A program made the translations under genes and the position numbers. The notes below the pieces were generated by a model that was not told the DNA's origin, did not search any database, and saw only the letters and a program-made list of their open reading frames with translations. Below are positions 1 through 63,319 of a DNA stretch of 63,319 nt, piece by piece. Source of the DNA: a virus. Lineage: Duplodnaviria; Caudoviricetes. The stretch covers positions 1-63,319 of the IMG/VR virus record IMGVR_UViG_3300044833_000023, one strand, 5' to 3'. Within the stretch, counting starts at the first letter, position 1, and each line of letters starts with the position of its first letter.

Positions 1-127
1 TACGGTCATCACCGGCCAGAGTGGCAGACGAGCGCCGCAGATGCGAGGTAAGAGTACCGTAGGAGTACCAATCGAGTGAAAACTGGCAAAAATAAAGGGA
101 TTTTGGCCAAAGCATCGATATCTGCTA
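1..127. repeat. 127-bp exact terminal direct repeat, copy 1 (circular contig overlap)
   Basis: Bases 1-127 are identical to 63193-63319; the repeat contains the 3' end of the integrase gene. Confidence 0.97.
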
Positions 128-230
128 CTCTATATAATCAGCTAAACCATTGATATATTTAGAACGGAAACGACGGCAGAGCGTGAACATGGCAGGAACA
201 GGCAGGGTTAAGAGTACCATAGGAGTACCA
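49..230. other. Putative attP: two 22-bp arm-type repeats flanking an AT-rich core with an IHF-consensus site
   Basis: TAAGAGTACC(G/A)TAGGAGTACCA at 49-70 and 209-230, each with two GAGTACC 11 bp apart; the reverse complement of 143-155 (TATCAATGGTTTA) matches WATCAANNNNTTR; lies right after the integrase stop. Confidence 0.75.
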
Positions 231-557
231 GAAGACGCCATCGCCGAAACGGCGCGCAAGATTTCCGATGATCTGCGCCAAATATGGGGACTGCGCAAAC
301 GAGGCGACCGCAGCAAATTGCGCCCCAACGAGATCGATGTAATGGCGAACCAAGAGCGCGAGGTCGACACTCTGATAGCTCGCAGGATCAGGTCGCTGCT
401 TCTGCGCGTCCAGGCGCGCGAAAAAGCCGCCAGCGTCCCGAAGGATACTGGCGGCAAGTCTGAGTTGGGGTAGAGAGAAACAGGGACCAACGGTCCCTCA
501 GTAATTGCCGGCGGAAATGGAACCGGCAACCTCGGACGGCCCGAAGGCCGAATTATT

Positions 558-956
558 TTAGGCGCCGCTGCCGTTGACAAAGCAGTAGACGAGCCCGCCG
601 CTGCTCAGAAAAACGATTGCGTGCCCCGTGGGGTTACCCCGATCGTACTTAAGCTTGTGATCCGGTATGAGTATCTCGGTCCCGAGCGCGACCGGCGTCC
701 TGCGGAGCGGCTCATTCGGCCGATCGTCCGTGATGGTGCAGAAGGTCTTCCCATCCCTCACATGAAGCCCGTCGCACCAATAGGCGTCAGCCTCGCCGCA
801 ACATGACGCGCTGGGGTTGTCGGGCTGCATCAGGGATTGGTACCACTCCTTGACGGCCGGATCGCCGTTTTCCCACTGGCCGAGATCGCGGGCCTTCACG
901 CCGCCGACGAACAGCGCCGCGAGAACGCCGAGGATGACGCCGAGGGCGGTCCTCAT
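558..956 (-). CDS. Secreted Cys-containing hypothetical protein (CCGEAD motif)
   Basis: Signal-peptide-like N-terminus MRTALGVILGVLAALFVGGVKA; ATG overlaps the stop of the upstream gene. Confidence 0.75.
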   Translation of the reverse strand: MRTALGVILGVLAALFVGGVKARDLGQWENGDPAVKEWYQSLMQPDNPSASCCGEADAYWCDGLHVRDGKTFCTITDDRPNEPLRRTPVALGTEILIPDHKLKYDRGNPTGHAIVFLSSGGLVYCFVNGSGA

Positions 957-1519
957 GACGCGCTCACGAAGGCCATAATGCGACGGCGGGGGTATACCGC
1001 CTCGCGGACGCGGCGCCCGCTGTTGCCGCTGATGATGATGGGATTGCCGCTGGCGTCGAAGCCGCTGACGATGCCGACGTGGTGCCGCATGACGGCGATC
1101 GTGCCGACGGCGGCCGAGACGTGCTGCTTGCCGTTCCACGAGATCGCCCGGTCATCGACGCCGGCCGCGTGCGTGATGTGGCGGATGAACGCCGAGCACC
1201 ATAGCGTGCGTCGGAGACCAATCTGGCCTGCGGTCTGCCCGAGGTAGGCGCGCGCGGTCGAAACCAGATTGCCGCCGGTATAGGAGTGGGTGATGTCCAA
1301 ATAGCCCGAAACGCGCGACTTGTGCCTGCGGCTGTAGGCTTTGGGGGTGATGCTCTCGCGGTGCATCGTGACCTTGATTGAGACGACGCCGGCCAGAAAA
1401 TTGTTGCTCCCGAGATCGCAGGGCATGGTGCGGTTGCACTCGGGCGAGATCGCCGGCCGGGCCTCTGCAACGGACGTCAGGGCGAGGGTCGCCGCGGCGA
1501 GCATGATGATGCGGTTCAT
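953..1519 (-). CDS. Signal-peptide-bearing CHAP/NlpC-P60-like (TIGR02594-like) peptidoglycan hydrolase
   Basis: Sec signal MNRIIMLAAATLALTSVAEA; LWCSAF (catalytic Cys), HHVGIV (His) and IISGN motifs. Confidence 0.75.
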   Translation of the reverse strand: MNRIIMLAAATLALTSVAEARPAISPECNRTMPCDLGSNNFLAGVVSIKVTMHRESITPKAYSRRHKSRVSGYLDITHSYTGGNLVSTARAYLGQTAGQIGLRRTLWCSAFIRHITHAAGVDDRAISWNGKQHVSAAVGTIAVMRHHVGIVSGFDASGNPIIISGNSGRRVREAVYPRRRIMAFVSAS

Positions 1520-1531
1520 TGTGGTTCCTTG

Positions 1532-1945
1532 TTAGTGAAACGAGATGCGCTCGATGAACGCTCGGATGTCGGGGGTGAAAAACTTGATGCCCTCGAAGAT
1601 GAAGGCGAACGCGGCGCCGGTGACGGTGCCCGCGACCAGAACGATCGCGGCCATCCGCCCCTTGAACTCAACGAGGTCTTTGACTTTCGGGGTCATGTCC
1701 GAGACGGCCGCCGCGATCGGGGGTATCTTCGCCATCTCGGTTTCGATGTTGGTGGCGCGAGCGGCGATGAGGTCGAGGGACTTCGCAAAGTCTCGATGCC
1801 TCTCTGACCCGACCGCGAGACGGCCCTCGATGGTTCCGATGGTGCCCTTGATGTCTCCGATCGACGTGAAGATTTGGAGCAGCAGTTGGTTGGTGGTCGC
1901 TTCTGGGAGCAGCAACGGGTTGATGATGGCGGGGGTCTCCGTCAT
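1532..1945 (-). CDS. Lysis-region membrane protein (coiled coil plus C-terminal TM helix)
   Basis: C-terminal hydrophobic stretch MAAIVLVAGTVTGAAFAFIF; translationally coupled to the o-spanin gene. Confidence 0.65.
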   Translation of the reverse strand: MTETPAIINPLLLPEATTNQLLLQIFTSIGDIKGTIGTIEGRLAVGSERHRDFAKSLDLIAARATNIETEMAKIPPIAAAVSDMTPKVKDLVEFKGRMAAIVLVAGTVTGAAFAFIFEGIKFFTPDIRAFIERISFH

Positions 1946-2223
1946 TTGCCCGCGTACTTCTTGCGGACCTTGCGGTAGATGTTCCGAGACTTGACGAGGC
2001 GCGTGTTCGCCTCATCCAGGGCGACGCCTGTCTTGTCGAGCACGATGCGAGCGTCCTCGCCGTCTTCCCACGTCGGCACCGCGACCGGATCGAGCACTAC
2101 GACCGTTTCAGGTGGCAGCGTGCGCTCAACGACGGCCGGCGGCGGGAGGCTTGCGCATCCACTTGCGATCGTCATCAGTGAGAGCACAGACGCCGTTCGG
2201 GCGAAGTTTGAGAGCCGCTTCAT
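1942..2223 (-). CDS. Putative o-spanin (Rz1-like lipoprotein)
   Basis: Lipobox IASG-C followed by a Pro-rich segment; overlaps the 3' end of the upstream membrane gene in another frame. Confidence 0.7.
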   Translation of the reverse strand: MKRLSNFARTASVLSLMTIASGCASLPPPAVVERTLPPETVVVLDPVAVPTWEDGEDARIVLDKTGVALDEANTRLVKSRNIYRKVRKKYAGK

Positions 2224-2575
2224 AGTCCGTGATCCTTTTCTGATCTGCTACCGCCTGTTGAGCCAACTCGATACGCGCTGCGTTTGCATCGTTTTCAGCA
2301 TCGATCGTCGCATTCAGGTCGACGGTCTTTGCTTCAACCTCAGACTTGAGGTTCTTCATCGCTTCCCGTTCGTCGGAGATGCGGAACCCAACGAGGAAGG
2401 CCATCAGGACGATCATCACGAGCGCCATGAAGCGGGCTTCCGGCACGTAGGGGCCGATAACCGGGAAGTATTTCAACAGTGGGAAATAGCCGACGACCAG
2501 TGCGGCAAGGAGCACGACTGCATCGACGCAGAGTGCTGGATACGAGGTTGCGATAGTCCAGAAGATGTCGGCCAT
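2126..2575 (-). CDS. Putative i-spanin (Rz-like)
   Basis: N-terminal TM segments, then a coiled coil and a C-terminal Cys; directly downstream of the endolysin with TAATG coupling. Confidence 0.65.
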   Translation of the reverse strand: MADIFWTIATSYPALCVDAVVLLAALVVGYFPLLKYFPVIGPYVPEARFMALVMIVLMAFLVGFRISDEREAMKNLKSEVEAKTVDLNATIDAENDANAARIELAQQAVADQKRITDYEAALKLRPNGVCALTDDDRKWMRKPPAAGRR

Positions 2576-3054
2576 TACAAGCCCTCCATGCACAGGTTCC
2601 GTTCTTTTGAACGTCGAATTTCGAGACCGCGCACGACGACGCCGCCCGCCTTGTTCCAGGCGAGCATCGCGTTACACGCCTCGACGTATTCATATCGGTT
2701 CAGATGGCGCGCGGTGCCGGAGTGGCAGAAGCCATGCGTGCCGATGTTGTAGGAAAACGAGATGAACGACGCCTCGGTCTTGGCGCTGATCGGCACGAAG
2801 ATGCACGCCTCGATTTCCTCGGCGTAGCGCGGCAGCTTCTTCGCCAGCATGTCGGCGCATTCTTGCGGCGTGTAGTGGTCGCCGATCTTGACGCCTTCGG
2901 TCTCGCCAAAGCAGACCGTCGGGATGCCGTAGGCCAGCCTGTCGGGCTTGGCGGTGAGCCAGCGGCCCTCGAACTGGGAGACGCATGGCACCGCGAGCGA
3001 GCACGCGAGGACGCCGACGGTCGATAGCCTGCGAACAGCGGGATGCATGGCCAT
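2575..3054 (-). CDS. Endolysin, GH24 (T4/P21-type) lysozyme, probably SAR type
   Basis: FEG-x-D catalytic spacing, PTVCFGET, SFSYNIG and WNKAGG..GLEIRRSKER motifs; weakly hydrophobic N-terminus. Confidence 0.9.
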   Translation of the reverse strand: MAMHPAVRRLSTVGVLACSLAVPCVSQFEGRWLTAKPDRLAYGIPTVCFGETEGVKIGDHYTPQECADMLAKKLPRYAEEIEACIFVPISAKTEASFISFSYNIGTHGFCHSGTARHLNRYEYVEACNAMLAWNKAGGVVVRGLEIRRSKERNLCMEGL

Positions 3055-3341
3055 TATGCGTCCTTCTGCTGTGCGAAGAAGCGGGCAGCGCAGGCGGCCA
3101 CGGTCACGAGGCCGGAGAGCGCGGCGAAAATGCCGGGCGGGATCGGCGGCTTGACCTGCCAGGCGATGGCGACTTGGATCGCCACTTCGAGGCCGGAGAG
3201 GATCGCGGCCAGCACGATGAAGCGCACCGACCAAGATTTGGTCAGTACCCAGTGCCAGTCCTCGCGGAGCCGCGCATTGCCGCGCAAGTCCTCCCAAAGC
3301 AGAGCGAACCCCCTCTTTCCGGGGTCGTCGGTAACGGTCAT
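3054..3341 (-). CDS. Putative holin (two TM helices)
   Basis: 95 aa, W-x-W..KSWSVRF plus two hydrophobic helices ending AARFFAQ; GGAGG RBS; stop overlaps the endolysin ATG. Confidence 0.75.
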   Translation of the reverse strand: MTVTDDPGKRGFALLWEDLRGNARLREDWHWVLTKSWSVRFIVLAAILSGLEVAIQVAIAWQVKPPIPPGIFAALSGLVTVAACAARFFAQQKDA

Positions 3342-3355
3342 CGTCTTCCTCCAAT

Positions 3356-3383
3356 AAAAAAGGCCGCCCGGGATGGACGGCCT
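3356..3383 (-). terminator. Rho-independent terminator between the giant gene and the lysis cassette
   Basis: Minus strand reads AGGCCGTCC-ATCCC-GGGCGGCCT followed by a T run. Confidence 0.7.
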
Positions 3384-3405
3384 GTGAATTCGCAGGGCGA
3401 GAAAA

Positions 3406-6400
3406 TTAGTGCTCCCACGGGTGTTTCTGTTCGTATCGATGCTTCGCCCGCGCGACCGCATCAGCCTGGTCGTAGTCGATGCCGCGGAACACCTTGGCGA
3501 TCGGGATGTCGGTTGCCTTCGGTGTCTCGCCCTTCATGATCGAGCCTGCGGTATTGCCGACCTCGATGCCGAACCGCTTCTGCGCGCCGAACATCTGATC
3601 GGTAAGCTCGCGAATGTCCTCCGGGTATCGGTCGATCAGCCCGGAGTGATGCGCGTCGCCGCCGGTCCATGAATTCAGGGTCTTCGCGGCGGTCTTCCAA
3701 CCCTCTCCCGTCGGCATATAGTCGCCGCGAGGCTTGCGGCCGGACTCGGAATTCGGCCCCTTCTGGAACATGTCATTGTGGACGGGGTTGCCGAGCCAGT
3801 TCTTGTTCTCGATGACGTGCGCCAGAGGCCGGAGCAGTTCCGGCGTAATCATGTCCATCAGGTTGCCGAACTCGCCGAGCGGCGTGAACGCCATCAGCGT
3901 CGACTTCACCATTTCGGCCGCGTGCTCGCCGACCGTGATCTTGCTCTTGATGGCGCCGATCTTGTCGAGGAACATCCCCGTCAGGTGGTAGCCGAACGTC
4001 ATCGGGAGCGCGTAATTGTAGGCGTTGGGCAGCGCGTACTTCTGCGGGCGTCCCTGCGCGTCGCGCTCGAACGGGTTGAGGAAGATGAAGCCGAGAGCGC
4101 GCTCGAAGTCCGGAACCTTCTCGAAGTATGGATCGCCGTTGTCGTCGCTGCCGCCGAGCAGGTAGTTGTTCAGCGCCAGCGCCACGCCAGCGGCAAACAC
4201 ACCGGCGAACACCCGCCGCATCCGCCCGGATTGCGTCAGCGCGCTTGTCAGCCGCGTGCCGGTCCTAACCGCTGTGTTGTAGAACGGGAAGATCGTTCCC
4301 GCGACACTGGAGACAATCGCCCGCTTTTGATAGTTCACCGTCGCGTTGCGGGCGCGGTAGGCCGCGGCTTGCGGCGTCATGCCCTGATCGCGCGCCTGGG
4401 CGTAGGTCGCGAGCCGGGTCGCGTTGTCCCAGACGTTGAAGATTTCGTCGGTCTTGTCGGCGATGCCCTTGAGTACTCGAAGTGGGTTGAGCCGCGTGCT
4501 GGTGGTGATCTGCTTGAGATCGTCCACAAGCTCGTTCTTGATGGTGTCAATGTCCCGCATCGAGCGGAACGCCATGTTGCCGCCCTGCGCCTTCATCTCG
4601 GCCCAGTATTTGCCAAGCTGGCCCGACGGCCGCCCCTTCTCAAAGTTGGAGATCGCGCGCGAGGCCCGGCCGAACGCAGGGAACGCATCGGCCGTCCACT
4701 TCCATGGGCTATAGGCGCCGGTGTCGCGAAGCTGGTAGGCGTTGAGCGCGCCTTCAACCATGTAGCGGCCGAAGAAATGCCGAGCCGCGAAGTCAGGACT
4801 GTAGTGCGTCCACATGCTCTTGAGCTTGTTGACGCCGAGCAACACCTTGTTCAATCCTGGGAACGACCATGGCGAGTTGCGGTTGATCGACTGCGCCAGC
4901 TTCTCACTCTTGAACAGCATCGTCCGTGGAGCGCCGTTCCGCTTGAAGTTGACGGCGCCCTTGGCCATCGCGCTCGGGCTGGTATCGACCCAGCGAGCGA
5001 GGCCGGTTTTCGGATCGATCGTCTTCTTCGGAGTGCCCTTATTGAGGCTCACGAAGTCGTCGGTATTGATGCCGCCGTGCTTCAGCGTCGCAAGCGTTTC
5101 GGCGATCGAATTGTAGTGCATGTTGCGCTCGCCGCGCTCGATGGTGCGGTATGCCTGATCTATCAGGTGCACCATCGGATTGTCGGCCTTTGACATTCGA
5201 CCGAAGGCGCGCTTGGTCTCCGGGGCCCGGATGCCGATCGGGGAGCCCTTGCCGCCGAAATACTTCTCGTCGTCGATGTCGGCTTCCTCGAAGCCCTTGA
5301 AGGGCACGTAGTCGGGCCCGTTGGCCTTCCATGCGTCGATGGTGGCTTGGCTTTCGAGCCCGTAGTGGACCATCATCTGCCGGTTGAAATCGACGATGTT
5401 GCGGGTCTGCCGCCAGATGTCTTTGTAGGCTTGGCCCTGCGGCCCGCTCTCGAAGGCCCTGATCTTGTCGCGCGCCTCGTTGTTCGAGAAGCCAGAGCCG
5501 CCAGCGATGTTGTTGTCGCGCATCGCGTCATTGAACGGATGGCCGGGCTGATACAGCGGGCCGATGTTGCGGTTGCGCTCCAGCGCGCCCTTTGCCATCA
5601 GGTAGTCGCCCAGATCGGGCAGCGTGATCTCGGCCTTGTTCGCGGTCTCGATCAGCGGCTTGAGCAACCGGTTACGGAAATCGTTCGCCTGGTACGCGAC
5701 CTTGCCCGGGATCAGTTCCTTCTTGACATAGAACTGCATCGCGTCGGGCAGCTTCGACGCCTCGGGGAAGACCTTTTTGGCTTCCTCCGGGGTCAATCCC
5801 AGATACCGCGCCTCGACTTCCTTTTGCAGGAGTTTCTCGCGGTGGCTCAAATCGGAGAACGCTTCGACGAAATCGGCCTTCTTGCTGTCGTTGAACAGGT
5901 TGCCGATCGCCTCGCTGACGCGGCCGTTGGCCTTGGTGCGCTTCTCGAAGATCGACGCCAGCGGCTCGTCATCATGGATCGCCGCTTCCGGCCGCGGAGT
6001 GTCGCCCTTGGCCTTGGCGTATTTGCCGCGGTACGCCTTGTCGAAGATGTCCTCGTAGGTCTCAAAGCCGAGCCCGCGAAGGCCGTTGGCCAGGCGCTTG
6101 ATGGCTTCCCAGAGCCGGTGATACCAGCGGCGCACGCCGACATGCAGACCCTCGCCCTTGGAGCGGTCGGTCGCATAGTCCTCGAAACCGATGGCGCGGA
6201 CTTCCTCGGGATCGAGGCCGTCAGCCTGCTCTTTGCTGTAGCCCCGGGTCTTTCGGATGTAGTCGCGGATGCGGCCGGTCTCGCGCTCCATCAGCGCCCG
6301 CTCCTGCGGGCTCTGCAACTGGTACTCGATCGCGTGATACGCTTCGTGGAACGCGGCGCTGTCGACGCCGTGCAGCAACGCCAGCTTGATGAGATGCCGG

Positions 6401-9400
6401 CTCGGGTAATAGAGACCGCGCGCGCCGGGCGACCTGTCGGCCATGGCGCCCCAGCCGCCAGCGGTGCCTGCCAGCGACATCAGGTCGGGGCTGAATTCGG
6501 CCTTGACGTGATCGCCAACCAGATGTTGCAGGACATCGCGAATGAGGCCCTCGATCTCCGGCTGTTTTTCGGTAGCGGCTTCCGTGATGCTCGCCAGCGG
6601 TTCCTCGACCTTGGTCGGCTTCGGCGCCTCGGCCTTGAGCGTGAACACGGCGCCGAGTTCTTGCAGGCGCTTGATGGCTCCAAGGATATTGCCGTCGGTG
6701 ACGTCCGTAACCATGCGCCCGCTGCGCGAGATGAAGTCGCCAGCGGCCAGATCGATCAGCGGCTTGTCGAGGAAGAAGACGCCGCCCGTCTTTTTCGCCT
6801 TGTCGGTCGCGATGACGTATTCTTTGCTCCATCGCCCCTCCCTGCGGATCGAAACCGTTTGGCCTTTTGACCAGATCGTCTCGGTCGGGTTCCTGTCGAG
6901 CCAATCCCTGATCTCGAACGGGTCGTGGACAACGCGGCCCTTGTCGACCGCGTGCTTCTCAAGATCGAAGTCCCTCGACGTCAGGATGCCCTGCCGGACA
7001 CCGCCCTTGTCGTCGGTGTAGTTGATGATGTTGCCCTTGCGCCCGAGCCAGTCATAGGCCGCCAAGAGATTGCCGGTCGCGATGTAGCGTTCCTCGCGGG
7101 CGTCCGACTGCATGTGCTTGTAGCGGTCGAGCGTCTGCTCGGCGCTTTCGATCCAGCGTTGCAGCGGGACCACTTCCACGTCGAGCGCGCTTTCGCTGTC
7201 GGCCTTGCCGTCGGCATGAATGCGCGAGAACGGCAGCGTCATGTGTCGGCTGGCGTCCGCGATAGCGAATTCGGCCTTCCACGACGAGAGCGCCAGCGGG
7301 TTCTTGGTGACGCCCTTCTGCTCGACCTTGGTGATGATGCCGGTCAGGTTGCCGTCGGCCGTCTTCAGCGTGACGCGCTGACCGATACGGACCAGCTTGT
7401 GAACGGCGCTCCAACGGTCCTTGATGGCGTCAAACTTGCTCTTTTCCTTCGCCTGTTTCTCGGCGTCCGGCATCCCTTCGAGGATCGGCTTGATGTACTC
7501 GGCGAACTCCTTGATCGCGCGCTGGCGCTCGGCGATCTCGTTCGCGGCCGATGCTTTCCCGAGACCCTGATAGGTATCGCTCGCCTGGTCGAGCAGCCGG
7601 GCCAAGTCCTTGATCTCGGCTTTTTCGTCGGGCGCCGCCTGTGCGGTGCGGTCGCCGATCGCCTCGATGACCTTCCCCATGACCTCGGCCGGCGTGTACG
7701 GCTTGCCCAGGCGCGCGACGGAGACCTTCTCGACGTTGACCGGCGCGGCGAAGCGCGAATTGCTGTCGTTCTTCCTGCCCATAACCTCGGTGGTCTCCAA
7801 CGACTTCGCCTTGAGGTCGAAGGTCTTGGCTTCCATCGGGTTCGTGCCAGCAGCCGACAACTGCTTCATCATGTCTTCGTAGGCGCTCTCAAGCTCCTGA
7901 TAGAGGGCTTCCTGTTCGTGCAACGGTAGCAGCGGGATGCGGCCGGTCAGCTTCCGCATCGCGTCGGGGATGATGGCCCGGCCGCTCTCGGTGAACTTGA
8001 TCGGCATCGCCAGCCGCGGGTTCATCTCGAAGTTTTCCGAGAGGTAGTTGGCCGCTACGATGTCGCCGTATTCGTTGATGAAGTCGGGCACGTCCTTGGC
8101 GGTGACGGCGCTGGTCCGCGACGCCGTGGTGTTGGCATTGAGCGAGGCCATCTTCTTCGCGAGCACCGCGGCCGGGCGCTTCTCGGCCGGGATGTCGGCC
8201 ACGAATTGGGTGTAGCGGGGCAACACGACCTGTCCGGTGCGGTTGATGCGGCCGAGCAACTGCATGTGGGTGTCGACGTTGCCTTCCGGCTGCACGATCA
8301 TCATGTGCCGGACCGACTGATCGTTGAAGTCACGGCTGGCGTGCGCGGACAGGCCGGTCGATCCGGATTGGTTGATGATGAGCGCGTGATGGCCGCCGTT
8401 CACCGGCTTGGTATTGAACTTGCGCAGGGTCTCGTTTTTGCCTGCGGTCGTCAGGTCTTTGCCGGGGCGCTTGCGAAGTACCGGGTCGCCCTTGCCGGAA
8501 TAATCGAGGATCAGGCCGCGTCCGGTGATCTCGCCGACGCTGTAGCCTTCCTTTTTCAGCCGCCAGATCAGATGGTCGATCGGAGAGACCGGCATCTCGG
8601 ACAGGTTCATCGAGCCGATGATCTCTTTGGCGCGCTCGTAGGACGCGACGCCCGCAGGGCCGAGTTCCTCGTCGGTCAGGCGCCGACGTTCGGCCTTCTC
8701 GCCCTTCTTCATGAAGGGCTTTTTGATGGTTATCATCCGCGTGCGCTCAAGGTACTTGTGCAGCACGTCGGAGAAGTCCGCGGGCATCTCGTCACCGACC
8801 TTGACGCCGATCGTGTCCGCGTAGTCCTTGAGGAAGCTCTCCATCGTGTTCGCGACGGTCAGGACCGGCTTCTCGCCGCGCTTGATCGCCTCGATCGCCG
8901 CTTGCGCGGCCGGCTCAACCTTCATCGCCAGCAGCATCTGGTTGATGACGTTGTGCATGATCGACGTGAAGTTGGTGGACTGTGCGCCAGAGTCGCCGGT
9001 CGCCCCGTCGTAGCCGGTGGTGCCGCCCTCGCCCATCAGGTCGGCGTTGACGTTCTCCATGGCCGCTTTGACGGCGGCGCTGAAGTCCTGAATGGCCGAT
9101 AGGCCGCTGGAAATCGTATTGTAGTTCTCGCGGTCCACGCCGACGAGCGGCGTGTTGTACTCGATGCCGGCGAACGATCGCTCGCGGCGGATGTACTGCC
9201 CGTCCTCGGCGAGCATGGTCGCGACAGCCTGTTGCATCGGTACGCCGCCGCGCGCGATAGCCTCGCCCAAGTCCTTCGGGTCCGCGACCGCCATCTTCAT
9301 GTTGGTGGCGGAGTAGAGGTCCATCACGTCCGGGCGCTTGGCGTAGGTCGCCGACGAATAGAACACGCCGTTGGCGTTCTGGATCAGTTCGCGCGCGAAG

Positions 9401-12400
9401 CCGGAGCGGTTGGCCGGCTCGTTGGCCGCCTTCTTCCGCCCAACCTCGGTGCCGCCCGCGTTGTGGCTCTCGTCCATGATGACGACGGAGTGTGGCGCGA
9501 TGGCTTTGAGGAAGGCGCGGCGGCCGGTGTCCTCGCCCTTGACCGTCTGCATCTGCGAATAGTTGGTGAACACCATATCGAAGTGCTTCTGGAAGGCTTC
9601 CTTGCCGGAAACGCTGCCGAGCACGCGATCATGCTCTTTCAGTTGCCCGTTCTTCAGCGTGGCGCCGCCCTCTTCGAGCGGCATGTCGAGATCGGCGTTG
9701 GTGGCGAGGATGCGCGGCGGCTCGTCGGTCATGCCGATCGCCTTCATGTCGCGGTAGATGTCGGCGTAGAGGTTGGGGCTCATCGTCACAAAGACCGGGA
9801 TGCGGTCGTTCTTGATCGCCCACTTGATGATCGCGGCATTGACGCGGCCCTTGCCGATGCCGGTCTGGTCTCCAATGATGAAGCCGTTGCCGTTCTTGAT
9901 GTTGTCGATCGCGAGGCCCAGCGCGTCGATCTGCTCGGCACCGAAGTATTTCGGAAGATCGGCCTTCTTGTAGTCGAGTTCCTTGGCGACAAAATCATCG
10001 ATCGGCCCGACACGGCGCTCAAGATCGTCGAGCGAGGCGTCTTGCGGACGCTTGAGGTTGGCGGGGACGAGCGTGTCGAGGTTCTCGATCTTGCTCTTGG
10101 GGGTGTTGCGGACCTGACCCTCGGTCTCGGTCGCGGTGCCGGCCTTCGCGCGCTCCCGATCTGGGCTCTCGTCCTTGGTCTGCTCTTTCTCTCCGAGCTT
10201 GATCTCGCCTGACGTCAAGTCTTGGATGAACCGCTTGAGGTACTGCGCCATGTCCTGCATGGCTTCCTTGCCGAACTTCAGCGTGTCGCGCATGTGCTCG
10301 ACCATGCGGCGGATCAGTTCGCCGATGTCGCCCCAGAAGCTGCGGTAGTGCTCGGCCGCCGTCTTGAAGAACGGCTTGGCCTTGGCGTAGGTGTCCTCGT
10401 CGAAGGCGGGGCCGGCGCCGTGGGTCTTGCCGCCGCCGAACAGTTGATAGAGGCCGGAGAAGGCGGCATCGGTCGCGGCCGACATGTTCTCGCCGGCGGA
10501 TTTGACGTTCTCTTTGGTGGTGCGCGGGCCGCCCGATGTGCGCGGGCCAGCAGCCGGCTTGCTAACGGGCTCGGCGTAGGCGTCCTTGATCGCGCCGCTG
10601 ATGAGTGCGTCGAGGTCTAATCCAGATGATGATCCGATGGCAGGAGCAGCACTATCAGATCGATCGGCCGGGTTATGTTCTCCGGCTCCAAGTGCATCTT
10701 GATCGCCGCCTCCGCCAGCACCGGCATTCCCGGCTCCTGAAACAGGCTGTTGCACCACGCCCGCGGGGTTTTCCCCTCCGGCTGCGGCTCGATCCCCACC
10801 CTGTCCAGCATCTCCAGTATCTCCGATGCCTGATCCCGCCAATCCGGGTCGCTCGACATCATCACTGACATGCTGTCCGCCAGCCGTTCCAGCATCGCTT
10901 CGGTTCGGTTGTCCATCGAGCAGCCCTCCCAGGCCGGTCCAATCGTTGAAGATGCGCGGTACATCGACCGCTGGCAAGGCCCGGGAGGACTTCCCGCGGC
11001 CGTTTATGACGATCACATCAACCGGCCAGCCGGCGCCCTGACGCTCATAGAGGTCGCCTGAGACCGTGAAATGATCGGTGACGTCGTACTTGTCGTACAG
11101 CGTCTTGAAGAATTCGCGCTTGGCCTTGCCGTTGTAGGCATCCGACCGGGCTTCCCGGGTCGTCGCCATCCTGTTGACGCCGCCGAGGATCAGCACGGCC
11201 TTGCCGTTGTCCTTCATGGCGGCCAGGGCGCGCAGCGCGATGGCGTGATCGATCTCGTGGGTCTGATAGTTGGGCTGTATGTCGCCCATGTCGAACACCT
11301 TGGAGACCACGCCGTACTGCGTTGACTCCCGCACCGCGCCGAACGGCGGGTTGGCGATTACGACGTCGTAGGTCGGATTTTGGTGGCGCTCCAATGCGTC
11401 TTTGTTGCTGACGTTGAAGCCCTGCTCTTTCAGGTTGCCTGCGCGATCCGGGTTGATCTCGTTGGCGATCGTGAGCTTGGGGTCGGCGCCGATCAGGAGC
11501 GCGCCGTTGCCGGCGGTCGGCTCATAGACCGTTGTGTCCTTCGTGATGCCCGCGAGTTCGGAGGCGATATAGCCCAGCGGTACCGGCGTCGAATATGCCT
11601 GGTCGCGAACCGACGTCGACGTGCGCGTGCCGAGACGGGGCTGGCGGCCGTACAGGCCCACCAGCGCGTCGTAGATTTCCTTCGGCGTCCCGCCAGCGTC
11701 CACGATCCCGCGCGCGACCTTGACGATGCCGAATTCGATGGCTTCCTCGGTGGCCTTCGGGTCTCCGGGGAAACCCGCGTCGTGGGCAAACTTGCGCGCC
11801 GCGAGGATGTTCGTGAAGTCGAGGCCGTCGGTGAAGTGCTTGGCGAAGGCGTCGGAGAGCGACTGCTTGCTTGCCTCATCGACCGCGATCATCTCGTGGA
11901 TCGGCATCGGCTGCGGTCGCGGAACCTCAACGCGCGTGCGGGTGACGATCGGCTCCGGCTCGCCTTCGACGGCTTGAACGCGCGTGTTGATGCCGTGCTT
12001 GCCCTCGCCCGTGGTCAGGGCCTTGAGGACGCGCTCGAAGTCCGCGTTGATGGTCTTGCGTTCCTCGCCGACCGGGTACGGGTTGCCCTTGAAGCCTGCC
12101 GCGTAGCGCGTCGGCTCGACGCCCTGCACGAGGTACTGTGACGTGAAGCCTTCCTCTTGGATTTTGTCGAAGACGAAGGCTTCGCCCGCGCGTGCGAGCA
12201 ACTCAAGCGGCCGGCGCCAGTAGTCGCCCTTGCCGGAGAGCTTAGTCGCCTCCTTCAGGTAGTCCGTCGGAACCACCTTGCGCGCGATCGTGTCCGCCTT
12301 CTCGGCGTTCGTGATGTAGTGATCCCGGATGCCGATATTTTCCTCGGCCTTCTTCAGGCCCATGGACGACCCGCCCTTGCGCATCCGGTCCTTGATCCGG

Positions 12401-15400
12401 TTGGCGTGGTCGATCCAGGCTTGCCGCTGGCCCTTGTCATGTTCGAGCTTCTTGGCGTGGTCGGCGATGGCCTGTTCGTCATCCTGCTCTTTGTTGAACA
12501 GGTCGTGCATCAGCTTGTTGACGCCGACGCGGAGGCGCGGCTTCAGATGCGTGTTGGTTTCGTTGAACGCCGAGGCGTCGCTCATGGAGCCCAAGAAGCG
12601 CCCGCGCCACGCCTTCGCGGTGTTCTTCGGCGTGACGCGGCCGTTTGAAATCCATTTCGCGCCGCCCCCATAGGGGTTCGACGTTGCGAATTCGCCGAGG
12701 TAATGGTCGAGCGCGTGTATCCACTCGTGCGCCAGCGAGCCCGCGCCGTTGATCTTCGTCATGTTGATGACGGTGCGGTCAGCCTCGTAGTGCGCGGCGC
12801 CCGCGCCCTTGCCGCCCTTGCCGCGGGAGCCGAAGCCGATGGCGAGCGTGCCGTCGAGCGACATCGCCTTGGCGGGAAGATTGAGGATACGCGCGAGGTC
12901 GTGCAGCGCGTCAAAGGCGAGGTTGAGCACCTTCTGGCGTTCGTCGTTTGCCGCCCAGTTGCCGAACTCGACGCCACGGAAGCCGAAGGTGTCCTTGAAA
13001 TCGTCGGAGCCGACGTCGCGATCCTTGCGATAGTCCGGGCCGTCGCGGTTGATGGCGTCGAGATGCGGGCGGTTCGGCTCCTGTTCCTCAGAGCCGCCTT
13101 TGCTGATCTTGGCGTAGGCTTCCTTGGCTGCGGCTTCCGCGAGTTCGCGGGTGCCGAACTCTCCGACCTTTCCGCCGTTCTTGCGGCGAACGATCCACAC
13201 CTTCTCTTTGACCGCTTTCTTTTCGTAGTCGTATGGAGTGTAGGGATCGATCTCGAACAGCCGCTGCCACGGCTCCATGTTCGGGAAGCCTTTGGCGACG
13301 GCGCCTTCGGCGGTGCGAACGTCGGCGCCCATCACCGTGAGGGGATTGTTGCGGCTACCGCGCTGCCTAATCGCGGCGAGGACCGAATAACTGTTGGTGC
13401 CGAGCGCGGCGGAGACGGCCTGACTGACCTTCTTCATCTCATCGACGGTCTTCACCTTGGCGAATTCGTCGCGGATGGCTTTCAGGGCATCGAAGTAGTT
13501 GTCGCGATCTTCTTTGCTGACCGTATCGTTGTAGCGGTTGGTCGGCTTGACGGCGATGCGGTCGTAGACGCGCTTCATCAGCGCAGCCGCCACGGGCGCG
13601 ACGCCGCTATCGACGACGGCCGCATAATCCGGGCGCGGCCAGATGTTGTGCTTGGTGACGTTGGTATCAAGCTCGCCGCCGGTCATGCCGTCGAGTGCGG
13701 CCTTGGTCAGGCCGCCGGTCCATTGGTCCTTGCGCGCGCCGCCGATCTTCTCGCCAACGTCCTCGATCTTCTGCTTTTCCGGCTCGGGGACGGGCTCATC
13801 GACGGACGGCTTTTTTTCTTCTTCGGCCTTCTGGCGCCGCTTCGTCTCGCGGTCATGCAGTTGTAGCGCAGCGGTCAGAACGTCAACTTCCTGATCGCTC
13901 TCGGTTTTGCCGCGTTCCAAGATGTCCCGAGCCGAAGTAGCCATGGGGCTTGTGCGGTGCCATTTGTGCTCTTTGTCTTTGAGCGCAAATGTGAGGGCGG
14001 CTTTCTCGTTCGGCGTGAGGTTCGGGTCGCCTTCCTCTACAACGGTGTCGTTGGCATCTTCGGCGGCAGGCTGGTGTTCAGTGGCGTCGCCGGTTTTGTC
14101 CCCAGCGGTTTTGTTCCCGCGGGCGGCTGGCTTAGCGGTGCCGCCGCCTGCGGTTGAGCCATCGCCGGGCTTGCCTGTTTCGCCTTGTGCGCCATTTTCG
14201 CCGCCGCTCGCAGCGACCGGAGTTTCTGTTGCACTACCGGCGCCGACTTGCCCAGATGCGGGGCGTTCTTGCTCAGAAGGTGTGCCGCTGCCAGATGCCC
14301 CTTGGCTTCCGGGCTGTAGTAGTGTGTTGACTTCTTCGCCATAGGCTTGTTCCGCCTGCTGATGAGTGAGGAATTTCTGGCCGACGAGGTTCTCGATGAC
14401 GGCGTGGCCGAACGCAACGTGGGGCAGCATCCCCTCGTTCTCTGCGAGGATTTCCGCCGCGCGCGCGGTGTCTACCGGCAGAACGTGGTGATAGTCCTCG
14501 CCGAGCGCCGCCTCGATCTGGGCGTGATGCTCTTTCGTCGGCTCCGCGGTGACGGGCGCGGGCGGCATTACCTCGGCGCGGCCGATGGCGCCGATCGGCT
14601 GCGAGTGGTCGCCGTTGCGGAGCCAATCCTTGAATTCGTCCGGCGCCAGCGCCTTCATACCGCCGATGCGATCAGCGCCGCCGTCGGTGTACGAGTTCGC
14701 GTAGGCGTGAAGTGCCTCGATCGGGTTGCGGAACCCGGTCATGATCTTGTGTTCGTCGAATTCGCCCTTACCGCCAGCGTGGTGCTGGTCGATGACGAAG
14801 ACGTGCTGGCTGTCCGGATGCGCGCCGATGAAGACGTCGAGCGGTTCGCCGTCGGCGCCCGTCGTACCCTTGATGCGGCCGTACGCAACCGGCATCTTGA
14901 CTTCCCACGGCGTACCGTCTTGCTCGGTGCCCTTGCGGGTGTCGCCGACGCCGGTCTCCAGGCTGATCGAGTTCTTGCCGGTCAGCCCGAGATGCTCGAT
15001 CTCGGCGTGACCGTGCTTGAAGTTCGTTGCCGCGGCCTGCGGGTCGGTCGGGTCTTTCGCGACGACTTCGCTCGCCTTGAGCACATCGTCCGCAGAGCGG
15101 ATGTTGATGGGATTGTCGCGGGTGCCTGTGCCGGTCGTTTCGGCCGTGGGCTGCGGTACCGGCTTTTCGGCCGTATTTTGCTGGGCTTCTTGCTCTGGCG
15201 GTCGCTCGCTCGCCGATCCGCGCGCCATCGCCTCTTGAAACCGGCGCCGTCGCTCGGCCGGGGTCATGACCGCGATGTGAGCGTCTGTCCAGCCGGCGCG
15301 CTTCAGGCCCTCGCGCTCGGTCCGCTCGGTCGCGCTCTCGCCTTGCGGATTGAGCGGTTCTTCCTTGTTGTTGACGGGCGCTTCGCCTTGGCTGGTGTGC

Positions 15401-16977
15401 TTGTTGACCGCTGCGACCAATTCCTCGTGCGACATCGCGGCGATGTCTTCGTCCGAATGACCGAAATAGCGCAGGATGCGCTCCAGCTTCGTGCGAACGT
15501 CGGTCTGCTCGTTGGTCTTCTGGCGTTCGCGCTTCTGGCGTTGCTGGCCTTGACCAGTGTTGCCGTTGCCGGCGCCGCCGCCGGGATTGCTGCCGCCAGT
15601 ATCGGAGCCAGTCCCCGTTGACCCCGCGCCAGTGTCCGGATTGATGTCGTCGTGCGGGGGCGGGGGCGGCGGGAGGTCCGGCGGAGTGTCCGGGGTGATG
15701 TCCGGCGGAGTGTCCGGCGTGGGCGGAACGTCGCCCGGCTTCTTTCGGCCTTCCATGTAGGCATGGCCCGCGCCGAGCAATACGCCAGTGATGAGCGACG
15801 CGATGACGCGCTTGATGTCGGGGCTGTATTCGGCCTTGGGGTCGTAATACTTCTGCGCTATCTGGTCGCCGAGATACTCTTGCGCCTCTACGACGGCCGC
15901 CATGGTGCCGGCGAATGCCGCGGTCTTCCGGAACGCGGCCGAGGCAACGTACTTGTTGAGGGTTTCTGCCGCCCAGCCGCTCAATGCAGGGGCGAATTTC
16001 TTGACGGGTGTGAGTATGACGCCAAGAGGGACAGCGCCGAGCGCGCCACTAACGAGCGCCGACATACCGGCTGCCTTAGCCGCGTCTTCATCGCTTGCGT
16101 TCTTGGCTTTCGCCGCCTCAAAGGTGTCGCCTGCGGATTGCGCGGCCATGGTGGCGGCGCCGAGGGTGATACCAAGTGCGGGATTGATTGCGCCGACGGC
16201 CACGGGCGCCACCATGCCGCCAACCGCAGGGCCAAGATACTTACCGCCGAAGCTCTCCTTTTCAGCCGGCGACATCGGGATCGTGTCTTCGGCTGATTTC
16301 TTGATCGCAGCGCCGCCCTTATAAAGCGGGCGCTCCGTTACCGGAACAGACGGCTGGGCGTTGAAGGTGCCAAACTTCTGGCGGAGACCTTCCATTTCGG
16401 CCTGTGCGTCTGCACCGCCAGAGATGCGCTGCAAGGCCGCGTTGTAGTCCATCTGCAATCCGCGATCGGTGATCGTGGTCAGCGCCTGCTTCATCAGTTT
16501 GGCTTTGCCGCCCGCATCCAGCGTGCCAGCCGTCCCAAGTTGATCGATCAGCGCGGATGCTTCCGGCTTCTCGGGGGTGTTGTCCTTGATCGCGCCAGCT
16601 TGCAGGATCGCGCCGCCGCTCTTGATGAAGCCCTGCGCGGCGCCCTTGCCTGCTGCAACGGTCTGGTCGATCGGACCGAGTGTCGGGACCGGCGCTTCCG
16701 GCGGCTTCACTACCTCGCCGAACGATGACGGTTTCGGGCCAGTGACGACGGGCTCGCCGTAGGATGACGGGGGTTTTTCCGCTACGGGCTCGACGGGCTT
16801 CTCGTCGATGTGCCGCGTCTTGCGGTCCATCCGGCGCATGAGCGTGTCGGACAAGCGGCCGGGATCGGCAACTCCGCTATCGGAGATGTCGCCTGGGAAG
16901 GTCTGTCGTGCGAGATCGTCTACGCCCTGACCGGGATCATAAGGCGCGTCTGCCCCGAAGGCATCGGCGAGAGCCAT
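3406..16977 (-). CDS. Giant 4523-aa polyvalent virion/ejection protein (DarB-like): PPase-like, LPD5/LPD1-like, N6-adenine MTase, strawberry-notch-like SF2 helicase, HExxH metallopeptidase, LPD38-like C-terminus
   Basis: YGRIKGTTGADGEPLDVFIG..DEHK (~14.7-15.0 kb); KIEDVGEKIGGARKD (~13.77 kb); FGFRGVEFGNW..GSLAHEWIHALD..YWRRPLELLARAGE (~12.0-13.0 kb); EPTAGNG and NPPF (~11.3-11.6 kb); GDQTGIGKG, DESH, SAT, QLLGRINRTGQ (~8.2-9.9 kb); HEAYH (~6.34 kb). Confidence 0.9.
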   Translation of the reverse strand: MALADAFGADAPYDPGQGVDDLARQTFPGDISDSGVADPGRLSDTLMRRMDRKTRHIDEKPVEPVAEKPPSSYGEPVVTGPKPSSFGEVVKPPEAPVPTLGPIDQTVAAGKGAAQGFIKSGGAILQAGAIKDNTPEKPEASALIDQLGTAGTLDAGGKAKLMKQALTTITDRGLQMDYNAALQRISGGADAQAEMEGLRQKFGTFNAQPSVPVTERPLYKGGAAIKKSAEDTIPMSPAEKESFGGKYLGPAVGGMVAPVAVGAINPALGITLGAATMAAQSAGDTFEAAKAKNASDEDAAKAAGMSALVSGALGAVPLGVILTPVKKFAPALSGWAAETLNKYVASAAFRKTAAFAGTMAAVVEAQEYLGDQIAQKYYDPKAEYSPDIKRVIASLITGVLLGAGHAYMEGRKKPGDVPPTPDTPPDITPDTPPDLPPPPPPHDDINPDTGAGSTGTGSDTGGSNPGGGAGNGNTGQGQQRQKRERQKTNEQTDVRTKLERILRYFGHSDEDIAAMSHEELVAAVNKHTSQGEAPVNNKEEPLNPQGESATERTEREGLKRAGWTDAHIAVMTPAERRRRFQEAMARGSASERPPEQEAQQNTAEKPVPQPTAETTGTGTRDNPINIRSADDVLKASEVVAKDPTDPQAAATNFKHGHAEIEHLGLTGKNSISLETGVGDTRKGTEQDGTPWEVKMPVAYGRIKGTTGADGEPLDVFIGAHPDSQHVFVIDQHHAGGKGEFDEHKIMTGFRNPIEALHAYANSYTDGGADRIGGMKALAPDEFKDWLRNGDHSQPIGAIGRAEVMPPAPVTAEPTKEHHAQIEAALGEDYHHVLPVDTARAAEILAENEGMLPHVAFGHAVIENLVGQKFLTHQQAEQAYGEEVNTLLQPGSQGASGSGTPSEQERPASGQVGAGSATETPVAASGGENGAQGETGKPGDGSTAGGGTAKPAARGNKTAGDKTGDATEHQPAAEDANDTVVEEGDPNLTPNEKAALTFALKDKEHKWHRTSPMATSARDILERGKTESDQEVDVLTAALQLHDRETKRRQKAEEEKKPSVDEPVPEPEKQKIEDVGEKIGGARKDQWTGGLTKAALDGMTGGELDTNVTKHNIWPRPDYAAVVDSGVAPVAAALMKRVYDRIAVKPTNRYNDTVSKEDRDNYFDALKAIRDEFAKVKTVDEMKKVSQAVSAALGTNSYSVLAAIRQRGSRNNPLTVMGADVRTAEGAVAKGFPNMEPWQRLFEIDPYTPYDYEKKAVKEKVWIVRRKNGGKVGEFGTRELAEAAAKEAYAKISKGGSEEQEPNRPHLDAINRDGPDYRKDRDVGSDDFKDTFGFRGVEFGNWAANDERQKVLNLAFDALHDLARILNLPAKAMSLDGTLAIGFGSRGKGGKGAGAAHYEADRTVINMTKINGAGSLAHEWIHALDHYLGEFATSNPYGGGAKWISNGRVTPKNTAKAWRGRFLGSMSDASAFNETNTHLKPRLRVGVNKLMHDLFNKEQDDEQAIADHAKKLEHDKGQRQAWIDHANRIKDRMRKGGSSMGLKKAEENIGIRDHYITNAEKADTIARKVVPTDYLKEATKLSGKGDYWRRPLELLARAGEAFVFDKIQEEGFTSQYLVQGVEPTRYAAGFKGNPYPVGEERKTINADFERVLKALTTGEGKHGINTRVQAVEGEPEPIVTRTRVEVPRPQPMPIHEMIAVDEASKQSLSDAFAKHFTDGLDFTNILAARKFAHDAGFPGDPKATEEAIEFGIVKVARGIVDAGGTPKEIYDALVGLYGRQPRLGTRTSTSVRDQAYSTPVPLGYIASELAGITKDTTVYEPTAGNGALLIGADPKLTIANEINPDRAGNLKEQGFNVSNKDALERHQNPTYDVVIANPPFGAVRESTQYGVVSKVFDMGDIQPNYQTHEIDHAIALRALAAMKDNGKAVLILGGVNRMATTREARSDAYNGKAKREFFKTLYDKYDVTDHFTVSGDLYERQGAGWPVDVIVINGRGKSSRALPAVDVPRIFNDWTGLGGLLDGQPNRSDAGTAGGQHVSDDVERPGLAGSGIGDTGDAGQGGDRAAAGGENPAGVVQQPVSGAGNAGAGGGGDQDALGAGEHNPADRSDSAAPAIGSSSGLDLDALISGAIKDAYAEPVSKPAAGPRTSGGPRTTKENVKSAGENMSAATDAAFSGLYQLFGGGKTHGAGPAFDEDTYAKAKPFFKTAAEHYRSFWGDIGELIRRMVEHMRDTLKFGKEAMQDMAQYLKRFIQDLTSGEIKLGEKEQTKDESPDRERAKAGTATETEGQVRNTPKSKIENLDTLVPANLKRPQDASLDDLERRVGPIDDFVAKELDYKKADLPKYFGAEQIDALGLAIDNIKNGNGFIIGDQTGIGKGRVNAAIIKWAIKNDRIPVFVTMSPNLYADIYRDMKAIGMTDEPPRILATNADLDMPLEEGGATLKNGQLKEHDRVLGSVSGKEAFQKHFDMVFTNYSQMQTVKGEDTGRRAFLKAIAPHSVVIMDESHNAGGTEVGRKKAANEPANRSGFARELIQNANGVFYSSATYAKRPDVMDLYSATNMKMAVADPKDLGEAIARGGVPMQQAVATMLAEDGQYIRRERSFAGIEYNTPLVGVDRENYNTISSGLSAIQDFSAAVKAAMENVNADLMGEGGTTGYDGATGDSGAQSTNFTSIMHNVINQMLLAMKVEPAAQAAIEAIKRGEKPVLTVANTMESFLKDYADTIGVKVGDEMPADFSDVLHKYLERTRMITIKKPFMKKGEKAERRRLTDEELGPAGVASYERAKEIIGSMNLSEMPVSPIDHLIWRLKKEGYSVGEITGRGLILDYSGKGDPVLRKRPGKDLTTAGKNETLRKFNTKPVNGGHHALIINQSGSTGLSAHASRDFNDQSVRHMMIVQPEGNVDTHMQLLGRINRTGQVVLPRYTQFVADIPAEKRPAAVLAKKMASLNANTTASRTSAVTAKDVPDFINEYGDIVAANYLSENFEMNPRLAMPIKFTESGRAIIPDAMRKLTGRIPLLPLHEQEALYQELESAYEDMMKQLSAAGTNPMEAKTFDLKAKSLETTEVMGRKNDSNSRFAAPVNVEKVSVARLGKPYTPAEVMGKVIEAIGDRTAQAAPDEKAEIKDLARLLDQASDTYQGLGKASAANEIAERQRAIKEFAEYIKPILEGMPDAEKQAKEKSKFDAIKDRWSAVHKLVRIGQRVTLKTADGNLTGIITKVEQKGVTKNPLALSSWKAEFAIADASRHMTLPFSRIHADGKADSESALDVEVVPLQRWIESAEQTLDRYKHMQSDAREERYIATGNLLAAYDWLGRKGNIINYTDDKGGVRQGILTSRDFDLEKHAVDKGRVVHDPFEIRDWLDRNPTETIWSKGQTVSIRREGRWSKEYVIATDKAKKTGGVFFLDKPLIDLAAGDFISRSGRMVTDVTDGNILGAIKRLQELGAVFTLKAEAPKPTKVEEPLASITEAATEKQPEIEGLIRDVLQHLVGDHVKAEFSPDLMSLAGTAGGWGAMADRSPGARGLYYPSRHLIKLALLHGVDSAAFHEAYHAIEYQLQSPQERALMERETGRIRDYIRKTRGYSKEQADGLDPEEVRAIGFEDYATDRSKGEGLHVGVRRWYHRLWEAIKRLANGLRGLGFETYEDIFDKAYRGKYAKAKGDTPRPEAAIHDDEPLASIFEKRTKANGRVSEAIGNLFNDSKKADFVEAFSDLSHREKLLQKEVEARYLGLTPEEAKKVFPEASKLPDAMQFYVKKELIPGKVAYQANDFRNRLLKPLIETANKAEITLPDLGDYLMAKGALERNRNIGPLYQPGHPFNDAMRDNNIAGGSGFSNNEARDKIRAFESGPQGQAYKDIWRQTRNIVDFNRQMMVHYGLESQATIDAWKANGPDYVPFKGFEEADIDDEKYFGGKGSPIGIRAPETKRAFGRMSKADNPMVHLIDQAYRTIERGERNMHYNSIAETLATLKHGGINTDDFVSLNKGTPKKTIDPKTGLARWVDTSPSAMAKGAVNFKRNGAPRTMLFKSEKLAQSINRNSPWSFPGLNKVLLGVNKLKSMWTHYSPDFAARHFFGRYMVEGALNAYQLRDTGAYSPWKWTADAFPAFGRASRAISNFEKGRPSGQLGKYWAEMKAQGGNMAFRSMRDIDTIKNELVDDLKQITTSTRLNPLRVLKGIADKTDEIFNVWDNATRLATYAQARDQGMTPQAAAYRARNATVNYQKRAIVSSVAGTIFPFYNTAVRTGTRLTSALTQSGRMRRVFAGVFAAGVALALNNYLLGGSDDNGDPYFEKVPDFERALGFIFLNPFERDAQGRPQKYALPNAYNYALPMTFGYHLTGMFLDKIGAIKSKITVGEHAAEMVKSTLMAFTPLGEFGNLMDMITPELLRPLAHVIENKNWLGNPVHNDMFQKGPNSESGRKPRGDYMPTGEGWKTAAKTLNSWTGGDAHHSGLIDRYPEDIRELTDQMFGAQKRFGIEVGNTAGSIMKGETPKATDIPIAKVFRGIDYDQADAVARAKHRYEQKHPWEH
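10617..10916 (-). CDS. Candidate nested gene (99 aa) in the +1 frame inside the giant gene
   Basis: GGAGG 8 nt upstream of ATG; mostly G/C-ending codons; helical, globular-looking sequence MDNRTEAMLERLADSM...; the host frame is a Gly/Ala/Asp-rich linker here. Confidence 0.6.
   Translation of the reverse strand: MDNRTEAMLERLADSMSVMMSSDPDWRDQASEILEMLDRVGIEPQPEGKTPRAWCNSLFQEPGMPVLAEAAIKMHLEPENITRPIDLIVLLLPSDHHLD
14037..14342 (-). CDS. Candidate nested gene (101 aa, basic) in the +1 frame inside the giant gene
   Basis: MAKKSTHYYSPEAKGHLAAAHLL...; AGGCGG RBS-like element upstream; matches a low-complexity linker of the host frame. Confidence 0.5.
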   Translation of the reverse strand: MAKKSTHYYSPEAKGHLAAAHLLSKNAPHLGKSAPVVQQKLRSLRAAAKMAHKAKQASPAMAQPQAAAPLSQPPAGTKPLGTKPATPLNTSLPPKMPTTPL

Positions 16978-18119
16978 TATTCTTCGTCGTCCGCGGCGTC
17001 AGCGGGGCTTGAAGGAATAGACGCCTGGGCATCGAGAGCACTCTTAGATGCTTCGGACTTCTTTGTCGCCCTCAACACGCGCGTCTGACCCTTCTCGTCC
17101 ACAAAATACTGATCGAAGGGTTGATTGGGCTTGACGACCTGATCGAACGGCTTGCCGTTGAAGGCCGCTTGTGGAACCGGGTTGACTTGCGACATGCCCG
17201 GCGTCTTCGCGATGCCTGCGGCGGACTGCGGATTGAGGCCCATGCTCGTCAGATGCTTGTCCTGCACCGCCGAGACCAACGCCTGGTGGTCCGCCTGCGC
17301 CTTGGCTATCGCGGGCGCGTTGCCGTCCTTGATGGTCTGTTCGAGAGCTTTCTCACTGGCCTTGATGTTCGGATCGTTCTGCGCCAGCCGCATCGCATCC
17401 TGATAAAGCTGTTGTGGCGGCTTGTTCCACGCGCCCTTGTTGCCGCCATTGGCCTTGAGATTTTGGAGGTTCATCTTCGCCGTTTCCAGCTTGACCTGCG
17501 CGAGCGAAGTCGTGGCGCTATCGTCTCCGGCCTTCTGCTTCGCCTGGATCAACTTGAGCATCTGATCGACGCGCTTCTCGTCGCCCTTGGTCCCGCCCTC
17601 GATCGTGGAACCAGCGGAGCCCGCGAACGCCGCGAGGCCGGGCTTATTCCAGTTGTCGCCGACGGACTTGAGGCCAGCGCCGAGCTTGTTCTTCATGCTG
17701 GTTTCGTCGGAGGAATTCATGCCGAACGCGCGGCCGAGTATCCCGCGCGCCTGACCGGGGTTCGCTGCGGCGGCTGCGGGGGCTCCTGCTGCGCTGCTGT
17801 CCGGCGGCGCCAGCGACATCGGAGGGCCGGCGTTGGGCGTGACGGTCTGCGTCTGCGTGTCGTTCATCGCCATCGGCGGACCGCCAGCGGTCGGCGTTGC
17901 GTTGGGTGGAATGTCGGCCTGCTGTGGCGGCGGCTGCATCACGGGCGGCGAGGATTGGATCGGCGGCTGCGGCGGCATCGGGGCGGGCGGCGGCTGTTGA
18001 GCGGGCGGCGCCATCTGCGGCTGCTGTTGAGCGGTTCCCGAAGCCTGCATCGTCGCGGCCTCCGGGCTCTGCGAGCCGATGGTGCTGCCGAGATCGGTCA
18101 GCCAATCGAGAAGTCCCAT
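16977..18119 (-). CDS. Putative DNA ejection (internal virion) protein
   Basis: Q/P/A/G-rich, helical; sits between the pilot-like gene and the giant gene, as in podovirus ejection clusters. Confidence 0.65.
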   Translation of the reverse strand: MGLLDWLTDLGSTIGSQSPEAATMQASGTAQQQPQMAPPAQQPPPAPMPPQPPIQSSPPVMQPPPQQADIPPNATPTAGGPPMAMNDTQTQTVTPNAGPPMSLAPPDSSAAGAPAAAAANPGQARGILGRAFGMNSSDETSMKNKLGAGLKSVGDNWNKPGLAAFAGSAGSTIEGGTKGDEKRVDQMLKLIQAKQKAGDDSATTSLAQVKLETAKMNLQNLKANGGNKGAWNKPPQQLYQDAMRLAQNDPNIKASEKALEQTIKDGNAPAIAKAQADHQALVSAVQDKHLTSMGLNPQSAAGIAKTPGMSQVNPVPQAAFNGKPFDQVVKPNQPFDQYFVDEKGQTRVLRATKKSEASKSALDAQASIPSSPADAADDEE

Positions 18120-18133
18120 TTAATCAGTCCCCT

Positions 18134-19279
18134 TTAGACCAAAGCGCCGAACAACGAGCCCGCGAGCGCGAGCCCTGAATTGTTCGGCTGCTGCGTCGAA
18201 GACACCCCGCTGCTCGTGCCCGTGCTCTGGCTTGTGCCGGTGGCCGCCGAGTTGCTGGCGGAATTGGTGTTGCTCGTTCCGGTATTCGACGTGTTGCCGG
18301 TGTTCTGGCCGGCGCTGGTCCCGACCGTGTTCGTGGTCGCGGGCATCGCGCTTGCGGCTTGGCCGATCGTGGAGTTGACAAGACCTGCCGTCTGGAACGG
18401 GTACTGCTGCGCCATCAGCCATTGATTGTACTGGGCCGTCAGATTGGCCTGTGAGGTCGCCGTGTTCTGCGCGTTGAGGGCGTTGGCCGCACCCTGCGTT
18501 CCCATTTGCTGGGTCTGGAGACCTTCGAGAGCGTTGGCGCCGCCGAGCGACCGACCGAGTGCTGTCTCGGCAAGGTTGGCGTTGGTGGCCTGCGTCGAGT
18601 TCTGGTTCGCGACGTCCTGCGCTCCGGCGCCGATCGCGGTGTTGAATGCCGAATTGTAGGCGTTGCCGATCACGCCCTCGCGCTGGACGTTCTGGTTGAA
18701 AGCGTTGTTGGCCTGCTGGATGCCGGTGCGGGCATCGCCGAAGGCTCCCGAGCCCGTCGCCATCGCGTCCGTGGCCTGATTGGTCGCGGCGTTGGCGTTG
18801 TTCATCTGCTGAAGCTGCGGCGCCAGCGCCTGCATGACGTACTGGTTCATGTAGGGCGACATCTGCGACGAGATGGTGTTCGTGCCTACCTGCTGCGCGG
18901 GCGCGCCAGCGTAGTTGTCGATCATCCCGGTCGCGGTTTGGCCGGTGCCGTTATTGGCAATGCCAGTCGCGGTGTTGATGGTGCCCTGCTGGCCCGGCGA
19001 GAGATTGGCGACCTGCTGGCCGGTGTAGCCTTGGAAGCCGTTGGCTTGCAGTTGCTGGACCGAATTCAGGTTGCCGAGCGCGGCCGACGCAATAGCCGGG
19101 TTCGCGGTGGCGCTGGTCTGTCCTGCGGTCGCGTTGGCGGTGGTGCCGAGGCTCGTTCCAAGCGTCGATTGGTTGGTCGCGCTGTTGCCCGTGGTCGACT
19201 GATTGGCGGTCGTGCTTCCGCTGTTGTTGGTCGCGCCGATCGTATTGGTCTGGGCGGTCTGGCTCATTCCAAAGCACAT
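18134..19279 (-). CDS. Putative DNA ejection/pilot protein
   Basis: MCFG start, Q/N/T/A-rich, SPYMNQY and GAFGDAR motifs seen in podovirus pilot proteins. Confidence 0.7.
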   Translation of the reverse strand: MCFGMSQTAQTNTIGATNNSGSTTANQSTTGNSATNQSTLGTSLGTTANATAGQTSATANPAIASAALGNLNSVQQLQANGFQGYTGQQVANLSPGQQGTINTATGIANNGTGQTATGMIDNYAGAPAQQVGTNTISSQMSPYMNQYVMQALAPQLQQMNNANAATNQATDAMATGSGAFGDARTGIQQANNAFNQNVQREGVIGNAYNSAFNTAIGAGAQDVANQNSTQATNANLAETALGRSLGGANALEGLQTQQMGTQGAANALNAQNTATSQANLTAQYNQWLMAQQYPFQTAGLVNSTIGQAASAMPATTNTVGTSAGQNTGNTSNTGTSNTNSASNSAATGTSQSTGTSSGVSSTQQPNNSGLALAGSLFGALV

Positions 19280-19283
19280 CGAT

Positions 19284-19790
19284 TTAGCTTCCTTCGTAGG
19301 CGCGCGGCATCATGCGCGCGACGCCGTTTCGGGCCGGCCGGATTTTGCCCTGATGGATGAACTCGATGCCGGCGAGGCCAGCGATGGCCTTCGCCTCGTC
19401 CATGAGAGCGGATGCGGTCGGGGTGTTGATGAAAGCCGGAAGGACGAAGTGCCAGCGGTCGGTCAGGAATTCGCCGTCGCCGTACCACCACTCGGGCTTG
19501 ATGAGGCCCATGGTGCCGACGAGGACGTCGCCGTGCATCACCATGATCGCGACTTCATGCTTGGCGACGCGGATGATCTCGGTAAGGCTCTTGATGGCGT
19601 CGACCTGGCAGCGCATGGCGGGCTGCGCGACGATCAACAGAAAGCGATGGATGGCGATCAGGTCGTCGTCGGTCGAGGCGTAGCGGATGCTGATTTCGCT
19701 AAGTGGAGCGGTTTGAACCGCCTCGTTTACAATCGTCGATGAAGGTTGCGAGGAACGCGACCGCGTTCGCGAGCGTCGGCGCCGTGACAT
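19284..19790 (-). CDS. GNAT-like virion-assembly protein (start codon uncertain)
   Basis: IRYASTDDD..VGTMGL..WWY..FVLPAF pattern; position between tail tube and ejection genes. Confidence 0.55.
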   Translation of the reverse strand: MSRRRRSRTRSRSSQPSSTIVNEAVQTAPLSEISIRYASTDDDLIAIHRFLLIVAQPAMRCQVDAIKSLTEIIRVAKHEVAIMVMHGDVLVGTMGLIKPEWWYGDGEFLTDRWHFVLPAFINTPTASALMDEAKAIAGLAGIEFIHQGKIRPARNGVARMMPRAYEGS

Positions 19791-19947
19791 TGAGCGTCCT
19801 TGTCTGGGTGTAAGTGCCGGAAACGGTGAAGGCGTTGGCGATGTCGAGAAGATCGACTTCGGCGGAGGCGAGTTCGATGGCCTGCAACGCGGAGCGGATG
19901 GCCGGGTCTTGGACGAACCCGAGCCCGGTTAGATTGACGCGCCTCAT
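19699..19947 (-). CDS. Small tail-region hypothetical protein
   Basis: ATGA-coupled to the upstream gene; normal composition. Confidence 0.6.
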   Translation of the reverse strand: MRRVNLTGLGFVQDPAIRSALQAIELASAEVDLLDIANAFTVSGTYTQTRTLNVTAPTLANAVAFLATFIDDCKRGGSNRST

Positions 19948-21746
19948 GAGCGGTTGCCGCTGTCTTGTATCCACGCCACGGGCTTGCCCCAGCGGAAGTA
20001 GCTGCCGAGCGAGGCGCAGGATGCGACCATGCCGATGTACCGGCCGGAAACTCTCATATCGATGGTGCCGCTATCGAGCGGCGTGACGATCTCGGTCTCG
20101 CTGTCCTCCTGGGCGGAGTCATTGAGCCGGTCAAAGGTGTTGAGCGTCAGCGAGATGTTGCCGATCTGTCCCAAGAAATCCGCGACGACATACTGCACGT
20201 CGAAATGACTACCGCCCTCGTTCAGAGCGTAAGGCGCCAGCGTGATGCTCCACGGCAGGATCGCGCCGTTGTCGTCGAGGCCGTTTTCGTGCTGGTAGAT
20301 GAAACCGTCGGTGCCGCCCATGTATGGACGGGTGTCGCCTTGGGTGAAGTGCGTCCCCGAGGTCCGGCCGAAGTTGAGCGGAGCCCAGCACTGGTTCTCG
20401 ATCGAATAGACCACGCCCAGCGTCGGGTTGGTCTGTCCGATGACGGTGTAGAAGAACCAGACTTCATTGTGCTGCGGGCTAAAGACCGCCGAGCACTGGT
20501 AGCCGTAGTCGGTCTTCAGGTTGTCGAAGACGTATTTGCGGATGTCCTCGACGTTCGGGATCGGCTGGACCGAGCCGTTGTACATCCAGAAGGTGTCTTG
20601 GCCCATCCAATAGGCTACGCCGCCGGCTGTGACCGCAGCGCCTGGCGCGATCAGCCCGCAGTCCTTCGAGATCATGCTCGAATTGTAGACGAAGGTTGAG
20701 CCGGTATATTGAAAGCGATAGAGCGCGGCATCGGTCCACACCAGCGTCACGAAGTCGGACAGCACGCGACCGGCAACCAGCTTGGTGCCTTCGGTCAGGG
20801 TACGGATGTTCGCGGTGTTCGCGGTGGCTGGCGTCCATACCGTGATGTCGCCCTGCGTACACCACGCGATCTGCATGTTGTCGAGCAGCGCGAAGATGAA
20901 GCGCTCCGGCGTCACCAGGGCGAACCGGCAATTGATCGGGAGCCCGGCGTCGGCCGAGATCAGCGTCGCCCTGCCCCATGGCTGCGCCGCGGTCGGGTCG
21001 AATTGATAGATCGAACCGCCATTGTAGGAGGCGATCAGCAGCTTGCCGAAATGATCCAGCGACCAGATGCGGGGCTCGATGAAGATGGTGGACGCGGTTC
21101 GCGCCGTGCCCCAGGTGCCGAGACCCCAACCACCAACGCCCCAGCCCAATCCGTAGACACCGATCTCAACGCCGACCGGGATTTCGTAGAAGAATTGAAT
21201 GGGAGCGGAGCCGCCACCGCCGGTGACGGTCGACGTCGCGTTCGAGGTAAAGACATAGGTGTAATGGTTGGCGTCGATGACGGTATTGACAACCGTCCCG
21301 CCCGGCATGGAGGGCGTGATGCCACCGATCGCGGTTGCGTTGAAAAGATAGATGAAGTCGCCGACATTGAGGCCATGCAGCGTGTGGTTGACGGTGACGA
21401 CCGGGCTTCCGCTGACGACCGAGAGCGGGTTGGCCCCGAGCGATCCGAGGGCTCGGTACGGGGTGATGTCGTTCTGTATCCAGCTTGAGTCGTAGGCATA
21501 GAGTTTTCGGTAGGTGCCGGCCGCCAGATAGTTGTTCTGCACGTTGTCGCGCCACGCATGGCTTGTGCGCGGCGTGCCGGAGGTAGGAGTAACTACCGAG
21601 CGGACATTGCCTCCGAGCTTCTGTGGCCGCCCCTTCACGAAGCGGACGTTGTTCGAGGCTATCCAGCGGCCTTCAGAGGCGCGCCCGGACTCGGTGAGCA
21701 CCACGCCCGGCGGAGGCGCGATCGGCAGCGGCGTCAGTGCCGACAC
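19944..21746 (-). CDS. Tail tube/stabilization protein (P22 gp10-like beta-propeller)
   Basis: 600 aa, GWGVGGWGLGTWG, WSLDHFG, CGLIAPGA..YWMG, EVWFFY motifs; position after the tail fibre. Confidence 0.75.
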   Translation of the reverse strand: MSALTPLPIAPPPGVVLTESGRASEGRWIASNNVRFVKGRPQKLGGNVRSVVTPTSGTPRTSHAWRDNVQNNYLAAGTYRKLYAYDSSWIQNDITPYRALGSLGANPLSVVSGSPVVTVNHTLHGLNVGDFIYLFNATAIGGITPSMPGGTVVNTVIDANHYTYVFTSNATSTVTGGGGSAPIQFFYEIPVGVEIGVYGLGWGVGGWGLGTWGTARTASTIFIEPRIWSLDHFGKLLIASYNGGSIYQFDPTAAQPWGRATLISADAGLPINCRFALVTPERFIFALLDNMQIAWCTQGDITVWTPATANTANIRTLTEGTKLVAGRVLSDFVTLVWTDAALYRFQYTGSTFVYNSSMISKDCGLIAPGAAVTAGGVAYWMGQDTFWMYNGSVQPIPNVEDIRKYVFDNLKTDYGYQCSAVFSPQHNEVWFFYTVIGQTNPTLGVVYSIENQCWAPLNFGRTSGTHFTQGDTRPYMGGTDGFIYQHENGLDDNGAILPWSITLAPYALNEGGSHFDVQYVVADFLGQIGNISLTLNTFDRLNDSAQEDSETEIVTPLDSGTIDMRVSGRYIGMVASCASLGSYFRWGKPVAWIQDSGNRS

Positions 21747-21749
21747 AGA

Positions 21750-23015
21750 TCAGTACCGGATGCACAGGACGGCGACGATGCTTTCCGGCCTCGCCTCGGT
21801 GCCGTCGGCGGAGCCGGTGCTGGTCGTGAATGAATAGTTGTGGAGGTGATCGACGTTGGTGACCGACGTCGTGAACGAATAGCTGTGGTTGTGGTCGACC
21901 GAAGCGCCGCCGGTGGTGAACGAGTAGGTATGAGTGTGAAGGGCGCTCTCCGTCCCCGTCGTCATCGTATGGGTGTGATCTACGTTGTCGGTCGACGTCG
22001 TGAACGAGTACGTGTGCGTGTGATCGGTGTTGGTGGCGTCCGTACTTGGTTTCGGAGAGCCGAATGTACTGCTGCCGCCGCCGCTCGCCGACGTTGGGAA
22101 CGTCGCGCCGCCGCCGAATACGGGGATATTTTCCGTGTGGGTATGGCTCGCGTTCGCACTCATGGCGCTGGTGGTGCCGCTGCCGGTGTGCGTGTGGAAG
22201 GTGCTGACGCCGGAGGTCGTGCCGAAATGGGTGTGCGCCACGCTTTCGGTTGCCGTGGTGCCCGATCCGGTATGGGTATGGTCGACGCTTGCGCCCGATG
22301 TTGAGCCGCTTCCCGTGTGGGAATGGTTGCTGTTAGCACTCATCGAGCCGGTGTTGCCGGAACCCGTGTGGGTATGAGACTTGTTCTGGTTCGACTGGGA
22401 GGTGCCGGATGGAACTGATCCGGTACGCCCGCGCAGGTAACGCCCGGTATCGGTGGTGGGGGGAAGCCCGAAGGTGGTGAAGCCGTCACCGGCACCCCAT
22501 ACAGTGCCGATCGCGGCGAACAGGTCGACCGCGCTGGCGCGCAAAGCCGTCCCGCCGTTGCATTCGATCGCACCGAAGGGCGCGACAGCCCCGCCAGAGA
22601 AGAACAATTCCCCGACCTCGTGACGGTCCTGTCGGAACAGGTTGTTGGTGCCGTCGGAGAAAATGTCCACGAACTTGCCGGCCGGCGCGTTGACGGGGGC
22701 GCCTCCGGCGGTCTTGACCAGCACAAAGAAAGCGCCGGAGCAGTTGTTGATGAAGGTCCACTTCTTTGTGGTGGCGGGAACGACAATGGTCTGGTCGGCG
22801 GTCAGGGCGCCTGAGATGGCGATCATGGCAGAGCGGGCCTGCGCGGCGGACAAGGTTACGCTGCCGCCGGTCACGGCAACGCTGGTGACGCCAGCGATAG
22901 CGTTCTCGACCGGCGTAAGGATGCTGTTGTTGAAGTTGTCGCCCCAGGCGTTGTTGTCGTTCCCCGTGCCCATCACCAACAGGCCAAGGAGCGGTGTCGT
23001 GCTATCTGCCGGCAT
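21750..23015 (-). CDS. Tail fibre with collar domain and HxH metal-binding needle repeats
   Basis: Collar motif CNG..LFAAIGTVWGAGDGFTTFGLP..GRYLRG; 11 HxH motifs; C-terminal EARPESIVAVLCIRY. Confidence 0.85.
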   Translation of the reverse strand: MPADSTTPLLGLLVMGTGNDNNAWGDNFNNSILTPVENAIAGVTSVAVTGGSVTLSAAQARSAMIAISGALTADQTIVVPATTKKWTFINNCSGAFFVLVKTAGGAPVNAPAGKFVDIFSDGTNNLFRQDRHEVGELFFSGGAVAPFGAIECNGGTALRASAVDLFAAIGTVWGAGDGFTTFGLPPTTDTGRYLRGRTGSVPSGTSQSNQNKSHTHTGSGNTGSMSANSNHSHTGSGSTSGASVDHTHTGSGTTATESVAHTHFGTTSGVSTFHTHTGSGTTSAMSANASHTHTENIPVFGGGATFPTSASGGGSSTFGSPKPSTDATNTDHTHTYSFTTSTDNVDHTHTMTTGTESALHTHTYSFTTGGASVDHNHSYSFTTSVTNVDHLHNYSFTTSTGSADGTEARPESIVAVLCIRY

Positions 23016-23906
23016 TTACGGGGTGTCCAATGTGATGTCGGCGCCGCGGTAAAGCAGGTCTTGCTCGACCGCGATCGACTGGATGAGGTTCGTCATGGCA
23101 CCGACGCTCTTGGAATACTCGGTGTCGTCCTTCATGAAGTCGGCCGCTGCGGCTTGGGTCGCGACGCGGACCAGCTTCGGGTAGCGGAGAGTGAGGAAAT
23201 TCGATGGGTTGGTCGCCGAGAGCAGCGCGGGCGCGCGGTAATAAAGCTGCTTGTAGGCTTTGGCGACATCGTGCGCGGTGTCGAAATGGACCGCCTCGCT
23301 CCAGATCGACCATCGCGAAGGTGTACTCGCAACCAGATTGTTCGCGGTGTAGGTCGGCGTTCCCCCGCCAGTGACGGCCGTGAGTGCGGCCGTATCCACG
23401 GTGTCGATCGTGAAGTTGTTGGCATCGACGACGGCGGAGACCGGGAACGTGCCATTGAGCGTGAACACGTCGACCAGCGTTGCGCCCGCGATGGTGATGG
23501 TCGAGCCCTGATTGATGCCGTGCGCGGTCTTGAGCACGTTGACGGTCGAGAGGCCGATCGCGGTCGTGAAGGGGTTGGCCGCGAAGGTTCCCGCGATCGT
23601 GTTGTCGTAATTGCGCGCCGCGAAAATATCGCTTTCGAGCTTGTGGCCGAGCCACATCCCGTCGGTGACATTGTAAAGCCGCCCCATCGGATCGAGGAAG
23701 CGAGCCGGCAGGGCGACCGAGCACTGGCCCACGGCCGCGCCGTAGGTCCACGATGTCCGCATTTCCCGGCAACGCAGCACCGAATAGATGAGCGACTGCG
23801 CTTCATCGAGGATCGTTCCGATATCGAGCTTGCCGTAGCCGACCCAATTGGCGATCGACCCTGGCGACCCTTTCGAGGCCGTCAGGGTCGCGTGGGTCAT
23901 CGGCAT
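23016..23906 (-). CDS. Head-tail adaptor (tubular A/gp4-like) with an inserted beta domain
   Basis: ILDEAQ..LRCREM..LPARFL at the N-terminus and YYRAPALLS..NFLTLRYPKL at the C-terminus. Confidence 0.7.
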   Translation of the reverse strand: MPMTHATLTASKGSPGSIANWVGYGKLDIGTILDEAQSLIYSVLRCREMRTSWTYGAAVGQCSVALPARFLDPMGRLYNVTDGMWLGHKLESDIFAARNYDNTIAGTFAANPFTTAIGLSTVNVLKTAHGINQGSTITIAGATLVDVFTLNGTFPVSAVVDANNFTIDTVDTAALTAVTGGGTPTYTANNLVASTPSRWSIWSEAVHFDTAHDVAKAYKQLYYRAPALLSATNPSNFLTLRYPKLVRVATQAAAADFMKDDTEYSKSVGAMTNLIQSIAVEQDLLYRGADITLDTP

Positions 23907-24403
23907 CAGGCGGTGGCCTTTTTGATGATTTCCTTGAACTCCGCGCAGAGACGCTCAACCGGAACGACTTTCTGCTCGATGACCAAGAACACGACCGCGT
24001 TGTCGATGCTGTTGATGCCGCGCTTCTGGTAGCGATCGGCGATGGTGGCGCGGATTTTGGCGAAGATGTACTTGACGTCTCCGGTCAGCCACATCTCCAG
24101 ATTGACGTCGCTATCGTTGTCGTCTTCATCGTCGTCGACGTCCTGCGGGGTGTGGTCGCCGTCGTCATCAGTCTCGACAACCGCGACAACCTGTTTCTTT
24201 TGGCGTGAGAGCTTCTTGGCCGCCAGAGCCTTGAGACGCTCGTCGTTCTCGATCATCTCGGTCAGCAACAGCCGGCCGGCGTCGAAGGGGAGTCCATCCT
24301 GATAGAAATGGACGTGCTGAAGGGGATCGCCTGGGGGGCGCTCTCCATGGACGGTAGAAAAGTATTTGCTACCGTCCATTCGCAGTTGCGGACCGGACTG
24401 CAT
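23906..24403 (-). CDS. Hypothetical protein (head module)
   Basis: Translationally coupled ORF with normal composition. Confidence 0.65.
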   Translation of the reverse strand: MQSGPQLRMDGSKYFSTVHGERPPGDPLQHVHFYQDGLPFDAGRLLLTEMIENDERLKALAAKKLSRQKKQVVAVVETDDDGDHTPQDVDDDEDDNDSDVNLEMWLTGDVKYIFAKIRATIADRYQKRGINSIDNAVVFLVIEQKVVPVERLCAEFKEIIKKATA

Positions 24404-24660
24404 TACACGCCGTCCCTGTTGCCTACGTTCGGCTCTTGAACAGCCGCCGCGCCCTTGAGCGAGTGCCCGAGGTATGTGTCGCCGCCGCCCATCTTGCCGC
24501 CCGTGGTGTTGGGCATGTCGTAGCCGTGTACGTTGTCCTGCGGGTAGGCAGACTTGATGGCCTGCCCGTGCCCGACTTTGGACGTCTTGATACCGGCGGA
24601 CGGGCTATCGCCCATCGGGTTGCCGGTGAAGACGCCGCCGCTTTTGGTGCCGCTCGCCAT
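24403..24660 (-). CDS. Small Gly-rich hypothetical virion protein
   Basis: MASGTKSGG...; TAATG coupling on both sides. Confidence 0.6.
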   Translation of the reverse strand: MASGTKSGGVFTGNPMGDSPSAGIKTSKVGHGQAIKSAYPQDNVHGYDMPNTTGGKMGGGDTYLGHSLKGAAAVQEPNVGNRDGV

Positions 24661-24887
24661 TAGTAAGTTCCTTGAATGTTGAAGGGAAAAGGGCTCGGCA
24701 AGGGGGCGTAGTAATCCCCCTCTCCGCCGACGTTGGGTCGCAATGCGCTCTCGCGGCTTGCGCGTGACAGGACCGTGTAGCCGTCCTTCCCGGCGTCCCC
24801 TGTGTCCAAGGACTTCGCGTTCTCGGGCAGCGGGTTTGCGGGCGTGAGGCAATACGGCCGGATGTAGGGGTTCGGCTGTAGATGCAT
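24660..24887 (-). CDS. Small hypothetical protein
   Basis: GGGGAG RBS, MHLQPNPY..., stop coupled to the next ATG. Confidence 0.55.
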   Translation of the reverse strand: MHLQPNPYIRPYCLTPANPLPENAKSLDTGDAGKDGYTVLSRASRESALRPNVGGEGDYYAPLPSPFPFNIQGTY

Positions 24888-24900
24888 GTTCTCCCCTTTC

Positions 24901-24932
24901 AAAAGGAGATGCCCGGGTTAGACCCGGGCATC
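24901..24932 (-). terminator. Hairpin/terminator after the capsid and decoration genes
   Basis: Perfect 11-bp stem GATGCCCGGGT/ACCCGGGCATC with a 3-nt loop, followed by TCCTTTT on the minus strand. Confidence 0.65.
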
Positions 24933-24939
24933 GGGTTGC

Positions 24940-25398
24940 TCAGTACCAGTCGATCGTCACTTCGCGGCGCGCGGTGCCGGCGGGAGCGCCGCCAACACCG
25001 AGAACGCCAGAGATGAAGAACGGGGTGTCCGCGGGAAGCCGGGCGGTTTCGAGAGCGACGTGGCTCGCGAAGTCGTTCAGCGCCGGCGGCAAAGAACCCG
25101 TGGCGCCCTGCGCGATGGCGCAGAGCGAGCGGGCTCGGACCGAAACGCCGGTCAGGTAGCCGAGGATCAGCGTGGTGCCGAGGCGGAAGCGCGCGTAGGT
25201 GAAGTCCGCCTGCGCGGTGCCTACCTGCACTTCCGGTACGGTGGTGGTGCCGACCATCGAGGCGGTGACCTCCACCGCGATGTCGCGGACCAGTCCCGTT
25301 TTACCGGGCGGTCCGACGAACTTCACCGACTCGGTGGCTGCACCGAAGGCCGAAGAAGGGATGACGTAGACTTCACGCTGCGGGGTATCGTAGCTCAT
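24940..25398 (-). CDS. Putative capsid decoration/cement protein
   Basis: 152 aa beta-rich ORF directly after the major capsid gene. Confidence 0.55.
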   Translation of the reverse strand: MSYDTPQREVYVIPSSAFGAATESVKFVGPPGKTGLVRDIAVEVTASMVGTTTVPEVQVGTAQADFTYARFRLGTTLILGYLTGVSVRARSLCAIAQGATGSLPPALNDFASHVALETARLPADTPFFISGVLGVGGAPAGTARREVTIDWY

Positions 25399-25423
25399 GG
25401 CTGTTGTTCCTTTCCCTTGAGCG

Positions 25424-26413
25424 TTAGGTCTGCGAGTCCCACATCACGACGCGCGCGTTGAGCGCATCGGGATGCACGAGACCGAAACCACCGAGGTAGT
25501 ACCAGGCGATGCCGCGGGAGCGGCCGTAGTCACCGGGGATTTTCGCGCGGATTTCCTCCGGCACGCAGACCGCCTCGGTAACGGTGTCGCCGCCCATGAA
25601 CAGAGCCCACGAGGACAGCGCGTTGGACCACGGAGCAGCGGTGCCGCTCCACGGGTCGTAGGTCGTCGAGTTGCCCGCGCCGCCCTTCGGGATGAAGGTC
25701 TGCTCGATGAACCGGAACGACTCGTAGCGCCCGATCTCGCCGTTGAAGATGTGGGCAAGGCCGGTCTCCGTGTACTGGTGGACCGTTTCGAGGGTGTTCT
25801 TGAACCCGCGATAGGTGGTGGGGTGGCTGATGGAGAGGTAGTCATCCGCCACATACGGAGGGATGTTGCGCTCCTTCATGGCGTCGCCCAGCGCCTTGAC
25901 GTGGCCGGTGCCCAACGCGATGTTGTTGGGCTGCGACGCGATGCCGTTGGTGTCGAGGGTGATCGACGTCACCTGGGCCGAGCTCGCGCTCGCGCGCAGC
26001 GGCGTCGACTTCATCTGCAAGTACGCTTCTATGTCAAAATACTTGCGAGCATCGTCCTTCAGCGTCTTGTCGATGATCGACACGACTTCGTGCTTCGCCA
26101 TGTCGGTCAGCTTGCCGGTGTACGGAACGGAGTTACCCGCCTCGAACACGGTCAACTGATGCTGGATGACGGAGAAGCCGCCCTCGGGCATCGACGTCAC
26201 TTCGCCGAGCCGACGGCCCTGCGAATTGATGATGCCGTAGACGTTCCAGTTGAACTTGTCGCCGCGGTTCAGGCCCTTTTCGGAGCCGTCCTGCGCGTCG
26301 CAAAGCTGCCGGAATTTGGTGAGCGGCTGGACCTGCTGACGAAGCACGTCGGACAACTCGTCCGAGTACATGAATCCGCCTTCCGCTGGTACAGCCCAAG
26401 ACTGGCCTGCCAT
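25424..26413 (-). CDS. Major capsid protein (N4 gp56-like)
   Basis: KFRQLCD, EAGNSVPYTGKL, HP..L, NGEIGRYE.FRFIE and DYGRSRGIAWY motifs; follows the scaffold gene. Confidence 0.88.
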   Translation of the reverse strand: MAGQSWAVPAEGGFMYSDELSDVLRQQVQPLTKFRQLCDAQDGSEKGLNRGDKFNWNVYGIINSQGRRLGEVTSMPEGGFSVIQHQLTVFEAGNSVPYTGKLTDMAKHEVVSIIDKTLKDDARKYFDIEAYLQMKSTPLRASASSAQVTSITLDTNGIASQPNNIALGTGHVKALGDAMKERNIPPYVADDYLSISHPTTYRGFKNTLETVHQYTETGLAHIFNGEIGRYESFRFIEQTFIPKGGAGNSTTYDPWSGTAAPWSNALSSWALFMGGDTVTEAVCVPEEIRAKIPGDYGRSRGIAWYYLGGFGLVHPDALNARVVMWDSQT

Positions 26414-26452
26414 TTTCGGTATTCCTTATGGTGATGTGTGGGAGAGGTCGCT

Positions 26453-27706
26453 TTAAGCGACCGTCTGTCCGCGCTGCTGGCGCATCTTCATGATGGTCTC
26501 CGAGCGCGAGCGACCTTCGGTCGGACGTGCTTGAGCATCAGGACGCGGCGCCATACTGCGCGTGGGCTGGGTGGGCATTGCTGCTCGGCGCTCGGTGCGA
26601 TCCACGTTGACGACAACGCGGGGGGCGACCTTGGCTGCTGGCGGTTTGGGCTGCTCGGAAACGCCTTTCCACTTCAAGTATTCGCCCTTCGCGCCCTCCA
26701 AGAGGGCTTCGGCGGTCGATACTGAGCGGCCATTGATCCGGTAGAAGCGATGCCAGTTGGCAAGCTCTGCGGGGTTCTGAGGGATTTTCGATGCATCAAC
26801 ATCGCCGAGCTTTTCGATTTCCGCTCGGGTCAGGCGATAGACGAACTGCTCTATGGCCTGTGCCGCGATCGGATCGTTGGCGATTTCGGGGTTTGCGTCC
26901 GAGAAGGTTTTCAGGACCGTTTGGACGCGGGCGATGTCGTTCTTCACGAGCCGCCGCATCTGGCCTTCATCGGCTTCCTGTTCCGAGACGGTCTTCATGA
27001 CCTTCCGGATTTTGGCCGCCGCCTCTTTCGGGTCGCCGAACTGGATTTGCTCGATCGCTTCTTCGAGTTCGTCGGGGTGTTGACGAGCCTCGTCGGGATC
27101 GATGTCCTGTCCGTCGTTCTGCGTGCGCGAGTTCTGACCCTCGGGGTGTTGAGGGTCACGGCCTGCACGCTCGGCCTTGATCTGTTTTGCTTCCTGAAGG
27201 AGGTCACGGGCCTCGTCGAGGTAGCTGTCCGCAGCCAGGTTCTTCTGGGCCGCGGCGAGAATTTGGTCGTCCGTCATCTCGACGGCCTTGCCGCGCACCG
27301 TCACGGTGCGGGTCTTCGGCGCGTCGGGCTGGATAACAGCCTTCACATCCGGGACCAAAAGGTCAGGCGCGTCGGGCTCGGGCTCAAGCTGCTCGCGGCC
27401 AGCCTTGCCGTAGAGCATCTCCGGATCGTTCATATTGCCGTTGAACGGCACGTCGTCCTCGACGCTCTGGCGACGGAAGCGCTTCGCCATGTCGAGACGC
27501 GCCTGATCGGCAGGAGACATGTGGATCGGCTTGGGACGGGCGGGGCTGTCATCGTCTTCGGTGACGCGCGGCTGCGGACTGCCGTTATCGCCTTCTTCGC
27601 CGGTCGCGTCGTTGATGTCGGAGACGATCTCATCACCGGGGACGGTTCCAGCGGCTTCAGCCCGGGCGTTGGCTTCGGCCATCTGTTCGTCTTTGGTCAT
27701 ATTCAT
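26453..27706 (-). CDS. Capsid scaffolding protein
   Basis: Acidic and helical, TVTVRGKAVEMT, basic C-terminus MRQQRG; directly upstream of the capsid gene. Confidence 0.75.
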   Translation of the reverse strand: MNMTKDEQMAEANARAEAAGTVPGDEIVSDINDATGEEGDNGSPQPRVTEDDDSPARPKPIHMSPADQARLDMAKRFRRQSVEDDVPFNGNMNDPEMLYGKAGREQLEPEPDAPDLLVPDVKAVIQPDAPKTRTVTVRGKAVEMTDDQILAAAQKNLAADSYLDEARDLLQEAKQIKAERAGRDPQHPEGQNSRTQNDGQDIDPDEARQHPDELEEAIEQIQFGDPKEAAAKIRKVMKTVSEQEADEGQMRRLVKNDIARVQTVLKTFSDANPEIANDPIAAQAIEQFVYRLTRAEIEKLGDVDASKIPQNPAELANWHRFYRINGRSVSTAEALLEGAKGEYLKWKGVSEQPKPPAAKVAPRVVVNVDRTERRAAMPTQPTRSMAPRPDAQARPTEGRSRSETIMKMRQQRGQTVA

Positions 27707-28086
27707 GCGTCGTGATCCTGTGGGTGGATGCCGAACGCTTCAGCTTCCTGGCGCCCTTCATCGGTGGTTAAGATTTCTGCGAACTCGTCGGCGTCCTGCT
27801 CACGGAAGTAGACTTCCGCAGCGCGGCCTTCTTCGATGATCTCGGCGCACCAGCGCACGAGGTCGTCGTATCGGCGGACTTCGTTTTGAAATCCGCGAAC
27901 CTTTTCAATCTCGGTCGGGTCGATCATCACCAGGCCGACCATCGCGGCGGTCGCCTCGATCTTTGCCTTGCCGAGGATCGCCTTGATCGGCTGGAACGTC
28001 GGCCCCTTGTCGAGTTGGGCTTCAAGCTCAATGGAAACCGAAACGGCCCGCTGATAAGCGAGCCGTTCCATTGCTTCGGGTGTCAT
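27703..28086 (-). CDS. Hypothetical head-module protein
   Basis: Helical 127-aa ORF coupled to the scaffold gene. Confidence 0.65.
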   Translation of the reverse strand: MTPEAMERLAYQRAVSVSIELEAQLDKGPTFQPIKAILGKAKIEATAAMVGLVMIDPTEIEKVRGFQNEVRRYDDLVRWCAEIIEEGRAAEVYFREQDADEFAEILTTDEGRQEAEAFGIHPQDHDA

Positions 28087-28099
28087 GTGGGACTTTCGG

Positions 28100-29518
28100 T
28101 TAGTCGGTTAGCTCCAGCATCGCCGTGATGTCGGCGATGTCGGCTTCGTCCTGGCGCTGACGTTCGTCTTCGTCATCGAGGTGCCGCAGCATGTGCTCAA
28201 TGTCGGTCGCGTCCATTGCTTCGTGGATGCTGGCTTCGATGCCGCGCAGATCGCGCTCGGCGTATTCAACGTGGTCGATCGGCGACGTTTCGCGCGGGGC
28301 GAGGAACGTCTCGATCCGGAGCGAAGGCGGCAGAACGATCTTTGGCTTGACCGGCTCCGGCTTGCGCGGGCGCTTTCCGACCGGCTCAAGGCCGCGCTTG
28401 CGACCGCCGCCGCCCGAGATGACCGTTTGGAGCAAACCAGCAACGCCGATGCCGGCGGCCTGTGCCAGCGTGACGGAGACGTTGATGCGATTTGGACCGA
28501 GCCAGTTGGCAACGCCGACGCCAGCCACTCCGAAAATCGCCACGTTCTGTGACGGAACCTGTCCGACCATACCGGCAACGCCGATGCCGACCGCGGGAGC
28601 CAGCACAACCGTGACCGTGTAACTCGACGGTCCGCGCGCAAGACCGACGCCAACGGCGCCGGAGATGACCGCGCCCGGCTGCGGTGTGACCGATCGCGCG
28701 ATGCCAACGCCTGCCGCTTGCGTGATCGGCGGGTTCGACGAGAGCGCGATGGTCGGCGTGCCGACGATGCCTATGCCCGCCGCTTGCGGGATGCCAACAG
28801 AGACTGCCGCGACAACCGCGCCGGTAACGCCAACGCCAGCGGCTTGCGCCAGTACCGCCGCGGGATTGGCGACAACCGATCGCGCAAGACCCGTGCCGGA
28901 GACGCCCGCAAAGGTGAACCCGAAAACCTGTCCTGACAGCGTGCCGACGATGCCGGTTCCCGCCGCCTGCGAGACTGAAACTGAGACCGTTTGGCTCGCA
29001 ACAAGACCTCGCGCAACACCTGCACCTGCGGCCTGACTGATCGCCGCCGCAGGATTGGCGACCAGTCCCCTCGCAAGTCCAGTTCCAATTGCCTGCGCCG
29101 CGTTGCCTCCAGGCGCTGCCGTGGCAGCGTGAGCAACACCCGTTCCTGATGCCTGCGCCAGCGTGGCCGTGACGGCCGGCGTGGGGCCGCGAGCGACGCC
29201 CGTACCCGAGACGCCCGTGAGAAGACCGGGAGCGATTGCCTTTGCGACGCCGGTGCCGATCGCGCTTGCGAGCGTGACGACCTGTACGCTCGGTGTCAGA
29301 ACTCCAGCAACGCCGACACCAGCGGCTTGCGTCGGCGCCCCCGCGTCGATGACGGTTAGACCTCGGGCAACTCCCGCGCCTGCCGCTTGCCCCGTAGTTT
29401 TGGACGGAGAGGGTGTGACCGATCGCGCGATGCCAACGCCTGCCGCTTGCGTGGCCTGCACGCCAGCATTGGCGCTGATCTGCCCGAGGGCAAACCTGCC
29501 GAATGCGTCAAAGAACAT
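28100..29518 (-). CDS. Gly/Ala/Val repeat structural protein ((Q)AAGxGVA repeats)
   Basis: Many ~19-22-aa imperfect repeats, then GGGGRKR and an acidic C-terminal tail. Confidence 0.7.
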   Translation of the reverse strand: MFFDAFGRFALGQISANAGVQATQAAGVGIARSVTPSPSKTTGQAAGAGVARGLTVIDAGAPTQAAGVGVAGVLTPSVQVVTLASAIGTGVAKAIAPGLLTGVSGTGVARGPTPAVTATLAQASGTGVAHAATAAPGGNAAQAIGTGLARGLVANPAAAISQAAGAGVARGLVASQTVSVSVSQAAGTGIVGTLSGQVFGFTFAGVSGTGLARSVVANPAAVLAQAAGVGVTGAVVAAVSVGIPQAAGIGIVGTPTIALSSNPPITQAAGVGIARSVTPQPGAVISGAVGVGLARGPSSYTVTVVLAPAVGIGVAGMVGQVPSQNVAIFGVAGVGVANWLGPNRINVSVTLAQAAGIGVAGLLQTVISGGGGRKRGLEPVGKRPRKPEPVKPKIVLPPSLRIETFLAPRETSPIDHVEYAERDLRGIEASIHEAMDATDIEHMLRHLDDEDERQRQDEADIADITAMLELTD

Positions 29519-29535
29519 GGCTTAGAAGCGCCACG

Positions 29536-32028
29536 TCAGGCGCGCTCATACCAGCCGGTAAAGGTAATCCTTTGGCCGGTCACGATCGTCGCCGAGTTGA
29601 TGTAGTTCGTTGCGACCATCGTTGAGGCGTTCGCTACCACGGTGCCCATCCACACTGCACCTGTAGTGGCGGACTCGCGCCCCGGCAAAACCCAAAATGA
29701 TGTAGCGTTCAGGGACGGGAACGGCAGCGACACACTTGTAAGCGATCCGCCCGTGAACGTCCCTGAAATCGAGACATCGATCGTTATTTCTACTTTTTTG
29801 CCCTTGGTGCGGTAGCGCGCAGCCGCTGTGCCCACCGCAGTCCCGGTTGCCTGACCGCAGACAATAGTTGGCGTGAAGGCAACGAAACCGTCAGTATAAA
29901 CGCTTGTCGCGCCGCTTATGCTGACCAGACCGGACGTGCCGGCCGACCCCATCTGTGTGTTGATGGTGTTCCCGTTTGGCATCCCGTTGCCGCCGTTCAC
30001 TTCGGCCACCGCAAAGGTCATGTTGGCGCCGGGTGACAGAAACGAATTCGTGTCCACCAAAATGCCGGACACGTTGCTGCCGGACAATTCGATGCCGGAC
30101 GTATGGGCGGCAAGCTGGTTAGAGCCGACGATCGTGTTTCCGCCAATGGTGACATTGGTGTATGTCGCGCCCGCGCCACTGCCGAATATAGCGATCGACG
30201 AAAAACCGCTATTGGTAAAGGTATTACCGCTTACATCGCCATCTGCGATGGCGTGAACACCATCATCGGCCATCGACATCCCGAAGTCGTAACAGGACGT
30301 GTTGCCGTTCCCGGCTACGTTCCAATAGCAATAGTTGCCATGAACCTTGAAGTTCGGCCCGGTGGCTCCGCCTGCAACGATCGCCTCCCGGCCGGAATAC
30401 TTGATGACGTTATTGGTTATTACGCCGCCACTGTCCTGCACCGAAATGCCCCACGATCCTCCGAATAGAAACACCAAATTGGAGGAAATAGTCTCGCCAA
30501 ACCCGCCAAGGCAATTGATGCCGGCCCCCCACATATACCCGCTGCCGGTCGGCGTGGCCGTTAGAGCAACGGCTCCGACCTGACCGGAAATCGCCGTGAC
30601 AGCATTGCCGCTGATTAGCGTCTCAGCATTAGCGTCACTAAAGATGCCAACATTCCACCAACCTGAGATCAGGTTGCCGATGATGGTCGGATTGCTGCAC
30701 GACACGACCCGCAGCGCGCGAGCGCCAGCAAATTCGTTGCCGAAAATAACTGCCTTGCCGCTGGCAGAAAGCGTGAACCCATCGTAAGCCATTGAGTTGG
30801 CCGCGACGATTTTCATTCCCGACATCGAGAAGCGGATAGTCCCACCCATCGCCGCCGATACACCGGTGACAAGACCGTCCGAAGTCTGCGCAAACGATAC
30901 TATGGCAGACGTCCCGGCCCCTGCTCCCGTCACGCTTTGGACCGTCGAGGGTATTTGCAGCCCGCGAACGTTGTAGGTTCCGGCCGGAAATGCAAGGGCG
31001 ACATTCGCCGCCATCGCTGTATTGATTGCGGCGGTGTCGTCGTGTTGAACAAGCGCTCCAGCAGCCGCGGTGGTCGCGTTGGCCGCGAGCGTGAGTGCCG
31101 TCGTGCCGGCGCCCGACGAGATCGTGGTAGCCAGCCATCCGGGCACGGCGCTTGCTGGCGGCGTCGTGGGGATGCCAACAATCGTCTGCGTCGGTATCCC
31201 TGTGTCGAAAATGCTGGTCCCGAGAAAGCACCCCAGGAGAACGTAGGCGCCGCCGCTGGTGCTGCGCCAAACCACCGTTGCCAGCGGCGTACCCGTGCCA
31301 ACGGTCCAGGTGATCTGGTTCATGGCGATGCCAGAGGTCCCAGACAGGTAGGTTCCGAGCGTGGCGAAGCCGGTCGCGATCGTGGTCGCGGCGGTGGCCG
31401 CTGTCAGGCCGCCCTGATTATCGAGGCTTGCAATTTTATATGCGTAGGTCGTCGCCCCCGTGGTGTTGATCGGAGCGACCGCAGTAAGGGTTGGAGCGCC
31501 GACCGTCGGCGAGGCTCCGGCGCCAAAAACCAAAATCCCTTGATTGTTGGCAAAGTCGAGCGCGCTTGCGAGCGTTAGAGCGTTAGACGCTGCGCCAATC
31601 GTCCCTGTCGTCGTCTGCGCCGAGCCCGAGGCGCCATACCCCTTGACGGTTACAGCGTCGTCGGCACCGATGTTTGCGCGGGCCTGCGCCTGCTGCGCCG
31701 CCGTCAGCGTCATCACATCATCGAACAGCAGTACGTCGCCCGGAAAAACCGTGATGCCAACTTGCGGGATAGTCGAGAACGAAACCGTTCCTCCCGTCGA
31801 CGAGAACGAAACAACGCGCGTCAACGTGCCCGTCCCCGACGTCCAGACGCCAGAACCAAACTCCCACTGTGAGAGGTCGGCGCTTTCGGCGCGGTATCGG
31901 TAAGTCTTGCCGTTCACCATCGGATAGGCCGACGGCGCCATGAAGCCGGCGACGGCCGCGGAATAGACAAAGCTCCCAGCGCCGGTCGATGCCGGGGTAA
32001 ATTTGACTCCGAGGGCGAGGCTCGCCAT
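29536..32028 (-). CDS. Tail spike with parallel beta-helix (pectate-lyase-like) domain; probable polysaccharide depolymerase/receptor-binding protein
   Basis: VKGYGASG..DDTAAINTA..FPAGTY entry motif and repeated IxGN beta-helix rungs. Confidence 0.8.
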   Translation of the reverse strand: MASLALGVKFTPASTGAGSFVYSAAVAGFMAPSAYPMVNGKTYRYRAESADLSQWEFGSGVWTSGTGTLTRVVSFSSTGGTVSFSTIPQVGITVFPGDVLLFDDVMTLTAAQQAQARANIGADDAVTVKGYGASGSAQTTTGTIGAASNALTLASALDFANNQGILVFGAGASPTVGAPTLTAVAPINTTGATTYAYKIASLDNQGGLTAATAATTIATGFATLGTYLSGTSGIAMNQITWTVGTGTPLATVVWRSTSGGAYVLLGCFLGTSIFDTGIPTQTIVGIPTTPPASAVPGWLATTISSGAGTTALTLAANATTAAAGALVQHDDTAAINTAMAANVALAFPAGTYNVRGLQIPSTVQSVTGAGAGTSAIVSFAQTSDGLVTGVSAAMGGTIRFSMSGMKIVAANSMAYDGFTLSASGKAVIFGNEFAGARALRVVSCSNPTIIGNLISGWWNVGIFSDANAETLISGNAVTAISGQVGAVALTATPTGSGYMWGAGINCLGGFGETISSNLVFLFGGSWGISVQDSGGVITNNVIKYSGREAIVAGGATGPNFKVHGNYCYWNVAGNGNTSCYDFGMSMADDGVHAIADGDVSGNTFTNSGFSSIAIFGSGAGATYTNVTIGGNTIVGSNQLAAHTSGIELSGSNVSGILVDTNSFLSPGANMTFAVAEVNGGNGMPNGNTINTQMGSAGTSGLVSISGATSVYTDGFVAFTPTIVCGQATGTAVGTAAARYRTKGKKVEITIDVSISGTFTGGSLTSVSLPFPSLNATSFWVLPGRESATTGAVWMGTVVANASTMVATNYINSATIVTGQRITFTGWYERA

Positions 32029-32681
32029 CAGGTGATCTGCAACACCGCGGTTCCGACCGCCGCCACTGGCATGACGACGGTGAAGGTGCCGGCAGAGACC
32101 GTCTGCGTGCCGCCGAAGTCGTGGACGGAAACACCCAAGGTCGCGATCGGACCGTTCTGGATGGTGTTGTAGATCATGCAGCCCGTGGTCGAGAACGTCG
32201 CCGTGGTCCAAGACGGGTTGGGCGAGAACGATGCGATGGCCGAGGGCGAGGATGCCGACGGATCGACGTTGGTCAGCGCGGTGCCGCCAGCGACATAGCC
32301 GGTGCCGGTGATTTCATCGGCGTTGCCGGTGACGTCGGTGTAGTTGGTCGAGGCGGCCGAATAAGTGCCGGTCGGCGTCACCTTGATGAGCGCCATCTTG
32401 AAGATGTCGCCAACCACGGTGACGGTGCCGAGCGCGCCGGTCGAGGCGATGTTGGTCTGGATCGAGGTCGAGGACAGGATGCGCGAGACGAACGTACTCG
32501 CCGCAATGTTGGTGCCGGACAGCGCGCAGCCGACATAGATGCCGGTCAGCGCGGAGACCGCGGTCCACGTCGCCGTGGAAGTACCGGTCGCGGTGAAGGT
32601 GCGCGACTGGCTGAAATGGTGGGCGCCGTTGAACAGGTCTCGCTTGAAGGAAGCAAGCATCGCGGTGGTAATGCCGGCCAT
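32028..32681 (-). CDS. Virion structural protein
   Basis: SFKRDLFNGAHHF..FKMAL..EITGTGYVAGG..IYN..DFGG motif set common in phage virion proteins. Confidence 0.7.
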   Translation of the reverse strand: MAGITTAMLASFKRDLFNGAHHFSQSRTFTATGTSTATWTAVSALTGIYVGCALSGTNIAASTFVSRILSSTSIQTNIASTGALGTVTVVGDIFKMALIKVTPTGTYSAASTNYTDVTGNADEITGTGYVAGGTALTNVDPSASSPSAIASFSPNPSWTTATFSTTGCMIYNTIQNGPIATLGVSVHDFGGTQTVSAGTFTVVMPVAAVGTAVLQIT

Positions 32682-32684
32682 AGG

Positions 32685-33116
32685 TTAGGTTCCCTTGCTG
32701 TCGGCGTGGTAGCCGCGTTCGATGTTCATGGAGTCCCCGAAGTGCTGGGCGAGGATGTTAGAGATAGTGTCCTGCACGTCTGGGGTGGCGAAGTGATCTG
32801 CGAACATGCTTGCGGCCATGATGGCGTTGACGGCCGCGAGCGCGCCGTCGACGTGCGGGACCGGATCGATCTCGGACTTGGCGTAGCCCTTGGTGCCCGA
32901 GAGCTTGCCGCGCTCGGAGGCCTGCACCGCGGCGTGCTGTTCAGTCAGGGCCAAATAAAGCTTCGGCATCAACTCCATCTTCGCAAGACGGGCCCTGCTT
33001 GCCGCGTCGCTGGTCGCGTCGTCGGCGATCAGGACGAGGCCGAGGATGGCGTTGGTGGAGACCTCGGCCCACTTGTCGGCGGGATGAGGTCCGTTGTTGG
33101 TAATCATGATCTGCAC
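32685..33116 (-). CDS. Hypothetical protein
   Basis: Intact ORF with AGGA RBS, downstream of the portal gene. Confidence 0.65.
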   Translation of the reverse strand: MQIMITNNGPHPADKWAEVSTNAILGLVLIADDATSDAASRARLAKMELMPKLYLALTEQHAAVQASERGKLSGTKGYAKSEIDPVPHVDGALAAVNAIMAASMFADHFATPDVQDTISNILAQHFGDSMNIERGYHADSKGT

Positions 33117-33127
33117 GGGACTTCCTT

Positions 33128-35620
33128 TCAGTGGTCTTGGATGTGGAATGAAGAAGCCCGGCCATCGGCGCCGCGACTGGCGATCGTGACCGTGCGGGAC
33201 TTCGGCTTCTTCAAAGCGGTTTCGAGGTTCTGTTGTTCGCTCGCCTGATCGGCGACTTGCTGTTGGCCGGCGTCCGCGGCGGGTACGCCGTGAGAGCCGA
33301 TCTCCGTCGGGGTCAGCCCGTCATTGCCGGCGCCGACGTTGGTTGCTCCGGGCACAAGGCCCTTCGTCGCGGCCTGCGCCGGGTCTTGCGGGACGCCGGG
33401 CTTGCCATCCGCTCCCGGTGCCTGGATCGGCGAGCCGTCAGGGTTGAGACCTTGCGCGGCATTCTTGGCGCCCGCGATTGCCGAACCGTGCTGATGCCCC
33501 ATGTCCTGCGCGCGGCCGACTTGATCGACGTGATCCAGATGCTGCTGGAACTGATCGTTGACCGCCTGGTCCTCGATCTCCCGTTGGCCGAGACCGACCT
33601 TGGCCGCAGCCGCGAGACCCGTGAGAATGACGTTCTTGCCGCGAGCGCGATTGAGCTCGGCTTCGGACTTGAGCTTGTCCTGTTCGAGCGGAGCCATCGC
33701 GTTCGGCGCTGGCGTGCCATCCTGAAAGAAGCGAGCCCCGCCATCGCGATAGCCGACCGCGCCAAAGACTTCCGTGATGAAGGCTTCCGCGTTGATCTCG
33801 CGCTTGCCGGACTGGAAGTCCTTTGACTGCTGAAGGATTGGGGTGACGACGCTTACCGCGTCTTGCAGCTTCGCAAGACGCTGCGCCGGGTCGCCGGAGC
33901 CCAAGCCCACGTTGCAGGCGATGGTGACTTCGTTCTCCAGAAGCTCGTCGGTGATCTCGTTGATGCCGTGCTTCTGGAGCAGCTTGGCCTTGTTGCCGCA
34001 GATGCCGAGAATGATCTTGTCGCTCTCGTAGAACTGCTCCAGGCGAACGAGTTGGGCGAGCACCTTCTCGACGTAGGTCTCGATCCAGATGCGAATGTCG
34101 AATTCCTGCACCGAGTTGGCCGCGCCGGCGGCGAGCTTGAGGCCGCCAAGCGTCTTGCCGACTGAATTGGACTGCGAGACGGTGCCGTAATTCTGCTGGC
34201 CCGCGATGTCGTCGAAGTCGAGGTCGATCTCCTTCTTGAGGTTCTCGACCGCCGCTCCGATGTCAGGCGGGCGATCCCACGTCACGTCTTCGGGCGAGTT
34301 CACCATGATAGCGGTGCCCTGGCCGCGCTTCTTCAGCGCCTCAAGGTCCACTTGCCGCCCTCGAACAACCTTGGCGACGGGCATCACGGACTGCTTCACC
34401 GCGTCGAGCGTCAGATTTTGCAGGTCGTTACCCTGCTGCTGGAGCATCTGCCAGCTTTCGGCCGGCGACATCGGGAAGATGCGGAACGCCTCGAAGGCGC
34501 CGTAGCCGAGAGCGACCGGGCGCTCCCCGAATTGTTCGGGGTAGACTTCTTCTGTCGGCCGAGGGTCGGTCAGAAGATGCCTGCCGCCGACGGACAGGAA
34601 CGTCCAGTCCTCGCCGGCGGTGCGAATGAAGCTCTCGTAGACCCAGATGACGTCGAACGTCTTGCCTGTCTGGGTCTCATCGTAGCGGTCGAGCCCCTGC
34701 TCGCGCGCGCGCCGGATGGCTTCCATGTCGGCCCGGGCTGATGCCGCGACGGCCTTCAGGTCGGTGACGGACAGGGCCTTCCAAGGGTTGCGCGGGTCAG
34801 CCTGTTTGCGCCTGATCTCGTCGATCCGCATCGGGAACTTGAGATGCAGATACGCCGCGTCCTGCGCGGGGTTGGTCCAGTCCGCGGCCGGGTCGATGGT
34901 AAAATTCTCCGGCGGGAACAGCATGACGTCGGGACGGTCAACGATCGGCTTGTAGACGTCGCGCACTTTCTCGACTTCGGCTTCGTCGGCCGGGTCGTCC
35001 CTAAACTTCTCGGTGCCGTGCTTCTTGACCTCCAGCTTCCAATACTGCTTGGAGAGGCAGATACCGGTCAGCATCGACGTCTGCCGCGCGCCCATCGCGA
35101 CGTGAAACCATGGCAGCGCGGCCTTGCCGGACGATCGTCCGGTTCGATAGTTGACCAGCGCCTGCATCAGATCGGCCGACGCGCGCTGTCCAGCGTCGCC
35201 TTCGTCGCCAGGCGACGTGCTGATGGCGTCCACTGATCCGAACAGCGAAGCCGCGACGGCCGCCATGTCCTTGCGGATGGCGCCCCGGGTCTTCGGAATG
35301 AACAGCTTGGAGCGGTTCTTGTAGTCGCCCGTGGTGTATTTCGAGCCTACGAAGTGCTCCTGATGGAACGCCCGGTAGACGCGGGACCACGATTTTCGGT
35401 TGACCTGAGACTGGTAGAGAGCGGCTTGCGCCTCGCTCTCGACGACCATTTTCAGGAAGTCGTCGTCGCTCGGCTTGGCGTCGAAGTCTTCTTCCTCGCC
35501 ATCCAAGTCCTCGCGTGCGGCGTCGCCGGTCGCGGCGTCGGACGCTTGCTGGTACAGGTCTTTGCCGACCGGCATCGGATCATCGAGGCCGTCTTCACCA
35601 GGCGGCGTGAAGCGAAGCAC
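33128..35620 (-). CDS. Portal protein
   Basis: 830 aa; RSKLFIPKTR, PPENFTIDPAADW, TLGGLKL..AANS motifs; located after the terminase. Confidence 0.85.
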   Translation of the reverse strand: MLRFTPPGEDGLDDPMPVGKDLYQQASDAATGDAAREDLDGEEEDFDAKPSDDDFLKMVVESEAQAALYQSQVNRKSWSRVYRAFHQEHFVGSKYTTGDYKNRSKLFIPKTRGAIRKDMAAVAASLFGSVDAISTSPGDEGDAGQRASADLMQALVNYRTGRSSGKAALPWFHVAMGARQTSMLTGICLSKQYWKLEVKKHGTEKFRDDPADEAEVEKVRDVYKPIVDRPDVMLFPPENFTIDPAADWTNPAQDAAYLHLKFPMRIDEIRRKQADPRNPWKALSVTDLKAVAASARADMEAIRRAREQGLDRYDETQTGKTFDVIWVYESFIRTAGEDWTFLSVGGRHLLTDPRPTEEVYPEQFGERPVALGYGAFEAFRIFPMSPAESWQMLQQQGNDLQNLTLDAVKQSVMPVAKVVRGRQVDLEALKKRGQGTAIMVNSPEDVTWDRPPDIGAAVENLKKEIDLDFDDIAGQQNYGTVSQSNSVGKTLGGLKLAAGAANSVQEFDIRIWIETYVEKVLAQLVRLEQFYESDKIILGICGNKAKLLQKHGINEITDELLENEVTIACNVGLGSGDPAQRLAKLQDAVSVVTPILQQSKDFQSGKREINAEAFITEVFGAVGYRDGGARFFQDGTPAPNAMAPLEQDKLKSEAELNRARGKNVILTGLAAAAKVGLGQREIEDQAVNDQFQQHLDHVDQVGRAQDMGHQHGSAIAGAKNAAQGLNPDGSPIQAPGADGKPGVPQDPAQAATKGLVPGATNVGAGNDGLTPTEIGSHGVPAADAGQQQVADQASEQQNLETALKKPKSRTVTIASRGADGRASSFHIQDH

Positions 35621-36058
35621 TTATCGGGCGTCCGCGAAGTCTGCGAGATGCTTGTTCTTCTGGATGTCGTGGAATTCCCCGAGGCTGATGAGGCCGCGGC
35701 GAAGGCCAAGACGTTCCAGAACCTCACCCCCTCCGTCGATGATGAGCTTCGGATTGAGATCGGTCCACTCCGCGAGGCGGATGACCCACTTCAAGGTCTC
35801 GCCCATCAGGAGCGGGATCGAGAAATAGACGATGCCCTGCTTGCTGTCGCAGACGGCTTTCCACGGATAACCGGGGAACTGCCTCTGCAAAATCTCCTGA
35901 ATGTCGTCGGCCATGGTCTGATCGAGGCCCTTGCGGTCATCGATCAAGCCATCGAGCGGCGGCTGGTAGTGCTTCTGGACATGCAGCTTCGGCCCGCGCC
36001 ACGCCTCGATACCATCGGAGCGGAGCAGGACCGGCTGGTCCGAACGATCGTGGGACAT
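35621..36058 (-). CDS. Hypothetical protein upstream of the portal
   Basis: FPGYPW..GGEVLERLGLRRG pattern; coupled ORF. Confidence 0.7.
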   Translation of the reverse strand: MSHDRSDQPVLLRSDGIEAWRGPKLHVQKHYQPPLDGLIDDRKGLDQTMADDIQEILQRQFPGYPWKAVCDSKQGIVYFSIPLLMGETLKWVIRLAEWTDLNPKLIIDGGGEVLERLGLRRGLISLGEFHDIQKNKHLADFADAR

Positions 36059-36420
36059 CAGGCGGCGGGATCGACCGGGAGCGGTTGAGCGACGACATCG
36101 ACTGTATCGATGACATCGGGTGCGGGCGGCGGCTCGGTCGTGGTCGGGGCCTGGTTCATGAAGCCTTCGAGCTTCGCTTCGAGCGCGTCGATCTTGAACA
36201 GCGCGTCGCTCAGAGCGTCCTCGGCGTGCTCAAAGCGGGCTTCGAGGGCCGCCACGAAATCCGCTGGGACGCCGGTTGCGGGATCGGCGCTGCGCTCGAA
36301 CAGTGTCTTGAAGGCGCCGTTGATGCGGCTGACGCACTCCTGCCAAGTGGTGCCGAATTCAGACGTATGGCCTGTCGCGGGACCGCGGTGGACATCGGGA
36401 GCTTGGATGGGATCAAACAT
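36058..36420 (-). CDS. Hypothetical protein
   Basis: GAGG RBS, coupled stop/start. Confidence 0.65.
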   Translation of the reverse strand: MFDPIQAPDVHRGPATGHTSEFGTTWQECVSRINGAFKTLFERSADPATGVPADFVAALEARFEHAEDALSDALFKIDALEAKLEGFMNQAPTTTEPPPAPDVIDTVDVVAQPLPVDPAA

Positions 36421-36429
36421 GGGTCGTCC

Positions 36430-36600
36430 TCATGGTGCGTATGGCCCCTTCTTGGAGTTGTCTCCGGTGAAGGTGTGGCCGGTGAATTCGTAGAAAGGCT
36501 CGTTGCGCTTGGCGTGCTCGAAGTCGGGATCGGCCTTGAGCACGAACGATTTGAAGGGCGTGATGCGCGTCACGACCTTGGTGGTGGGTGTCTGCGCCAT
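36430..36600 (-). CDS. Small hypothetical protein (56 aa)
   Basis: MAQTPTTKVV...; fills the gap between coupled ORFs. Confidence 0.5.
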   Translation of the reverse strand: MAQTPTTKVVTRITPFKSFVLKADPDFEHAKRNEPFYEFTGHTFTGDNSKKGPYAP

Positions 36601-36803
36601 CAGACGGCCTGCCCGTTGTGGCTGGTGTCGAGCAGCGCGTCGTCTTCAGTGAAAACGCATTTGGTCTTGCAGGTCGGGCACGTCACGGTGCGCCCACGAT
36701 CGGCAGGGAACAGGAACGTCTCGCCGCAACCGCACTCGATCGGCCAGCACTGGTTGTGACCGCGCCCCTGTAGGGAGCGCGGGATTTCAGAGAGAACCTT
36801 CAT
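36600..36803 (-). CDS. Small zinc-ribbon-like protein
   Basis: CxCG...CPTC motifs. Confidence 0.6.
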   Translation of the reverse strand: MKVLSEIPRSLQGRGHNQCWPIECGCGETFLFPADRGRTVTCPTCKTKCVFTEDDALLDTSHNGQAV

Positions 36804-37215
36804 TTTTTTTTGGCTCTCCCTGCGCCTGGGCGGCAGCGAGGGTGATCGTCACGGGCGGTAGCGGCGTCGGAGCCGGGTCAGTCAGCGCCGGCCCGCCGTT
36901 GCTGAACTGCCCGATACCTGACATCAGATCGTCGGCCTCCGCGTTGATCGCGGCGGCGATCTTCTCCGCCTGACCAGCGGCGCTACCGAGGTTATCGACC
37001 GCATCGCCGATCTTGGAGTGGGCGTCTGCCACGCGAGCTTTCGCCTGGGCGATCATGTCTTTGATGGAGCTGGACAGATGGCTTGCGCCGGTGATGGACA
37101 TTGGACGAACCTTTTTGTTGCGGGACTGGCGGGCTTCTCGGCTCAACTGGAGCATCGCGGCCGATAGATCGCGGCGCGCTGCGTAGAAGCGCATCTCATC
37201 GTGTCGGGTGGTCAT
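36787..37215 (-). CDS. Hypothetical coiled-coil protein
   Basis: ATG overlaps the terminase TAA. Confidence 0.55.
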   Translation of the reverse strand: MTTRHDEMRFYAARRDLSAAMLQLSREARQSRNKKVRPMSITGASHLSSSIKDMIAQAKARVADAHSKIGDAVDNLGSAAGQAEKIAAAINAEADDLMSGIGQFSNGGPALTDPAPTPLPPVTITLAAAQAQGEPKKNEGSL

Positions 37216-38999
37216 TAGCTGTCGGCGTAGACGCGAGCCTCGGCGGCGCGCGACTCGAACATGATCGGAGCCTTGGGCTCCATGTCGTAGATGCGCGAGC
37301 AAGCGTCGATCAGATCGTCGTGCGGCGCGAAGGGATGGAAGACCGCTTCCTCGATAAAGGCGCGGGTCAGGTCGTAGACGTCGCCGGTTTCGTCGCGGCG
37401 CTTGAGCGCGGTGACGATGCGGTGGCGGGCCCCAGACGCTGCAAGGCCGCGCTGGGCCTTGGTGAAGTCCACCATCGGGCGGTAGATGATGGTCCCGACG
37501 GCCGGGTTATCTATTTGCCCGGCGTCTTCCGCGAGCTTCTGGTTCTCGGCGCTCCAGACTTCCCAGAGCGACGACTTGCCTTGCAGCCCGCCGTAGTCCG
37601 GGTGGTAGACAACGGCCGGCAGATGAAACAGGCCCTTGCCCATGTCGGGTTCGAGCCGTTCGATGCGGTCGTTCTTCGAGTGCTTGCCGTCCTTGGTGGA
37701 CCCAAGTTCGTCGATCTGGAACTGCCGGTTCTCTTTTTCCTGCAATTCCTGAATGACTTCGAGGTCACTCTGCATCCCGTACTGCTCGTAGCCGACGCGG
37801 CACATCTGGACGCCGGGATGGTTGGTCCACTTGGCCTCAAGCTGCTTGATCTTCTGCCACCGCTCGGAGAGCTTCATCCGGTGCCGGTAGCCGTCGATCA
37901 GGTACTTGTTGCCGCCCTGGTCGATACCGATGACGGCGATCGCGGTGCGGTCCGAGCGTTGCGTGCGCCCCTTCGACGGGTCGCAGAGGATGTAGACGTT
38001 CATCACCGACGGCAGCACTTCGTAGTGCCGGAACGACGTCGCGGTGAATGTTGCTTCGTTCGATGACGTCGGGTTCAGAAGCATCTGAGCCGATACCGTC
38101 GACCGCTGGGTGAGCTTGACCTCGTTCCAACGCTTGTCGGTCATCAGGATCGGCTTGCCCTTGAGCGTGCCGTCATGTGTTGCCGGGTATCGCCGCTCCT
38201 TCAGCGTCTTGCGCTCCAGCATGATGCCGTAGCTGTCGCCGAACGAGTATCGCGTGCCCCAATGCCATTTGCGGGTGCCGCCCAACTGCCCGAGGTTGTC
38301 GGACAGTTCCCACCGTTCCGTCACCTTCTTAATCATGTCGGGGTTGCCGACCAACTTCTCGGTGACGAGATCGTCATAGTCCAGAAGCCGGAAGTGCTTG
38401 CCGGTTGGCATCGCGTCGATGATGCCGTGGGCCTCGACCGTCGCTTCTCGCGGGTTACCCCTGCGCTTGACGACGAGACCTTCTTCACGCGACCAGCGCG
38501 GCGCCTCCTTGCGGGGATGTTTCCAGAACACATCCGAGTGGATGCGCTTCAGATCATCGTTGTTCTCCAACTCCTGTTGGATTTGCAGGAGAAACGGCTT
38601 TGCCACGTCGCCGGTGCAGGACAGGATCGCGACCGTGATCTCGGGGTCAATGATGACCTCCTGAATGATCCCGGCGAACGTCCCGATCGACGACTTGTAG
38701 TGATACCGCGCCCACAGATCGAGGCGCCCATCGGGCTGCGCTTCAACCTCGCGGCAGCGGTCGTAGAGCCATGGATGCCAGGCATCCTGCCGGTGCAGCG
38801 TGACTGTGAGCAGGTAGAACCTGTCATTGGCATTGAGCAGCGCGCGAGCGGCGTCGCTGATTTCGTCGCCATCCTCGCGGACGAAATTCATCCACTGATT
38901 GAAGTCGAGGTACGGCAGGTAGTCGGTAATGAACTCGCCAATGCCGGGATCAGCGGCTTCAGCCGCCTCTAAGTACCGTCCGCCCTTTAGCTTTCGCAC
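37215..38999 (-). CDS. terL: Terminase large subunit
   Basis: RYHYKSS (Walker A-like), TGKHF..DYDDL (Walker B), GTRY coupling motif, nuclease CDPS..SDRTA..HDDLIDA. Confidence 0.9.
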   Translation of the reverse strand: MRKLKGGRYLEAAEAADPGIGEFITDYLPYLDFNQWMNFVREDGDEISDAARALLNANDRFYLLTVTLHRQDAWHPWLYDRCREVEAQPDGRLDLWARYHYKSSIGTFAGIIQEVIIDPEITVAILSCTGDVAKPFLLQIQQELENNDDLKRIHSDVFWKHPRKEAPRWSREEGLVVKRRGNPREATVEAHGIIDAMPTGKHFRLLDYDDLVTEKLVGNPDMIKKVTERWELSDNLGQLGGTRKWHWGTRYSFGDSYGIMLERKTLKERRYPATHDGTLKGKPILMTDKRWNEVKLTQRSTVSAQMLLNPTSSNEATFTATSFRHYEVLPSVMNVYILCDPSKGRTQRSDRTAIAVIGIDQGGNKYLIDGYRHRMKLSERWQKIKQLEAKWTNHPGVQMCRVGYEQYGMQSDLEVIQELQEKENRQFQIDELGSTKDGKHSKNDRIERLEPDMGKGLFHLPAVVYHPDYGGLQGKSSLWEVWSAENQKLAEDAGQIDNPAVGTIIYRPMVDFTKAQRGLAASGARHRIVTALKRRDETGDVYDLTRAFIEEAVFHPFAPHDDLIDACSRIYDMEPKAPIMFESRAAEARVYADS

Positions 39000-39599
39000 T
39001 CAATCGACCATTCCCGCGGACTTCTTGAAACGATCTATCGCATCACGCACCGGGGTCGGCTTGTTCACCGTGCCCTCAATGACGCGGGGATCGCCGTTCT
39101 GCGGGGCCTGATCCGTTCCGCCGACGTGCTTGACTTGCGACGCCTCAGTAATCGCGTGTAGCAATCTAGCAACGTCGCCCGGAGACTGGAGGGTCAACGG
39201 CCCGATCATCGCGGCGAGTTCTTCGCCCACAACGATCCCGGCAATCAACCCAACCTGCTGCATCCTCGCCTGATTTTCGGCAACGGTGCAGAGGTACAAC
39301 TCGTCTATTCGCGCCAGCCGGCGCTCGACCATGGTGGTCACGTCTTGCATGGCGGCCTCGACCACTTCCTTCGTGGGAGGCGTCTTCGGTTTCTTGGGGG
39401 CCGTTTTCTTTGTGACCACCAGCGACCTCTCGGCCTTCTTTACGCTCGGCTCGGCCCATTTGTTCTTCTTGAGCCGTTGGACGGCCTTGTAGTTTATGGC
39501 GAAGCCCTTCGTCACCAAGATCGCAACGACCTTGGGCGCGCTCGGGTTGACGGTGGCCTCCCACGTCGCCCTGACCAATGCTGCCGATGGCTTCTTCAT
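39000..39599 (-). CDS. Putative terminase small subunit
   Basis: Basic HTH-like N-terminus; directly upstream of terL. Call rests mostly on position. Confidence 0.5.
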   Translation of the reverse strand: MKKPSAALVRATWEATVNPSAPKVVAILVTKGFAINYKAVQRLKKNKWAEPSVKKAERSLVVTKKTAPKKPKTPPTKEVVEAAMQDVTTMVERRLARIDELYLCTVAENQARMQQVGLIAGIVVGEELAAMIGPLTLQSPGDVARLLHAITEASQVKHVGGTDQAPQNGDPRVIEGTVNKPTPVRDAIDRFKKSAGMVD

Positions 39600-40321
39600 G
39601 TGAGGCCGGCCGGGATCGTCGCCGGGCCTGCGCTCGCATCGGCCTGTAGAATAGGTGCCGCAGCCGGTGGAGCGTCCCTTCTCACACCGGACTGCGGCGG
39701 TGCCTGCTCAGTTACGGGCGGCACACTCGCGGGCGGGGACGTCGCTGCTGTCTGAATTGGTTCGCCGTAGGATGATGGCGGCTTGGTGTCGGTCTCGACC
39801 GGCTCGCCGTAGCTGCTCGGTAGCACCTGCGGTCTGGTATCGAAGGTCTTGGCGCGCTTCTCGACATCGGCCATGACGGACCGATTGAGTGCGCCGACGG
39901 TGCCAGCCTTCGCAAAGTGCGGGTTTTGCGCCATCTCGTTCGGTGTGAACACGGCGTCGACGGGCGTCTGCGGGTCCATGCCCATCATCCTCGCAGCGCG
40001 CGCGCCGCCGAAATGGTGACCGGCGTATGCTTCAGCGTCGGTCGGTTGACGGCCGAGAACGGTCGCCATCTCGCCCTTTACGTCCTTGATGAAGCCGGTC
40101 CAAGCCTTCGCCTGGGCGTATGGATCGGCACTGTTGCCGGCGCCGTAGGCCATCCGGTGATCGCCGCGCATCTGAAACACACCAGCGATGGTCCTGCTCG
40201 CGCGCGCCTGCGGATTGAAGGCGCTCTCACGTTGGGCAATCGCCAGCGCGTACTTCGGGTCTACGCCGCCCTCACGGGCCGCCTTGACGATGGCGGCCTT
40301 GACGGCTTCGACGTCGGTCAC
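39596..40321 (-). CDS. Lytic transglycosylase (SLT) domain protein with a Pro-rich tail
   Basis: IAQRESAFNP..AGVFQ..YAGHHFG motifs. Confidence 0.82.
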   Translation of the reverse strand: MTDVEAVKAAIVKAAREGGVDPKYALAIAQRESAFNPQARASRTIAGVFQMRGDHRMAYGAGNSADPYAQAKAWTGFIKDVKGEMATVLGRQPTDAEAYAGHHFGGARAARMMGMDPQTPVDAVFTPNEMAQNPHFAKAGTVGALNRSVMADVEKRAKTFDTRPQVLPSSYGEPVETDTKPPSSYGEPIQTAATSPPASVPPVTEQAPPQSGVRRDAPPAAAPILQADASAGPATIPAGLT

Positions 40322-40325
40322 GGGC

Positions 40326-40538
40326 CTATATTCTTCGCGTTACGACGAGCGTGCAACTCGCCTCGGTCAAGACGATCGCGAACGGCATCATCGCCTTGGT
40401 GTATCCGGACGCACGAGCAGCGGCCTCATCACCCATTGTTTTGCAGGTATGCTGGTCGTACTGGACCCGCGAATGCATATTGAAGCTGTTGCGCTCGCCC
40501 GGCAGGATGATCGTGATGACGACCAGAAAGGCGTACAT
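40326..40538 (-). CDS. Small hypothetical protein with hydrophobic N-terminus
   Basis: TGATG coupling to the upstream ORF. Confidence 0.5.
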   Translation of the reverse strand: MYAFLVVITIILPGERNSFNMHSRVQYDQHTCKTMGDEAAARASGYTKAMMPFAIVLTEASCTLVVTRRI

Positions 40539-40744
40539 CAGCGCTTGGCTTCCTCGATCACCAGGCGCCGGGAACTATGGACGTGGACCTCACGGGTCTC
40601 GGTCGGCCTCAGCGTGAAGCTGTCCGCCTGCTTCCAGGCGTCGGTATGCTTCTGCGTCGCGAAGTCGAAGACCTTATCCTCGACGGACACGTCAACCGAC
40701 CATGGGCTCTGATCGGGACATGCAATTACTACCTTGGTGGTCAT
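40538..40744 (-). CDS. Small hypothetical protein
   Basis: GAAAGG RBS; first ORF after the RNA cluster. Confidence 0.6.
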   Translation of the reverse strand: MTTKVVIACPDQSPWSVDVSVEDKVFDFATQKHTDAWKQADSFTLRPTETREVHVHSSRRLVIEEAKR

Positions 40745-40776
40745 GAGACCCTTTCTCGTGGGACGTTAGAGTGAAT

Positions 40777-40884
40777 TGGCATCTGACGGCTGGGTTCGCG
40801 CGCTTCGACCAGCAACCTCCCCTCATGCCTGCCGCTATTCACGGTTCCGGGTGATCGGGGTGCTCTCATTGAGCTACGTCAGAT
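40777..40884 (-). ncRNA. tRNA-like RNA with 8-bp acceptor stem and expanded anticodon and T loops
   Basis: ATCTGACG-TA-GCTC-AATGA-GAGC-A-CCCC-(34 nt)-GGGG-AGGTT-GCTGG-(15 nt)-CCAGC-CGTCAGAT-G-CCA. Confidence 0.6.
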
Positions 40885-41008
40885 ATAGCGCTCCTTGGTC
40901 CGCAAGGCCGTCGATCGACCGACCGCTGCGTTCGTCTCGTCACAGGCAGAGCTTGCGCCGGAAACTACCGACTGTGAACCGCCCCGTGGCGTCGAGCCAA
41001 GGATACTG

Positions 41009-41083
41009 TGGAGCCCGAGGACAGAGTTGAACTGCCGACCCGCTGTTTACAAAACAGCCGCTCTACCACTGAGCTACTGGGGC
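41009..41083 (-). tRNA. tRNA-Thr(UGU)
   Basis: GCCCCAG-TA-GCTC-AGTGGTA-GAGC-G-GCTGT-TTTGTAA-ACAGC-GGGTC-GGCAG-TTCAACT-CTGTC-CTCGGGC-T-CCA; one C-C mismatch in the acceptor stem. Confidence 0.9.
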
Positions 41084-41136
41084 AATTGGTTGACCGGCAT
41101 TTCACCGGCCGGCGAGATCACATGGCCTCGCTGAAT

Positions 41137-41173
41137 TGAAAACCCCGCCGCAGTTCGCACCTGCGACGGGGGT
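41137..41173 (-). terminator. Terminator-like hairpin upstream of tRNA-Thr
   Basis: Minus strand reads CCCCGTCGCAG-GTGCGAA-CTGCGGCGGGG followed by TTTT. Confidence 0.55.
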
Positions 41174-41496
41174 CTGGAAGCAGAAAGAATGAGACTTGCG
41201 GTTGTTCTGCCCGTCTGCGGCTTTACCCGCCGGGGCTCATGTAACCCTCCTGGGTGGATGGGCTTGGTGAACTAGGGGTTTCGGTGGCGTCCTACCCTAC
41301 TTGCTGCTGAGCTATCTCAGTTAGACGATGACCTCCTGGGCCATAGGGAGTCGAACCCCAATTTCCACCGAACTGTTCGACGGGCAATCCCGCCATGTGT
41401 TTTTGGTCTAAGTGATTTGCGAGTCGGCTACAAGAGCCAGCATACCGCAATGTCAACTCTAATTTGCGTGGTCCACCGTTTTCTTCGCACTCCAAA

Positions 41497-42129
41497 TCAG
41501 TGAGCGACGTAGCACCGCTGATAGACGAACCGCTCGGGCAAGACGGCCGGCAGGCGACTACTCAACCGGCAAAGCGCCGCGGCGACGGTCGCGAGCGGGC
41601 CTGCCTTGCGATAGGCGTTGAGGTTGCGCCACTCAATGCACGACATGCCGTGCCTGGCGAACGTGTCCTCGATCCCGCCGTGAGTGAAGTACGTCCGATG
41701 CTCGTTCGAGCCGATGATGGGCCCCGAGAGGATGAAGGTCTTGCCCGCGTGCTCGGTCGCCAGCTTTCGGAAGAACGCTTCCTGCTCGCTCGGCGAGAGG
41801 TAATAGAGGCATTCGATGGCGGCTACGACGTCGTAGCCGGCAAAGCTGATGCTCAGAAAGTCCGACGCCTCGAACGTCGCGTTCGGAAGCGAGAGGGCGC
41901 TCGCGCGCGATACCGCGATGGGGCTGATGTCGACGCCCCTGATGTTGCGGGCGCCCCGAAAGACCGATGCGGTCAAGTGCCCCTCGCCGCACCCGAGCTC
42001 CAGGACGGACTTGCCGGCGACGTGAGGCTCTATGATCGCTGACAGCGCCCGGTCCCGACGCGATGCGCGGCCGATCGCCCAGGGATCAGGAGATCGGTAG
42101 TAGCTATCGAAGTCGCTGGCGCTGCGCAT
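41497..42129 (-). CDS. Class I SAM-dependent methyltransferase, NodS-like
   Basis: N-terminal DPW, VLELGCGEG motif I, GVDIS, YDVV..ECLYYL. Confidence 0.8.
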   Translation of the reverse strand: MRSASDFDSYYRSPDPWAIGRASRRDRALSAIIEPHVAGKSVLELGCGEGHLTASVFRGARNIRGVDISPIAVSRASALSLPNATFEASDFLSISFAGYDVVAAIECLYYLSPSEQEAFFRKLATEHAGKTFILSGPIIGSNEHRTYFTHGGIEDTFARHGMSCIEWRNLNAYRKAGPLATVAAALCRLSSRLPAVLPERFVYQRCYVAH

Positions 42130-42149
42130 GGCGGGGTTGTATCACGCCT

Positions 42150-44626
42150 TCAGAGCAGCTTCCACGCCCATTTGGCGTTCTCGATCTGACGATCGTGGGT
42201 GTACGAGCCAGTCCGGTAGGTCACGCTATCGGGGCAGTCGGCGCCGAGGACGCCAAGCGGCAGCGGCAGCGGGTTCTCGACCACATTGACGTACATCACG
42301 CCGTTCCCGTGCGAGATACGCTGCCCGTCCATCGGTCCACCTTCGGCCTTGCCGTGGTACGTCACAGCATCCTCCGCGCTTCGTTGAGCGAGTGGATCAG
42401 CATCTCGGTCTCGGTCGCGAGCGCGTCGGCCGGCGCCAAGGTGGTGTCGATCGACGTCGGTAGATGGATCGAGAACGGCGCGCCGTCCACGGTCTTCTTG
42501 ACTGCGAACAGGTCCGGATGCTCTGCAAACGGCGGCAGAACGATCAGTTCCGGCGCGTTCGAGGCCGCGATCGGGAGGGCTTGGTCGTAGTTCATTTGGC
42601 TGTCTTTCGTTTGGCTGCGAGGATGAATTCCCCGCATTCTCTCTCGGTGGCGCCGACAACGGGATAGGCGCTGCCGCCTGAAACCTGTATGGCGGGCGGG
42701 TATCGGAAGCAGTTGCCGACTTGGACGGTCTCGCCCTTGCCGTTCTTGCCCTCGCCGATCGTGACGTAGCTGTGGCAGTCTTTGCAGGTCTTCATGGTTT
42801 TGCTTTCTCCTTCTTGGTTTCCTCGGCCGTCAGTCGGGCTTCGAGGCGCTTGAACGACGCCCGGATTTCGTCGGGGGTGATGGGGAGGCGCTTCGCGGCA
42901 TGGCGACCGATGCCGTCGATGATGGCGAGGTCGAGCAGCCTCTCGCTGATCTTCATCGCGCCCCCTCCGTCTTGACATACCGGAGCGTGATCTCTTCCCC
43001 GTGCTTGAACAGGCGCATGTCGTAACCCTCGCCCGGCTTGAGGTCGGCTAGGTCGTAGACGGTCGAGATGAACTGGTTGCGAAGGGTCTCGCGACCGAGC
43101 CTTGTGTCTTTTACGGTTAGACCGGCCATCAGCTTATCTTCTCGAAGTAGATGCCGAGCTTTCGGGTGGGCGGCCCCGGATCGCCGGGTTCGCGGACCGC
43201 TGGAGGCTGACCATTGGGCGACTGCGGCGCTTCCTGCTTGGTCTCCTTGTTGAGGTTGTCGCGGTCGAGTTCGTGGTTCAGTTCGCTCATGAAGCCATGA
43301 TCCTTAAAAGCGCCGCGCTGCATTCGGCTATATCGTCGCTGGGCCGCAGCAATCCATGCCGAGCGAAGGCCGCATCCACATCAACTAAATCTTCGGGGTG
43401 AAACTTTTCACCCTTCAGTCTGTCGGCCGCCTCCGCCAGCACGTCACCAATCATATCGCTCATGCGGGTGCGCCTTCTTTGAATACGAGGACGCCGGGCA
43501 ACGGCCCGACGCTGACCATGATCGGCGGGTGCAGGTTCATACAGAACAGGCGGATGTGGACGTTGGCCCCAGCGTTGAGGGCTTCGAGCTCGGCCGGCGT
43601 CGGCGTCCAGGCCGTGAGCATAGTGTGGACCTTGCCGAGGTTCTTTTCGTCGCAGAGTTCATCGCGGATCGGCAGGCCGATGAAACCCTGCTGCTTGCCG
43701 ACGATGCGGGTGGCGCCTTCGACCATGGCGACGATCATCGGATGCCCCACATTTCGCTCTCAAAGTCGAAGCCGCTCGGCAGGATCACGGCGACGTCTGA
43801 CCTGAATTCCTTGCCGTGCCTGGCATCATCGCGAGCCGATCGGACGCAGGCATTGGCCTCGAATATCCCGACTCCGATGTCCATCGCCATGCGCCTGTGC
43901 GTGCGTTCGATCATTTCAAACCGCTTGCCGATGGTGTCCAGTTGGCAGAGTTCTTGGTAGCCGATCATCTGCGCGGCCGAGTAGATACGGACCCTCTTCT
44001 CCGGATAGACCTTGAAGCCGCGCTTCTTGAGTATCGCGATCAGGCTGTGGTCGGGCAGCACCAGTCGTTCGAGCGCGACGGCGATCGCTGGGTTGCCGTC
44101 GATCATGTTGATTGCATCCGGCAGGCTGTCATCGATCATGGCTTCACCTTCTTCTTCCCGCTCGCGGTGTTGCCCATCAGGTCTTCGCGGGCGCCGTGCT
44201 CCTTGCCCGCGTAGGGGATCAGCTTCTTGCGCTTCTTGGTGGCCTCGCCGAGCGCGCGCTGTGCATCGGCCTTCGGGCTGGGCGTGCGGTTCATTGCACT
44301 TCCTCCAGACGCCTCGCCTCGGCCCCGTTGTTGCGCCTCTGCCACGGGTTACGCATCAGGTCGTAGGTGTGCGACATGTTGAGAACGCCGCGGTCCCTCG
44401 CCGGCTTGGTGCGCTCGAAAGTGGTCGATGCCGCTTTGCGCCAGTCGGCAACGGACGGCAACTTTGCGACCATGCTGACGCTCCTTTGATGCGAGACCGT
44501 CCGCCACCCCTTGGTGGCGTGCATCTCGGTCGCGACGGTGTGCCTGGTGACGATCCACGGTTGCCCGTAGATGCCTTGCGCTGTCTGGTAGACCTCGACC
44601 CTGCGGCCAACGATGTGCTTGGACAT
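42150..44626 (-). CDS. Run of small coupled hypothetical genes (e.g. 42150-42365, 42362-42595, 42592-42795 Cys-rich, 43460-43738, 43735-44139, 44136-44294, 44291-44626)
   Basis: Chain of ATGA/GTGA/TGATG overlaps; no recognisable domains. Confidence 0.55.
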
Positions 44627-45198
44627 CAACCCCTCCCGTGCTGTTCGTCGATACCGAACGCCTTGGCGACCAGCGACAAGACGGCTGCGCAGGATGCGCG
44701 ATGGTTGGCGGGCGGCTCGATCTCCAGAATGCAGAGGTTGTCGAGCATCTCCTTGGCCCCATGGAACGGCGCGATGACCTTGGCCAGCTTGTTGTAGTGG
44801 CGTTTGGCCTTGCGCGCGTCGGCCAGGTATTGATCCATGGTGCCGTCGGACGCCCGTCTCTCTAACTCCTGATCCTCGCCACCCGAGCCCAGAGCGTAGT
44901 TCTGCGCGCGCGCCGTGCGGGACTTGGTGTCGGTGTGGAAGCGGTCGAACCTGCGCATGATGTCGGCGTAGCGGCGTGCCGCCATGCCCTGCGTCGGGGT
45001 CAGGTGCTTGAAGTAGACCCAGCGCGTGACCGGCGTGCCCATCCCGGGATCGCTCCCGACCGCTCTCACGAGGTCGTCGAGGTTGTCCACGACCCGCTTC
45101 CACCCCACGTTCTCGCCGCCGCGCTTGCGTTTCATGCGGGATGATCCGCTCTCGCGCTTCGGTTTGACGGCTGAGATCGACATTGCCTGTGCGTTCAC
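44626..45198 (-). CDS. Putative late-gene transcription regulator (Q-analogue)
   Basis: LTPTQGMAARRYA helix resembles rhizobial prophage late regulators; lies upstream of the late region. Inference. Confidence 0.4.
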   Translation of the reverse strand: MNAQAMSISAVKPKRESGSSRMKRKRGGENVGWKRVVDNLDDLVRAVGSDPGMGTPVTRWVYFKHLTPTQGMAARRYADIMRRFDRFHTDTKSRTARAQNYALGSGGEDQELERRASDGTMDQYLADARKAKRHYNKLAKVIAPFHGAKEMLDNLCILEIEPPANHRASCAAVLSLVAKAFGIDEQHGRG

Positions 45199-45207
45199 TT
45201 GATACCC

Positions 45208-45621
45208 TTATGCTGCGATGAGCTTGAGGAAAGCGGTGCGGGCCTTCTTCGCCCCCGGCCGTCTGGCGTTCACGCGAGCCTTCTTCGCCCAAGTGTCGTG
45301 GGCCTCTTGGATTTCGTAGATCGCGTCCTGCTCGTCCTTGCCGCGGCATTCGACAAGCTTCTCATCGACCAGATAATCGAAGGCCATCGAGTTGGCGGTA
45401 AACGTCGCGCGGTGCGTCTTGTGCGCGATCAGGGACTTGAGCGTCGCGTCAGTCATCGCCGCGCCGACGGGGCAGCGATAGCAACCAAGCGCGTAGAAAC
45501 ACTGGCGATCCCGCGGGCTGCGGTGCTGCGCCGTCAGCGTCCGGGCCTTGTAGGCCCTGCGGGCTGCGGCCTTAACGCCCTTGACGGTGAGGACTTGGGG
45601 TTTCGTTGCGAGTTTGCTCAT
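45208..45621 (-). CDS. Hypothetical protein (CPVG..Q.AHD.W)
   Basis: Coupled ORF. Confidence 0.6.
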   Translation of the reverse strand: MSKLATKPQVLTVKGVKAAARRAYKARTLTAQHRSPRDRQCFYALGCYRCPVGAAMTDATLKSLIAHKTHRATFTANSMAFDYLVDEKLVECRGKDEQDAIYEIQEAHDTWAKKARVNARRPGAKKARTAFLKLIAA

Positions 45622-46481
45622 TTGCTGCTTTCGTTGGGGTTGGGACGGGACGCGGTTACTCGAAGCCCAGGGCACAGACCCTCTCCTTCGGTGATGTCGG
45701 GGAACATGATGCAGGCGACGCGGCGGGAGCTTGCCCGCAGGTCAGCTTCCTCGCGGGTCGGGTACAGATAGAAGCCGGCGCCGGCCGGGTACACGTTGAG
45801 CCAGCCGCCCTTGATGGTGCGCTTGGGCGGTTCGGTGCGGGCGTTGACCTTGCTGCTGATCTCGATGGCATGGCGATCGAGGCGATCTTCGAGGCTTGCG
45901 GCCTTGTGCTCCAGCACCGAGATGCGGACGTCGAAGCCCTTCTCGATGGCCTCGTCGTGCGCGTCGAGCTTCGTGCTCATCTTGTCGCTGACGCCCATAG
46001 CGACGGAGCGGGCGCGCTCCATGGAATTGATGCGATCGAGTAGACGCTCTTGGTTCTCGGACAGGGCATCGATCTGCCCCTGCAACACACAGATCGGATC
46101 AACGGCCTTCTCATCCTCGATCGCGCCCGGGAGTAGGTCGTTCTGGCTGGGGCCGCATAGCGTCCAGCTTCCTTCTGCCGTCCACGACATGAGCCATCCA
46201 CCAACCATCGCGCACAGCGGATAGCGGGCGGGATAGCCGACGTGTTGGACCCGGCTGTTTTCAAGCGGCCCGGCGGTGCGGCCATCGGACATCCGGTAGC
46301 TCTTGCCGGCCTCGAAGGTCGGCTTGGGATCGGGCGGCTTGTGATAGCTGATGATCGGGATCAGATGATGAGTGCCGGTGTCGGGGCCGGTGCTCTTGGC
46401 TGTCACGGTGTCAACCCTCATGCCGTTCGGTAGGCGCACGCGGACGTCGACGATGGTGTCGGGCGGGACGGTCTTGTTCAC
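45618..46481 (-). CDS. Hypothetical protein with coiled coil
   Basis: Coupled ORF; FEAGKSYRMSDG..SWTAEG..NDL phage-type segment. Confidence 0.6.
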   Translation of the reverse strand: MNKTVPPDTIVDVRVRLPNGMRVDTVTAKSTGPDTGTHHLIPIISYHKPPDPKPTFEAGKSYRMSDGRTAGPLENSRVQHVGYPARYPLCAMVGGWLMSWTAEGSWTLCGPSQNDLLPGAIEDEKAVDPICVLQGQIDALSENQERLLDRINSMERARSVAMGVSDKMSTKLDAHDEAIEKGFDVRISVLEHKAASLEDRLDRHAIEISSKVNARTEPPKRTIKGGWLNVYPAGAGFYLYPTREEADLRASSRRVACIMFPDITEGEGLCPGLRVTASRPNPNESSK

Positions 46482-46885
46482 GACTGCTTCTCCTTGTCGT
46501 AGGCCCGGGTCAGTTCGCGGGCGATGGCGTTGACGGCCCTCATCGACATGATGATGACGGTGCTGTCGGGGTTGGTTCTGTTCTGGTAGGCCACGAGTTC
46601 GAGCCAGCCTTTGGTGTGCTCGCGGTCCATCGTGGCGACGGTGTCGCTCTCGATGCTGGCGACCTGATTGCGCAGCACGTTGATCTCGGCGTCGTGGCGG
46701 GTGTTGAGGTCGCGGTCCTGTTCGTCCTTGCCGCGCCGGTAGCCGGCTTCGTTCGCCGATCGCAGCGCGAGGCGATGCACCTCGGCCTTATTCTCACGTC
46801 GCTTCAAGGTTTTGAGCGACGGCGAGCGCGTTCCTCGCGTGTCCGTATTCATGTCGTCCATGACCTTCCAGACGGATTTCTTCAT
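46478..46885 (-). CDS. Hypothetical protein
   Basis: AGGA RBS, coupled stop. Confidence 0.6.
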   Translation of the reverse strand: MKKSVWKVMDDMNTDTRGTRSPSLKTLKRRENKAEVHRLALRSANEAGYRRGKDEQDRDLNTRHDAEINVLRNQVASIESDTVATMDREHTKGWLELVAYQNRTNPDSTVIIMSMRAVNAIARELTRAYDKEKQS

Positions 46886-47197
46886 CTCGCGTCCTTTGCT
46901 GTAACGGAGAATTCGGGGGGTACCGATGTAGCGGGCAGTCCGAAATAATCGCTGTGCGACCTTCTCTGGGGCTCGGTTTTCCGTGCTGCGGTGCGAAATG
47001 AGGGCAAAACCGTGGTTTTCATTCGCATTCCCTCGGATCGGGCGGGCAGTACGGCGGATGCGTCGGGGCGCACCATCCGAGCGTGTCGCAGTACAACCAG
47101 ACCTGCTGCGGGGCGCCGGCCTTTGTGGCCCAGACTTGGACCACGACGACGAACAGGCTCACGGCGATGATGGATGCGACCATGTTGATGACGCGGC

Positions 47198-47767
47198 TCA
47201 TCGGAAGGTTCCCCCGCAGACCCAGGCGATGCCCGCAATCGCTATGATGCCGATGATGGCAACAACCGCGTCTGCCCAACCGCGTGTCCCGACGGCCTTT
47301 GTGCCTGTCCCGACTGTCCCGGCTGTCCCAACATCGCCGTCAACGCATTCATCTGATTGGGAATTGTTCTGGGACAGGGGCGCGATTTGTCCCAATGTCC
47401 CGCTGTCCCGGTTTTTGGCGAGCCGTTCCTCGTGTGTCGGCAGCACCCGGAGCATGTTGACCGGGAATTTGTCGTACTTGTATGCGTTCGTCTCCCCGTC
47501 GTACCATGTGACCTCGGCCAGATCGCCCTTGGCCGGATACAGCGAGACCTTCTCGACCGTCATGGGCTTGCCGCCGCTATTGAGTTTCACGACGCTCCCC
47601 TGCTTGATCTCCGGCCCATCCGTGATCTTGAGCGCTGTCAGGGCTGCTGTGACGTCCTTGAACAGTCCTACCTCGTTGCCGTTCTCGTCTTCGAGGTTGG
47701 TCTCTATCGCCTGGTGCGCGTGTGCGATGCAAGCGTCGATGGTGTTGTTGATGCTGGTCCCGTTCAT
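47198..47767 (-). CDS. DUF2158/YodC-like domain protein with C-terminal TM helix
   Basis: GSVVKLNSGGKPMTVE..VTWYDG motif. Confidence 0.65.
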   Translation of the reverse strand: MNGTSINNTIDACIAHAHQAIETNLEDENGNEVGLFKDVTAALTALKITDGPEIKQGSVVKLNSGGKPMTVEKVSLYPAKGDLAEVTWYDGETNAYKYDKFPVNMLRVLPTHEERLAKNRDSGTLGQIAPLSQNNSQSDECVDGDVGTAGTVGTGTKAVGTRGWADAVVAIIGIIAIAGIAWVCGGTFR

Positions 47768-47990
47768 GCTGATGTCCTCTCGAATTGAGCCATTGAGAAT
47801 TGATCTGCGTACCTCGAGCCCGGGAGGGCTTCGATGATCGGCGGCGGCGTGTCCTTGTCGCCGATCCATGCGCTCTTGACCGGCCGGCGCGGCTCGCAAA
47901 TCACCACGCGATTGAGCACCTTGCTCCAGAACATCAGGCTGAACCTCGGGTTGATCGGCCCGTGCGGCCGGCGCTTGATGACGGGCTTAC

Positions 47991-48647
47991 TCATGCCCGG
48001 AGACCCTTCTCGATCTCGATGATGGTGCGCTCGATCTTCTCGGCGCGGCGGTTCATCGCCGTCAACTGGGTGATGACCTCGTTCGTGTGCTTCGTGAGGA
48101 CGGCGCAATCGCCCAGGAGTTCCTTGGCGTCATCGAGCGCCTTGCGGATGTCCTCGTTGCCCTCGGGCCCGAAGTTGTCCGCGCGCAGCGTCTTGACCCA
48201 CACCCTCGGTACGCCGAGATCGCTTGCCACCTTCGCGTCGGTCCAGCCCGGCGAGTATCCGGTCTTCTCGTCGACGTAGACGTCCTCCAGCTTGGCGAGG
48301 ATGATGCGGCGGTTCTCGCGGGTGAGCTCGGCTACCGGCTCGTCGGACGCGCGCACGGGAACGGTGGTCGGCTTCATGTCCTTGAAATCCTTTACGATGA
48401 CGTGGGCCGATGTATCTGCTTTCGCGACGCAGCCAGGGCAGCTATGGCCGTCCTTACGCTTCAGCACTTTCCATCCGGCGTCTTCGAGTTTGCGCGCTAC
48501 CAGCTTCTCGACCAGCGCCTCCTGATCGTTCGGCGCTCCCTTGACGTCGTTGGTCGCGACGGATTTGAGTACGCCGCACCTACATGTGCAGATCACTCCG
48601 CGGTGCGGCCTACCCTCAACCATTACTGAAGCGTGTTGCATGTTCAT
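47991..48647 (-). CDS. Zn-binding plus HTH-like hypothetical protein
   Basis: CxCG..CPGC and GWTDAKVASDLGVPRVWV..R..NFG. Confidence 0.65.
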   Translation of the reverse strand: MNMQHASVMVEGRPHRGVICTCRCGVLKSVATNDVKGAPNDQEALVEKLVARKLEDAGWKVLKRKDGHSCPGCVAKADTSAHVIVKDFKDMKPTTVPVRASDEPVAELTRENRRIILAKLEDVYVDEKTGYSPGWTDAKVASDLGVPRVWVKTLRADNFGPEGNEDIRKALDDAKELLGDCAVLTKHTNEVITQLTAMNRRAEKIERTIIEIEKGLRA

Positions 48648-49183
48648 GCCGCCCTCGCGAATTCGCCGTGTATGGAGGTTGCCGCCGCGCAATAAGCGGC
48701 GTGGGCGGCTTCAGCGGTGTCGTGATAGCCGAGAAAGGCTTGGCGACCGCCCACGCGGATTACTGCCTGATATTTCCCCGCCCGTTTATGAAAACTCGCA
48801 CCCTTTAGCCCCGAGGTATTTGCCTTGGAGAGCTTGGCGTTCGCCCCGTTCTGCGACCTGTTTGCGTCGCGCAGGTTGTCCCAGCGGTTATTGAGGCCGT
48901 CAGTATTGTGATGATCGACGATGGTCTCGGGCCACTCCCCGGTCATGTAGAGAACTGCGAGGCGGTGGGCCTTGAATGCATGGCCGTAGATTTTTATGGA
49001 CCAATACACCGCCCCTTCTTCGCGGGTACATTCACGCGCATAGCCGGCGACCTTTCCGGCGTAGCGCCCGTTCCAGTTCGGCGGGACATCAGCCCTCCAT
49101 AGCCATATGAAGACGCCGGTGTCCGGGCTGTAGTGCAGCAATGCCTTGAGGGTTTCTTGATCGAGATATGGTTGCGTCTTCAT
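48644..49183 (-). CDS. HNH endonuclease with AP2-like C-terminal domain
   Basis: AHRLA..VDHHN..NNRWDNLR..N and NTSGLKG..YLG-like..AAHAAY..HGEFA. Confidence 0.88.
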   Translation of the reverse strand: MKTQPYLDQETLKALLHYSPDTGVFIWLWRADVPPNWNGRYAGKVAGYARECTREEGAVYWSIKIYGHAFKAHRLAVLYMTGEWPETIVDHHNTDGLNNRWDNLRDANRSQNGANAKLSKANTSGLKGASFHKRAGKYQAVIRVGGRQAFLGYHDTAEAAHAAYCAAATSIHGEFARAA

Positions 49184-49283
49184 CGAGAGTTCCTTTGAAG
49201 TTGGGACGAGGCTACGTTCGATGTGAGACTACGAAGCGCACGTCTTGCTGATTTGCGCCAACGCTCGTCCACAGGTTCGTGAA

Positions 49284-49793
49284 TTATTTTTTGGTGCGCG
49301 TCATCAGCGCGCCTGTCAGTCGTTCGAGTGTTGCTGGATCGGCTTGCATCTGCGTGACGACGTGATCCCATGACGGCGCCGGCTTAGCTTCAGTGCCAAC
49401 ACGCGCTCCACCGGGATCTGTGAGACCCCAGTCTTTCCCATATTTTTCGTGGAGTTCTTCGAGCGTCGGCTTGGGCTCCTGCGGGCCTTCGAGCATCAGA
49501 TCGTTGCTCTTGCCCCAGTTGGAGAAGCGATGCGCCTTGGCCTGCTCGTGCATGTGTTGGTCGCAGGCGTCGACGACGTTCTTGACCGACGGCGGAAATT
49601 CGTGGCGCCGCTGGACGCCTGTGCGCGGGTCTGTGGCGAACTTGATCGTGTCGATCGGGTACTGTTCCAGCACGAGACCGATGTTGACCTTGAACCCCTC
49701 CGGATCGCTGTACTGGTCAAGCCGATATGCGGAGAACAGGATCGCCATGCCTTGCAGTACGATTGTCTTCTTCGATGGACCTTGCGAGTTCAT
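49284..49793 (-). CDS. Replication-associated hypothetical protein (possible helicase loader)
   Basis: Overlaps the 3' end of the initiator gene; FPPS motif; start uncertain. Confidence 0.5.
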   Translation of the reverse strand: MNSQGPSKKTIVLQGMAILFSAYRLDQYSDPEGFKVNIGLVLEQYPIDTIKFATDPRTGVQRRHEFPPSVKNVVDACDQHMHEQAKAHRFSNWGKSNDLMLEGPQEPKPTLEELHEKYGKDWGLTDPGGARVGTEAKPAPSWDHVVTQMQADPATLERLTGALMTRTKK

Positions 49794-50631
49794 CCTTGAT
49801 GGAGGCGATGAGGCTTCCGCCGGGCCTTTGAGCTTTTCCACTGGGTCTCTCCGTTGTTGTCTCGCCTGCGACGATGTTCACCACGGGCAGCACGCGCGTT
49901 AGCTCGGCGTGTGCACGCGCGATTGCCTTCTCGAAGTATTTCAGGGTGCCTGGCGGGTCTCCGCCCCTGTTCTGCATGGCTTTCTGCACGCCAGCGACGA
50001 TCGCTTCGCGCGGCCATCCACCGTTGAACCAGCCCTGCACGCTGTAGGGCGCCGCTACCGAAATTGGGTGATGTGGGTCCACTCCCATAAGGGCGAGGAC
50101 TTCCGTTGAGAGCGCGAAAGCTTCTTCGCTGATGAGCCCTTGCTTCTTGGTTTTTGGCTTCTCAGGGTCGCCCGCGCGTCCGTCCCGTCCATCTTCTTGT
50201 GGTTGTGGTTGTGGTTGGTTAACGGTTCGGTCATCTTTCGGTTGACCGGACGGTTGACCGAGCGGTTGATCGGACGGTTGCTGTCCGGTCAACATTCGGT
50301 CAACCGAGAGCTTTCTTCTCGCTTCAACGCCCGCCCTACTCGCGGTCAGGCGTTGGTCGTACTTGATCTGAAACGTGGCGAGTTCTTCCTCGACGCGCTT
50401 GTGCTTCCAGCCCGGCATCTGAAAGAACGGCTCGATGATCGGCCGCGCCTTCTTCCACTCAGGGTCTGTCATCCGCGCGATAGCGGCCAGTTGTGCGTTG
50501 TTGTCGGGGACGCCGCCGTGCTGCCAGTAGTGCATTATCAAATGCAGGTAGGCCCCTGACTGCGCGGCGCGGAGATGCGCCGTGTCAGCCAGGTAGTCAG
50601 CGATGTACCATGGCATCCATGGTCGGCGCAT
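49717..50631 (-). CDS. Replication initiator, DUF1376/YdaU family
   Basis: PWMPWYIADYLADT.HL..GAYLHLIMHYW..LAAIAR..HKRVEEE. Confidence 0.85.
   Translation of the reverse strand: MRRPWMPWYIADYLADTAHLRAAQSGAYLHLIMHYWQHGGVPDNNAQLAAIARMTDPEWKKARPIIEPFFQMPGWKHKRVEEELATFQIKYDQRLTASRAGVEARRKLSVDRMLTGQQPSDQPLGQPSGQPKDDRTVNQPQPQPQEDGRDGRAGDPEKPKTKKQGLISEEAFALSTEVLALMGVDPHHPISVAAPYSVQGWFNGGWPREAIVAGVQKAMQNRGGDPPGTLKYFEKAIARAHAELTRVLPVVNIVAGETTTERPSGKAQRPGGSLIASIKDELARSIEEDNRTARHGDPVLRISA
50198..50306. repeat. Iteron-like repeats inside the initiator gene (putative replication origin)
   Basis: CGGTTGA(C/T)CG at 50239, 50251 and 50263, partial at 50275 (12-bp period); inverted copies at 50286 and 50297; TGTGGT x3 at 50198. 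Confidence 0.7.
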
Positions 50632-50633
50632 TC

Positions 50634-50987
50634 TCAGAGCATCCCCAACGCTTGCATGTAGGTTTCGAGGATGGTCTCGGCTTCCTGCCGCTTGGTGGCG
50701 TCCATCTTGCGGAGCCGGACGATGGTGCGGAGCGCCTTGACGTCGTAGCCGTTGCCCTTGGCCTCGGTGTACATATCCCTGATGTCGTCGCTGATGGTCT
50801 TCCGTTCTTCCTCCATCGCCTCGATGCGGGTGACGACAGTCTTGAGTTGGGCGTTGGCGCCCTTGGCCTTCTCGGCATTCTGCGGTGATAGCCCCTCAGT
50901 CGGTACGCTGGGGTTGCCAGTGGGGGTGTTATGTCCCGCGGGCGGCGGGGCCCCGATGTGGGTGACGGTGCTCTCGACGTTGCTCAT
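50634..50987 (-). CDS. GapR/DUF2312 family nucleoid-associated protein
   Basis: QLK..V.RIE.MEEERK.I.DDIRD.Y.EAKGNGYDVKALR.IVRLRK.D..YMQALGM. Confidence 0.9.
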   Translation of the reverse strand: MSNVESTVTHIGAPPPAGHNTPTGNPSVPTEGLSPQNAEKAKGANAQLKTVVTRIEAMEEERKTISDDIRDMYTEAKGNGYDVKALRTIVRLRKMDATKRQEAETILETYMQALGML

Positions 50988-51005
50988 GGTGGTCTCCGGT
51001 TGGGG

Positions 51006-51308
51006 TTAGTGGGACTGGTACGAGATCGCCAGGGCGAAGGGGTCGATGCCCCATTCCGCCCAGAATGCGAGTTCATCGCCGTGAGCGTGCTGCTCGCGGT
51101 GGTGTCGGTTGCAGAGCGGCAGCGTCCACTTGTCGGACGGCTTCTCAGCCATGCCTGTGTTTGGCTTGCCGTAGTTCAAGGCGCCGATACGGATGTGGGC
51201 GGCCTCGGTGTGGATGTTGTCGCCGCACAGGCAGCACGGGCATGACCGGATGTAGTTGAGATGCTTCTCGTCCTTGATGCGGGGCTCCCGCTGGCGGAGT
51301 TCGCTCAT
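51006..51308 (-). CDS. DUF968-like HNH-type Zn protein
   Basis: HL.YIR..PCC.CG..EAAH..KPSD..TLPLC..HH.EQH. Confidence 0.75.
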   Translation of the reverse strand: MSELRQREPRIKDEKHLNYIRSCPCCLCGDNIHTEAAHIRIGALNYGKPNTGMAEKPSDKWTLPLCNRHHREQHAHGDELAFWAEWGIDPFALAISYQSH

Positions 51309-51817
51309 GCGGCTGCTTGGATGCCTCCGAGCAGCTTCGGTTCGACGCCGATCATGTGGGCGATGATGTCGATGATCTTCTCCTTGGACTGGTAGAAGAC
51401 CTTGGCGCCCATCGCGCGCTTGCTCTGGCTCATGGCGACGTATCGGGTCAGGGCCATGCCCTGCACGATGATGACGGCAAACTCGTCCATCGGGCGCAGG
51501 AACGCCGCGACGCGCACCGCCTCCGCCCTCGACTTGCAGAGCAGCGTGTTCGAGTGGCTGTAGCCGGCTCGGATCAGCGCCCACTTGCGCAGGTGCTCGG
51601 ACGTCGGAAAACGCTCGGCCAAGGTCTCGGGCAGGCTCGCCCATGCTTCGGCCAGCCAGGCGAATTCGTGGTTGTGGGCCGCGGATGATCGTTCTTCATA
51701 TCGCGCCAGGGTGTAGCGTTCGCCCTCTTTGAAATACCGGGAGGATCGTTGGGGATGGACCGGGACCATTACGGCCCCGGTCCATGTGAAGTGTTGCGGT
51801 GGAAAGTCAGTCGTCAT
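51305..51817 (-). CDS. Recombination-module hypothetical protein (NinB-like position)
   Basis: RS...HNH.FAWL.EAW..LP..EHLRK.ALI.AGY. Confidence 0.6.
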   Translation of the reverse strand: MTTDFPPQHFTWTGAVMVPVHPQRSSRYFKEGERYTLARYEERSSAAHNHEFAWLAEAWASLPETLAERFPTSEHLRKWALIRAGYSHSNTLLCKSRAEAVRVAAFLRPMDEFAVIIVQGMALTRYVAMSQSKRAMGAKVFYQSKEKIIDIIAHMIGVEPKLLGGIQAAA

Positions 51818-51968
51818 CAGTCTCCAGCTTCCTCGTTGAGGGCCATCACCTTGAGTTCGAACGCGCTGATGATTTCGTCCCACGGCATACCGGCGTCACG
51901 GGCCTCCGTGACGAGATCGTCCAGCTTTTCTTCCAGCTTGTTCATGTCCATCGTGGTCTCTCCTTCGG

Positions 51969-52475
51969 TTAAAACGGGATGTCGTCGTCCATGTCGGAGT
52001 TGTCCTTGAACCCCGACTGGCGCTGCGGGCGCCCGCCCGTCCCTGACGGCTGCACCTTTCCTGCCGCGTCCGCGTAGGCGTTGCGGGACGGACGCTCGGT
52101 CTGATCCTGCGTCTGCTCGTCACGCGCCGCGGGCTTATCCAGCATCGTCAGGATGCTGGATAAGCCGGACAGGACAACCTCGGTCGAGTACCGCTTGATG
52201 CCGTCCTTCTCCCACTCGCGGGTTTGGATTTTGCCCTCGATGTAGAGCTTCTGGCCCTTGACGACGTACTGCTCGACGACTTCGGCGAGCTTGCCGAACA
52301 CCACGATGCGGTGCCATTCGGTCTTCTCCTTCCGCTCGCCGCTGTTCTTGTCGCGCCAGGTTTCGCTGGTGGCGAGGCGGATGTTGGCGATGGGCTCGCC
52401 GGATTGGTTTCTTCTTATTTCCGGATCGGCGCCCACATTTCCCAGTAGGATCGCCTTGTTCACGCTGCCGCTCAT
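51969..52475 (-). CDS. ssb: Single-stranded DNA-binding protein
   Basis: SVNKAILLGNVGADPE..ATSETWRDK..EKTEWHRIV..DDDIPF. Confidence 0.97.
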   Translation of the reverse strand: MSGSVNKAILLGNVGADPEIRRNQSGEPIANIRLATSETWRDKNSGERKEKTEWHRIVVFGKLAEVVEQYVVKGQKLYIEGKIQTREWEKDGIKRYSTEVVLSGLSSILTMLDKPAARDEQTQDQTERPSRNAYADAAGKVQPSGTGGRPQRQSGFKDNSDMDDDIPF

Positions 52476-53086
52476 GCCGCCACCTTCGTTTCGTAGCTGC
52501 GGATGTGCGAGACCATGTTGGCGAGGTCTTCGTTGAACAGTTCAACCTCGTCGGCCATCTGCTTGATGAAGTGCTCGTCGCGGTAGGCCCGCTTGATGAG
52601 CGATGGCATCTTTGGCCAGTAGCAGATGATGTCGATCCACTCGCGCTCGGCGACCCAGAGGTTGCCTTGGCATTGCGCCTTGTACTCGGAGGGGAATTCA
52701 TCGGCGTCGAGGTACTCGATCAGCACCGGCGGCTTGTTGGTCTTGATCTCCAACAGGCCATCGCTGCCGATCAGTGCGTCCGGGCTTCCGCCCTTCTGGC
52801 CGTTCGTGATGAAGCCGACGATCTCCGGCGTGTTGTCGCTGACGAAGGCGTACAGAGCCCTCGCGTCGGGCTCCATGGTATGACCGCGCTCCATCTCCGG
52901 GCTGGTGTAGCTCTCGCCCGGCTCGCCGGTGATGATCTCGCCGGCCAGGAACCGCATGTAGGTCGCGCGGGTCAGGCCCTTGCCCTTCGCCATGATCTTC
53001 GAGAAGTTCGAGGCGGTAGGGATGCCCCTGCGAGCGGCGAACCACTCGGCGGAATTTTGCAGCATGTTGTGGACTTGAACGGTCAT
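52472..53086 (-). CDS. YqaJ/lambda-type exonuclease
   Basis: QNS.EW..R.GIPTAS, MERG..EP.AR, SPDAL, LEIK, QCQG.LW. Confidence 0.92.
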   Translation of the reverse strand: MTVQVHNMLQNSAEWFAARRGIPTASNFSKIMAKGKGLTRATYMRFLAGEIITGEPGESYTSPEMERGHTMEPDARALYAFVSDNTPEIVGFITNGQKGGSPDALIGSDGLLEIKTNKPPVLIEYLDADEFPSEYKAQCQGNLWVAEREWIDIICYWPKMPSLIKRAYRDEHFIKQMADEVELFNEDLANMVSHIRSYETKVAA

Positions 53087-53107
53087 GATCGTTGCTTCCT
53101 TTCGGTT

Positions 53108-54094
53108 TCAATACTGGACGGTGACGTATGGGACGGAGCCGCTGGCGATCAGGCCCAGCACGGCGACCGCATCCATTTCGGAGATGCCGGCGCCGATGAA
53201 GGCCCTGATGATTTCGTTATTGATGGCCTCGACGTTGGCTTCGTCGTTCTGGCGCTGGAGGATTTCCTCGGCTCGCCTTGCGGCGACTTCCTCCGCCTCG
53301 CGTGCGAGACGAGCTTCGGTGTCGCGGACGAGTTGCGCCGCGGCTTCCGCTGCCAGGCGATCGCTCTCGACCTTGCGGGCGGCGGCTTGCTGGCCCATCA
53401 ACTTCTCGGCCGTTGCCTTCTCAAGCATGTCAGCCTCGAAGCGGTCGCGTTCGTCACGCGCCGCTGCCGCCGCCCGCAATTGGATCAGTTCGGCCCGGTC
53501 CGCTTCCGCTGCTTCGCGGATCGGGATCAGCGTCTTGAGGATCAGGACTGAGGCATCGCGCGCGCGCTGGTACTCCGAGAGGAATTCCTCACAGTTGTCG
53601 CCGATCGGCTGCGCTTCGACGGTGGCGAGGTTCTGTTTCAGGTCCGCGATGGTCAGCGCATCGCCGCCCCACGACGCTTGAGATAAGGTCGCGAAGCTGG
53701 CGATCGTGTTCCTGTGCCGGGCGACACGTTCCTCGTCCGCGATCTCCCAGTCCGTGAGCGGCTTGCGGACTTCGGTCGCCAGTGCTTCAAGCGTGTCGGT
53801 GATGTGCTTGCGCGTGGCGTCGATCAGCTTCGGGATCGCCTTCTGCTCGTCCGCCAGTTCCTTGCCGACCTTGGTCAGATAGGTCTTGGACTTCGTAACC
53901 TCGAAGGCGATCGACTTGATGTTGGCCCGGCCGCGCGCGGTGGTCAGGTCCGGCACGAAGTCGGCGACGTTCTTGCGGACGTGATCGAGCCACGGCTCGA
54001 TGGCGCCCGGCTCGGTGAACACGCGCAACCGGATGTCGCTCGGGATGACGGTCAAGTCCTGCACGGGATGCAGGATCGCTACTGCCTGATCCAT
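53108..54094 (-). CDS. Coiled-coil phage protein
   Basis: DLTT..GR..IKS.A..V.KSKT..IDA.RK..RKPLTDWE. Confidence 0.75.
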   Translation of the reverse strand: MDQAVAILHPVQDLTVIPSDIRLRVFTEPGAIEPWLDHVRKNVADFVPDLTTARGRANIKSIAFEVTKSKTYLTKVGKELADEQKAIPKLIDATRKHITDTLEALATEVRKPLTDWEIADEERVARHRNTIASFATLSQASWGGDALTIADLKQNLATVEAQPIGDNCEEFLSEYQRARDASVLILKTLIPIREAAEADRAELIQLRAAAAARDERDRFEADMLEKATAEKLMGQQAAARKVESDRLAAEAAAQLVRDTEARLAREAEEVAARRAEEILQRQNDEANVEAINNEIIRAFIGAGISEMDAVAVLGLIASGSVPYVTVQY

Positions 54095-54095
54095 G

Positions 54096-54869
54096 TTACT
54101 TGCTCCCCTTCCGGCCGCGCTTCAGTTCCATCGTCGCCTTGGCGTGCTCGAAGTCCTTCGCCGCGATGTGGGCGAGGCTTTCGGCTTTGATGGTCGGGAG
54201 ACCGCAGAAGATCGCCTTGTCGACGTTGAGTTCGTCGGCGAGCGCGATCAGGGTGGCGAGTTGCTCGGTGCTGACGAACTGCGGGGCGGCGCCAGTCATG
54301 CCTGCCGCTCTGCCGTCGTCATCCCTTTCTCCGGTCGCGATGCCGACGACGGCCTTCAAGGTCGCGCGCTTCATGTAGGTGTCGGCCGAATTCCTCGCCT
54401 GGAAGTCGTTCTTCGCTCCGCTGGTATCGCGGGAGCCGGACTGCTTGGCCTGGACAGAGTGACCGCCGCGATGCGCGAGGATGCAGACAACCTCGAACCG
54501 CCCGCCCTCCAACTCATTCAACTCCCAACGATAGGTCAGGCCGTTCTTGGCAAGGATCGGGTCGATGACTTCGGCTATACCGCCCAAGTCTTCGTGGTCG
54601 TACTCGACGAACCCGCTCGGAGCCTTCGTGCTATCGAATTTGACCGTCCGGTTCTTGAGGATGACCGGGATTTCCATCCTCGCGTCGGCGAAGGCGTTGT
54701 TGAACGCGATGAGCGCGTTCTCCTTGCGCTCATGGTCTCGCATCGCGATGATCTCGCGGGCGAGTTCGATGTTTCCCATCTTGAGGACCGCGAGCAAGAT
54801 GGCGTCGGGACTGTCGGCACGGATCGCGAGCGCGGACGGCTTGGCTACTGCTACTGCTTGCGTTGTCAT
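54096..54869 (-). CDS. ERF-family ssDNA-annealing recombinase
   Basis: PIL.KNGL..CILAH.GGH..Q...SA.TY.KR.TL..GIA..DDDG. Confidence 0.85.
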   Translation of the reverse strand: MTTQAVAVAKPSALAIRADSPDAILLAVLKMGNIELAREIIAMRDHERKENALIAFNNAFADARMEIPVILKNRTVKFDSTKAPSGFVEYDHEDLGGIAEVIDPILAKNGLTYRWELNELEGGRFEVVCILAHRGGHSVQAKQSGSRDTSGAKNDFQARNSADTYMKRATLKAVVGIATGERDDDGRAAGMTGAAPQFVSTEQLATLIALADELNVDKAIFCGLPTIKAESLAHIAAKDFEHAKATMELKRGRKGSK

Positions 54870-54902
54870 GATCGTCGTTTCCTTCGCTGTGGTAGTGGGA
54901 CG

Positions 54903-55238
54903 TTAAGAACCTCGTGCGAGCAGGCTGATCCAGATCGCGCGCGGACTGGCGTGGAGTGACACTCTCCGAGACGGGGATACCCGGTCGGTCTTGCGACAGA
55001 AGCCGGCCTTCGCGGCGCGGACCATGACGCCACCAAAGGCCCGGTAATCATGGGTTTCTGGCCGGTTCTGCATCGCGTCGTAGAGATCGAACACGTCATC
55101 GGACGTGAACGAGACGAGTTGCCGCGCGGTGCGCTCGACCAAGACGAACATCAGATCGTTCCAGCCCAACGTGGCGTTCACGGCGGCGCGGGCGATTGCC
55201 TCGTCGCGGGCCTGCGCTGCTGTGAACAGGTCCATCAT
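54903..55238 (-). CDS. Hypothetical wHTH-like protein
   Basis: FTSDDV..RAFGGV..A.K.G..H.SP..W.S. Confidence 0.65.
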
Positions 55239-55768
55239 GCGAGCGCCGCTTTCAGTCCATCGACTTCCGCGGCGAACACGGCGTCGGCCGCAACCCGGGC
55301 TGCGATCTTGCGAACGGCATGGAGGACGGTGGTGTGGTCGCGCCCGCCGAACCTGCGGCCCATCCGCGGGTAGGAGAGCCCCGTCAACTCCTTCGCGAGG
55401 TACATCGCGACTTGACGCGGGAAGACGATGTTGGGCTGGCGCCGCTCCGAGGTCATCTCGATGCGCGGTATCTCGTAGTGGTCGGCTACGACGGCCTGGA
55501 TTTTTTCGATCGGCAGCGGCATTACGAGCCGCGCCTTCTCGGCGGCAGCGTCGGCGTCGATCATGTTTGAAAATATCTTGTACTGGCGCTCCATCCATCC
55601 TGCGTTGGAGCGCTGCACTTCGCGCGCCTTCTCGGCCCGCGCCGCCTGCGCCTGCTTCCTCTGAGAGATGACGTTCGCGGCGTGCCGATCGGCGGCTGCG
55701 GCGATGCGACCGTGGAATGCGGCGTGCTGGTTATGGGCGGCCATTGCGGTGGGTGACAATGCGAGCAT
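55235..55768 (-). CDS. DnaA C-terminal (domain IV HTH) protein
   Basis: [35 protein letters not shown]; no AAA+ domain. Confidence 0.9.
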
Positions 55769-55901
55769 CAACGTCTCCGTCAGATGAGAATGAGGATGTA
55801 GATTGCGGTGGGAACGCCGAGTGCGACGGCGAACCACGCGACGATTGCCGCGATGTCGACGAGCATCTGAATGAATGGATTTCTGCGGAGCAGCGGATGC
55901 A

Positions 55902-56138
55902 TCACGCGGCCTCCGCTCTGGATGGAAACTGCATGAAGTGCGAGGCGCGGAGGCCCTTTCCGTAGCGCTTGGACCAGCGCAGCAGCTTCATCGCGGCCAT
56001 GTGGGGCACGATGCCGCCGGTTCCGGAGCGCGCTTCGGGGTAGCGCCAGCGGCAGACCCGGGTGTAATCCGCGCCGGTGATGCGGGCGACCTTCTCCGGA
56101 CTTCCTACCTTGGAGATGATTGACGCGGCCGGGTTCAT
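55902..56138 (-). CDS. Cro-like HTH repressor
   Basis: II.K.G...VA.ITG....V.RW..GTGG.VP; divergent from cI. Confidence 0.8.
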
Positions 56139-56147
56139 GTGATTATT

Positions 56148-56217
56148 TTTGCCCATACCGCTATATTTGCTTAAATCGCCAAATTGTCAACCCTTGATCT
56201 TTGCTATTTCGGCTATA
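56148..56217. promoter_or_regulatory. OR-like region: three TTTGC-N7-GCNA(A/T)A operators plus a divergent promoter
   Basis: Sites at 56148-56165, 56166-56183 and 56200-56217; minus-strand TTGACA at 56185-56190. Confidence 0.75.
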
Positions 56218-56252
56218 GATTGTTTCATCACGGTACAGTGAGTGTGGAAACC

Positions 56253-57023
56253 ATGAGTAAGGTCCACGAAGAACAGCGTCGGTGGCTGGCCGATGAACTG
56301 AAGAAGAAAGGCTGGGGCGCCAAGAGCGCTCTCGCCAAGCACCTCGGCGTGCGCAACGAAGCCATCACCCGCATCATCACGGAGAAGGACGCCCGGTCCT
56401 ATCGCGAGATTTCATTCGCCGAGCTCGTGAAGATGGCCGAATTCTTCGGTTCAGCGCCGCCGGGACTCAGTTCGCTTGTTGCGAGTTCGCCACACCGCGA
56501 AATATCTACAGATAAGTCGGGAGCCGAACAAAATAAAGCTGGCATTGTCGCAGGCACAACCTCTACTACTGCTGCCAGTGCGACATCTCGGAGCCCGGGA
56601 ACCGTTATCCCGCAGGCGGAACTTGTCGGTAACCGCGATTTGCCAGTTTTCGGCATGTCACAAATCGACAAGGGGCTGGGAATGTTGAGTGTATCAGCAG
56701 TCGAGTATGCGTCCCGACCCGAACCTCTCCTAAAGGTTCCCGAGGGCTATGGCATCATCGTCGCGGACAACGCGATGTCACCGGAGCTTGAAACCGGATG
56801 GACAGCCCTCGTCCACCCACATCTGCCGGCCCAGGTCGGCGACACCTGCTTATTCCGCCGCGTCAACGCGGACGGCCGCACCGAAGTCCTCATCAGAAAG
56901 CTGACGCGGATCACGCCGACGTCATGGCACGTCCTGCAATACGAACCCCGGCACAACGTGGCATTAAAGCGGTCGGATTGGGACGATTGTCACGTAACGG
57001 TGGGTAACTACAAAAGGCGCTGA
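56253..57023 (+). CDS. CI-like repressor (HTH plus S24-like domain)
   Basis: N-terminal HTH KSALAKHLGV...ITRI; C-terminal S24 fold pattern YGIIV.DNAM.P...G..ALVHP. Confidence 0.85.
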   Translation: MSKVHEEQRRWLADELKKKGWGAKSALAKHLGVRNEAITRIITEKDARSYREISFAELVKMAEFFGSAPPGLSSLVASSPHREISTDKSGAEQNKAGIVAGTTSTTAASATSRSPGTVIPQAELVGNRDLPVFGMSQIDKGLGMLSVSAVEYASRPEPLLKVPEGYGIIVADNAMSPELETGWTALVHPHLPAQVGDTCLFRRVNADGRTEVLIRKLTRITPTSWHVLQYEPRHNVALKRSDWDDCHVTVGNYKRR

Positions 57024-57030
57024 ACGCCTA

Positions 57031-57084
57031 TTTTGCTATTTGTGCAAAATAACATTTGACAAATTTTGCCATAAGCGCCAATCT
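57031..57084 (+). promoter_or_regulatory. OL/PL-like region: two operators flanking a sigma70-type promoter
   Basis: TTTTGC-N7-GCAAAA at 57031-57049, TTTTGC-N7-GCCAAT at 57064-57082, TTGACA at 57056 and CAATCT 17 nt later. Confidence 0.78.
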
Positions 57085-57116
57085 CTCCCTGATACTCAAA
57101 CAGGGAGACCCTGCCT

Positions 57117-57569
57117 ATGCGCTTCATCATCTCCACCCCCGAAGAACACGACCGATCGCTCCACGCCAAAGAAGAAGCCGGCCGATGGTTCGCCGACGCG
57201 ACCAAGGCCCAGGCCGCGCTGTTCAATCTGACCATGGCGGACATCAGCCCCTACAAGGGTTCGCCGCGCTGGGACCGCGCCGCCGAGGCCGCCCGTAAGG
57301 CATTCGAGGGCAGCACCGCAGGCGCCCGCGCCGTGGCCGACATGGTTGAACGCGACATCATGGAGACCGGCGAAATCCGCGAGAGCACGTCCTACGCTTA
57401 CGACGCGCTGATGATGGGAGAGCCACCCGCCGTCACCGACATCGAACAGCGCAACGCTGCCTTCGCTGACTTCCTGCGCGCGAACAGCCTTGAGACGGCG
57501 ATACGCAATAGCCGCGTCGCCGAGCCGCTGCGGTCGATCATCAACTCGTTCTCGGGAGCCCGGGCATGA
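57117..57569 (+). CDS. First early-left hypothetical protein
   Basis: GGGAG RBS downstream of the PL-like promoter. Confidence 0.7.
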   Translation: MRFIISTPEEHDRSLHAKEEAGRWFADATKAQAALFNLTMADISPYKGSPRWDRAAEAARKAFEGSTAGARAVADMVERDIMETGEIRESTSYAYDALMMGEPPAVTDIEQRNAAFADFLRANSLETAIRNSRVAEPLRSIINSFSGARA

Positions 57570-57865
57570 GAGCCTATTGCTATTCATCTGGCCTGATCGA
57601 ATTCGGCCGCAACGTGCCGTCCGGCGCGCTGCCGATCGCGCGCGGTCCCGCAAAGTCGCTCCGTGATTTCATTGAGGCGACGGCCCGCCACGGCTATCGC
57701 ACCCGGAAGGTAAGGGGGCGACCGACAAAAATCCCCGGCACCGAACGCCTGCTCGTTCCTGGCGTGCCCGAGGCGTCCGACCAGACGGCGGCTCTCGATG
57801 CGCTGCTGGCGTGGTGCGCTTGGATCGCCAAGAGCGCCCCCGGCGGCATCAAGGTGTGGTCATGA
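57566..57865 (+). CDS. Small phage protein of the family often annotated as host-nuclease inhibitor
   Basis: AY..SSGLIEFG..VP.GALPIA..ARH..LLVPGVPEA. Confidence 0.6.
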   Translation: MRAYCYSSGLIEFGRNVPSGALPIARGPAKSLRDFIEATARHGYRTRKVRGRPTKIPGTERLLVPGVPEASDQTAALDALLAWCAWIAKSAPGGIKVWS

Positions 57866-60381
57866 CCCCCGCCGAGCACGAGCGCAAGATCGGCAAGCTG
57901 CATCGCATCCGCATCGAACTGAGCGCGGAGGCCCGCAACATCGAGCTGCTGTTGGCGGAGCGTATAGCCCTCGCCAAGGCGGCCGATGCTCTCGCCGAGG
58001 CCATCCGGGTCATGGAGGCGCGGCGATGACCTATCCCGACTTTCCAGATTTCCTCCGCATCCCGCAGGCCGAGCGCTACGCGGCATGGCGTGGCCGCAAG
58101 CTGACCACGCAGGGCAGCGGCTTCAAAGCCGCTGTCTCCAAGGCCGAGGAAGCCGCCACGCGCCAACTCCGCAAGGAGTTGGACGCCCGCGAAGAAGCCA
58201 AGAAAACCGCGCGCTTCGCCGCGCTGCGCGAACTGAGGGCGCGGCCATGACGGATTGCAAGCACTTCCCGTGCATCGCCGGCGACTGCGATTGCGATTTG
58301 AAAACGGAGCGGACAACAGGAGAGCAGCCCGCAAGGCTGACAAGTCACCGCTCCGGACCGCCGTTCCAGGGGACGCCCTGCTTTAACTCTGGGCCGATAC
58401 CCGAGGACGGCGGTCACCATTTCGACGACAACTACGACGACGACCCCAACGAGGGCTGCACAAACAAGGGCGGCCACGAATTCGTCGAGGAAGATACCGG
58501 CGAACGCCCCGAAGGTCGCTCCTACTGCCAATGGTGCGGCGCCGATGGTGACGCATGAACGAAGCCCGCCGCAAGAAGCTGGAGCGCGTCATCGTCTCGC
58601 TCGACAAGGCGGTGAAGGTCGTTTTCCGCGTGTCGCAGGATGAGAAGTCGGCCTTCGGACATTTGCCCGAGGGCATACAGGGCGCCGATCGGGGCGCAGC
58701 GATGGAAGCGGCCATCAGCGAACTGGATCAGGCGCTCGACCACATCAACGACGCCATCGCGAACATCGAGAATGCAAGGGGACCGGCATGAGCATCGATC
58801 AAAATATCTCGGACCTGTTTTTCAACACCGATCTGCGCGGCGCGGAACTGACGCGCGACAGCGACGGCGTGTTCCAAGGCTATGACGACGACAAGCTGCG
58901 CGATGACGCGCAGATGTTCCTCAACTGTCTGGAGTGGCTCGGCGTGGCAATCCCGTCCGTGGACGACCTGATCGCCGACTTCGAGACGAGAGTATGAACC
59001 GGCCCGCTGACATCGCGCTGCCCGAGGGCTGGGATTGGGATCGCGTCGAGACGTCCCGCGCGAAGTGGGGCATCGACGACACCATGGTCCCGATCGCCAC
59101 GGCTCCCGGCTGCACCGCCTGGGGCACCATCAACAGCGTCCGGCTGCTCCGCGAGCCGCACGACTACAGGAACAGGGTTGCGATCCCATGAGCGACACAA
59201 GCCGAGGGGGGGGCATGGCGGACCGTCTCTACGTCGATGAGAGCTTCGATCGGGCAACGTACCTCATGACCATCCGCGCCGACACGCGCCGCGAGCTATC
59301 GGCGCGCGTCAAGGAATTCGACGTCGGGCACGCGAAGATGCTCCGCGCCTACCGCTCCGGGCCACAGTGGGTCGGACTCGTTCAAATCGTTACCTCAACG
59401 CTAGAAGGAAAGTGAATGTCGCACGAAGCGAATAGATGGATCATCACGTCGCACAAATTCCGCGAGCATAAGTCGGTCGAGGCCGCAATCGCGGAGTTCA
59501 AGCGCATCCAGAGCGTGAGTGCGAACCCGGAAAAATTCAGGATGGTACGCATCAAGCGCACCTGCCATGACCCTGCCTGCTCGATCTACGGCACCGACGA
59601 CACCGGTACGCCGCGCTGCAACTGCCCGCTGGGGGATTACGACGACATGATCGCGGACGTCGCCGCAGAAATGGCCGCGTCGTGAAGGCCGCCAAGATCA
59701 TCCCCGTCGATCGCGACCGCGAGAACGTCCTCCGCGCCGAGATCGGGGAAGTCGTCGGCCGTCATCGCGCCGCAATGGAGGCCGAGATCGCGCCGCAGAT
59801 GAAGGAACTGGCCGACATCGTGTCAACGCGGCCGATCATGGTCACGACTGACAGTGGCTACACGTACATCTACCGACCGGCGACGCCCGCCGGAGAGAGG
59901 CGACGATGATAAATCTGGTTCAACAGCTACAGGCTCGCGTCTCGGAACTGCTCCAGTTCAACAATGAATTCGAGGAACGCGCCCGCGTGGCGGAACGCCG
60001 CGTGAAGGAGTTGGAGACGGCGCTGAAGCCGTTCTCTGACCTTGCGCGTCGTTTCGGCGATACAGCGCGCGAGGATGGCTGGGAAATAACCCGCAATCCG
60101 AGCGGCAAGGACAATCTGACGATGGGCGACTGCCGCGACGCCCTCCGCGTTCTACTGAGGAATGCAGCATGACCCTTGGATTGTTTGACACGGCGACGGT
60201 GGCAGTCTCGATCAGCGGGGCCGAACTGCTGGCCCTGAAGAAGCTGTCGCTGGTATCGCACGCGCTCGCCATGACACTCGGAGGCCCGGGCGGCCGCGAA
60301 CAAGCGGCGCTGGCAACGGCACTGGATGACCTGCTGCGGCAGATCGAGATCGGCATCGGCCGGGGATCGGTGCCGTCATGA
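57862..60381 (+). CDS. Run of small coupled early genes (57862-58029, 58026-58250, 58247-58558, 58555-58791, 58788-58997, 58994-59191, 59188-59415, 59416-59685, 59682-59909, 59906-60172, 60169-60381)
   Basis: Near-continuous ATGA/GTGA overlaps; no recognisable domains. Confidence 0.65.
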
Positions 60382-60917
60382 CGCTCAGTCCCGTCGAAGT
60401 AACCGGTTCCGCGGTCTTCTCCGGTGATGGTGTCTACCGTTACCGGCTTGAGCGCATCCTGCCGGAGGGGCAGAAGACCGCCGCGGTGCTGATGGTCAAC
60501 CCATCGAAGGCCGGCGCCGACCTCAATGACCCGACCGTCGGCAAGGTGATCGGCTTCGCGGAGCGGCTGAACATCCGCCGCGTCATCGTCGGCAACGAAT
60601 TTGCGTTCTGCTCGACTAACATCAAGGGCCTGCGGACCGCGAAAGACCCGATTGGTCCGAACAACGACGTCAATCTCGAACAGATCATGCGCGACGCCGA
60701 CATCCACATCGTCGCCTGGGGCGCGCTGGCGAAGCTGCCCGAGGTTCTGCGCAAGCGATGGATCGACGTCGTGAGGATCGCCGATCGCGTCGGCTGCAAG
60801 TTGCATTGCATCGGCACCAACGCCGACGGCCATCCCAAGCATCCGCTGATGACCGGCTACGACGTCCCGATGACGGAGTGGACCGTTCCGTGGTTCCCGA
60901 ACAGGAGAGCGGCATGA
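60378..60917 (+). CDS. DUF1643 family protein
   Basis: YRYRL.R..MVNPS.A..DPT..N.FA..AWG..G.N.DGHPKHPL. Confidence 0.88.
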   Translation: MTLSPVEVTGSAVFSGDGVYRYRLERILPEGQKTAAVLMVNPSKAGADLNDPTVGKVIGFAERLNIRRVIVGNEFAFCSTNIKGLRTAKDPIGPNNDVNLEQIMRDADIHIVAWGALAKLPEVLRKRWIDVVRIADRVGCKLHCIGTNADGHPKHPLMTGYDVPMTEWTVPWFPNRRAA

Positions 60918-62060
60918 ACCAGTGCGAAATCTCAGCGCGCGACGCCGGCTGGTTTCGCTGGTTTGGAATGTGGCTGCACACTCTCCCGTGGGAGAGCGGG
61001 TTCGAGCGACCGCACTACATCATCGGCACGGCGCGGGACGTCTGCCTTCTGCAAGGACTGGCAACGGGAGAGGGATTATGAGCCGATCACCCAACGATGG
61101 TAGCCCGGATGACGAGCTTTACTTGGGCGAACCGCCGGAAGTTTGGGAGCAATGTCCCGACTGTCAAGGCGAAGGAGCTATCGAGAAGCCGCGCCCGTTC
61201 GCTGATGATCCCTATTTCTGCATCGTGGTCACTTGTGAGGCGTGTGACGGTGCTGGCGGCCGCATAAGTCACGGTGGGGGAGCGCCATGAGACCCGAGGA
61301 CATCATCGCGGACTTCCTTGAGAGGCTTGACCTGACGAAGACGTCGGCCGACGACGCCGCGCGAGACCTGATCGCCCTGCTCGAAAGCAATCATCTCTAC
61401 CTCGACGGGGCCGGCGACTGCGATGGGTGCTGCTGATGAGGATCGTCTACGATCCCAACGCGCTCGAAGACACCGATGAGCGGCTGTTCCCGCACTCGCG
61501 GCACCGCTCATCGCGCATCCTCAAGAAGCTGATCCGGCGCCACGGCGGCACCTACCGCAAGCAGCCCTGCATCTTCCGTTGCCCCGAGATGATAATCGCG
61601 CATCCGTCGTTCAAGGCCGAGATCGAGCGGAAGACGCAGCCCGCCGACAATTATTACGGATACAACCTTTACGCGGGGTTCCTCCGATGAGGACCATCGA
61701 GTGGAACTTGGAGACTACCATGCAGGGCGCCGATTGGTCTGGCGAGATTGAGGTCGAAGACAGCGCGACCGATGAGGAAATCGACGCCATCGTGCGCGAT
61801 GAAGTGTTCAACATCGTGTCGTGGGGCTGGACGGAGAAGGGTAAGACGGCATGACAACCTTCACCACCGCTGAAAAGCGCGATGCGGTCCTCCGCGAACT
61901 GGTTGAGCATAAGCGCAATCCGGCAAATTCCCGCCGCGTACCCGGCGCCTTTTGGTCGGCTAAGGCCAGCGACTGGACATGGTATGGTCAGTGGAATGGG
62001 CGTGTGGGCCCGGACTGGACCGTGACGCATTGGATGCCCATGCCGGACGCCCCAGAATGA
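60914..62060 (+). CDS. Small early genes, including a DnaJ-like Zn-finger protein (61078-61290), 61436-61690, 61687-61854 and a DUF551-like protein (61851-62060)
   Basis: CPDCQGEG..CEACDGAG; VTHWMPMP; coupled starts. Confidence 0.6.
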
Positions 62061-62383
62061 CGCGACCGCTGGACGACGACGCGCTGATAACGCTAAAGCA
62101 AGCCTGCGAGATCGGCTCCGAGGGCGGCTTGACCGTCGCCACCCTGAAGGCCGAGTGGCGTCGGAGCAACCTCGAAATATCAAAGATCGGCCGCACCCTG
62201 TTCACCACCAGAGCCAAGCTAAAAGCTATGGAGGAAAAATGCCGCGTAGACCCGCCGGACCTCGACTATGGTTCGATAAAACGCGCCAACGCTGGACGAT
62301 CAGCGACGGCAAAATTAAACGCCGCACAGATTGCCGTCGCGAGCAGACTGTCCGAGCCGAAAAAGAACTCCAGGCATATATAG
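62057..62383 (+). CDS. Putative excisionase overlapping the integrase start
   Basis: LITLKQAC..LTVATLK.E..R.NL...KIGR..FTT winged-HTH pattern directly upstream of int. Confidence 0.7.
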   Translation: MTRPLDDDALITLKQACEIGSEGGLTVATLKAEWRRSNLEISKIGRTLFTTRAKLKAMEEKCRVDPPDLDYGSIKRANAGRSATAKLNAAQIAVASRLSEPKKNSRHI

Positions 62384-63243
62384 CCTCGAAGCACGTCGTC
62401 GAGAACACGTCGACCGGCATCGGCGACATCCTGCTGGCCTACATCGACGAAGTGGTCGAGGGCAAGATCAGCGAGAAGGAGGTCAAGTCCTGCCTGAAGC
62501 CGCTCAATAAGTGGTGGGGCAGCAAGGTCATCTCCGACATCACGCCGGCGAACTGCAAGGCGTACTCGAAGTCGAGAGGCGAGGCGCAGTCATCGGCGCG
62601 CAACGAACTTGCCTACCTCCGCGCCGCCCTCAACCACTGGCACAAGACCCACAAGCCGATCATCATCCCCCCCATGACGATGCCGGCCGCTCCCGGTTCC
62701 CGCGTCCGATGGCTGACGCGCGATGAGGCCGCCGCGTTCCTTTGGGCCGCCCGCAGGAGCCCGCACATCGCCAGGTTCTTCATCATCGGCTGGTACAGCG
62801 GGAGCCGGAAGGCCGTCATTCTAAATTCGCGCTGGCCGATGGTGGACCTGAAAAGCAGGATCATGCACAGGAAGCCTCCGGGGGCCGTACAGACGAAGAA
62901 GCGCGCCCCGCCATACCGCATCGGAAACCGGCTTTTAACGCACCTGCGACGCTGGCGCCGACTCGACGGCAAGCAGGAACTCATTATACGGTTCGGGGGC
63001 CGCAATCAGGGTGGCGTGCTCCACCAGATCGACCGCGGCTGGGCAAAGGCGAGGATCGCGGCTGGGCTCCCCGAGGACGTCACGCCGCATACGCTGCGCC
63101 ATAGCCGAGCCACATGGCTGATGAAGCAGGGCGTAGACATCTGGCAATCCGCGCAGTTCCTCGGCATGTCGGTCAAAATGCTCGAAACGGTCTACGGTCA
63201 TCACCGGCCAGAGTGGCAGACGAGCGCCGCAGATGCGAGGTAA
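62239..63243 (+). CDS. int: Tyrosine integrase
   Basis: GGAGG RBS; YSGSR (catalytic R), HTLRH (HxxR), VYGHH (catalytic Y). Confidence 0.93.
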   Translation: MPRRPAGPRLWFDKTRQRWTISDGKIKRRTDCRREQTVRAEKELQAYIASKHVVENTSTGIGDILLAYIDEVVEGKISEKEVKSCLKPLNKWWGSKVISDITPANCKAYSKSRGEAQSSARNELAYLRAALNHWHKTHKPIIIPPMTMPAAPGSRVRWLTRDEAAAFLWAARRSPHIARFFIIGWYSGSRKAVILNSRWPMVDLKSRIMHRKPPGAVQTKKRAPPYRIGNRLLTHLRRWRRLDGKQELIIRFGGRNQGGVLHQIDRGWAKARIAAGLPEDVTPHTLRHSRATWLMKQGVDIWQSAQFLGMSVKMLETVYGHHRPEWQTSAADAR

Positions 63244-63319
63244 GAGTACCGTAGGAGTACCAATCGAGTGAAAACTGGCAAAAATAAAGGGATTTTGGCC
63301 AAAGCATCGATATCTGCTA
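63193..63319. repeat. 127-bp exact terminal direct repeat, copy 2
   Basis: Identical to bases 1-127. Confidence 0.97.

Follow-up and report, generated by a model that had tools for sequence, protein, structure and literature searches.

The stretch 10617-10916 (minus strand) of the viral DNA analysed here (63,319 nucleotides, positions 1 to 63,319 of the IMG/VR record IMGVR_UViG_3300044833_000023, hereafter the window) is interpreted as a genuine protein-coding gene nested in a giant polyvalent protein gene, a reading to which a probability of about 0.85 is given and for which no peptide or ribosome data exist. The nested gene has its own Shine-Dalgarno (SD) sequence, ATG and stop, and is found in the same place and frame across a large, mostly uncultured phage clade. 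An initial annotation of the window had proposed that the linker of the giant protein is, at this point, the shadow of a real overprinted gene; homology, conserved nesting, selection in the +1 frame only and confident predicted folds all support that proposal. Ribosomes would start internally on the late (virion-module) mRNA to make a small folded protein, and from the same bases those translating the giant frame would make a disordered tether that joins the methylase to the helicase.

The giant gene and the nested open reading frame

The features on which the argument rests are as follows, in the order in which they are read:

3406-16977, minus strand: giant polyvalent (DarB-like) protein gene, 4523 aa, identified from Pfam domains and neighbouring genes
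10918-11880, minus strand: N6-adenine methylase module, residues about 1700-2020, with Pfam N6_Mtase/Eco57I at about 1850-1931
10924-10930, minus strand: SD-like GGGAGGG, 7 nt before the nested ATG, seen in the sequence
10615-10917, minus strand: giant-frame linker, codons 2021-2121, Gly/Ala/Asp-rich and of low complexity, with atypical A/T-ending codons
10617-10916, minus strand: nested gene of 99 codons and a TAG stop, +1 relative to the giant gene, from the ORF and its translation
10617-10620, minus strand: nested stop TAG over giant codon 2120, TTA (10620-10618), by codon count
10153-10614, minus strand: extra helical domain that separates the nested gene from the helicase, residues about 2121-2275
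9028-10140, minus strand: strawberry-notch-like helicase N-lobe, residues 2280-2650, with Pfam AAA_34/ResIII at 2349-2613 and supported by alignment

The giant protein carries the Pfam domains InPase, LPD1, N6_Mtase, AAA_34, Helicase_C_4 and LPD38, and its gene lies among portal, virion structural, tail fibre and endolysin genes, where it is the final gene of the virion module, with the endolysin gene next. A large polyvalent protein is defined by combining numerous unrelated enzymatic and LPD domains and by being encoded in a virion or transfer context, and the giant gene fits that definition; that its product is packaged in the virion and shields incoming DNA from restriction is inferred from gene order only. 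As the Pfam matches to methylase and helicase fall at about 1850-1931 and 2349-2613, the nested ORF is placed between these two enzymes, and the methylase module directly upstream of it is 41-70% identical in 60 viral and 17 MAG loci.

The nested ORF runs from an ATG at 10916-10914 to a TAG at 10619-10617 and covers giant codons 2021-2120. Having both a start and a stop of its own within a longer ORF that is read on the same strand in a different frame, it satisfies the structural requirement for an overprinted gene. Its coordinates, its length of 99 aa and its translation agree with the initial annotation, as does a GGAGG 8 nt upstream of the ATG, now recognised as the core of the GGGAGGG at 10930-10924, a motif which in the giant frame is part of the Leu-Gly-Gly-Leu-Leu at the end of the methylase domain. 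The codon that carries the nested stop is the sole TTA among the 294 Leu codons of the giant gene. A longer variant of 115 aa, starting from an ATG at 10964, can also be read, and the Met at 10916 is the start in all homologues of the nested protein.

The extra helical domain that follows the nested gene has a normal GC3 (.85-.97). It was considered as a co-evolving partner of the nested gene and rejected: it is located after the nested gene in 10 matched loci (9 of the short form, together with L037) and before the methylase in six long-form loci, and no co-variation with the nested gene was seen across the matched loci.

Composition of the two frames

The description of the giant frame as a Gly/Ala/Asp linker with many A/T-ending codons is supported by codon counts, since such codons make up 62 of 101 in the linker but only 718 of the other 4423 in the giant gene; of the Asp codons, 11 of 12 in the linker are GAT, compared with 70 of 298 elsewhere. 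GC at giant codon positions 1/2/3 is.80-.88/.60-.65/.43-.47 across the linker and.63/.45/.83 in the whole giant gene; because the positional GC of the giant frame is shifted in this way, normal coding periodicity falls in the +1 frame, where the nested stretch has coding-like values of.62/.48/.78. The frame-specific profile agrees with the earlier observation that the +1 frame uses mostly G/C-ending codons. Codon usage is genome-like in the nested frame and not in the linker frame, an oddity attributed to the selection of a folded protein in the former and to the need of the latter only to stay open.

Openness of the +1 frame is, taken alone, no more than chance: the giant gene contains 39 alternative-frame open stretches of at least 80 codons. 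Only one of the 39, the nested ORF, combines coding-like positional GC with a sequence that is not rich in Arg, Pro, Ser or Thr. A second nested gene was sought in the other low-GC3 linker of the giant gene (codons 811-961) and rejected, since conservation there is stronger in the giant frame.

The family of the nested protein

A phmmer search with the 99-aa peptide, one of the checks initially suggested, returned 34 relatives at E<=1e-3 (best 2.4e-21), most of which are proteins of about 100 aa that match over their full length. A profile search gave 33 matches, 8 of which are 63-81% identical and 99-110 aa long. Nine close sequences share 38 invariant columns, with identical start Met and C-terminus, and the C-terminal family motif LLPSDHHLD is invariant in all nine. 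The window ORF, which has the N-terminal helix and the C-terminal motif common to the family, matches profile A1 over positions 1-99 (138 bits, E 6e-42), but this profile includes the window ORF itself, and the independent support is that of the phmmer matches.

The family, which is unnamed and is described by the profiles A4 and A6, comprises acidic proteins of about 90-150 residues in a short and a long form, whose profiles align with each other at a probability of 79% (hhalign, E 1.6e-5). The net charge of the window protein is about -12, the pI is below 5.5 in 42 of 43 viral nested proteins, and the family median pI is 4.5. Searches of Pfam, PHROGs and NCBIfam with short and long forms produced no family at thresholds, only weak rows (E.003-.08). 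GenBank phages and PLSDB plasmids yielded no tblastn match to the 115-aa peptide or to the long-form peptides, and scans of viral contigs with the window peptide, as well as scans with a degenerate pattern of the C-terminal motif, found nothing.

Conservation of the nesting

The initial annotation had asked whether homologous giant genes keep the +1 frame open with a ribosome binding site and an ATG, and they do. Of the 60 viral loci 58 are usable, and in each of them the +1 frame stays open for 80-226 codons directly after the methylase. Of 47 distinct viral +1-frame peptides, 45 match one or both family profiles; 23 of the profile matches (12 to A4 and 11 to A6) are independent of model building, and 7 peptides match both. 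In the MAG loci, a profile match follows the methylase in 15 of 17, the records being labelled Proteobacteria, Acidobacteria, Cyanobacteria and Planctomycetes. The genomes of the loci that carry nested relatives range from 37 to 69% GC. The homologous giant ORFs of L012 and of L013/L014 have the family gene in their +1 frame, and the GGAGG/GGGAGGG and ATG of the window recur in L012 and L013. Two further loci (L002 and L003) had been taken for relatives without the nested gene, an interpretation overturned by the finding that their +1 ORFs are the long form of the family.

An SD-like motif with ATG is present in 43 of 47 distinct viral loci, so that the nested gene has an initiation signal which is its own and conserved. 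AAGGAG is found in 29 of these 43, and in 15 of 18 low-GC loci, where the expected joint codon use is about.14 (background AAG.45, GAG.32). Moreover, a +1-frame stop lies directly before the nested ATG in most long-form loci.

The two-frame layout has been observed in 58 viral, 16 MAG and 3 metagenome loci, which are independent assemblies, and in one cultured phage genome. The latter is that of the Bacteroides phage BS-TP4, which carries a more distant, unannotated nested copy; its GenBank record annotates the giant CDS only. The candidate ORF lies in the +1 frame immediately behind the methylase match of gp3. This phage, which grows on B. salyersiae, is reported in 31.3% of 930 gut viromes (PMC12694917). 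The Acinetobacter phage MD-2021a, with a more distant methylase-helicase protein, has no nested ORF. The prediction that gene callers miss the ORF holds for the BS-TP4 record and fails elsewhere, since on some contigs the JGI gene calls include it, labelled 'hypothetical protein'; it is therefore missed often, not always.

Copies of the family also occur outside giant genes, and in two of them (L008 and L006) the giant frame carries stops. The copies of L004/L005 and L008 are intact and have no giant gene in the sequence at hand, which argues against a strict dependence of the nested gene on the giant gene. Other copies outside giant genes are broken, by a stop in L006/L007, by a frameshift in L015 and by truncation in L009-L011 and L016.

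Selection on the two frames

Estimates of dN/dS for both frames, as initially recommended, were obtained with a purpose-written script modelled on OLGenie, and they place purifying selection in the +1 frame only. For 15 independent pairs, dNN/dNS of the nested frame is 0.40 (bootstrap CI 0.34-0.47), a value that denotes purifying selection, against a dNN/dSN of 1.09 (0.95-1.27) for the giant frame over the same DNA, where none is detected. Of 300 long-form pairs, 297 score higher in the nested than in the giant frame, as do 27 of 36 short-form pairs; in the short forms, amino-acid identity hardly separates the two (nested.369, giant.363, the nested value being higher in 19 of 36 pairs only). 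In the two most diverged comparisons with the window, dNN/dNS of the nested frame rises to about 1.1, probably as a result of saturation.

Base composition gives a second view of the same constraint. GC at nested codon position 2 is held at.30-.50 while genomic GC3 spans.21-.93, and across that range the third positions of the giant frame act like codon second positions. No stop interrupts the giant frame over the nested ORF in 57 of the 58 viral loci, and the remaining one is cut by its contig end; given the nested protein, such openness would arise by chance with a P that varies between less than.001 and.27 among 12 loci, in all of which the frame is open. The giant frame is thus unconstrained in sequence, yet kept stop-free, far more often open than chance allows.

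Contigs from four soil runs were also compared with the window; among the 24 sequencing runs listed for it, none is of RNA. One of them (901 nt, 93% identical) has 9 listed differences in the ORF and 14 more unlisted, too few for conclusions on selection; 5 of the 9 fall at nested codon position 2 and none at an invariant residue.

Alternative explanations

The openness of the +1 frame could be a compositional by-product, in which a Gly/Ala/Asp linker poor in hydrophobic residues cannot create +1 stops and the peptide is neither made nor functional. Since a +1 stop can arise only where giant codon position 2 is a T, and such linkers have few of these, openness is partly automatic; the 39 open stretches of this GC-rich gene point the same way, and so does the second low-GC3 linker, whose +1 ORF is less conserved than the giant frame. 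What makes this explanation very unlikely is that HMMER-significant relatives exist outside open giant frames, where that frame has stops; that Met, stop and SD are conserved, with AAG-GAG retained in AT-rich genomes; that the ratio of 0.40 is confined to the nested frame (1.09 in the linker frame); that giant third positions behave like second positions over the whole range of GC3; and that AF2 predicts a fold at a pLDDT of about 92. Somewhat less improbable, though still unlikely, is a relic, that is, a small gene which formerly stood alone, was engulfed as two large genes fused across it, and is now recognisable but neither expressed nor needed. Genome-like codon usage in the nested frame alone would be expected had the small gene come first (in published work on overlapping genes, the frame with such usage is reportedly taken as the older reading), and many copies outside giant genes are broken. 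A dead frame, however, would not give a dNN/dNS of 0.40, nor is it compatible with SD, ATG and stop remaining intact in over 70 loci whose methylases are only 41-70% identical.

Two further explanations concern how the +1 frame is reached. By programmed +1 frameshifting, the giant product would be truncated after the methylase and end in a folded +1 tail, without any separate small protein; both frames share an mRNA, the ORF begins exactly at the end of the methylase domain, and in the window the +1 frame is also open over 29 codons 5' of the nested ATG. A product of this kind would have no independent start and would be entered from the upstream frame, and the nested ORF does not answer that description: its Met and SD are conserved, homologues of about 100 aa exist as free-standing, separate ORFs with the same start Met, and entry from upstream is impossible in most long-form loci because of the +1 stop directly preceding the ATG. 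Frameshifting is accordingly held to be highly improbable. An assembly or sequencing artefact, in which two compensating indels shift a true domain of the giant protein out of frame, has in its favour that the record is a metagenome assembly and that coding periodicity changes frame abruptly at either end. It can hardly be credited, given the recurrence of the layout in the viral, MAG and metagenome loci counted above (58, 16 and 3) and in a cultured phage, the separate start and stop of the nested frame, and the match, free of indels across 10654-11200, between the window and contigs from other soil runs.

Predicted structure

AlphaFold (AF2) predicts a compact, five-helix protein for the window gene (pLDDT 91.9, pTM.84) and is similarly confident for the long form (pLDDT 92.5, pTM.86). 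Foldseek found no match at E<=1e-3 to the short form in PDB and BFVD, and none to the long form in PDB. In wide searches with VIA-align, the best Z was only 3.5 for the short form, a CARD-like hit tied with others and therefore no clear match, and only 3.0 for the long form; the best ESM Atlas score (0.80) was to unnamed clusters and uninformative. This failure to find solved structural relatives is no evidence that the fold is new. Prediction of a complex of the nested protein with the methylase module and the helicase N-lobe returned a score of 0.00, which is no answer and speaks neither for nor against binding.

Comparison with known systems

Overprinted phage genes are already known as a kind, and the nested gene is an additional case. 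In lambda, Rz1 is a complete small gene within Rz, on the same strand and in the +1 frame, with its own start signal, and both products are made; Rz and Rz1 are lysis proteins of similar size that bind each other. The gene described here is likewise a complete small same-strand +1 gene with its own start signal inside a larger phage gene, but its host encodes a 4523-aa multi-enzyme protein and the overlap is restricted to a disordered linker; no sequence or fold relation exists between Rz1 and the nested protein. In hepatitis B virus, the flexible spacer between the enzyme domains of the polymerase is overlapped by preS, with selection mainly on the other frame. A poorly conserved inter-enzyme spacer read in a second frame as a functional protein is common to both cases, although preS belongs to an animal virus and is a partial overlap with a larger envelope gene, whereas a whole small gene fits into the phage linker.

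The giant gene itself, which encodes a multidomain protein and lies at the end of the virion module, resembles that of the 4515-aa, virion-associated DarB-like gp69 of the Bcep22-like phage JC1. Nevertheless, gp69 is not a detectable sequence relative: tblastn of the window methylase and helicase gave no match at E<=1e-10 to Bcep22-like or P1 records, the only matches at this threshold being to BS-TP4 and the Acinetobacter phage MD-2021a. According to PMC9144972, gp69 has been shown in the virion by mass spectrometry, and P1 DarB requires the further small proteins DdrA, DdrB and Hdf. The nested protein has no detectable similarity to named Dar components in Pfam, PHROGs and NCBIfam. In so far as the texts of PMC5512222 and PMC9144972 were accessible, no nested gene is reported in large polyvalent proteins, and the word 'overlapping' has 0 occurrences in the accessible text of the former.

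Proposed function

Functional proposals have as their context that the giant gene closes the virion module and that the nested proteins are acidic. The proposal that the small protein works with the DarB-like methylase-helicase module is an inference without binding data, to which somewhat less than an even chance is given; it would then assist folding or packaging, or else hold the enzymes in check inside the producing cell. The functions suggested in the initial annotation, a chaperone or inhibitor for the adjacent domains or an anti-defence protein, are likewise guesses. The guess of a partner comes from P1, which needs small accessory proteins to load DarB into heads. Alternatively, an independent early or late effector, for instance an acidic anti-defence protein, may be inferred, and this is considered rather unlikely. 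Ocr and ArdA are small, strongly acidic DNA-mimic proteins tied to restriction escape, and the nested protein, being small and acidic, resembles them in charge only; unlike these elongated, DNA-like molecules, its folds are predicted to be compact and helical or alpha/beta, and sequence searches (Pfam, PHROG, NCBIfam) gave no match, structure searches no clear one.

A more encompassing reading, which taken as a whole remains tentative and has the odds clearly against it, makes the nested gene an obligate, co-inherited partner of the methylase-helicase core of virion-delivered giant proteins. Coming from the same mRNA, the small protein might meet the nascent giant protein and either load it into the capsid or silence its enzymes until ejection. 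The linker, on this hypothesis, would owe its existence solely to the fusion of two large genes by reading through the small one; overprinting would then be a route to gene fusion, the fold of the small protein would be without precedent among solved structures, and the arrangement would span a large, mostly uncultured clade reaching a common human-gut Bacteroides phage.

Implications

A switch of GC3 that is specific to one frame within a long gene can be used as a detector of hidden genes. The case described here is, moreover, a clean natural example of dual coding, in which one frame is folded and selected and the other is only required to be open. As BS-TP4 is cultured and widespread in gut viromes, the hypothesis is directly testable. 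The presumed role of giant polyvalent (DarB-like) proteins is to be injected along with phage DNA and defeat host defences, and their folding, loading and control are poorly understood; to this system the nested gene adds a conserved component, found in at least 70 phage and prophage loci.

The nested ORF and its host gene

The window is a complete viral record of 63,319 bp with direct terminal repeats. Its giant gene closes the virion module (portal, virion structural and tail fibre genes), the endolysin gene coming next, and the encoded protein carries the Pfam domains InPase, LPD1, N6_Mtase, AAA_34/ResIII, Helicase_C_4 and LPD38. Because of this domain set and of the position at the end of the virion module, the giant gene is a phage 'large polyvalent protein' gene of the DarB-like kind. 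The layout of its product is similar to that of the 4515-aa virion-associated gp69 of the Bcep22-like phage JC1 (PMC9144972), while searches gave no sequence match between the giant protein and Bcep22-like phages. Two His-Glu-x-x-His motifs of the zinc-peptidase type, recognized by eye only, lie outside the Pfam domains. The features concerned are:

3406-16977, minus strand: giant gene, 4523-aa ORF
10916 (ATG) to 10619-10617 (TAG), minus strand: nested ORF, 99 codons, +1 frame
7 nt upstream of the nested ATG, minus strand: GGGAGGG

The nested ORF is located between the methylase and the helicase of the giant gene, and the coordinates, frame and upstream motif in the initial annotation proved exact. 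The giant-frame reading across it is a Gly/Ala/Asp-rich linker, in which 62 of 101 codons end in A or T, against 16% in the remainder of the gene, and codon positions 1/2/3 have a GC content of about.85/.62/.43, compared with.63/.45/.83 for the whole gene; shifted to the +1 frame, this is a normal coding pattern. The openness of the +1 frame alone means little, since 39 open stretches of at least 80 codons occur in alternative frames of the giant gene, and since a +1 stop requires T at giant codon position 2, which is rare in a hydrophobic-poor linker. The nested ORF is the only coding-like stretch among the 39. A telling detail is that the sole TTA among the 294 Leu codons of the giant gene is codon 2120, which carries the nested TAG.

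A second low-complexity linker exists at 14217-14547 (minus strand; giant codons ~811-921). Here GC3 is down to.50-.57, and a +1 ORF extends over 144 codons. A second nested gene is unsupported there, the giant frame being better conserved in relatives (E 1e-39 to 1e-28) than the +1 frame (1e-25 to 1e-5).

The protein family

Judged from sequence, the predicted product of the nested ORF belongs to a real protein family. A phmmer search of 1.84 billion representatives gave 34 matches at E<=1e-3, nine of them at <=1e-10 (best 2.4e-21), nearly all being proteins of ~95-105 aa aligned end to end. A profile search of a 5.8-billion-protein set gave 33 matches, including eight of 99-110 aa with 63-81% identity; some are named by JGI only as 'hypothetical protein'. 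The first Met, a C-terminal LLPSDHHLD and 38 invariant columns are common to nine close sequences. No model for the family was found in Pfam, PHROGs or NCBIfam. One phmmer match, P0012 (1713 aa), contains eight near-identical repeats, matched by the window peptide in eight stretches (E 7e-10), and looks like an unrelated helical repeat protein.

Conservation of the nesting

A methylase-alignment scan recovered 60 viral loci (41-70% identity, GC 37-69%). In all 58 usable loci, 80-226 codons of the +1 frame are free of stops from the methylase end on, against only 2-71 codons of the +2 frame in 56 of them. The +1 peptides, which are clearly proteins, are of two types, a window-like short form and a long form, 128-154 aa in length, in which a Trp and a Pro close to the N-terminus are invariant. 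Family profiles matched 45 of the 47 distinct peptides (short-form profile 12, long-form profile 40, both 7); all 12 short-form-profile matches and 11 of the long-form-profile matches were independent of model building. The two profiles align to each other in hhalign with a probability of 79% (E 1.6e-5).

Among loci from metagenome-assembled genomes (MAGs), labelled Sphingomonas, Rhodospirillaceae, Acidobacteria, Rubrivivax, cyanobacteria, Pirellula and others, 15 of 17 are recognized by at least one profile, three of them by both. In the cultured Bacteroides phage BS-TP4, a +1 ORF of ~120 aa occupies the corresponding position and matches the profiles weakly (E ~.003); in GenBank the methylase, the helicase and this ORF are all without annotation:

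L078 (BS-TP4, PQ571277.1), 1511-17686: whole region one 'hypothetical protein' CDS, gp3

The more distant methylase-helicase protein of Acinetobacter phage MD-2021a shows many +1 stops and no nested ORF; the nested feature therefore has a boundary.

A metagenome scan yielded 14 loci. L012 and L013/L014 contain a 40-41% identical copy directly 3' of the methylase, with GGAGG and ATG as in the window; it occupies the +1 frame of a homologous giant ORF, which has at least 2586 codons in L012 and at least 3865 in L013/L014. Copies outside an intact giant gene are mostly damaged:

L006 (6523-6819) and L007: in-frame stop at the invariant Trp54; small integrated element with integrase, AlpA-like and DUF1376/DnaT-like genes, adjoined by a SurA-like gene
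L015: frameshifted copy
L009-L011, L016: truncated copies
L004 (515-890) and L005: intact copy, 73% identical, between the groEL 3' end and a 5'-truncated RecD-like helicase gene
L008: intact copy; giant frame with stops

The L004/L005 arrangement is present in two independent assemblies and still includes the Shine-Dalgarno (SD) sequence, along with the last ~70 nt of the methylase.

L013 and L014 are identical giant and nested gene copies on one 475,698-bp metagenome contig, spaced by 62,956 bp, about one phage genome length, which suggests tandem prophages or a concatemer. Compared with the window protein, L012 carries ~880 additional nt within the helicase N-lobe (10686-11569), across which the giant frame is still open; they may represent a mobile insertion or an intein-like element. 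In the Acidobacteria MAG contig L082 (2704-3143) the giant frame ends 11 nt past the nested stop, which suggests that the giant gene of this lineage is split at the linker; in L084 and L093 it likewise stops, within 1.3-1.8 kb. A helical domain (giant residues 2121-2275; window 10153-10614, minus strand) lies 3' of the nested gene in 10 matched loci (nine short-form and L037), but in six long-form loci (L024, L025, L028, L029, L067, L072) it precedes the methylase by ~300 residues; domains of the giant protein have thus been shuffled.

Initiation signal

In 43 of the 47 distinct viral loci an ATG is preceded by an SD-like motif; AAGGAG itself is present in 29 of these 43. In 15 of 18 AT-rich loci the giant-frame Lys-Glu codons are AAG-GAG, in genomes where AAG makes up.45 of Lys and GAG.32 of Glu codons. 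Entry into the nested frame by frameshifting is ruled out in the many loci where a +1 stop immediately precedes the ATG.

Selection on the two frames

OLGenie provided the manner of our own site-class counts, made on independent pairs of 57-96% identity, each locus being used once.

Site-class ratios in the two frames
Frame; ratio; bootstrap CI; pairs
Nested; dNN/dNS 0.40; 0.34-0.47; 15
Giant (linker); dNN/dSN 1.09; 0.95-1.27; 15

Alignments favour the nested over the linker frame in 297 of 300 long-form pairs and, by score, in 27 of 36 short-form pairs, where the frames are nearly tied by identity (nested.369 vs giant.363). GC at giant-frame third positions of the linker is held at.30-.50 across genomic GC3 of.21-.93, as would be expected of a codon second position. 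The fit was poorer in the most diverged window pairs (ratios ~1.1) and in one 93% relative in reads, with five of nine listed changes at nested position 2, none of the listed changes being at an invariant residue.

Giant-frame openness was simulated in twelve loci by synonymously recoding the nested protein at local codon frequencies. For the window, the chance of an open giant frame was P=.17; in 5 of the 12 loci it was P<=.001. In reality, the giant frame has no stop within the nested ORF in 57 of 58 viral loci, the last ending at a contig edge. Both frames are kept. Homology, conserved nesting and selection thus support the proposal of the initial annotation that the linker is the shadow of a real overprinted gene.

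Origin, possible role and novelty

Judged by codon usage, the small gene would be the older frame; methylase-helicase proteins without a nested ORF are more widely distributed, which would argue for the opposite order. AlphaFold2 predicts compact folds with confidence for the window protein (five helices and a loose C-terminal tip, pLDDT 91.9) and for the long form (a small sheet and six helices, pLDDT 92.5), neither of which was placed among known structures by structure searches. The nested proteins are acidic (median pI 4.5; 42 of 43 viral ones below 5.5). Internal initiation on the late mRNA would yield the small protein, which may act together with the methylase-helicase core, a role inferred from its fixed position beside that core while other domains shuffle, and from the analogous precedent of the small Dar accessory proteins of P1.

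In full-text literature searches, no earlier description of a gene nested within a polyvalent or DarB-like protein gene came up, and the word 'overlapping' does not occur in the paper defining polyvalent proteins (PMC5512222). The nested gene is a new gene family, of a function not identified, and a new example of phage overprinting.

Follow-up and report, generated by a model that had tools for sequence, protein, structure and literature searches.

Rz1 is a small proline-rich protein encoded wholly inside a larger phage gene, read in the +1 frame and initiated independently on the same late mRNA. This outer-membrane lipoprotein carries a signal sequence and a lipobox cysteine, and the gene that hosts it encodes its own partner. 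Most well-known overprinted genes belong to small RNA or ssDNA viruses, in which both frames are constrained. The described systems closest to the locus reported here, each drawn from part of the cited text, are the embedded spanin genes Rz/Rz1 of phage lambda (PMC6139136, PMC5295617), overprinted viral genes and OLGenie (PMC8227390, PMC7531306), the polyvalent proteins (Iyer et al., 2017; PMC5512222) and the long embedded genes of bacteria, e.g. Pseudomonas aeruginosa (PMC8850804).

In the window (the whole stretch of DNA analysed, 63,319 nucleotides of a Caudoviricetes phage, IMG/VR record IMGVR_UViG_3300044833_000023) we describe nested gene 1 (14342..14037, minus strand), which, from comparison with relatives, is likely a real coding sequence that overprints a spacer of a polyvalent-protein gene in the +1 frame. 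The features discussed below are the following.

3406..16977, minus strand: host gene, encoding a 4523-aa phage-type polyvalent protein (Pfam, PHROGs)
14037..14342, minus strand: nested gene 1, putative +1-frame CDS, from ATG at 14342 to TAG at 14039..14037
14187..14342, minus strand: N-terminal module of nested gene 1, residues 1-52, the best conserved part, a predicted helical hairpin
14043..14129, minus strand: C-terminal Pro/Lys/Thr-rich motif of nested gene 1, residues 72-100, kept in a subset of relatives
14340..14345, minus strand: host codons Tyr879-Gly880 (TAT GGC) containing the nested ATG, which lies at the same codons in 16/16 sequences
14343..14362, minus strand: purine-rich Shine-Dalgarno-like stretch before the nested ATG, AGGCGGAA
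10617..10916, minus strand: nested gene 2, putative +1-frame CDS, 99 aa, pI 4.45 (acidic)

Like Rz1, the product of nested gene 1 is a small proline-rich protein read from the +1 frame within a larger phage gene, and production from the same mRNA is proposed. Unlike Rz1, it has no cysteine and no hydrophobic leader in its 101 residues, and it is hosted by a polyvalent protein. A spanin-like pair (i-spanin-like and o-spanin-like, read by eye) lies elsewhere in the phage, at 2593..2126 and 2223..1942, separate from the host gene. The host protein shares the build described for polyvalent proteins in part of the text of Iyer et al. (2017; PMC5512222), with unrelated enzymatic and LPD domains beside virion genes. 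Pfam places InPase, LPD1, N6_Mtase (methyltransferase), AAA_34/Helicase_C_4 (SNF2/Sno-like helicase) and LPD38 domains in it, the PHROGs matches include a DarB-like one, and its neighbours are major head, virion structural, tail fibre and endolysin genes; unrelated effector domains and LPD domains thus occur in one polypeptide beside virion genes. Genes hidden in spacers are absent from the consulted part of that description (PMC5512222), where the words 'overlapping', 'frameshift' and 'linker' do not occur and 'nested' appears twice, each time for a hairpin fold.

An earlier note, made from the DNA letters, had proposed that a hidden gene lies in a linker between PPase-like and LPD5-like regions of the giant gene. 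The PPase-like region corresponds to Pfam InPase at host residues 647-786, upstream of nested gene 1; downstream, Pfam returned no LPD5 match at E <= 0.01. The host frame over nested gene 1 is of low complexity, as the note had said (Gly/Ala/Ser/Thr/Glu/Pro-rich, pI 4.3), and host residues ~880-980 appear to be only a spacer between host domains. The ORF itself was reproduced as described (ATG 14342, 101 codons, the quoted translation, +1 frame), the phase following from 16977-14342 = 2635, remainder 1, relative to the host ORF 16977..3406.

One alternative is that the frame is open by chance, owing to 62-65% G+C and a Gly/Ala/Pro/Thr-rich host spacer, and has no product. Many longer alternative-frame ORFs exist in the giant gene, with antisense ORFs of up to 443 aa, and the +1 frame holds 5 ATG-ORFs of at least 101 aa, compared with 3.85 +/- 1.51 in 1000 synonymous-codon shuffles. 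A +1 ORF at least as long falls on the spacer of nested gene 1 in 28.4% of these shuffles, and its 101 codons stay stop-free in 19.7% of 2000 local shuffles. Other alternative frames, when translated, obtain tblastn matches as well, which are shadows of host conservation. The openness of the nested gene 1 frame alone is not above chance, and we rejected it as evidence for a gene since shuffles reproduce the open frame. It is the conservation of the frame in relatives that goes beyond chance, and on this conservation only we build the case for nested gene 1. The earlier note had named, as findings that would speak against the gene, open frames equally frequent in shuffled linkers and homologues lacking conservation; the former was observed, but the homologues do show conservation.

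The relatives comprise 19 loci fetched with the nested protein, 15 of them distinct after removal of 4 duplicates, from soil or metagenome phages. Each of the 19 loci has a homologue of 90-106 aa inside a long ORF, in the +1 frame and with its ATG at the same place. Over nested residues 1-52 amino-acid identity is 0.68 in the nested frame vs about 0.42 in the host frame, among relatives that are themselves phylogenetically related, and the C-terminal motif gives 0.70 vs 0.46 in the 9 sequences that carry it. The mean pairwise nucleotide difference over the first 52 nested codons is 0.250/0.235/0.451 at positions 1/2/3, the third nested position being the first position of the host codon. In the host alignment, third positions are the most variable upstream of nested gene 1 (0.52-0.57 at residues 815-871) and the least variable at residues 892-930 (0.27, then 0.18), a pattern that disappears past the nested stop. 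The N-terminal module has 0 nested-frame stops in 16/16 sequences, most replacements in the nested protein are conservative, and one variable stretch of the alignment contains the indels. Among other searches, blastn against phages and plasmids returned short, distant matches only and a search of genome contigs for relatives returned none; the runs found to contain the stretch are DNA runs of soil metagenomes only, with no RNA run listed, and contigs of four soil DNA runs show that relatives exist.

We assessed selection with an OLGenie-like count over 8 disjoint pairs, with 405 sites per codon position. Using uncorrected differences at high divergence, the nested frame gave a dNN/dNS of 0.45 (Fisher p 4e-13) and the host frame over the same stretch a dNN/dSN of 1.08 (p 0.72); when repeated on the host-frame alignment, the values were 0.44 (p 4.5e-13) and 1.05 (p 0.78), respectively. 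Differences over nested positions 1/2/3 amounted to 85/71/158 (chi-square p 9e-10). As a control, a mock +1 frame was assigned to two ordinary host domains, which displayed the reverse, the mock frame giving 1.04-1.06 and the host frame 0.34-0.47. These results show purifying selection acting on the frame of nested gene 1. The host frame across the same ~100 codons, which has no stops over the overlap in 16/16 sequences, is kept open and otherwise free to change, as a flexible acidic spacer, and the overlap costs next to nothing.

A scan of the whole gene for places where host third positions turn least variable and an alternative frame is the better conserved (300 windows of 30 codons, 176 evaluable) flagged only host residues 886-960, at nested gene 1, and 2026-2070, at nested gene 2, a result repeated with five other reference sequences. 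Five further 'p3 lowest' windows, obtained with other references, had margins <= 0.03; in each of them both alternative frames contain stops, and we treated them as noise. The position of nested gene 1 at one of only two places flagged, the ratios of 0.44-0.45 against about 1.05, and the preservation of ATG, frame and length in 15 relatives all argue against a chance frame without a product, which we regard as very improbable. The proposal of a real nested gene lying exactly in the spacer between host domains is, judging by both frame conservation and the signature of purifying selection, supported.

Overprinted viral genes as portrayed in the OLGenie literature (PMC8227390, PMC7531306, in part) share with nested gene 1 the character of a narrow-range, basic, partly disordered orphan in an alternative frame, as well as purifying selection that emerges once host-nonsynonymous sites are split by their nested-frame effect. 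Unlike well-known overprinting, the present case concerns a tailed phage of ~63 kb, and the host frame is free of any amino-acid constraint in the overlap (dNN/dSN about 1.05). The long embedded genes of bacteria, from the part of PMC8850804 available, likewise have support from purifying selection; they are antisense, belong to cellular genomes and come with ribosome profiling, whereas nested gene 1 is same-strand and phage-borne. The comparative evidence for nested gene 1 is much stronger than that for the bacterial genes.

Conservation could also stem from a nucleic-acid element (RNA structure, regulatory or packaging site) or from the antisense ORF 13922..14344 on the plus strand, which at 140 aa spans almost the same bases as nested gene 1. 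In a six-frame comparison the antisense frame is the second most conserved (0.58), but an ordinary host domain likewise has its mirror antisense frame in second place, indicating a shadow effect. Only the host and nested frames are stop-free in 16/16 sequences; the +2 frame accumulates 32 stops, and over the N-terminal module the antisense frame is interrupted by 8 stops among 16 sequences. Variation recurs every three bases in phase with the nested frame, peaking at the nested third base, which from the coordinates is the second codon position of the antisense ORF. This phase, together with the conservative nature of most nested replacements and the restriction of indels to one stretch, leaves an element or antisense gene as a highly unlikely source of the pattern.

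The nested ATG is formed within host codons whose use is itself biased: host Tyr879 is TAT in 16/16 sequences, while other Tyr codons of the aligned host segments are TAT in 72/150 (48%). The AGGCGG pointed out in the earlier note is present at 14357..14352, 15 to 10 nt upstream of the ATG, and most relatives carry GGAG or GGAGG before it. Using what we take to be the anti-Shine-Dalgarno sequence, we calculated a duplex energy of -5.8 kcal/mol for the window and a mean of -6.8 for the 15 relatives, the means being -4.05 for 17 presumed gene starts of the phage and -3.5 for 56 out-of-frame ATGs in the giant gene, 19.6% of which equal or better the value of the window. It is no more than suggestive that the stretch is at least as strong as those of presumed ordinary gene starts.

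Programmed ribosomal frameshifting, which is known in phage structural operons, would offer another way of reading the nested frame, yielding a truncated giant protein (~878 residues with the InPase domain) with an alternative basic tail instead of a separate small protein. In 12/15 relatives the nested frame stays open for 16-226 codons ahead of the ATG, as it does for at least 25 codons in the window, but in three relatives (L021, L015 and L019) nested-frame stops lie only 3 to 8 codons upstream. Moreover, the nine host codons before the ATG contain no conserved slippery run, and nested-frame conservation starts at the ATG and not upstream. A frameshift product would not need the ATG, which is invariant in 16/16 sequences and depends on the rarer-than-expected TAT. 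Frameshifting is, on this evidence, improbable, and independent initiation of nested gene 1 is preferred.

The computed product of nested gene 1 has 101 aa, a mass of 10.5 kDa and a pI of 10.75. Helices are predicted at residues 13-26, 28-32 and 35-56, forming a hairpin of approximately residues 13-56 that AlphaFold2 modelled from a 23-sequence alignment with a pLDDT of 75-85, the whole product reaching an overall pLDDT of only 70 and a pTM of 0.40. A variable Pro-rich stretch separates the hairpin from the Pro/Lys/Thr-rich tail; the C-terminal half is of low complexity, and its motif is predicted to be disordered (pLDDT 54-68). A homodimer prediction for residues 1-60, run without controls, scored 0.00. 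Pfam matched 0/23 members of the family at E < 0.25, PHROGs gave 0 matches, the best match among PDB sequences had an E of only 0.47, Foldseek against the PDB returned none at E <= 0.001 and the ESM Atlas no usable one. The product is an orphan, with no family, fold or partner assignable from these resources. A profile search of 1.84 billion representatives gave 7 matches at E <= 0.001, a tiny family, six of 67-131 aa and a weak seventh in a 1217-aa protein; none of the homologues seen is free-standing, outside a giant ORF. Because gene callers do not allow one gene within another, nested genes 1 and 2 are called only where a short contig truncates the giant ORF.

Nested gene 2 is located in a Gly/Ala-rich spacer after the methyltransferase domain of the giant gene. 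GGGAGGG lies at 10924..10930, 8-14 nt upstream of its start, and the ATG and GGAGG are kept in 7/7 loci. AlphaFold2 gave a pLDDT of 91.5 and a pTM of 0.83, 35 homologues have been called, and the selection test yielded a dNN/dNS of 0.82 (p about 0.1, saturated). A search for further loci with the single protein found no more, and one with the alignment found only the own contig of L018. As modelled, the two nested genes of this phage group are one basic and partly disordered, the other acidic and well folded.

The earlier note's idea that linkers carrying small nested genes are a repeated design is partly supported by these two apparent examples in the giant gene. The second conserved example is the one at 10916..10617; the note's own 'hidden gene 1' (15764..15303, 153 aa) is not conserved, with no tblastn match in the 15 related loci at E <= 1e-3. 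There the host codons vary most at the third position (0.57-0.71), and the +1 frame has a lower identity (0.18-0.25) than the host frame (0.33-0.49). Because of this lack of conservation, the note's ranking of nested gene 1 as weaker than 'hidden gene 1' was the wrong way round. Other alternative-frame ORFs in the 3' half had no match or an identity below that of the host frame (59% vs 80%). ORF 7217..6981 was also discarded, with 57% identity vs 58% for the host in a single comparison; the evaluable windows 3286-3330 within it (host residues about 3254-3332) were not flagged in the scan.

Nested gene 1 sits in what would be the late structural module, between tail-fibre/virion genes and the lysis cassette, and a promoter scan of 13800..14800 found 0 sites. 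Given this position and the absence of a promoter-like site nearby, its product would most likely be translated from the same long late mRNA as the giant gene, with ribosomes starting independently at the invariant AUG formed by host Tyr-Gly (UAU GGN), behind the Shine-Dalgarno-like stretch. Charge, predicted shape and gene position weakly suggest a small protein that would bind, or serve as an adaptor for, nucleic acid or an acidic partner, perhaps working with the injected polyvalent protein or packaged beside it, a role we put forward only tentatively. A cationic outer-membrane 'disruptin' role, as in part of the text of 10.1101/515445, was not retained, given the spanin-like pair of this phage.

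Nested gene 1 is unusually clean for a tailed phage, with a long overlap, selection reversed between frames and a host frame that is measurably unconstrained, and it provides a concrete, testable model in which disordered spacers let genes arise by overprinting. Since the host frame would tolerate any flexible spacer sequence, new +1 proteins could arise at almost no cost. The simple scan used here, which looks for host third positions turning least variable, is applicable to all giant phage and plasmid genes, and DarB-like genes of phages and conjugative elements may widely harbour the same spacer design without its being annotated. Nested products may be dedicated partners of neighbouring domains, e.g. 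packaging chaperones, regulators or inhibitors. We consider it possible, though rather doubtful, that polyvalent-gene spacers are a general nursery or shelter for overprinted genes, the giant gene being in effect an operon folded into one ORF. If this were true, nested proteins would be made in step with the injected protein, and if they work with that anti-defence protein, they would be missing parts of its system.

The 63,319-base virus record has a G+C content of 60-65%, and the giant gene hosting the nested frames is located in its late module, between structural and lysis genes.

Features of the giant gene, its nested genes and its surroundings
Upstream of the giant gene, same strand: major head, virion structural and tail-fibre genes
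16977..3406, minus strand: giant gene, the largest of the window, 4523 residues
Host residues 647-786: InPase (Pfam)
Host residues 1583-1656: LPD1 (Pfam)
Host residues about 1850-1931: DNA methyltransferase core (Pfam)
Host residues 2364-3046: SNF2/Strawberry-notch-like helicase (Pfam)
Host residues 4284-4493: LPD38 (Pfam)
14342 (ATG) to 14039..14037 (TAG), minus strand: nested gene 1, 101 codons, +1 frame
10916 (conserved ATG) to 10617, minus strand: nested gene 2, +1 frame, acidic product of 99 residues, pI 4.45
3461..3054, minus strand: holin-like ORF, identified by eye
3354..2575, minus strand: endolysin following the giant gene, PHROG match
2593..2126, minus strand: i-spanin-like ORF, identified by eye
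2223..1942, minus strand: o-spanin-like lipoprotein with lipobox, overlapping the i-spanin end, identified by eye

Given this set of Pfam domains and the DarB-like family among the PHROGs matches of the 4523-residue protein, the giant gene product belongs to the phage-type polyvalent proteins, as Iyer et al. (2017; PMC5512222) define the class. By eye, the N-terminal part (host residues about 230-400) contains several long Gly/Ala-rich segments that are hydrophobic and resemble membrane segments, as would be fitting for an internal virion protein that is ejected. The lysis cassette follows the giant gene immediately (1942..3461, minus strand), and its spanin-like pair implies a Gram-negative host.

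Nested gene 1 was found exactly as the earlier note described it, with its ATG at 14342, 101 residues in the +1 frame (14037-14342) and an AGGCGG motif, here placed 10-15 nt upstream. The overlapped host residues (about 879-980) are rich in Gly/Ala/Ser/Thr/Glu/Pro, with a pI of 4.3. The giant gene contains five +1-frame ORFs of at least 101 aa starting with ATG, compared with 3.85 ± 1.51 +1 ORFs of at least that length in whole-gene synonymous-codon shuffles (n = 1000), and its antisense ORFs reach 443 aa. The same note held that equally frequent open frames in shuffled linkers would count against the gene, and on this point the openness of the frame lends no support: a +1 ORF of such length arose on this spacer in 28.4% of 1000 shuffles, and the 101 codons stayed open in 19.7% of 2000 local shuffles. 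In itself, the open frame is not remarkable.

Using the flanking host protein as query we located related viral contigs, three of which gave +1-frame matches to the nested translation, and in one of these three the host frame is no longer alignable. Alignment searches with the nested protein found 11 viral and 8 metagenome loci, and none in the prokaryote genomes searched; after removal of four duplicates, 15 distinct relatives were retained. Each of the 19 loci carries the homologue in the +1 frame of a long ORF; its ATG is at the same place throughout, and its length is 90-106 aa. Seven more copies had already been called as proteins of 94-109 aa on contigs (1.0-1.9 kb, one without recorded size) that cut off the giant ORF. 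Two identical copies of one locus (L026 and L027) are found 62,956 nt apart on a single metagenome contig of 475,698 nt, which probably represents a phage genome of ~63 kb assembled as a concatemer. At another related locus, L024 (2653-2656), the host ORF around the nested gene starts only 143 codons upstream, which means that the giant gene is divided in another way in this relative; the nested gene remains linked to the short, conserved domain of the host frame that comes before it.

Pairwise nucleotide differences across nested codons 1-52 average 0.250, 0.235 and 0.451 at nested positions 1, 2 and 3, the most variable base being the nested third, equivalent to the host first position, and the least variable the host third. 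Amino-acid identity over these codons is 0.68 in the nested frame versus 0.42-0.43 in the host frame. As far as residue about 871, the host-protein alignment shows the ordinary pattern (0.52-0.57 at the host third position, 0.24-0.32 at the others); this is inverted at residues 892-930, where the host third position falls to 0.27 and then 0.18, and beyond the nested stop conservation is wholly lost. Across all 16 sequences (the window and its relatives), stop codons are lacking only from the host and nested frames; 32 occur in the +2 frame and 8 in the best antisense frame. The nested ATG is formed by host Tyr-Gly codons, and Tyr879 is encoded by TAT in 16 of 16 sequences, compared with 72 of 150 for the remaining Tyr codons of these aligned segments.

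We then applied an OLGenie-like test (method: PMC7531306) to eight disjoint pairs, selected on how far apart they are in the upstream host domain. At 405 sites each, nested positions 1, 2 and 3 showed 85, 71 and 158 differences (chi-square p 9e-10), with a nested dNN/dNS of 0.45 (Fisher p 4e-13) and a host dNN/dSN of 1.08 (p 0.72). Since this alignment was built on the nested frame, the test was repeated on a host-frame alignment, giving 0.44 (p 4.5e-13) and 1.05 (p 0.78), respectively. Two ordinary host domains with a mock +1 frame, used as control, displayed the reverse (mock 1.04-1.06, host 0.34-0.47). Thus, there is no amino-acid constraint on the host frame in the overlap, and across the 16 sequences it never acquires a stop. 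Judged from these substitution patterns, the host frame is kept open as a spacer, the information being carried by the nested frame.

A frameshift from the host frame, as an alternative source of the nested product, is less likely, given the invariant nested ATG, the nested-frame stops found 3-8 codons before it in three of the relatives, and the lack of any conserved slippery run upstream. A promoter scan found no promoter-like site near nested gene 1, so we infer that ribosomes would start internally on the long late mRNA, at the nested ATG, to make its product. Anti-SD pairing of the stretch upstream of this ATG (-5.8 kcal/mol in the window, mean -6.8 in the relatives; means of -4.05 for 17 presumed gene starts of the phage and -3.5 for 56 out-of-frame ATGs) fits internal initiation but is not decisive. 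The runs containing the sequence are of soil DNA only.

The whole giant gene was scanned in an alignment of 16 giant ORFs, with three complete relatives among the sequences used, in 300 windows of 30 codons, of which the 176 with at least four sequences were evaluable; the other 124 lie mostly in the 3' half. Windows were flagged when the host third position was lowest and/or the +1 frame was more conserved than the host, without stops. Only residues 886-960 (nested gene 1) and 2026-2070 were flagged, and five other reference sequences flagged the same two places, together with five marginal windows having stops in both alternative frames. A 78-aa +1 ORF at 6981..7217 (minus strand) shows 57% identity to one full-length relative, about equal to the 58% of the host frame in this single comparison; the evaluable windows within it (3286-3330) gave no flag.

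Nested gene 2 is located in the Gly/Ala-rich spacer that follows the methyltransferase domain, and its ATG and a GGAGG 7-9 nt upstream are conserved in seven of seven loci. Homologues called as proteins number 35, and they end in an invariant or conserved C-terminal motif, LLPSDHHLD. AlphaFold2, from only seven sequences, predicts a five-helix fold (pLDDT 91.5, pTM 0.83), with no known family or fold and no Foldseek match. The selection test is saturated here (dNN/dNS 0.82, p about 0.1; host 1.24), and the gene is absent from two complete relatives. "Hidden gene 1" (15764..15303, minus strand; 153 aa, Arg/Thr/Pro-rich), the other nested candidate proposed previously, has no match in the 15 related loci and its region shows ordinary host-frame variation, which suggests a chance ORF. 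The earlier proposal that linkers of this protein carry small nested genes therefore loses that example and gains the conserved ORF at 10916..10617. Thus, two spacers of one giant gene each hold a conserved +1-frame gene, both starting where a host domain ends.

Embedded genes are already known in phages, Rz1 being an example. A text search of the literature pairing polyvalent proteins with overlapping genes gave a single paper, on an unrelated subject, and nested genes of this kind go unmentioned in the available text of the founding paper (PMC5512222).

The product of nested gene 1 (10.5 kDa, pI 10.75) has 14 Lys+Arg versus 1 Asp+Glu, 15 Pro and no Cys. In its alignment, a conserved N-terminal module (about 52 residues) is followed by a stretch whose length and sequence vary and, in most members, by a conserved C-terminal part rich in Pro/Lys/Thr. 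AlphaFold2 (23 sequences; overall pLDDT 70) predicts helices at 13-26, 28-32 and 35-56 (pLDDT 75-85) and a disordered tail. Nothing known matches it in Pfam, PHROGs, PDB sequences, Foldseek or the ESM Atlas, and a profile search of 1.84 billion representatives matched only seven proteins. This orphan family is restricted to this phage group, which is what an origin of the gene by overprinting would lead one to expect. Its charge, shape and late structural context lead us to guess that it may be a small binding or adaptor protein, acting with, or packaged beside, the injected giant protein.
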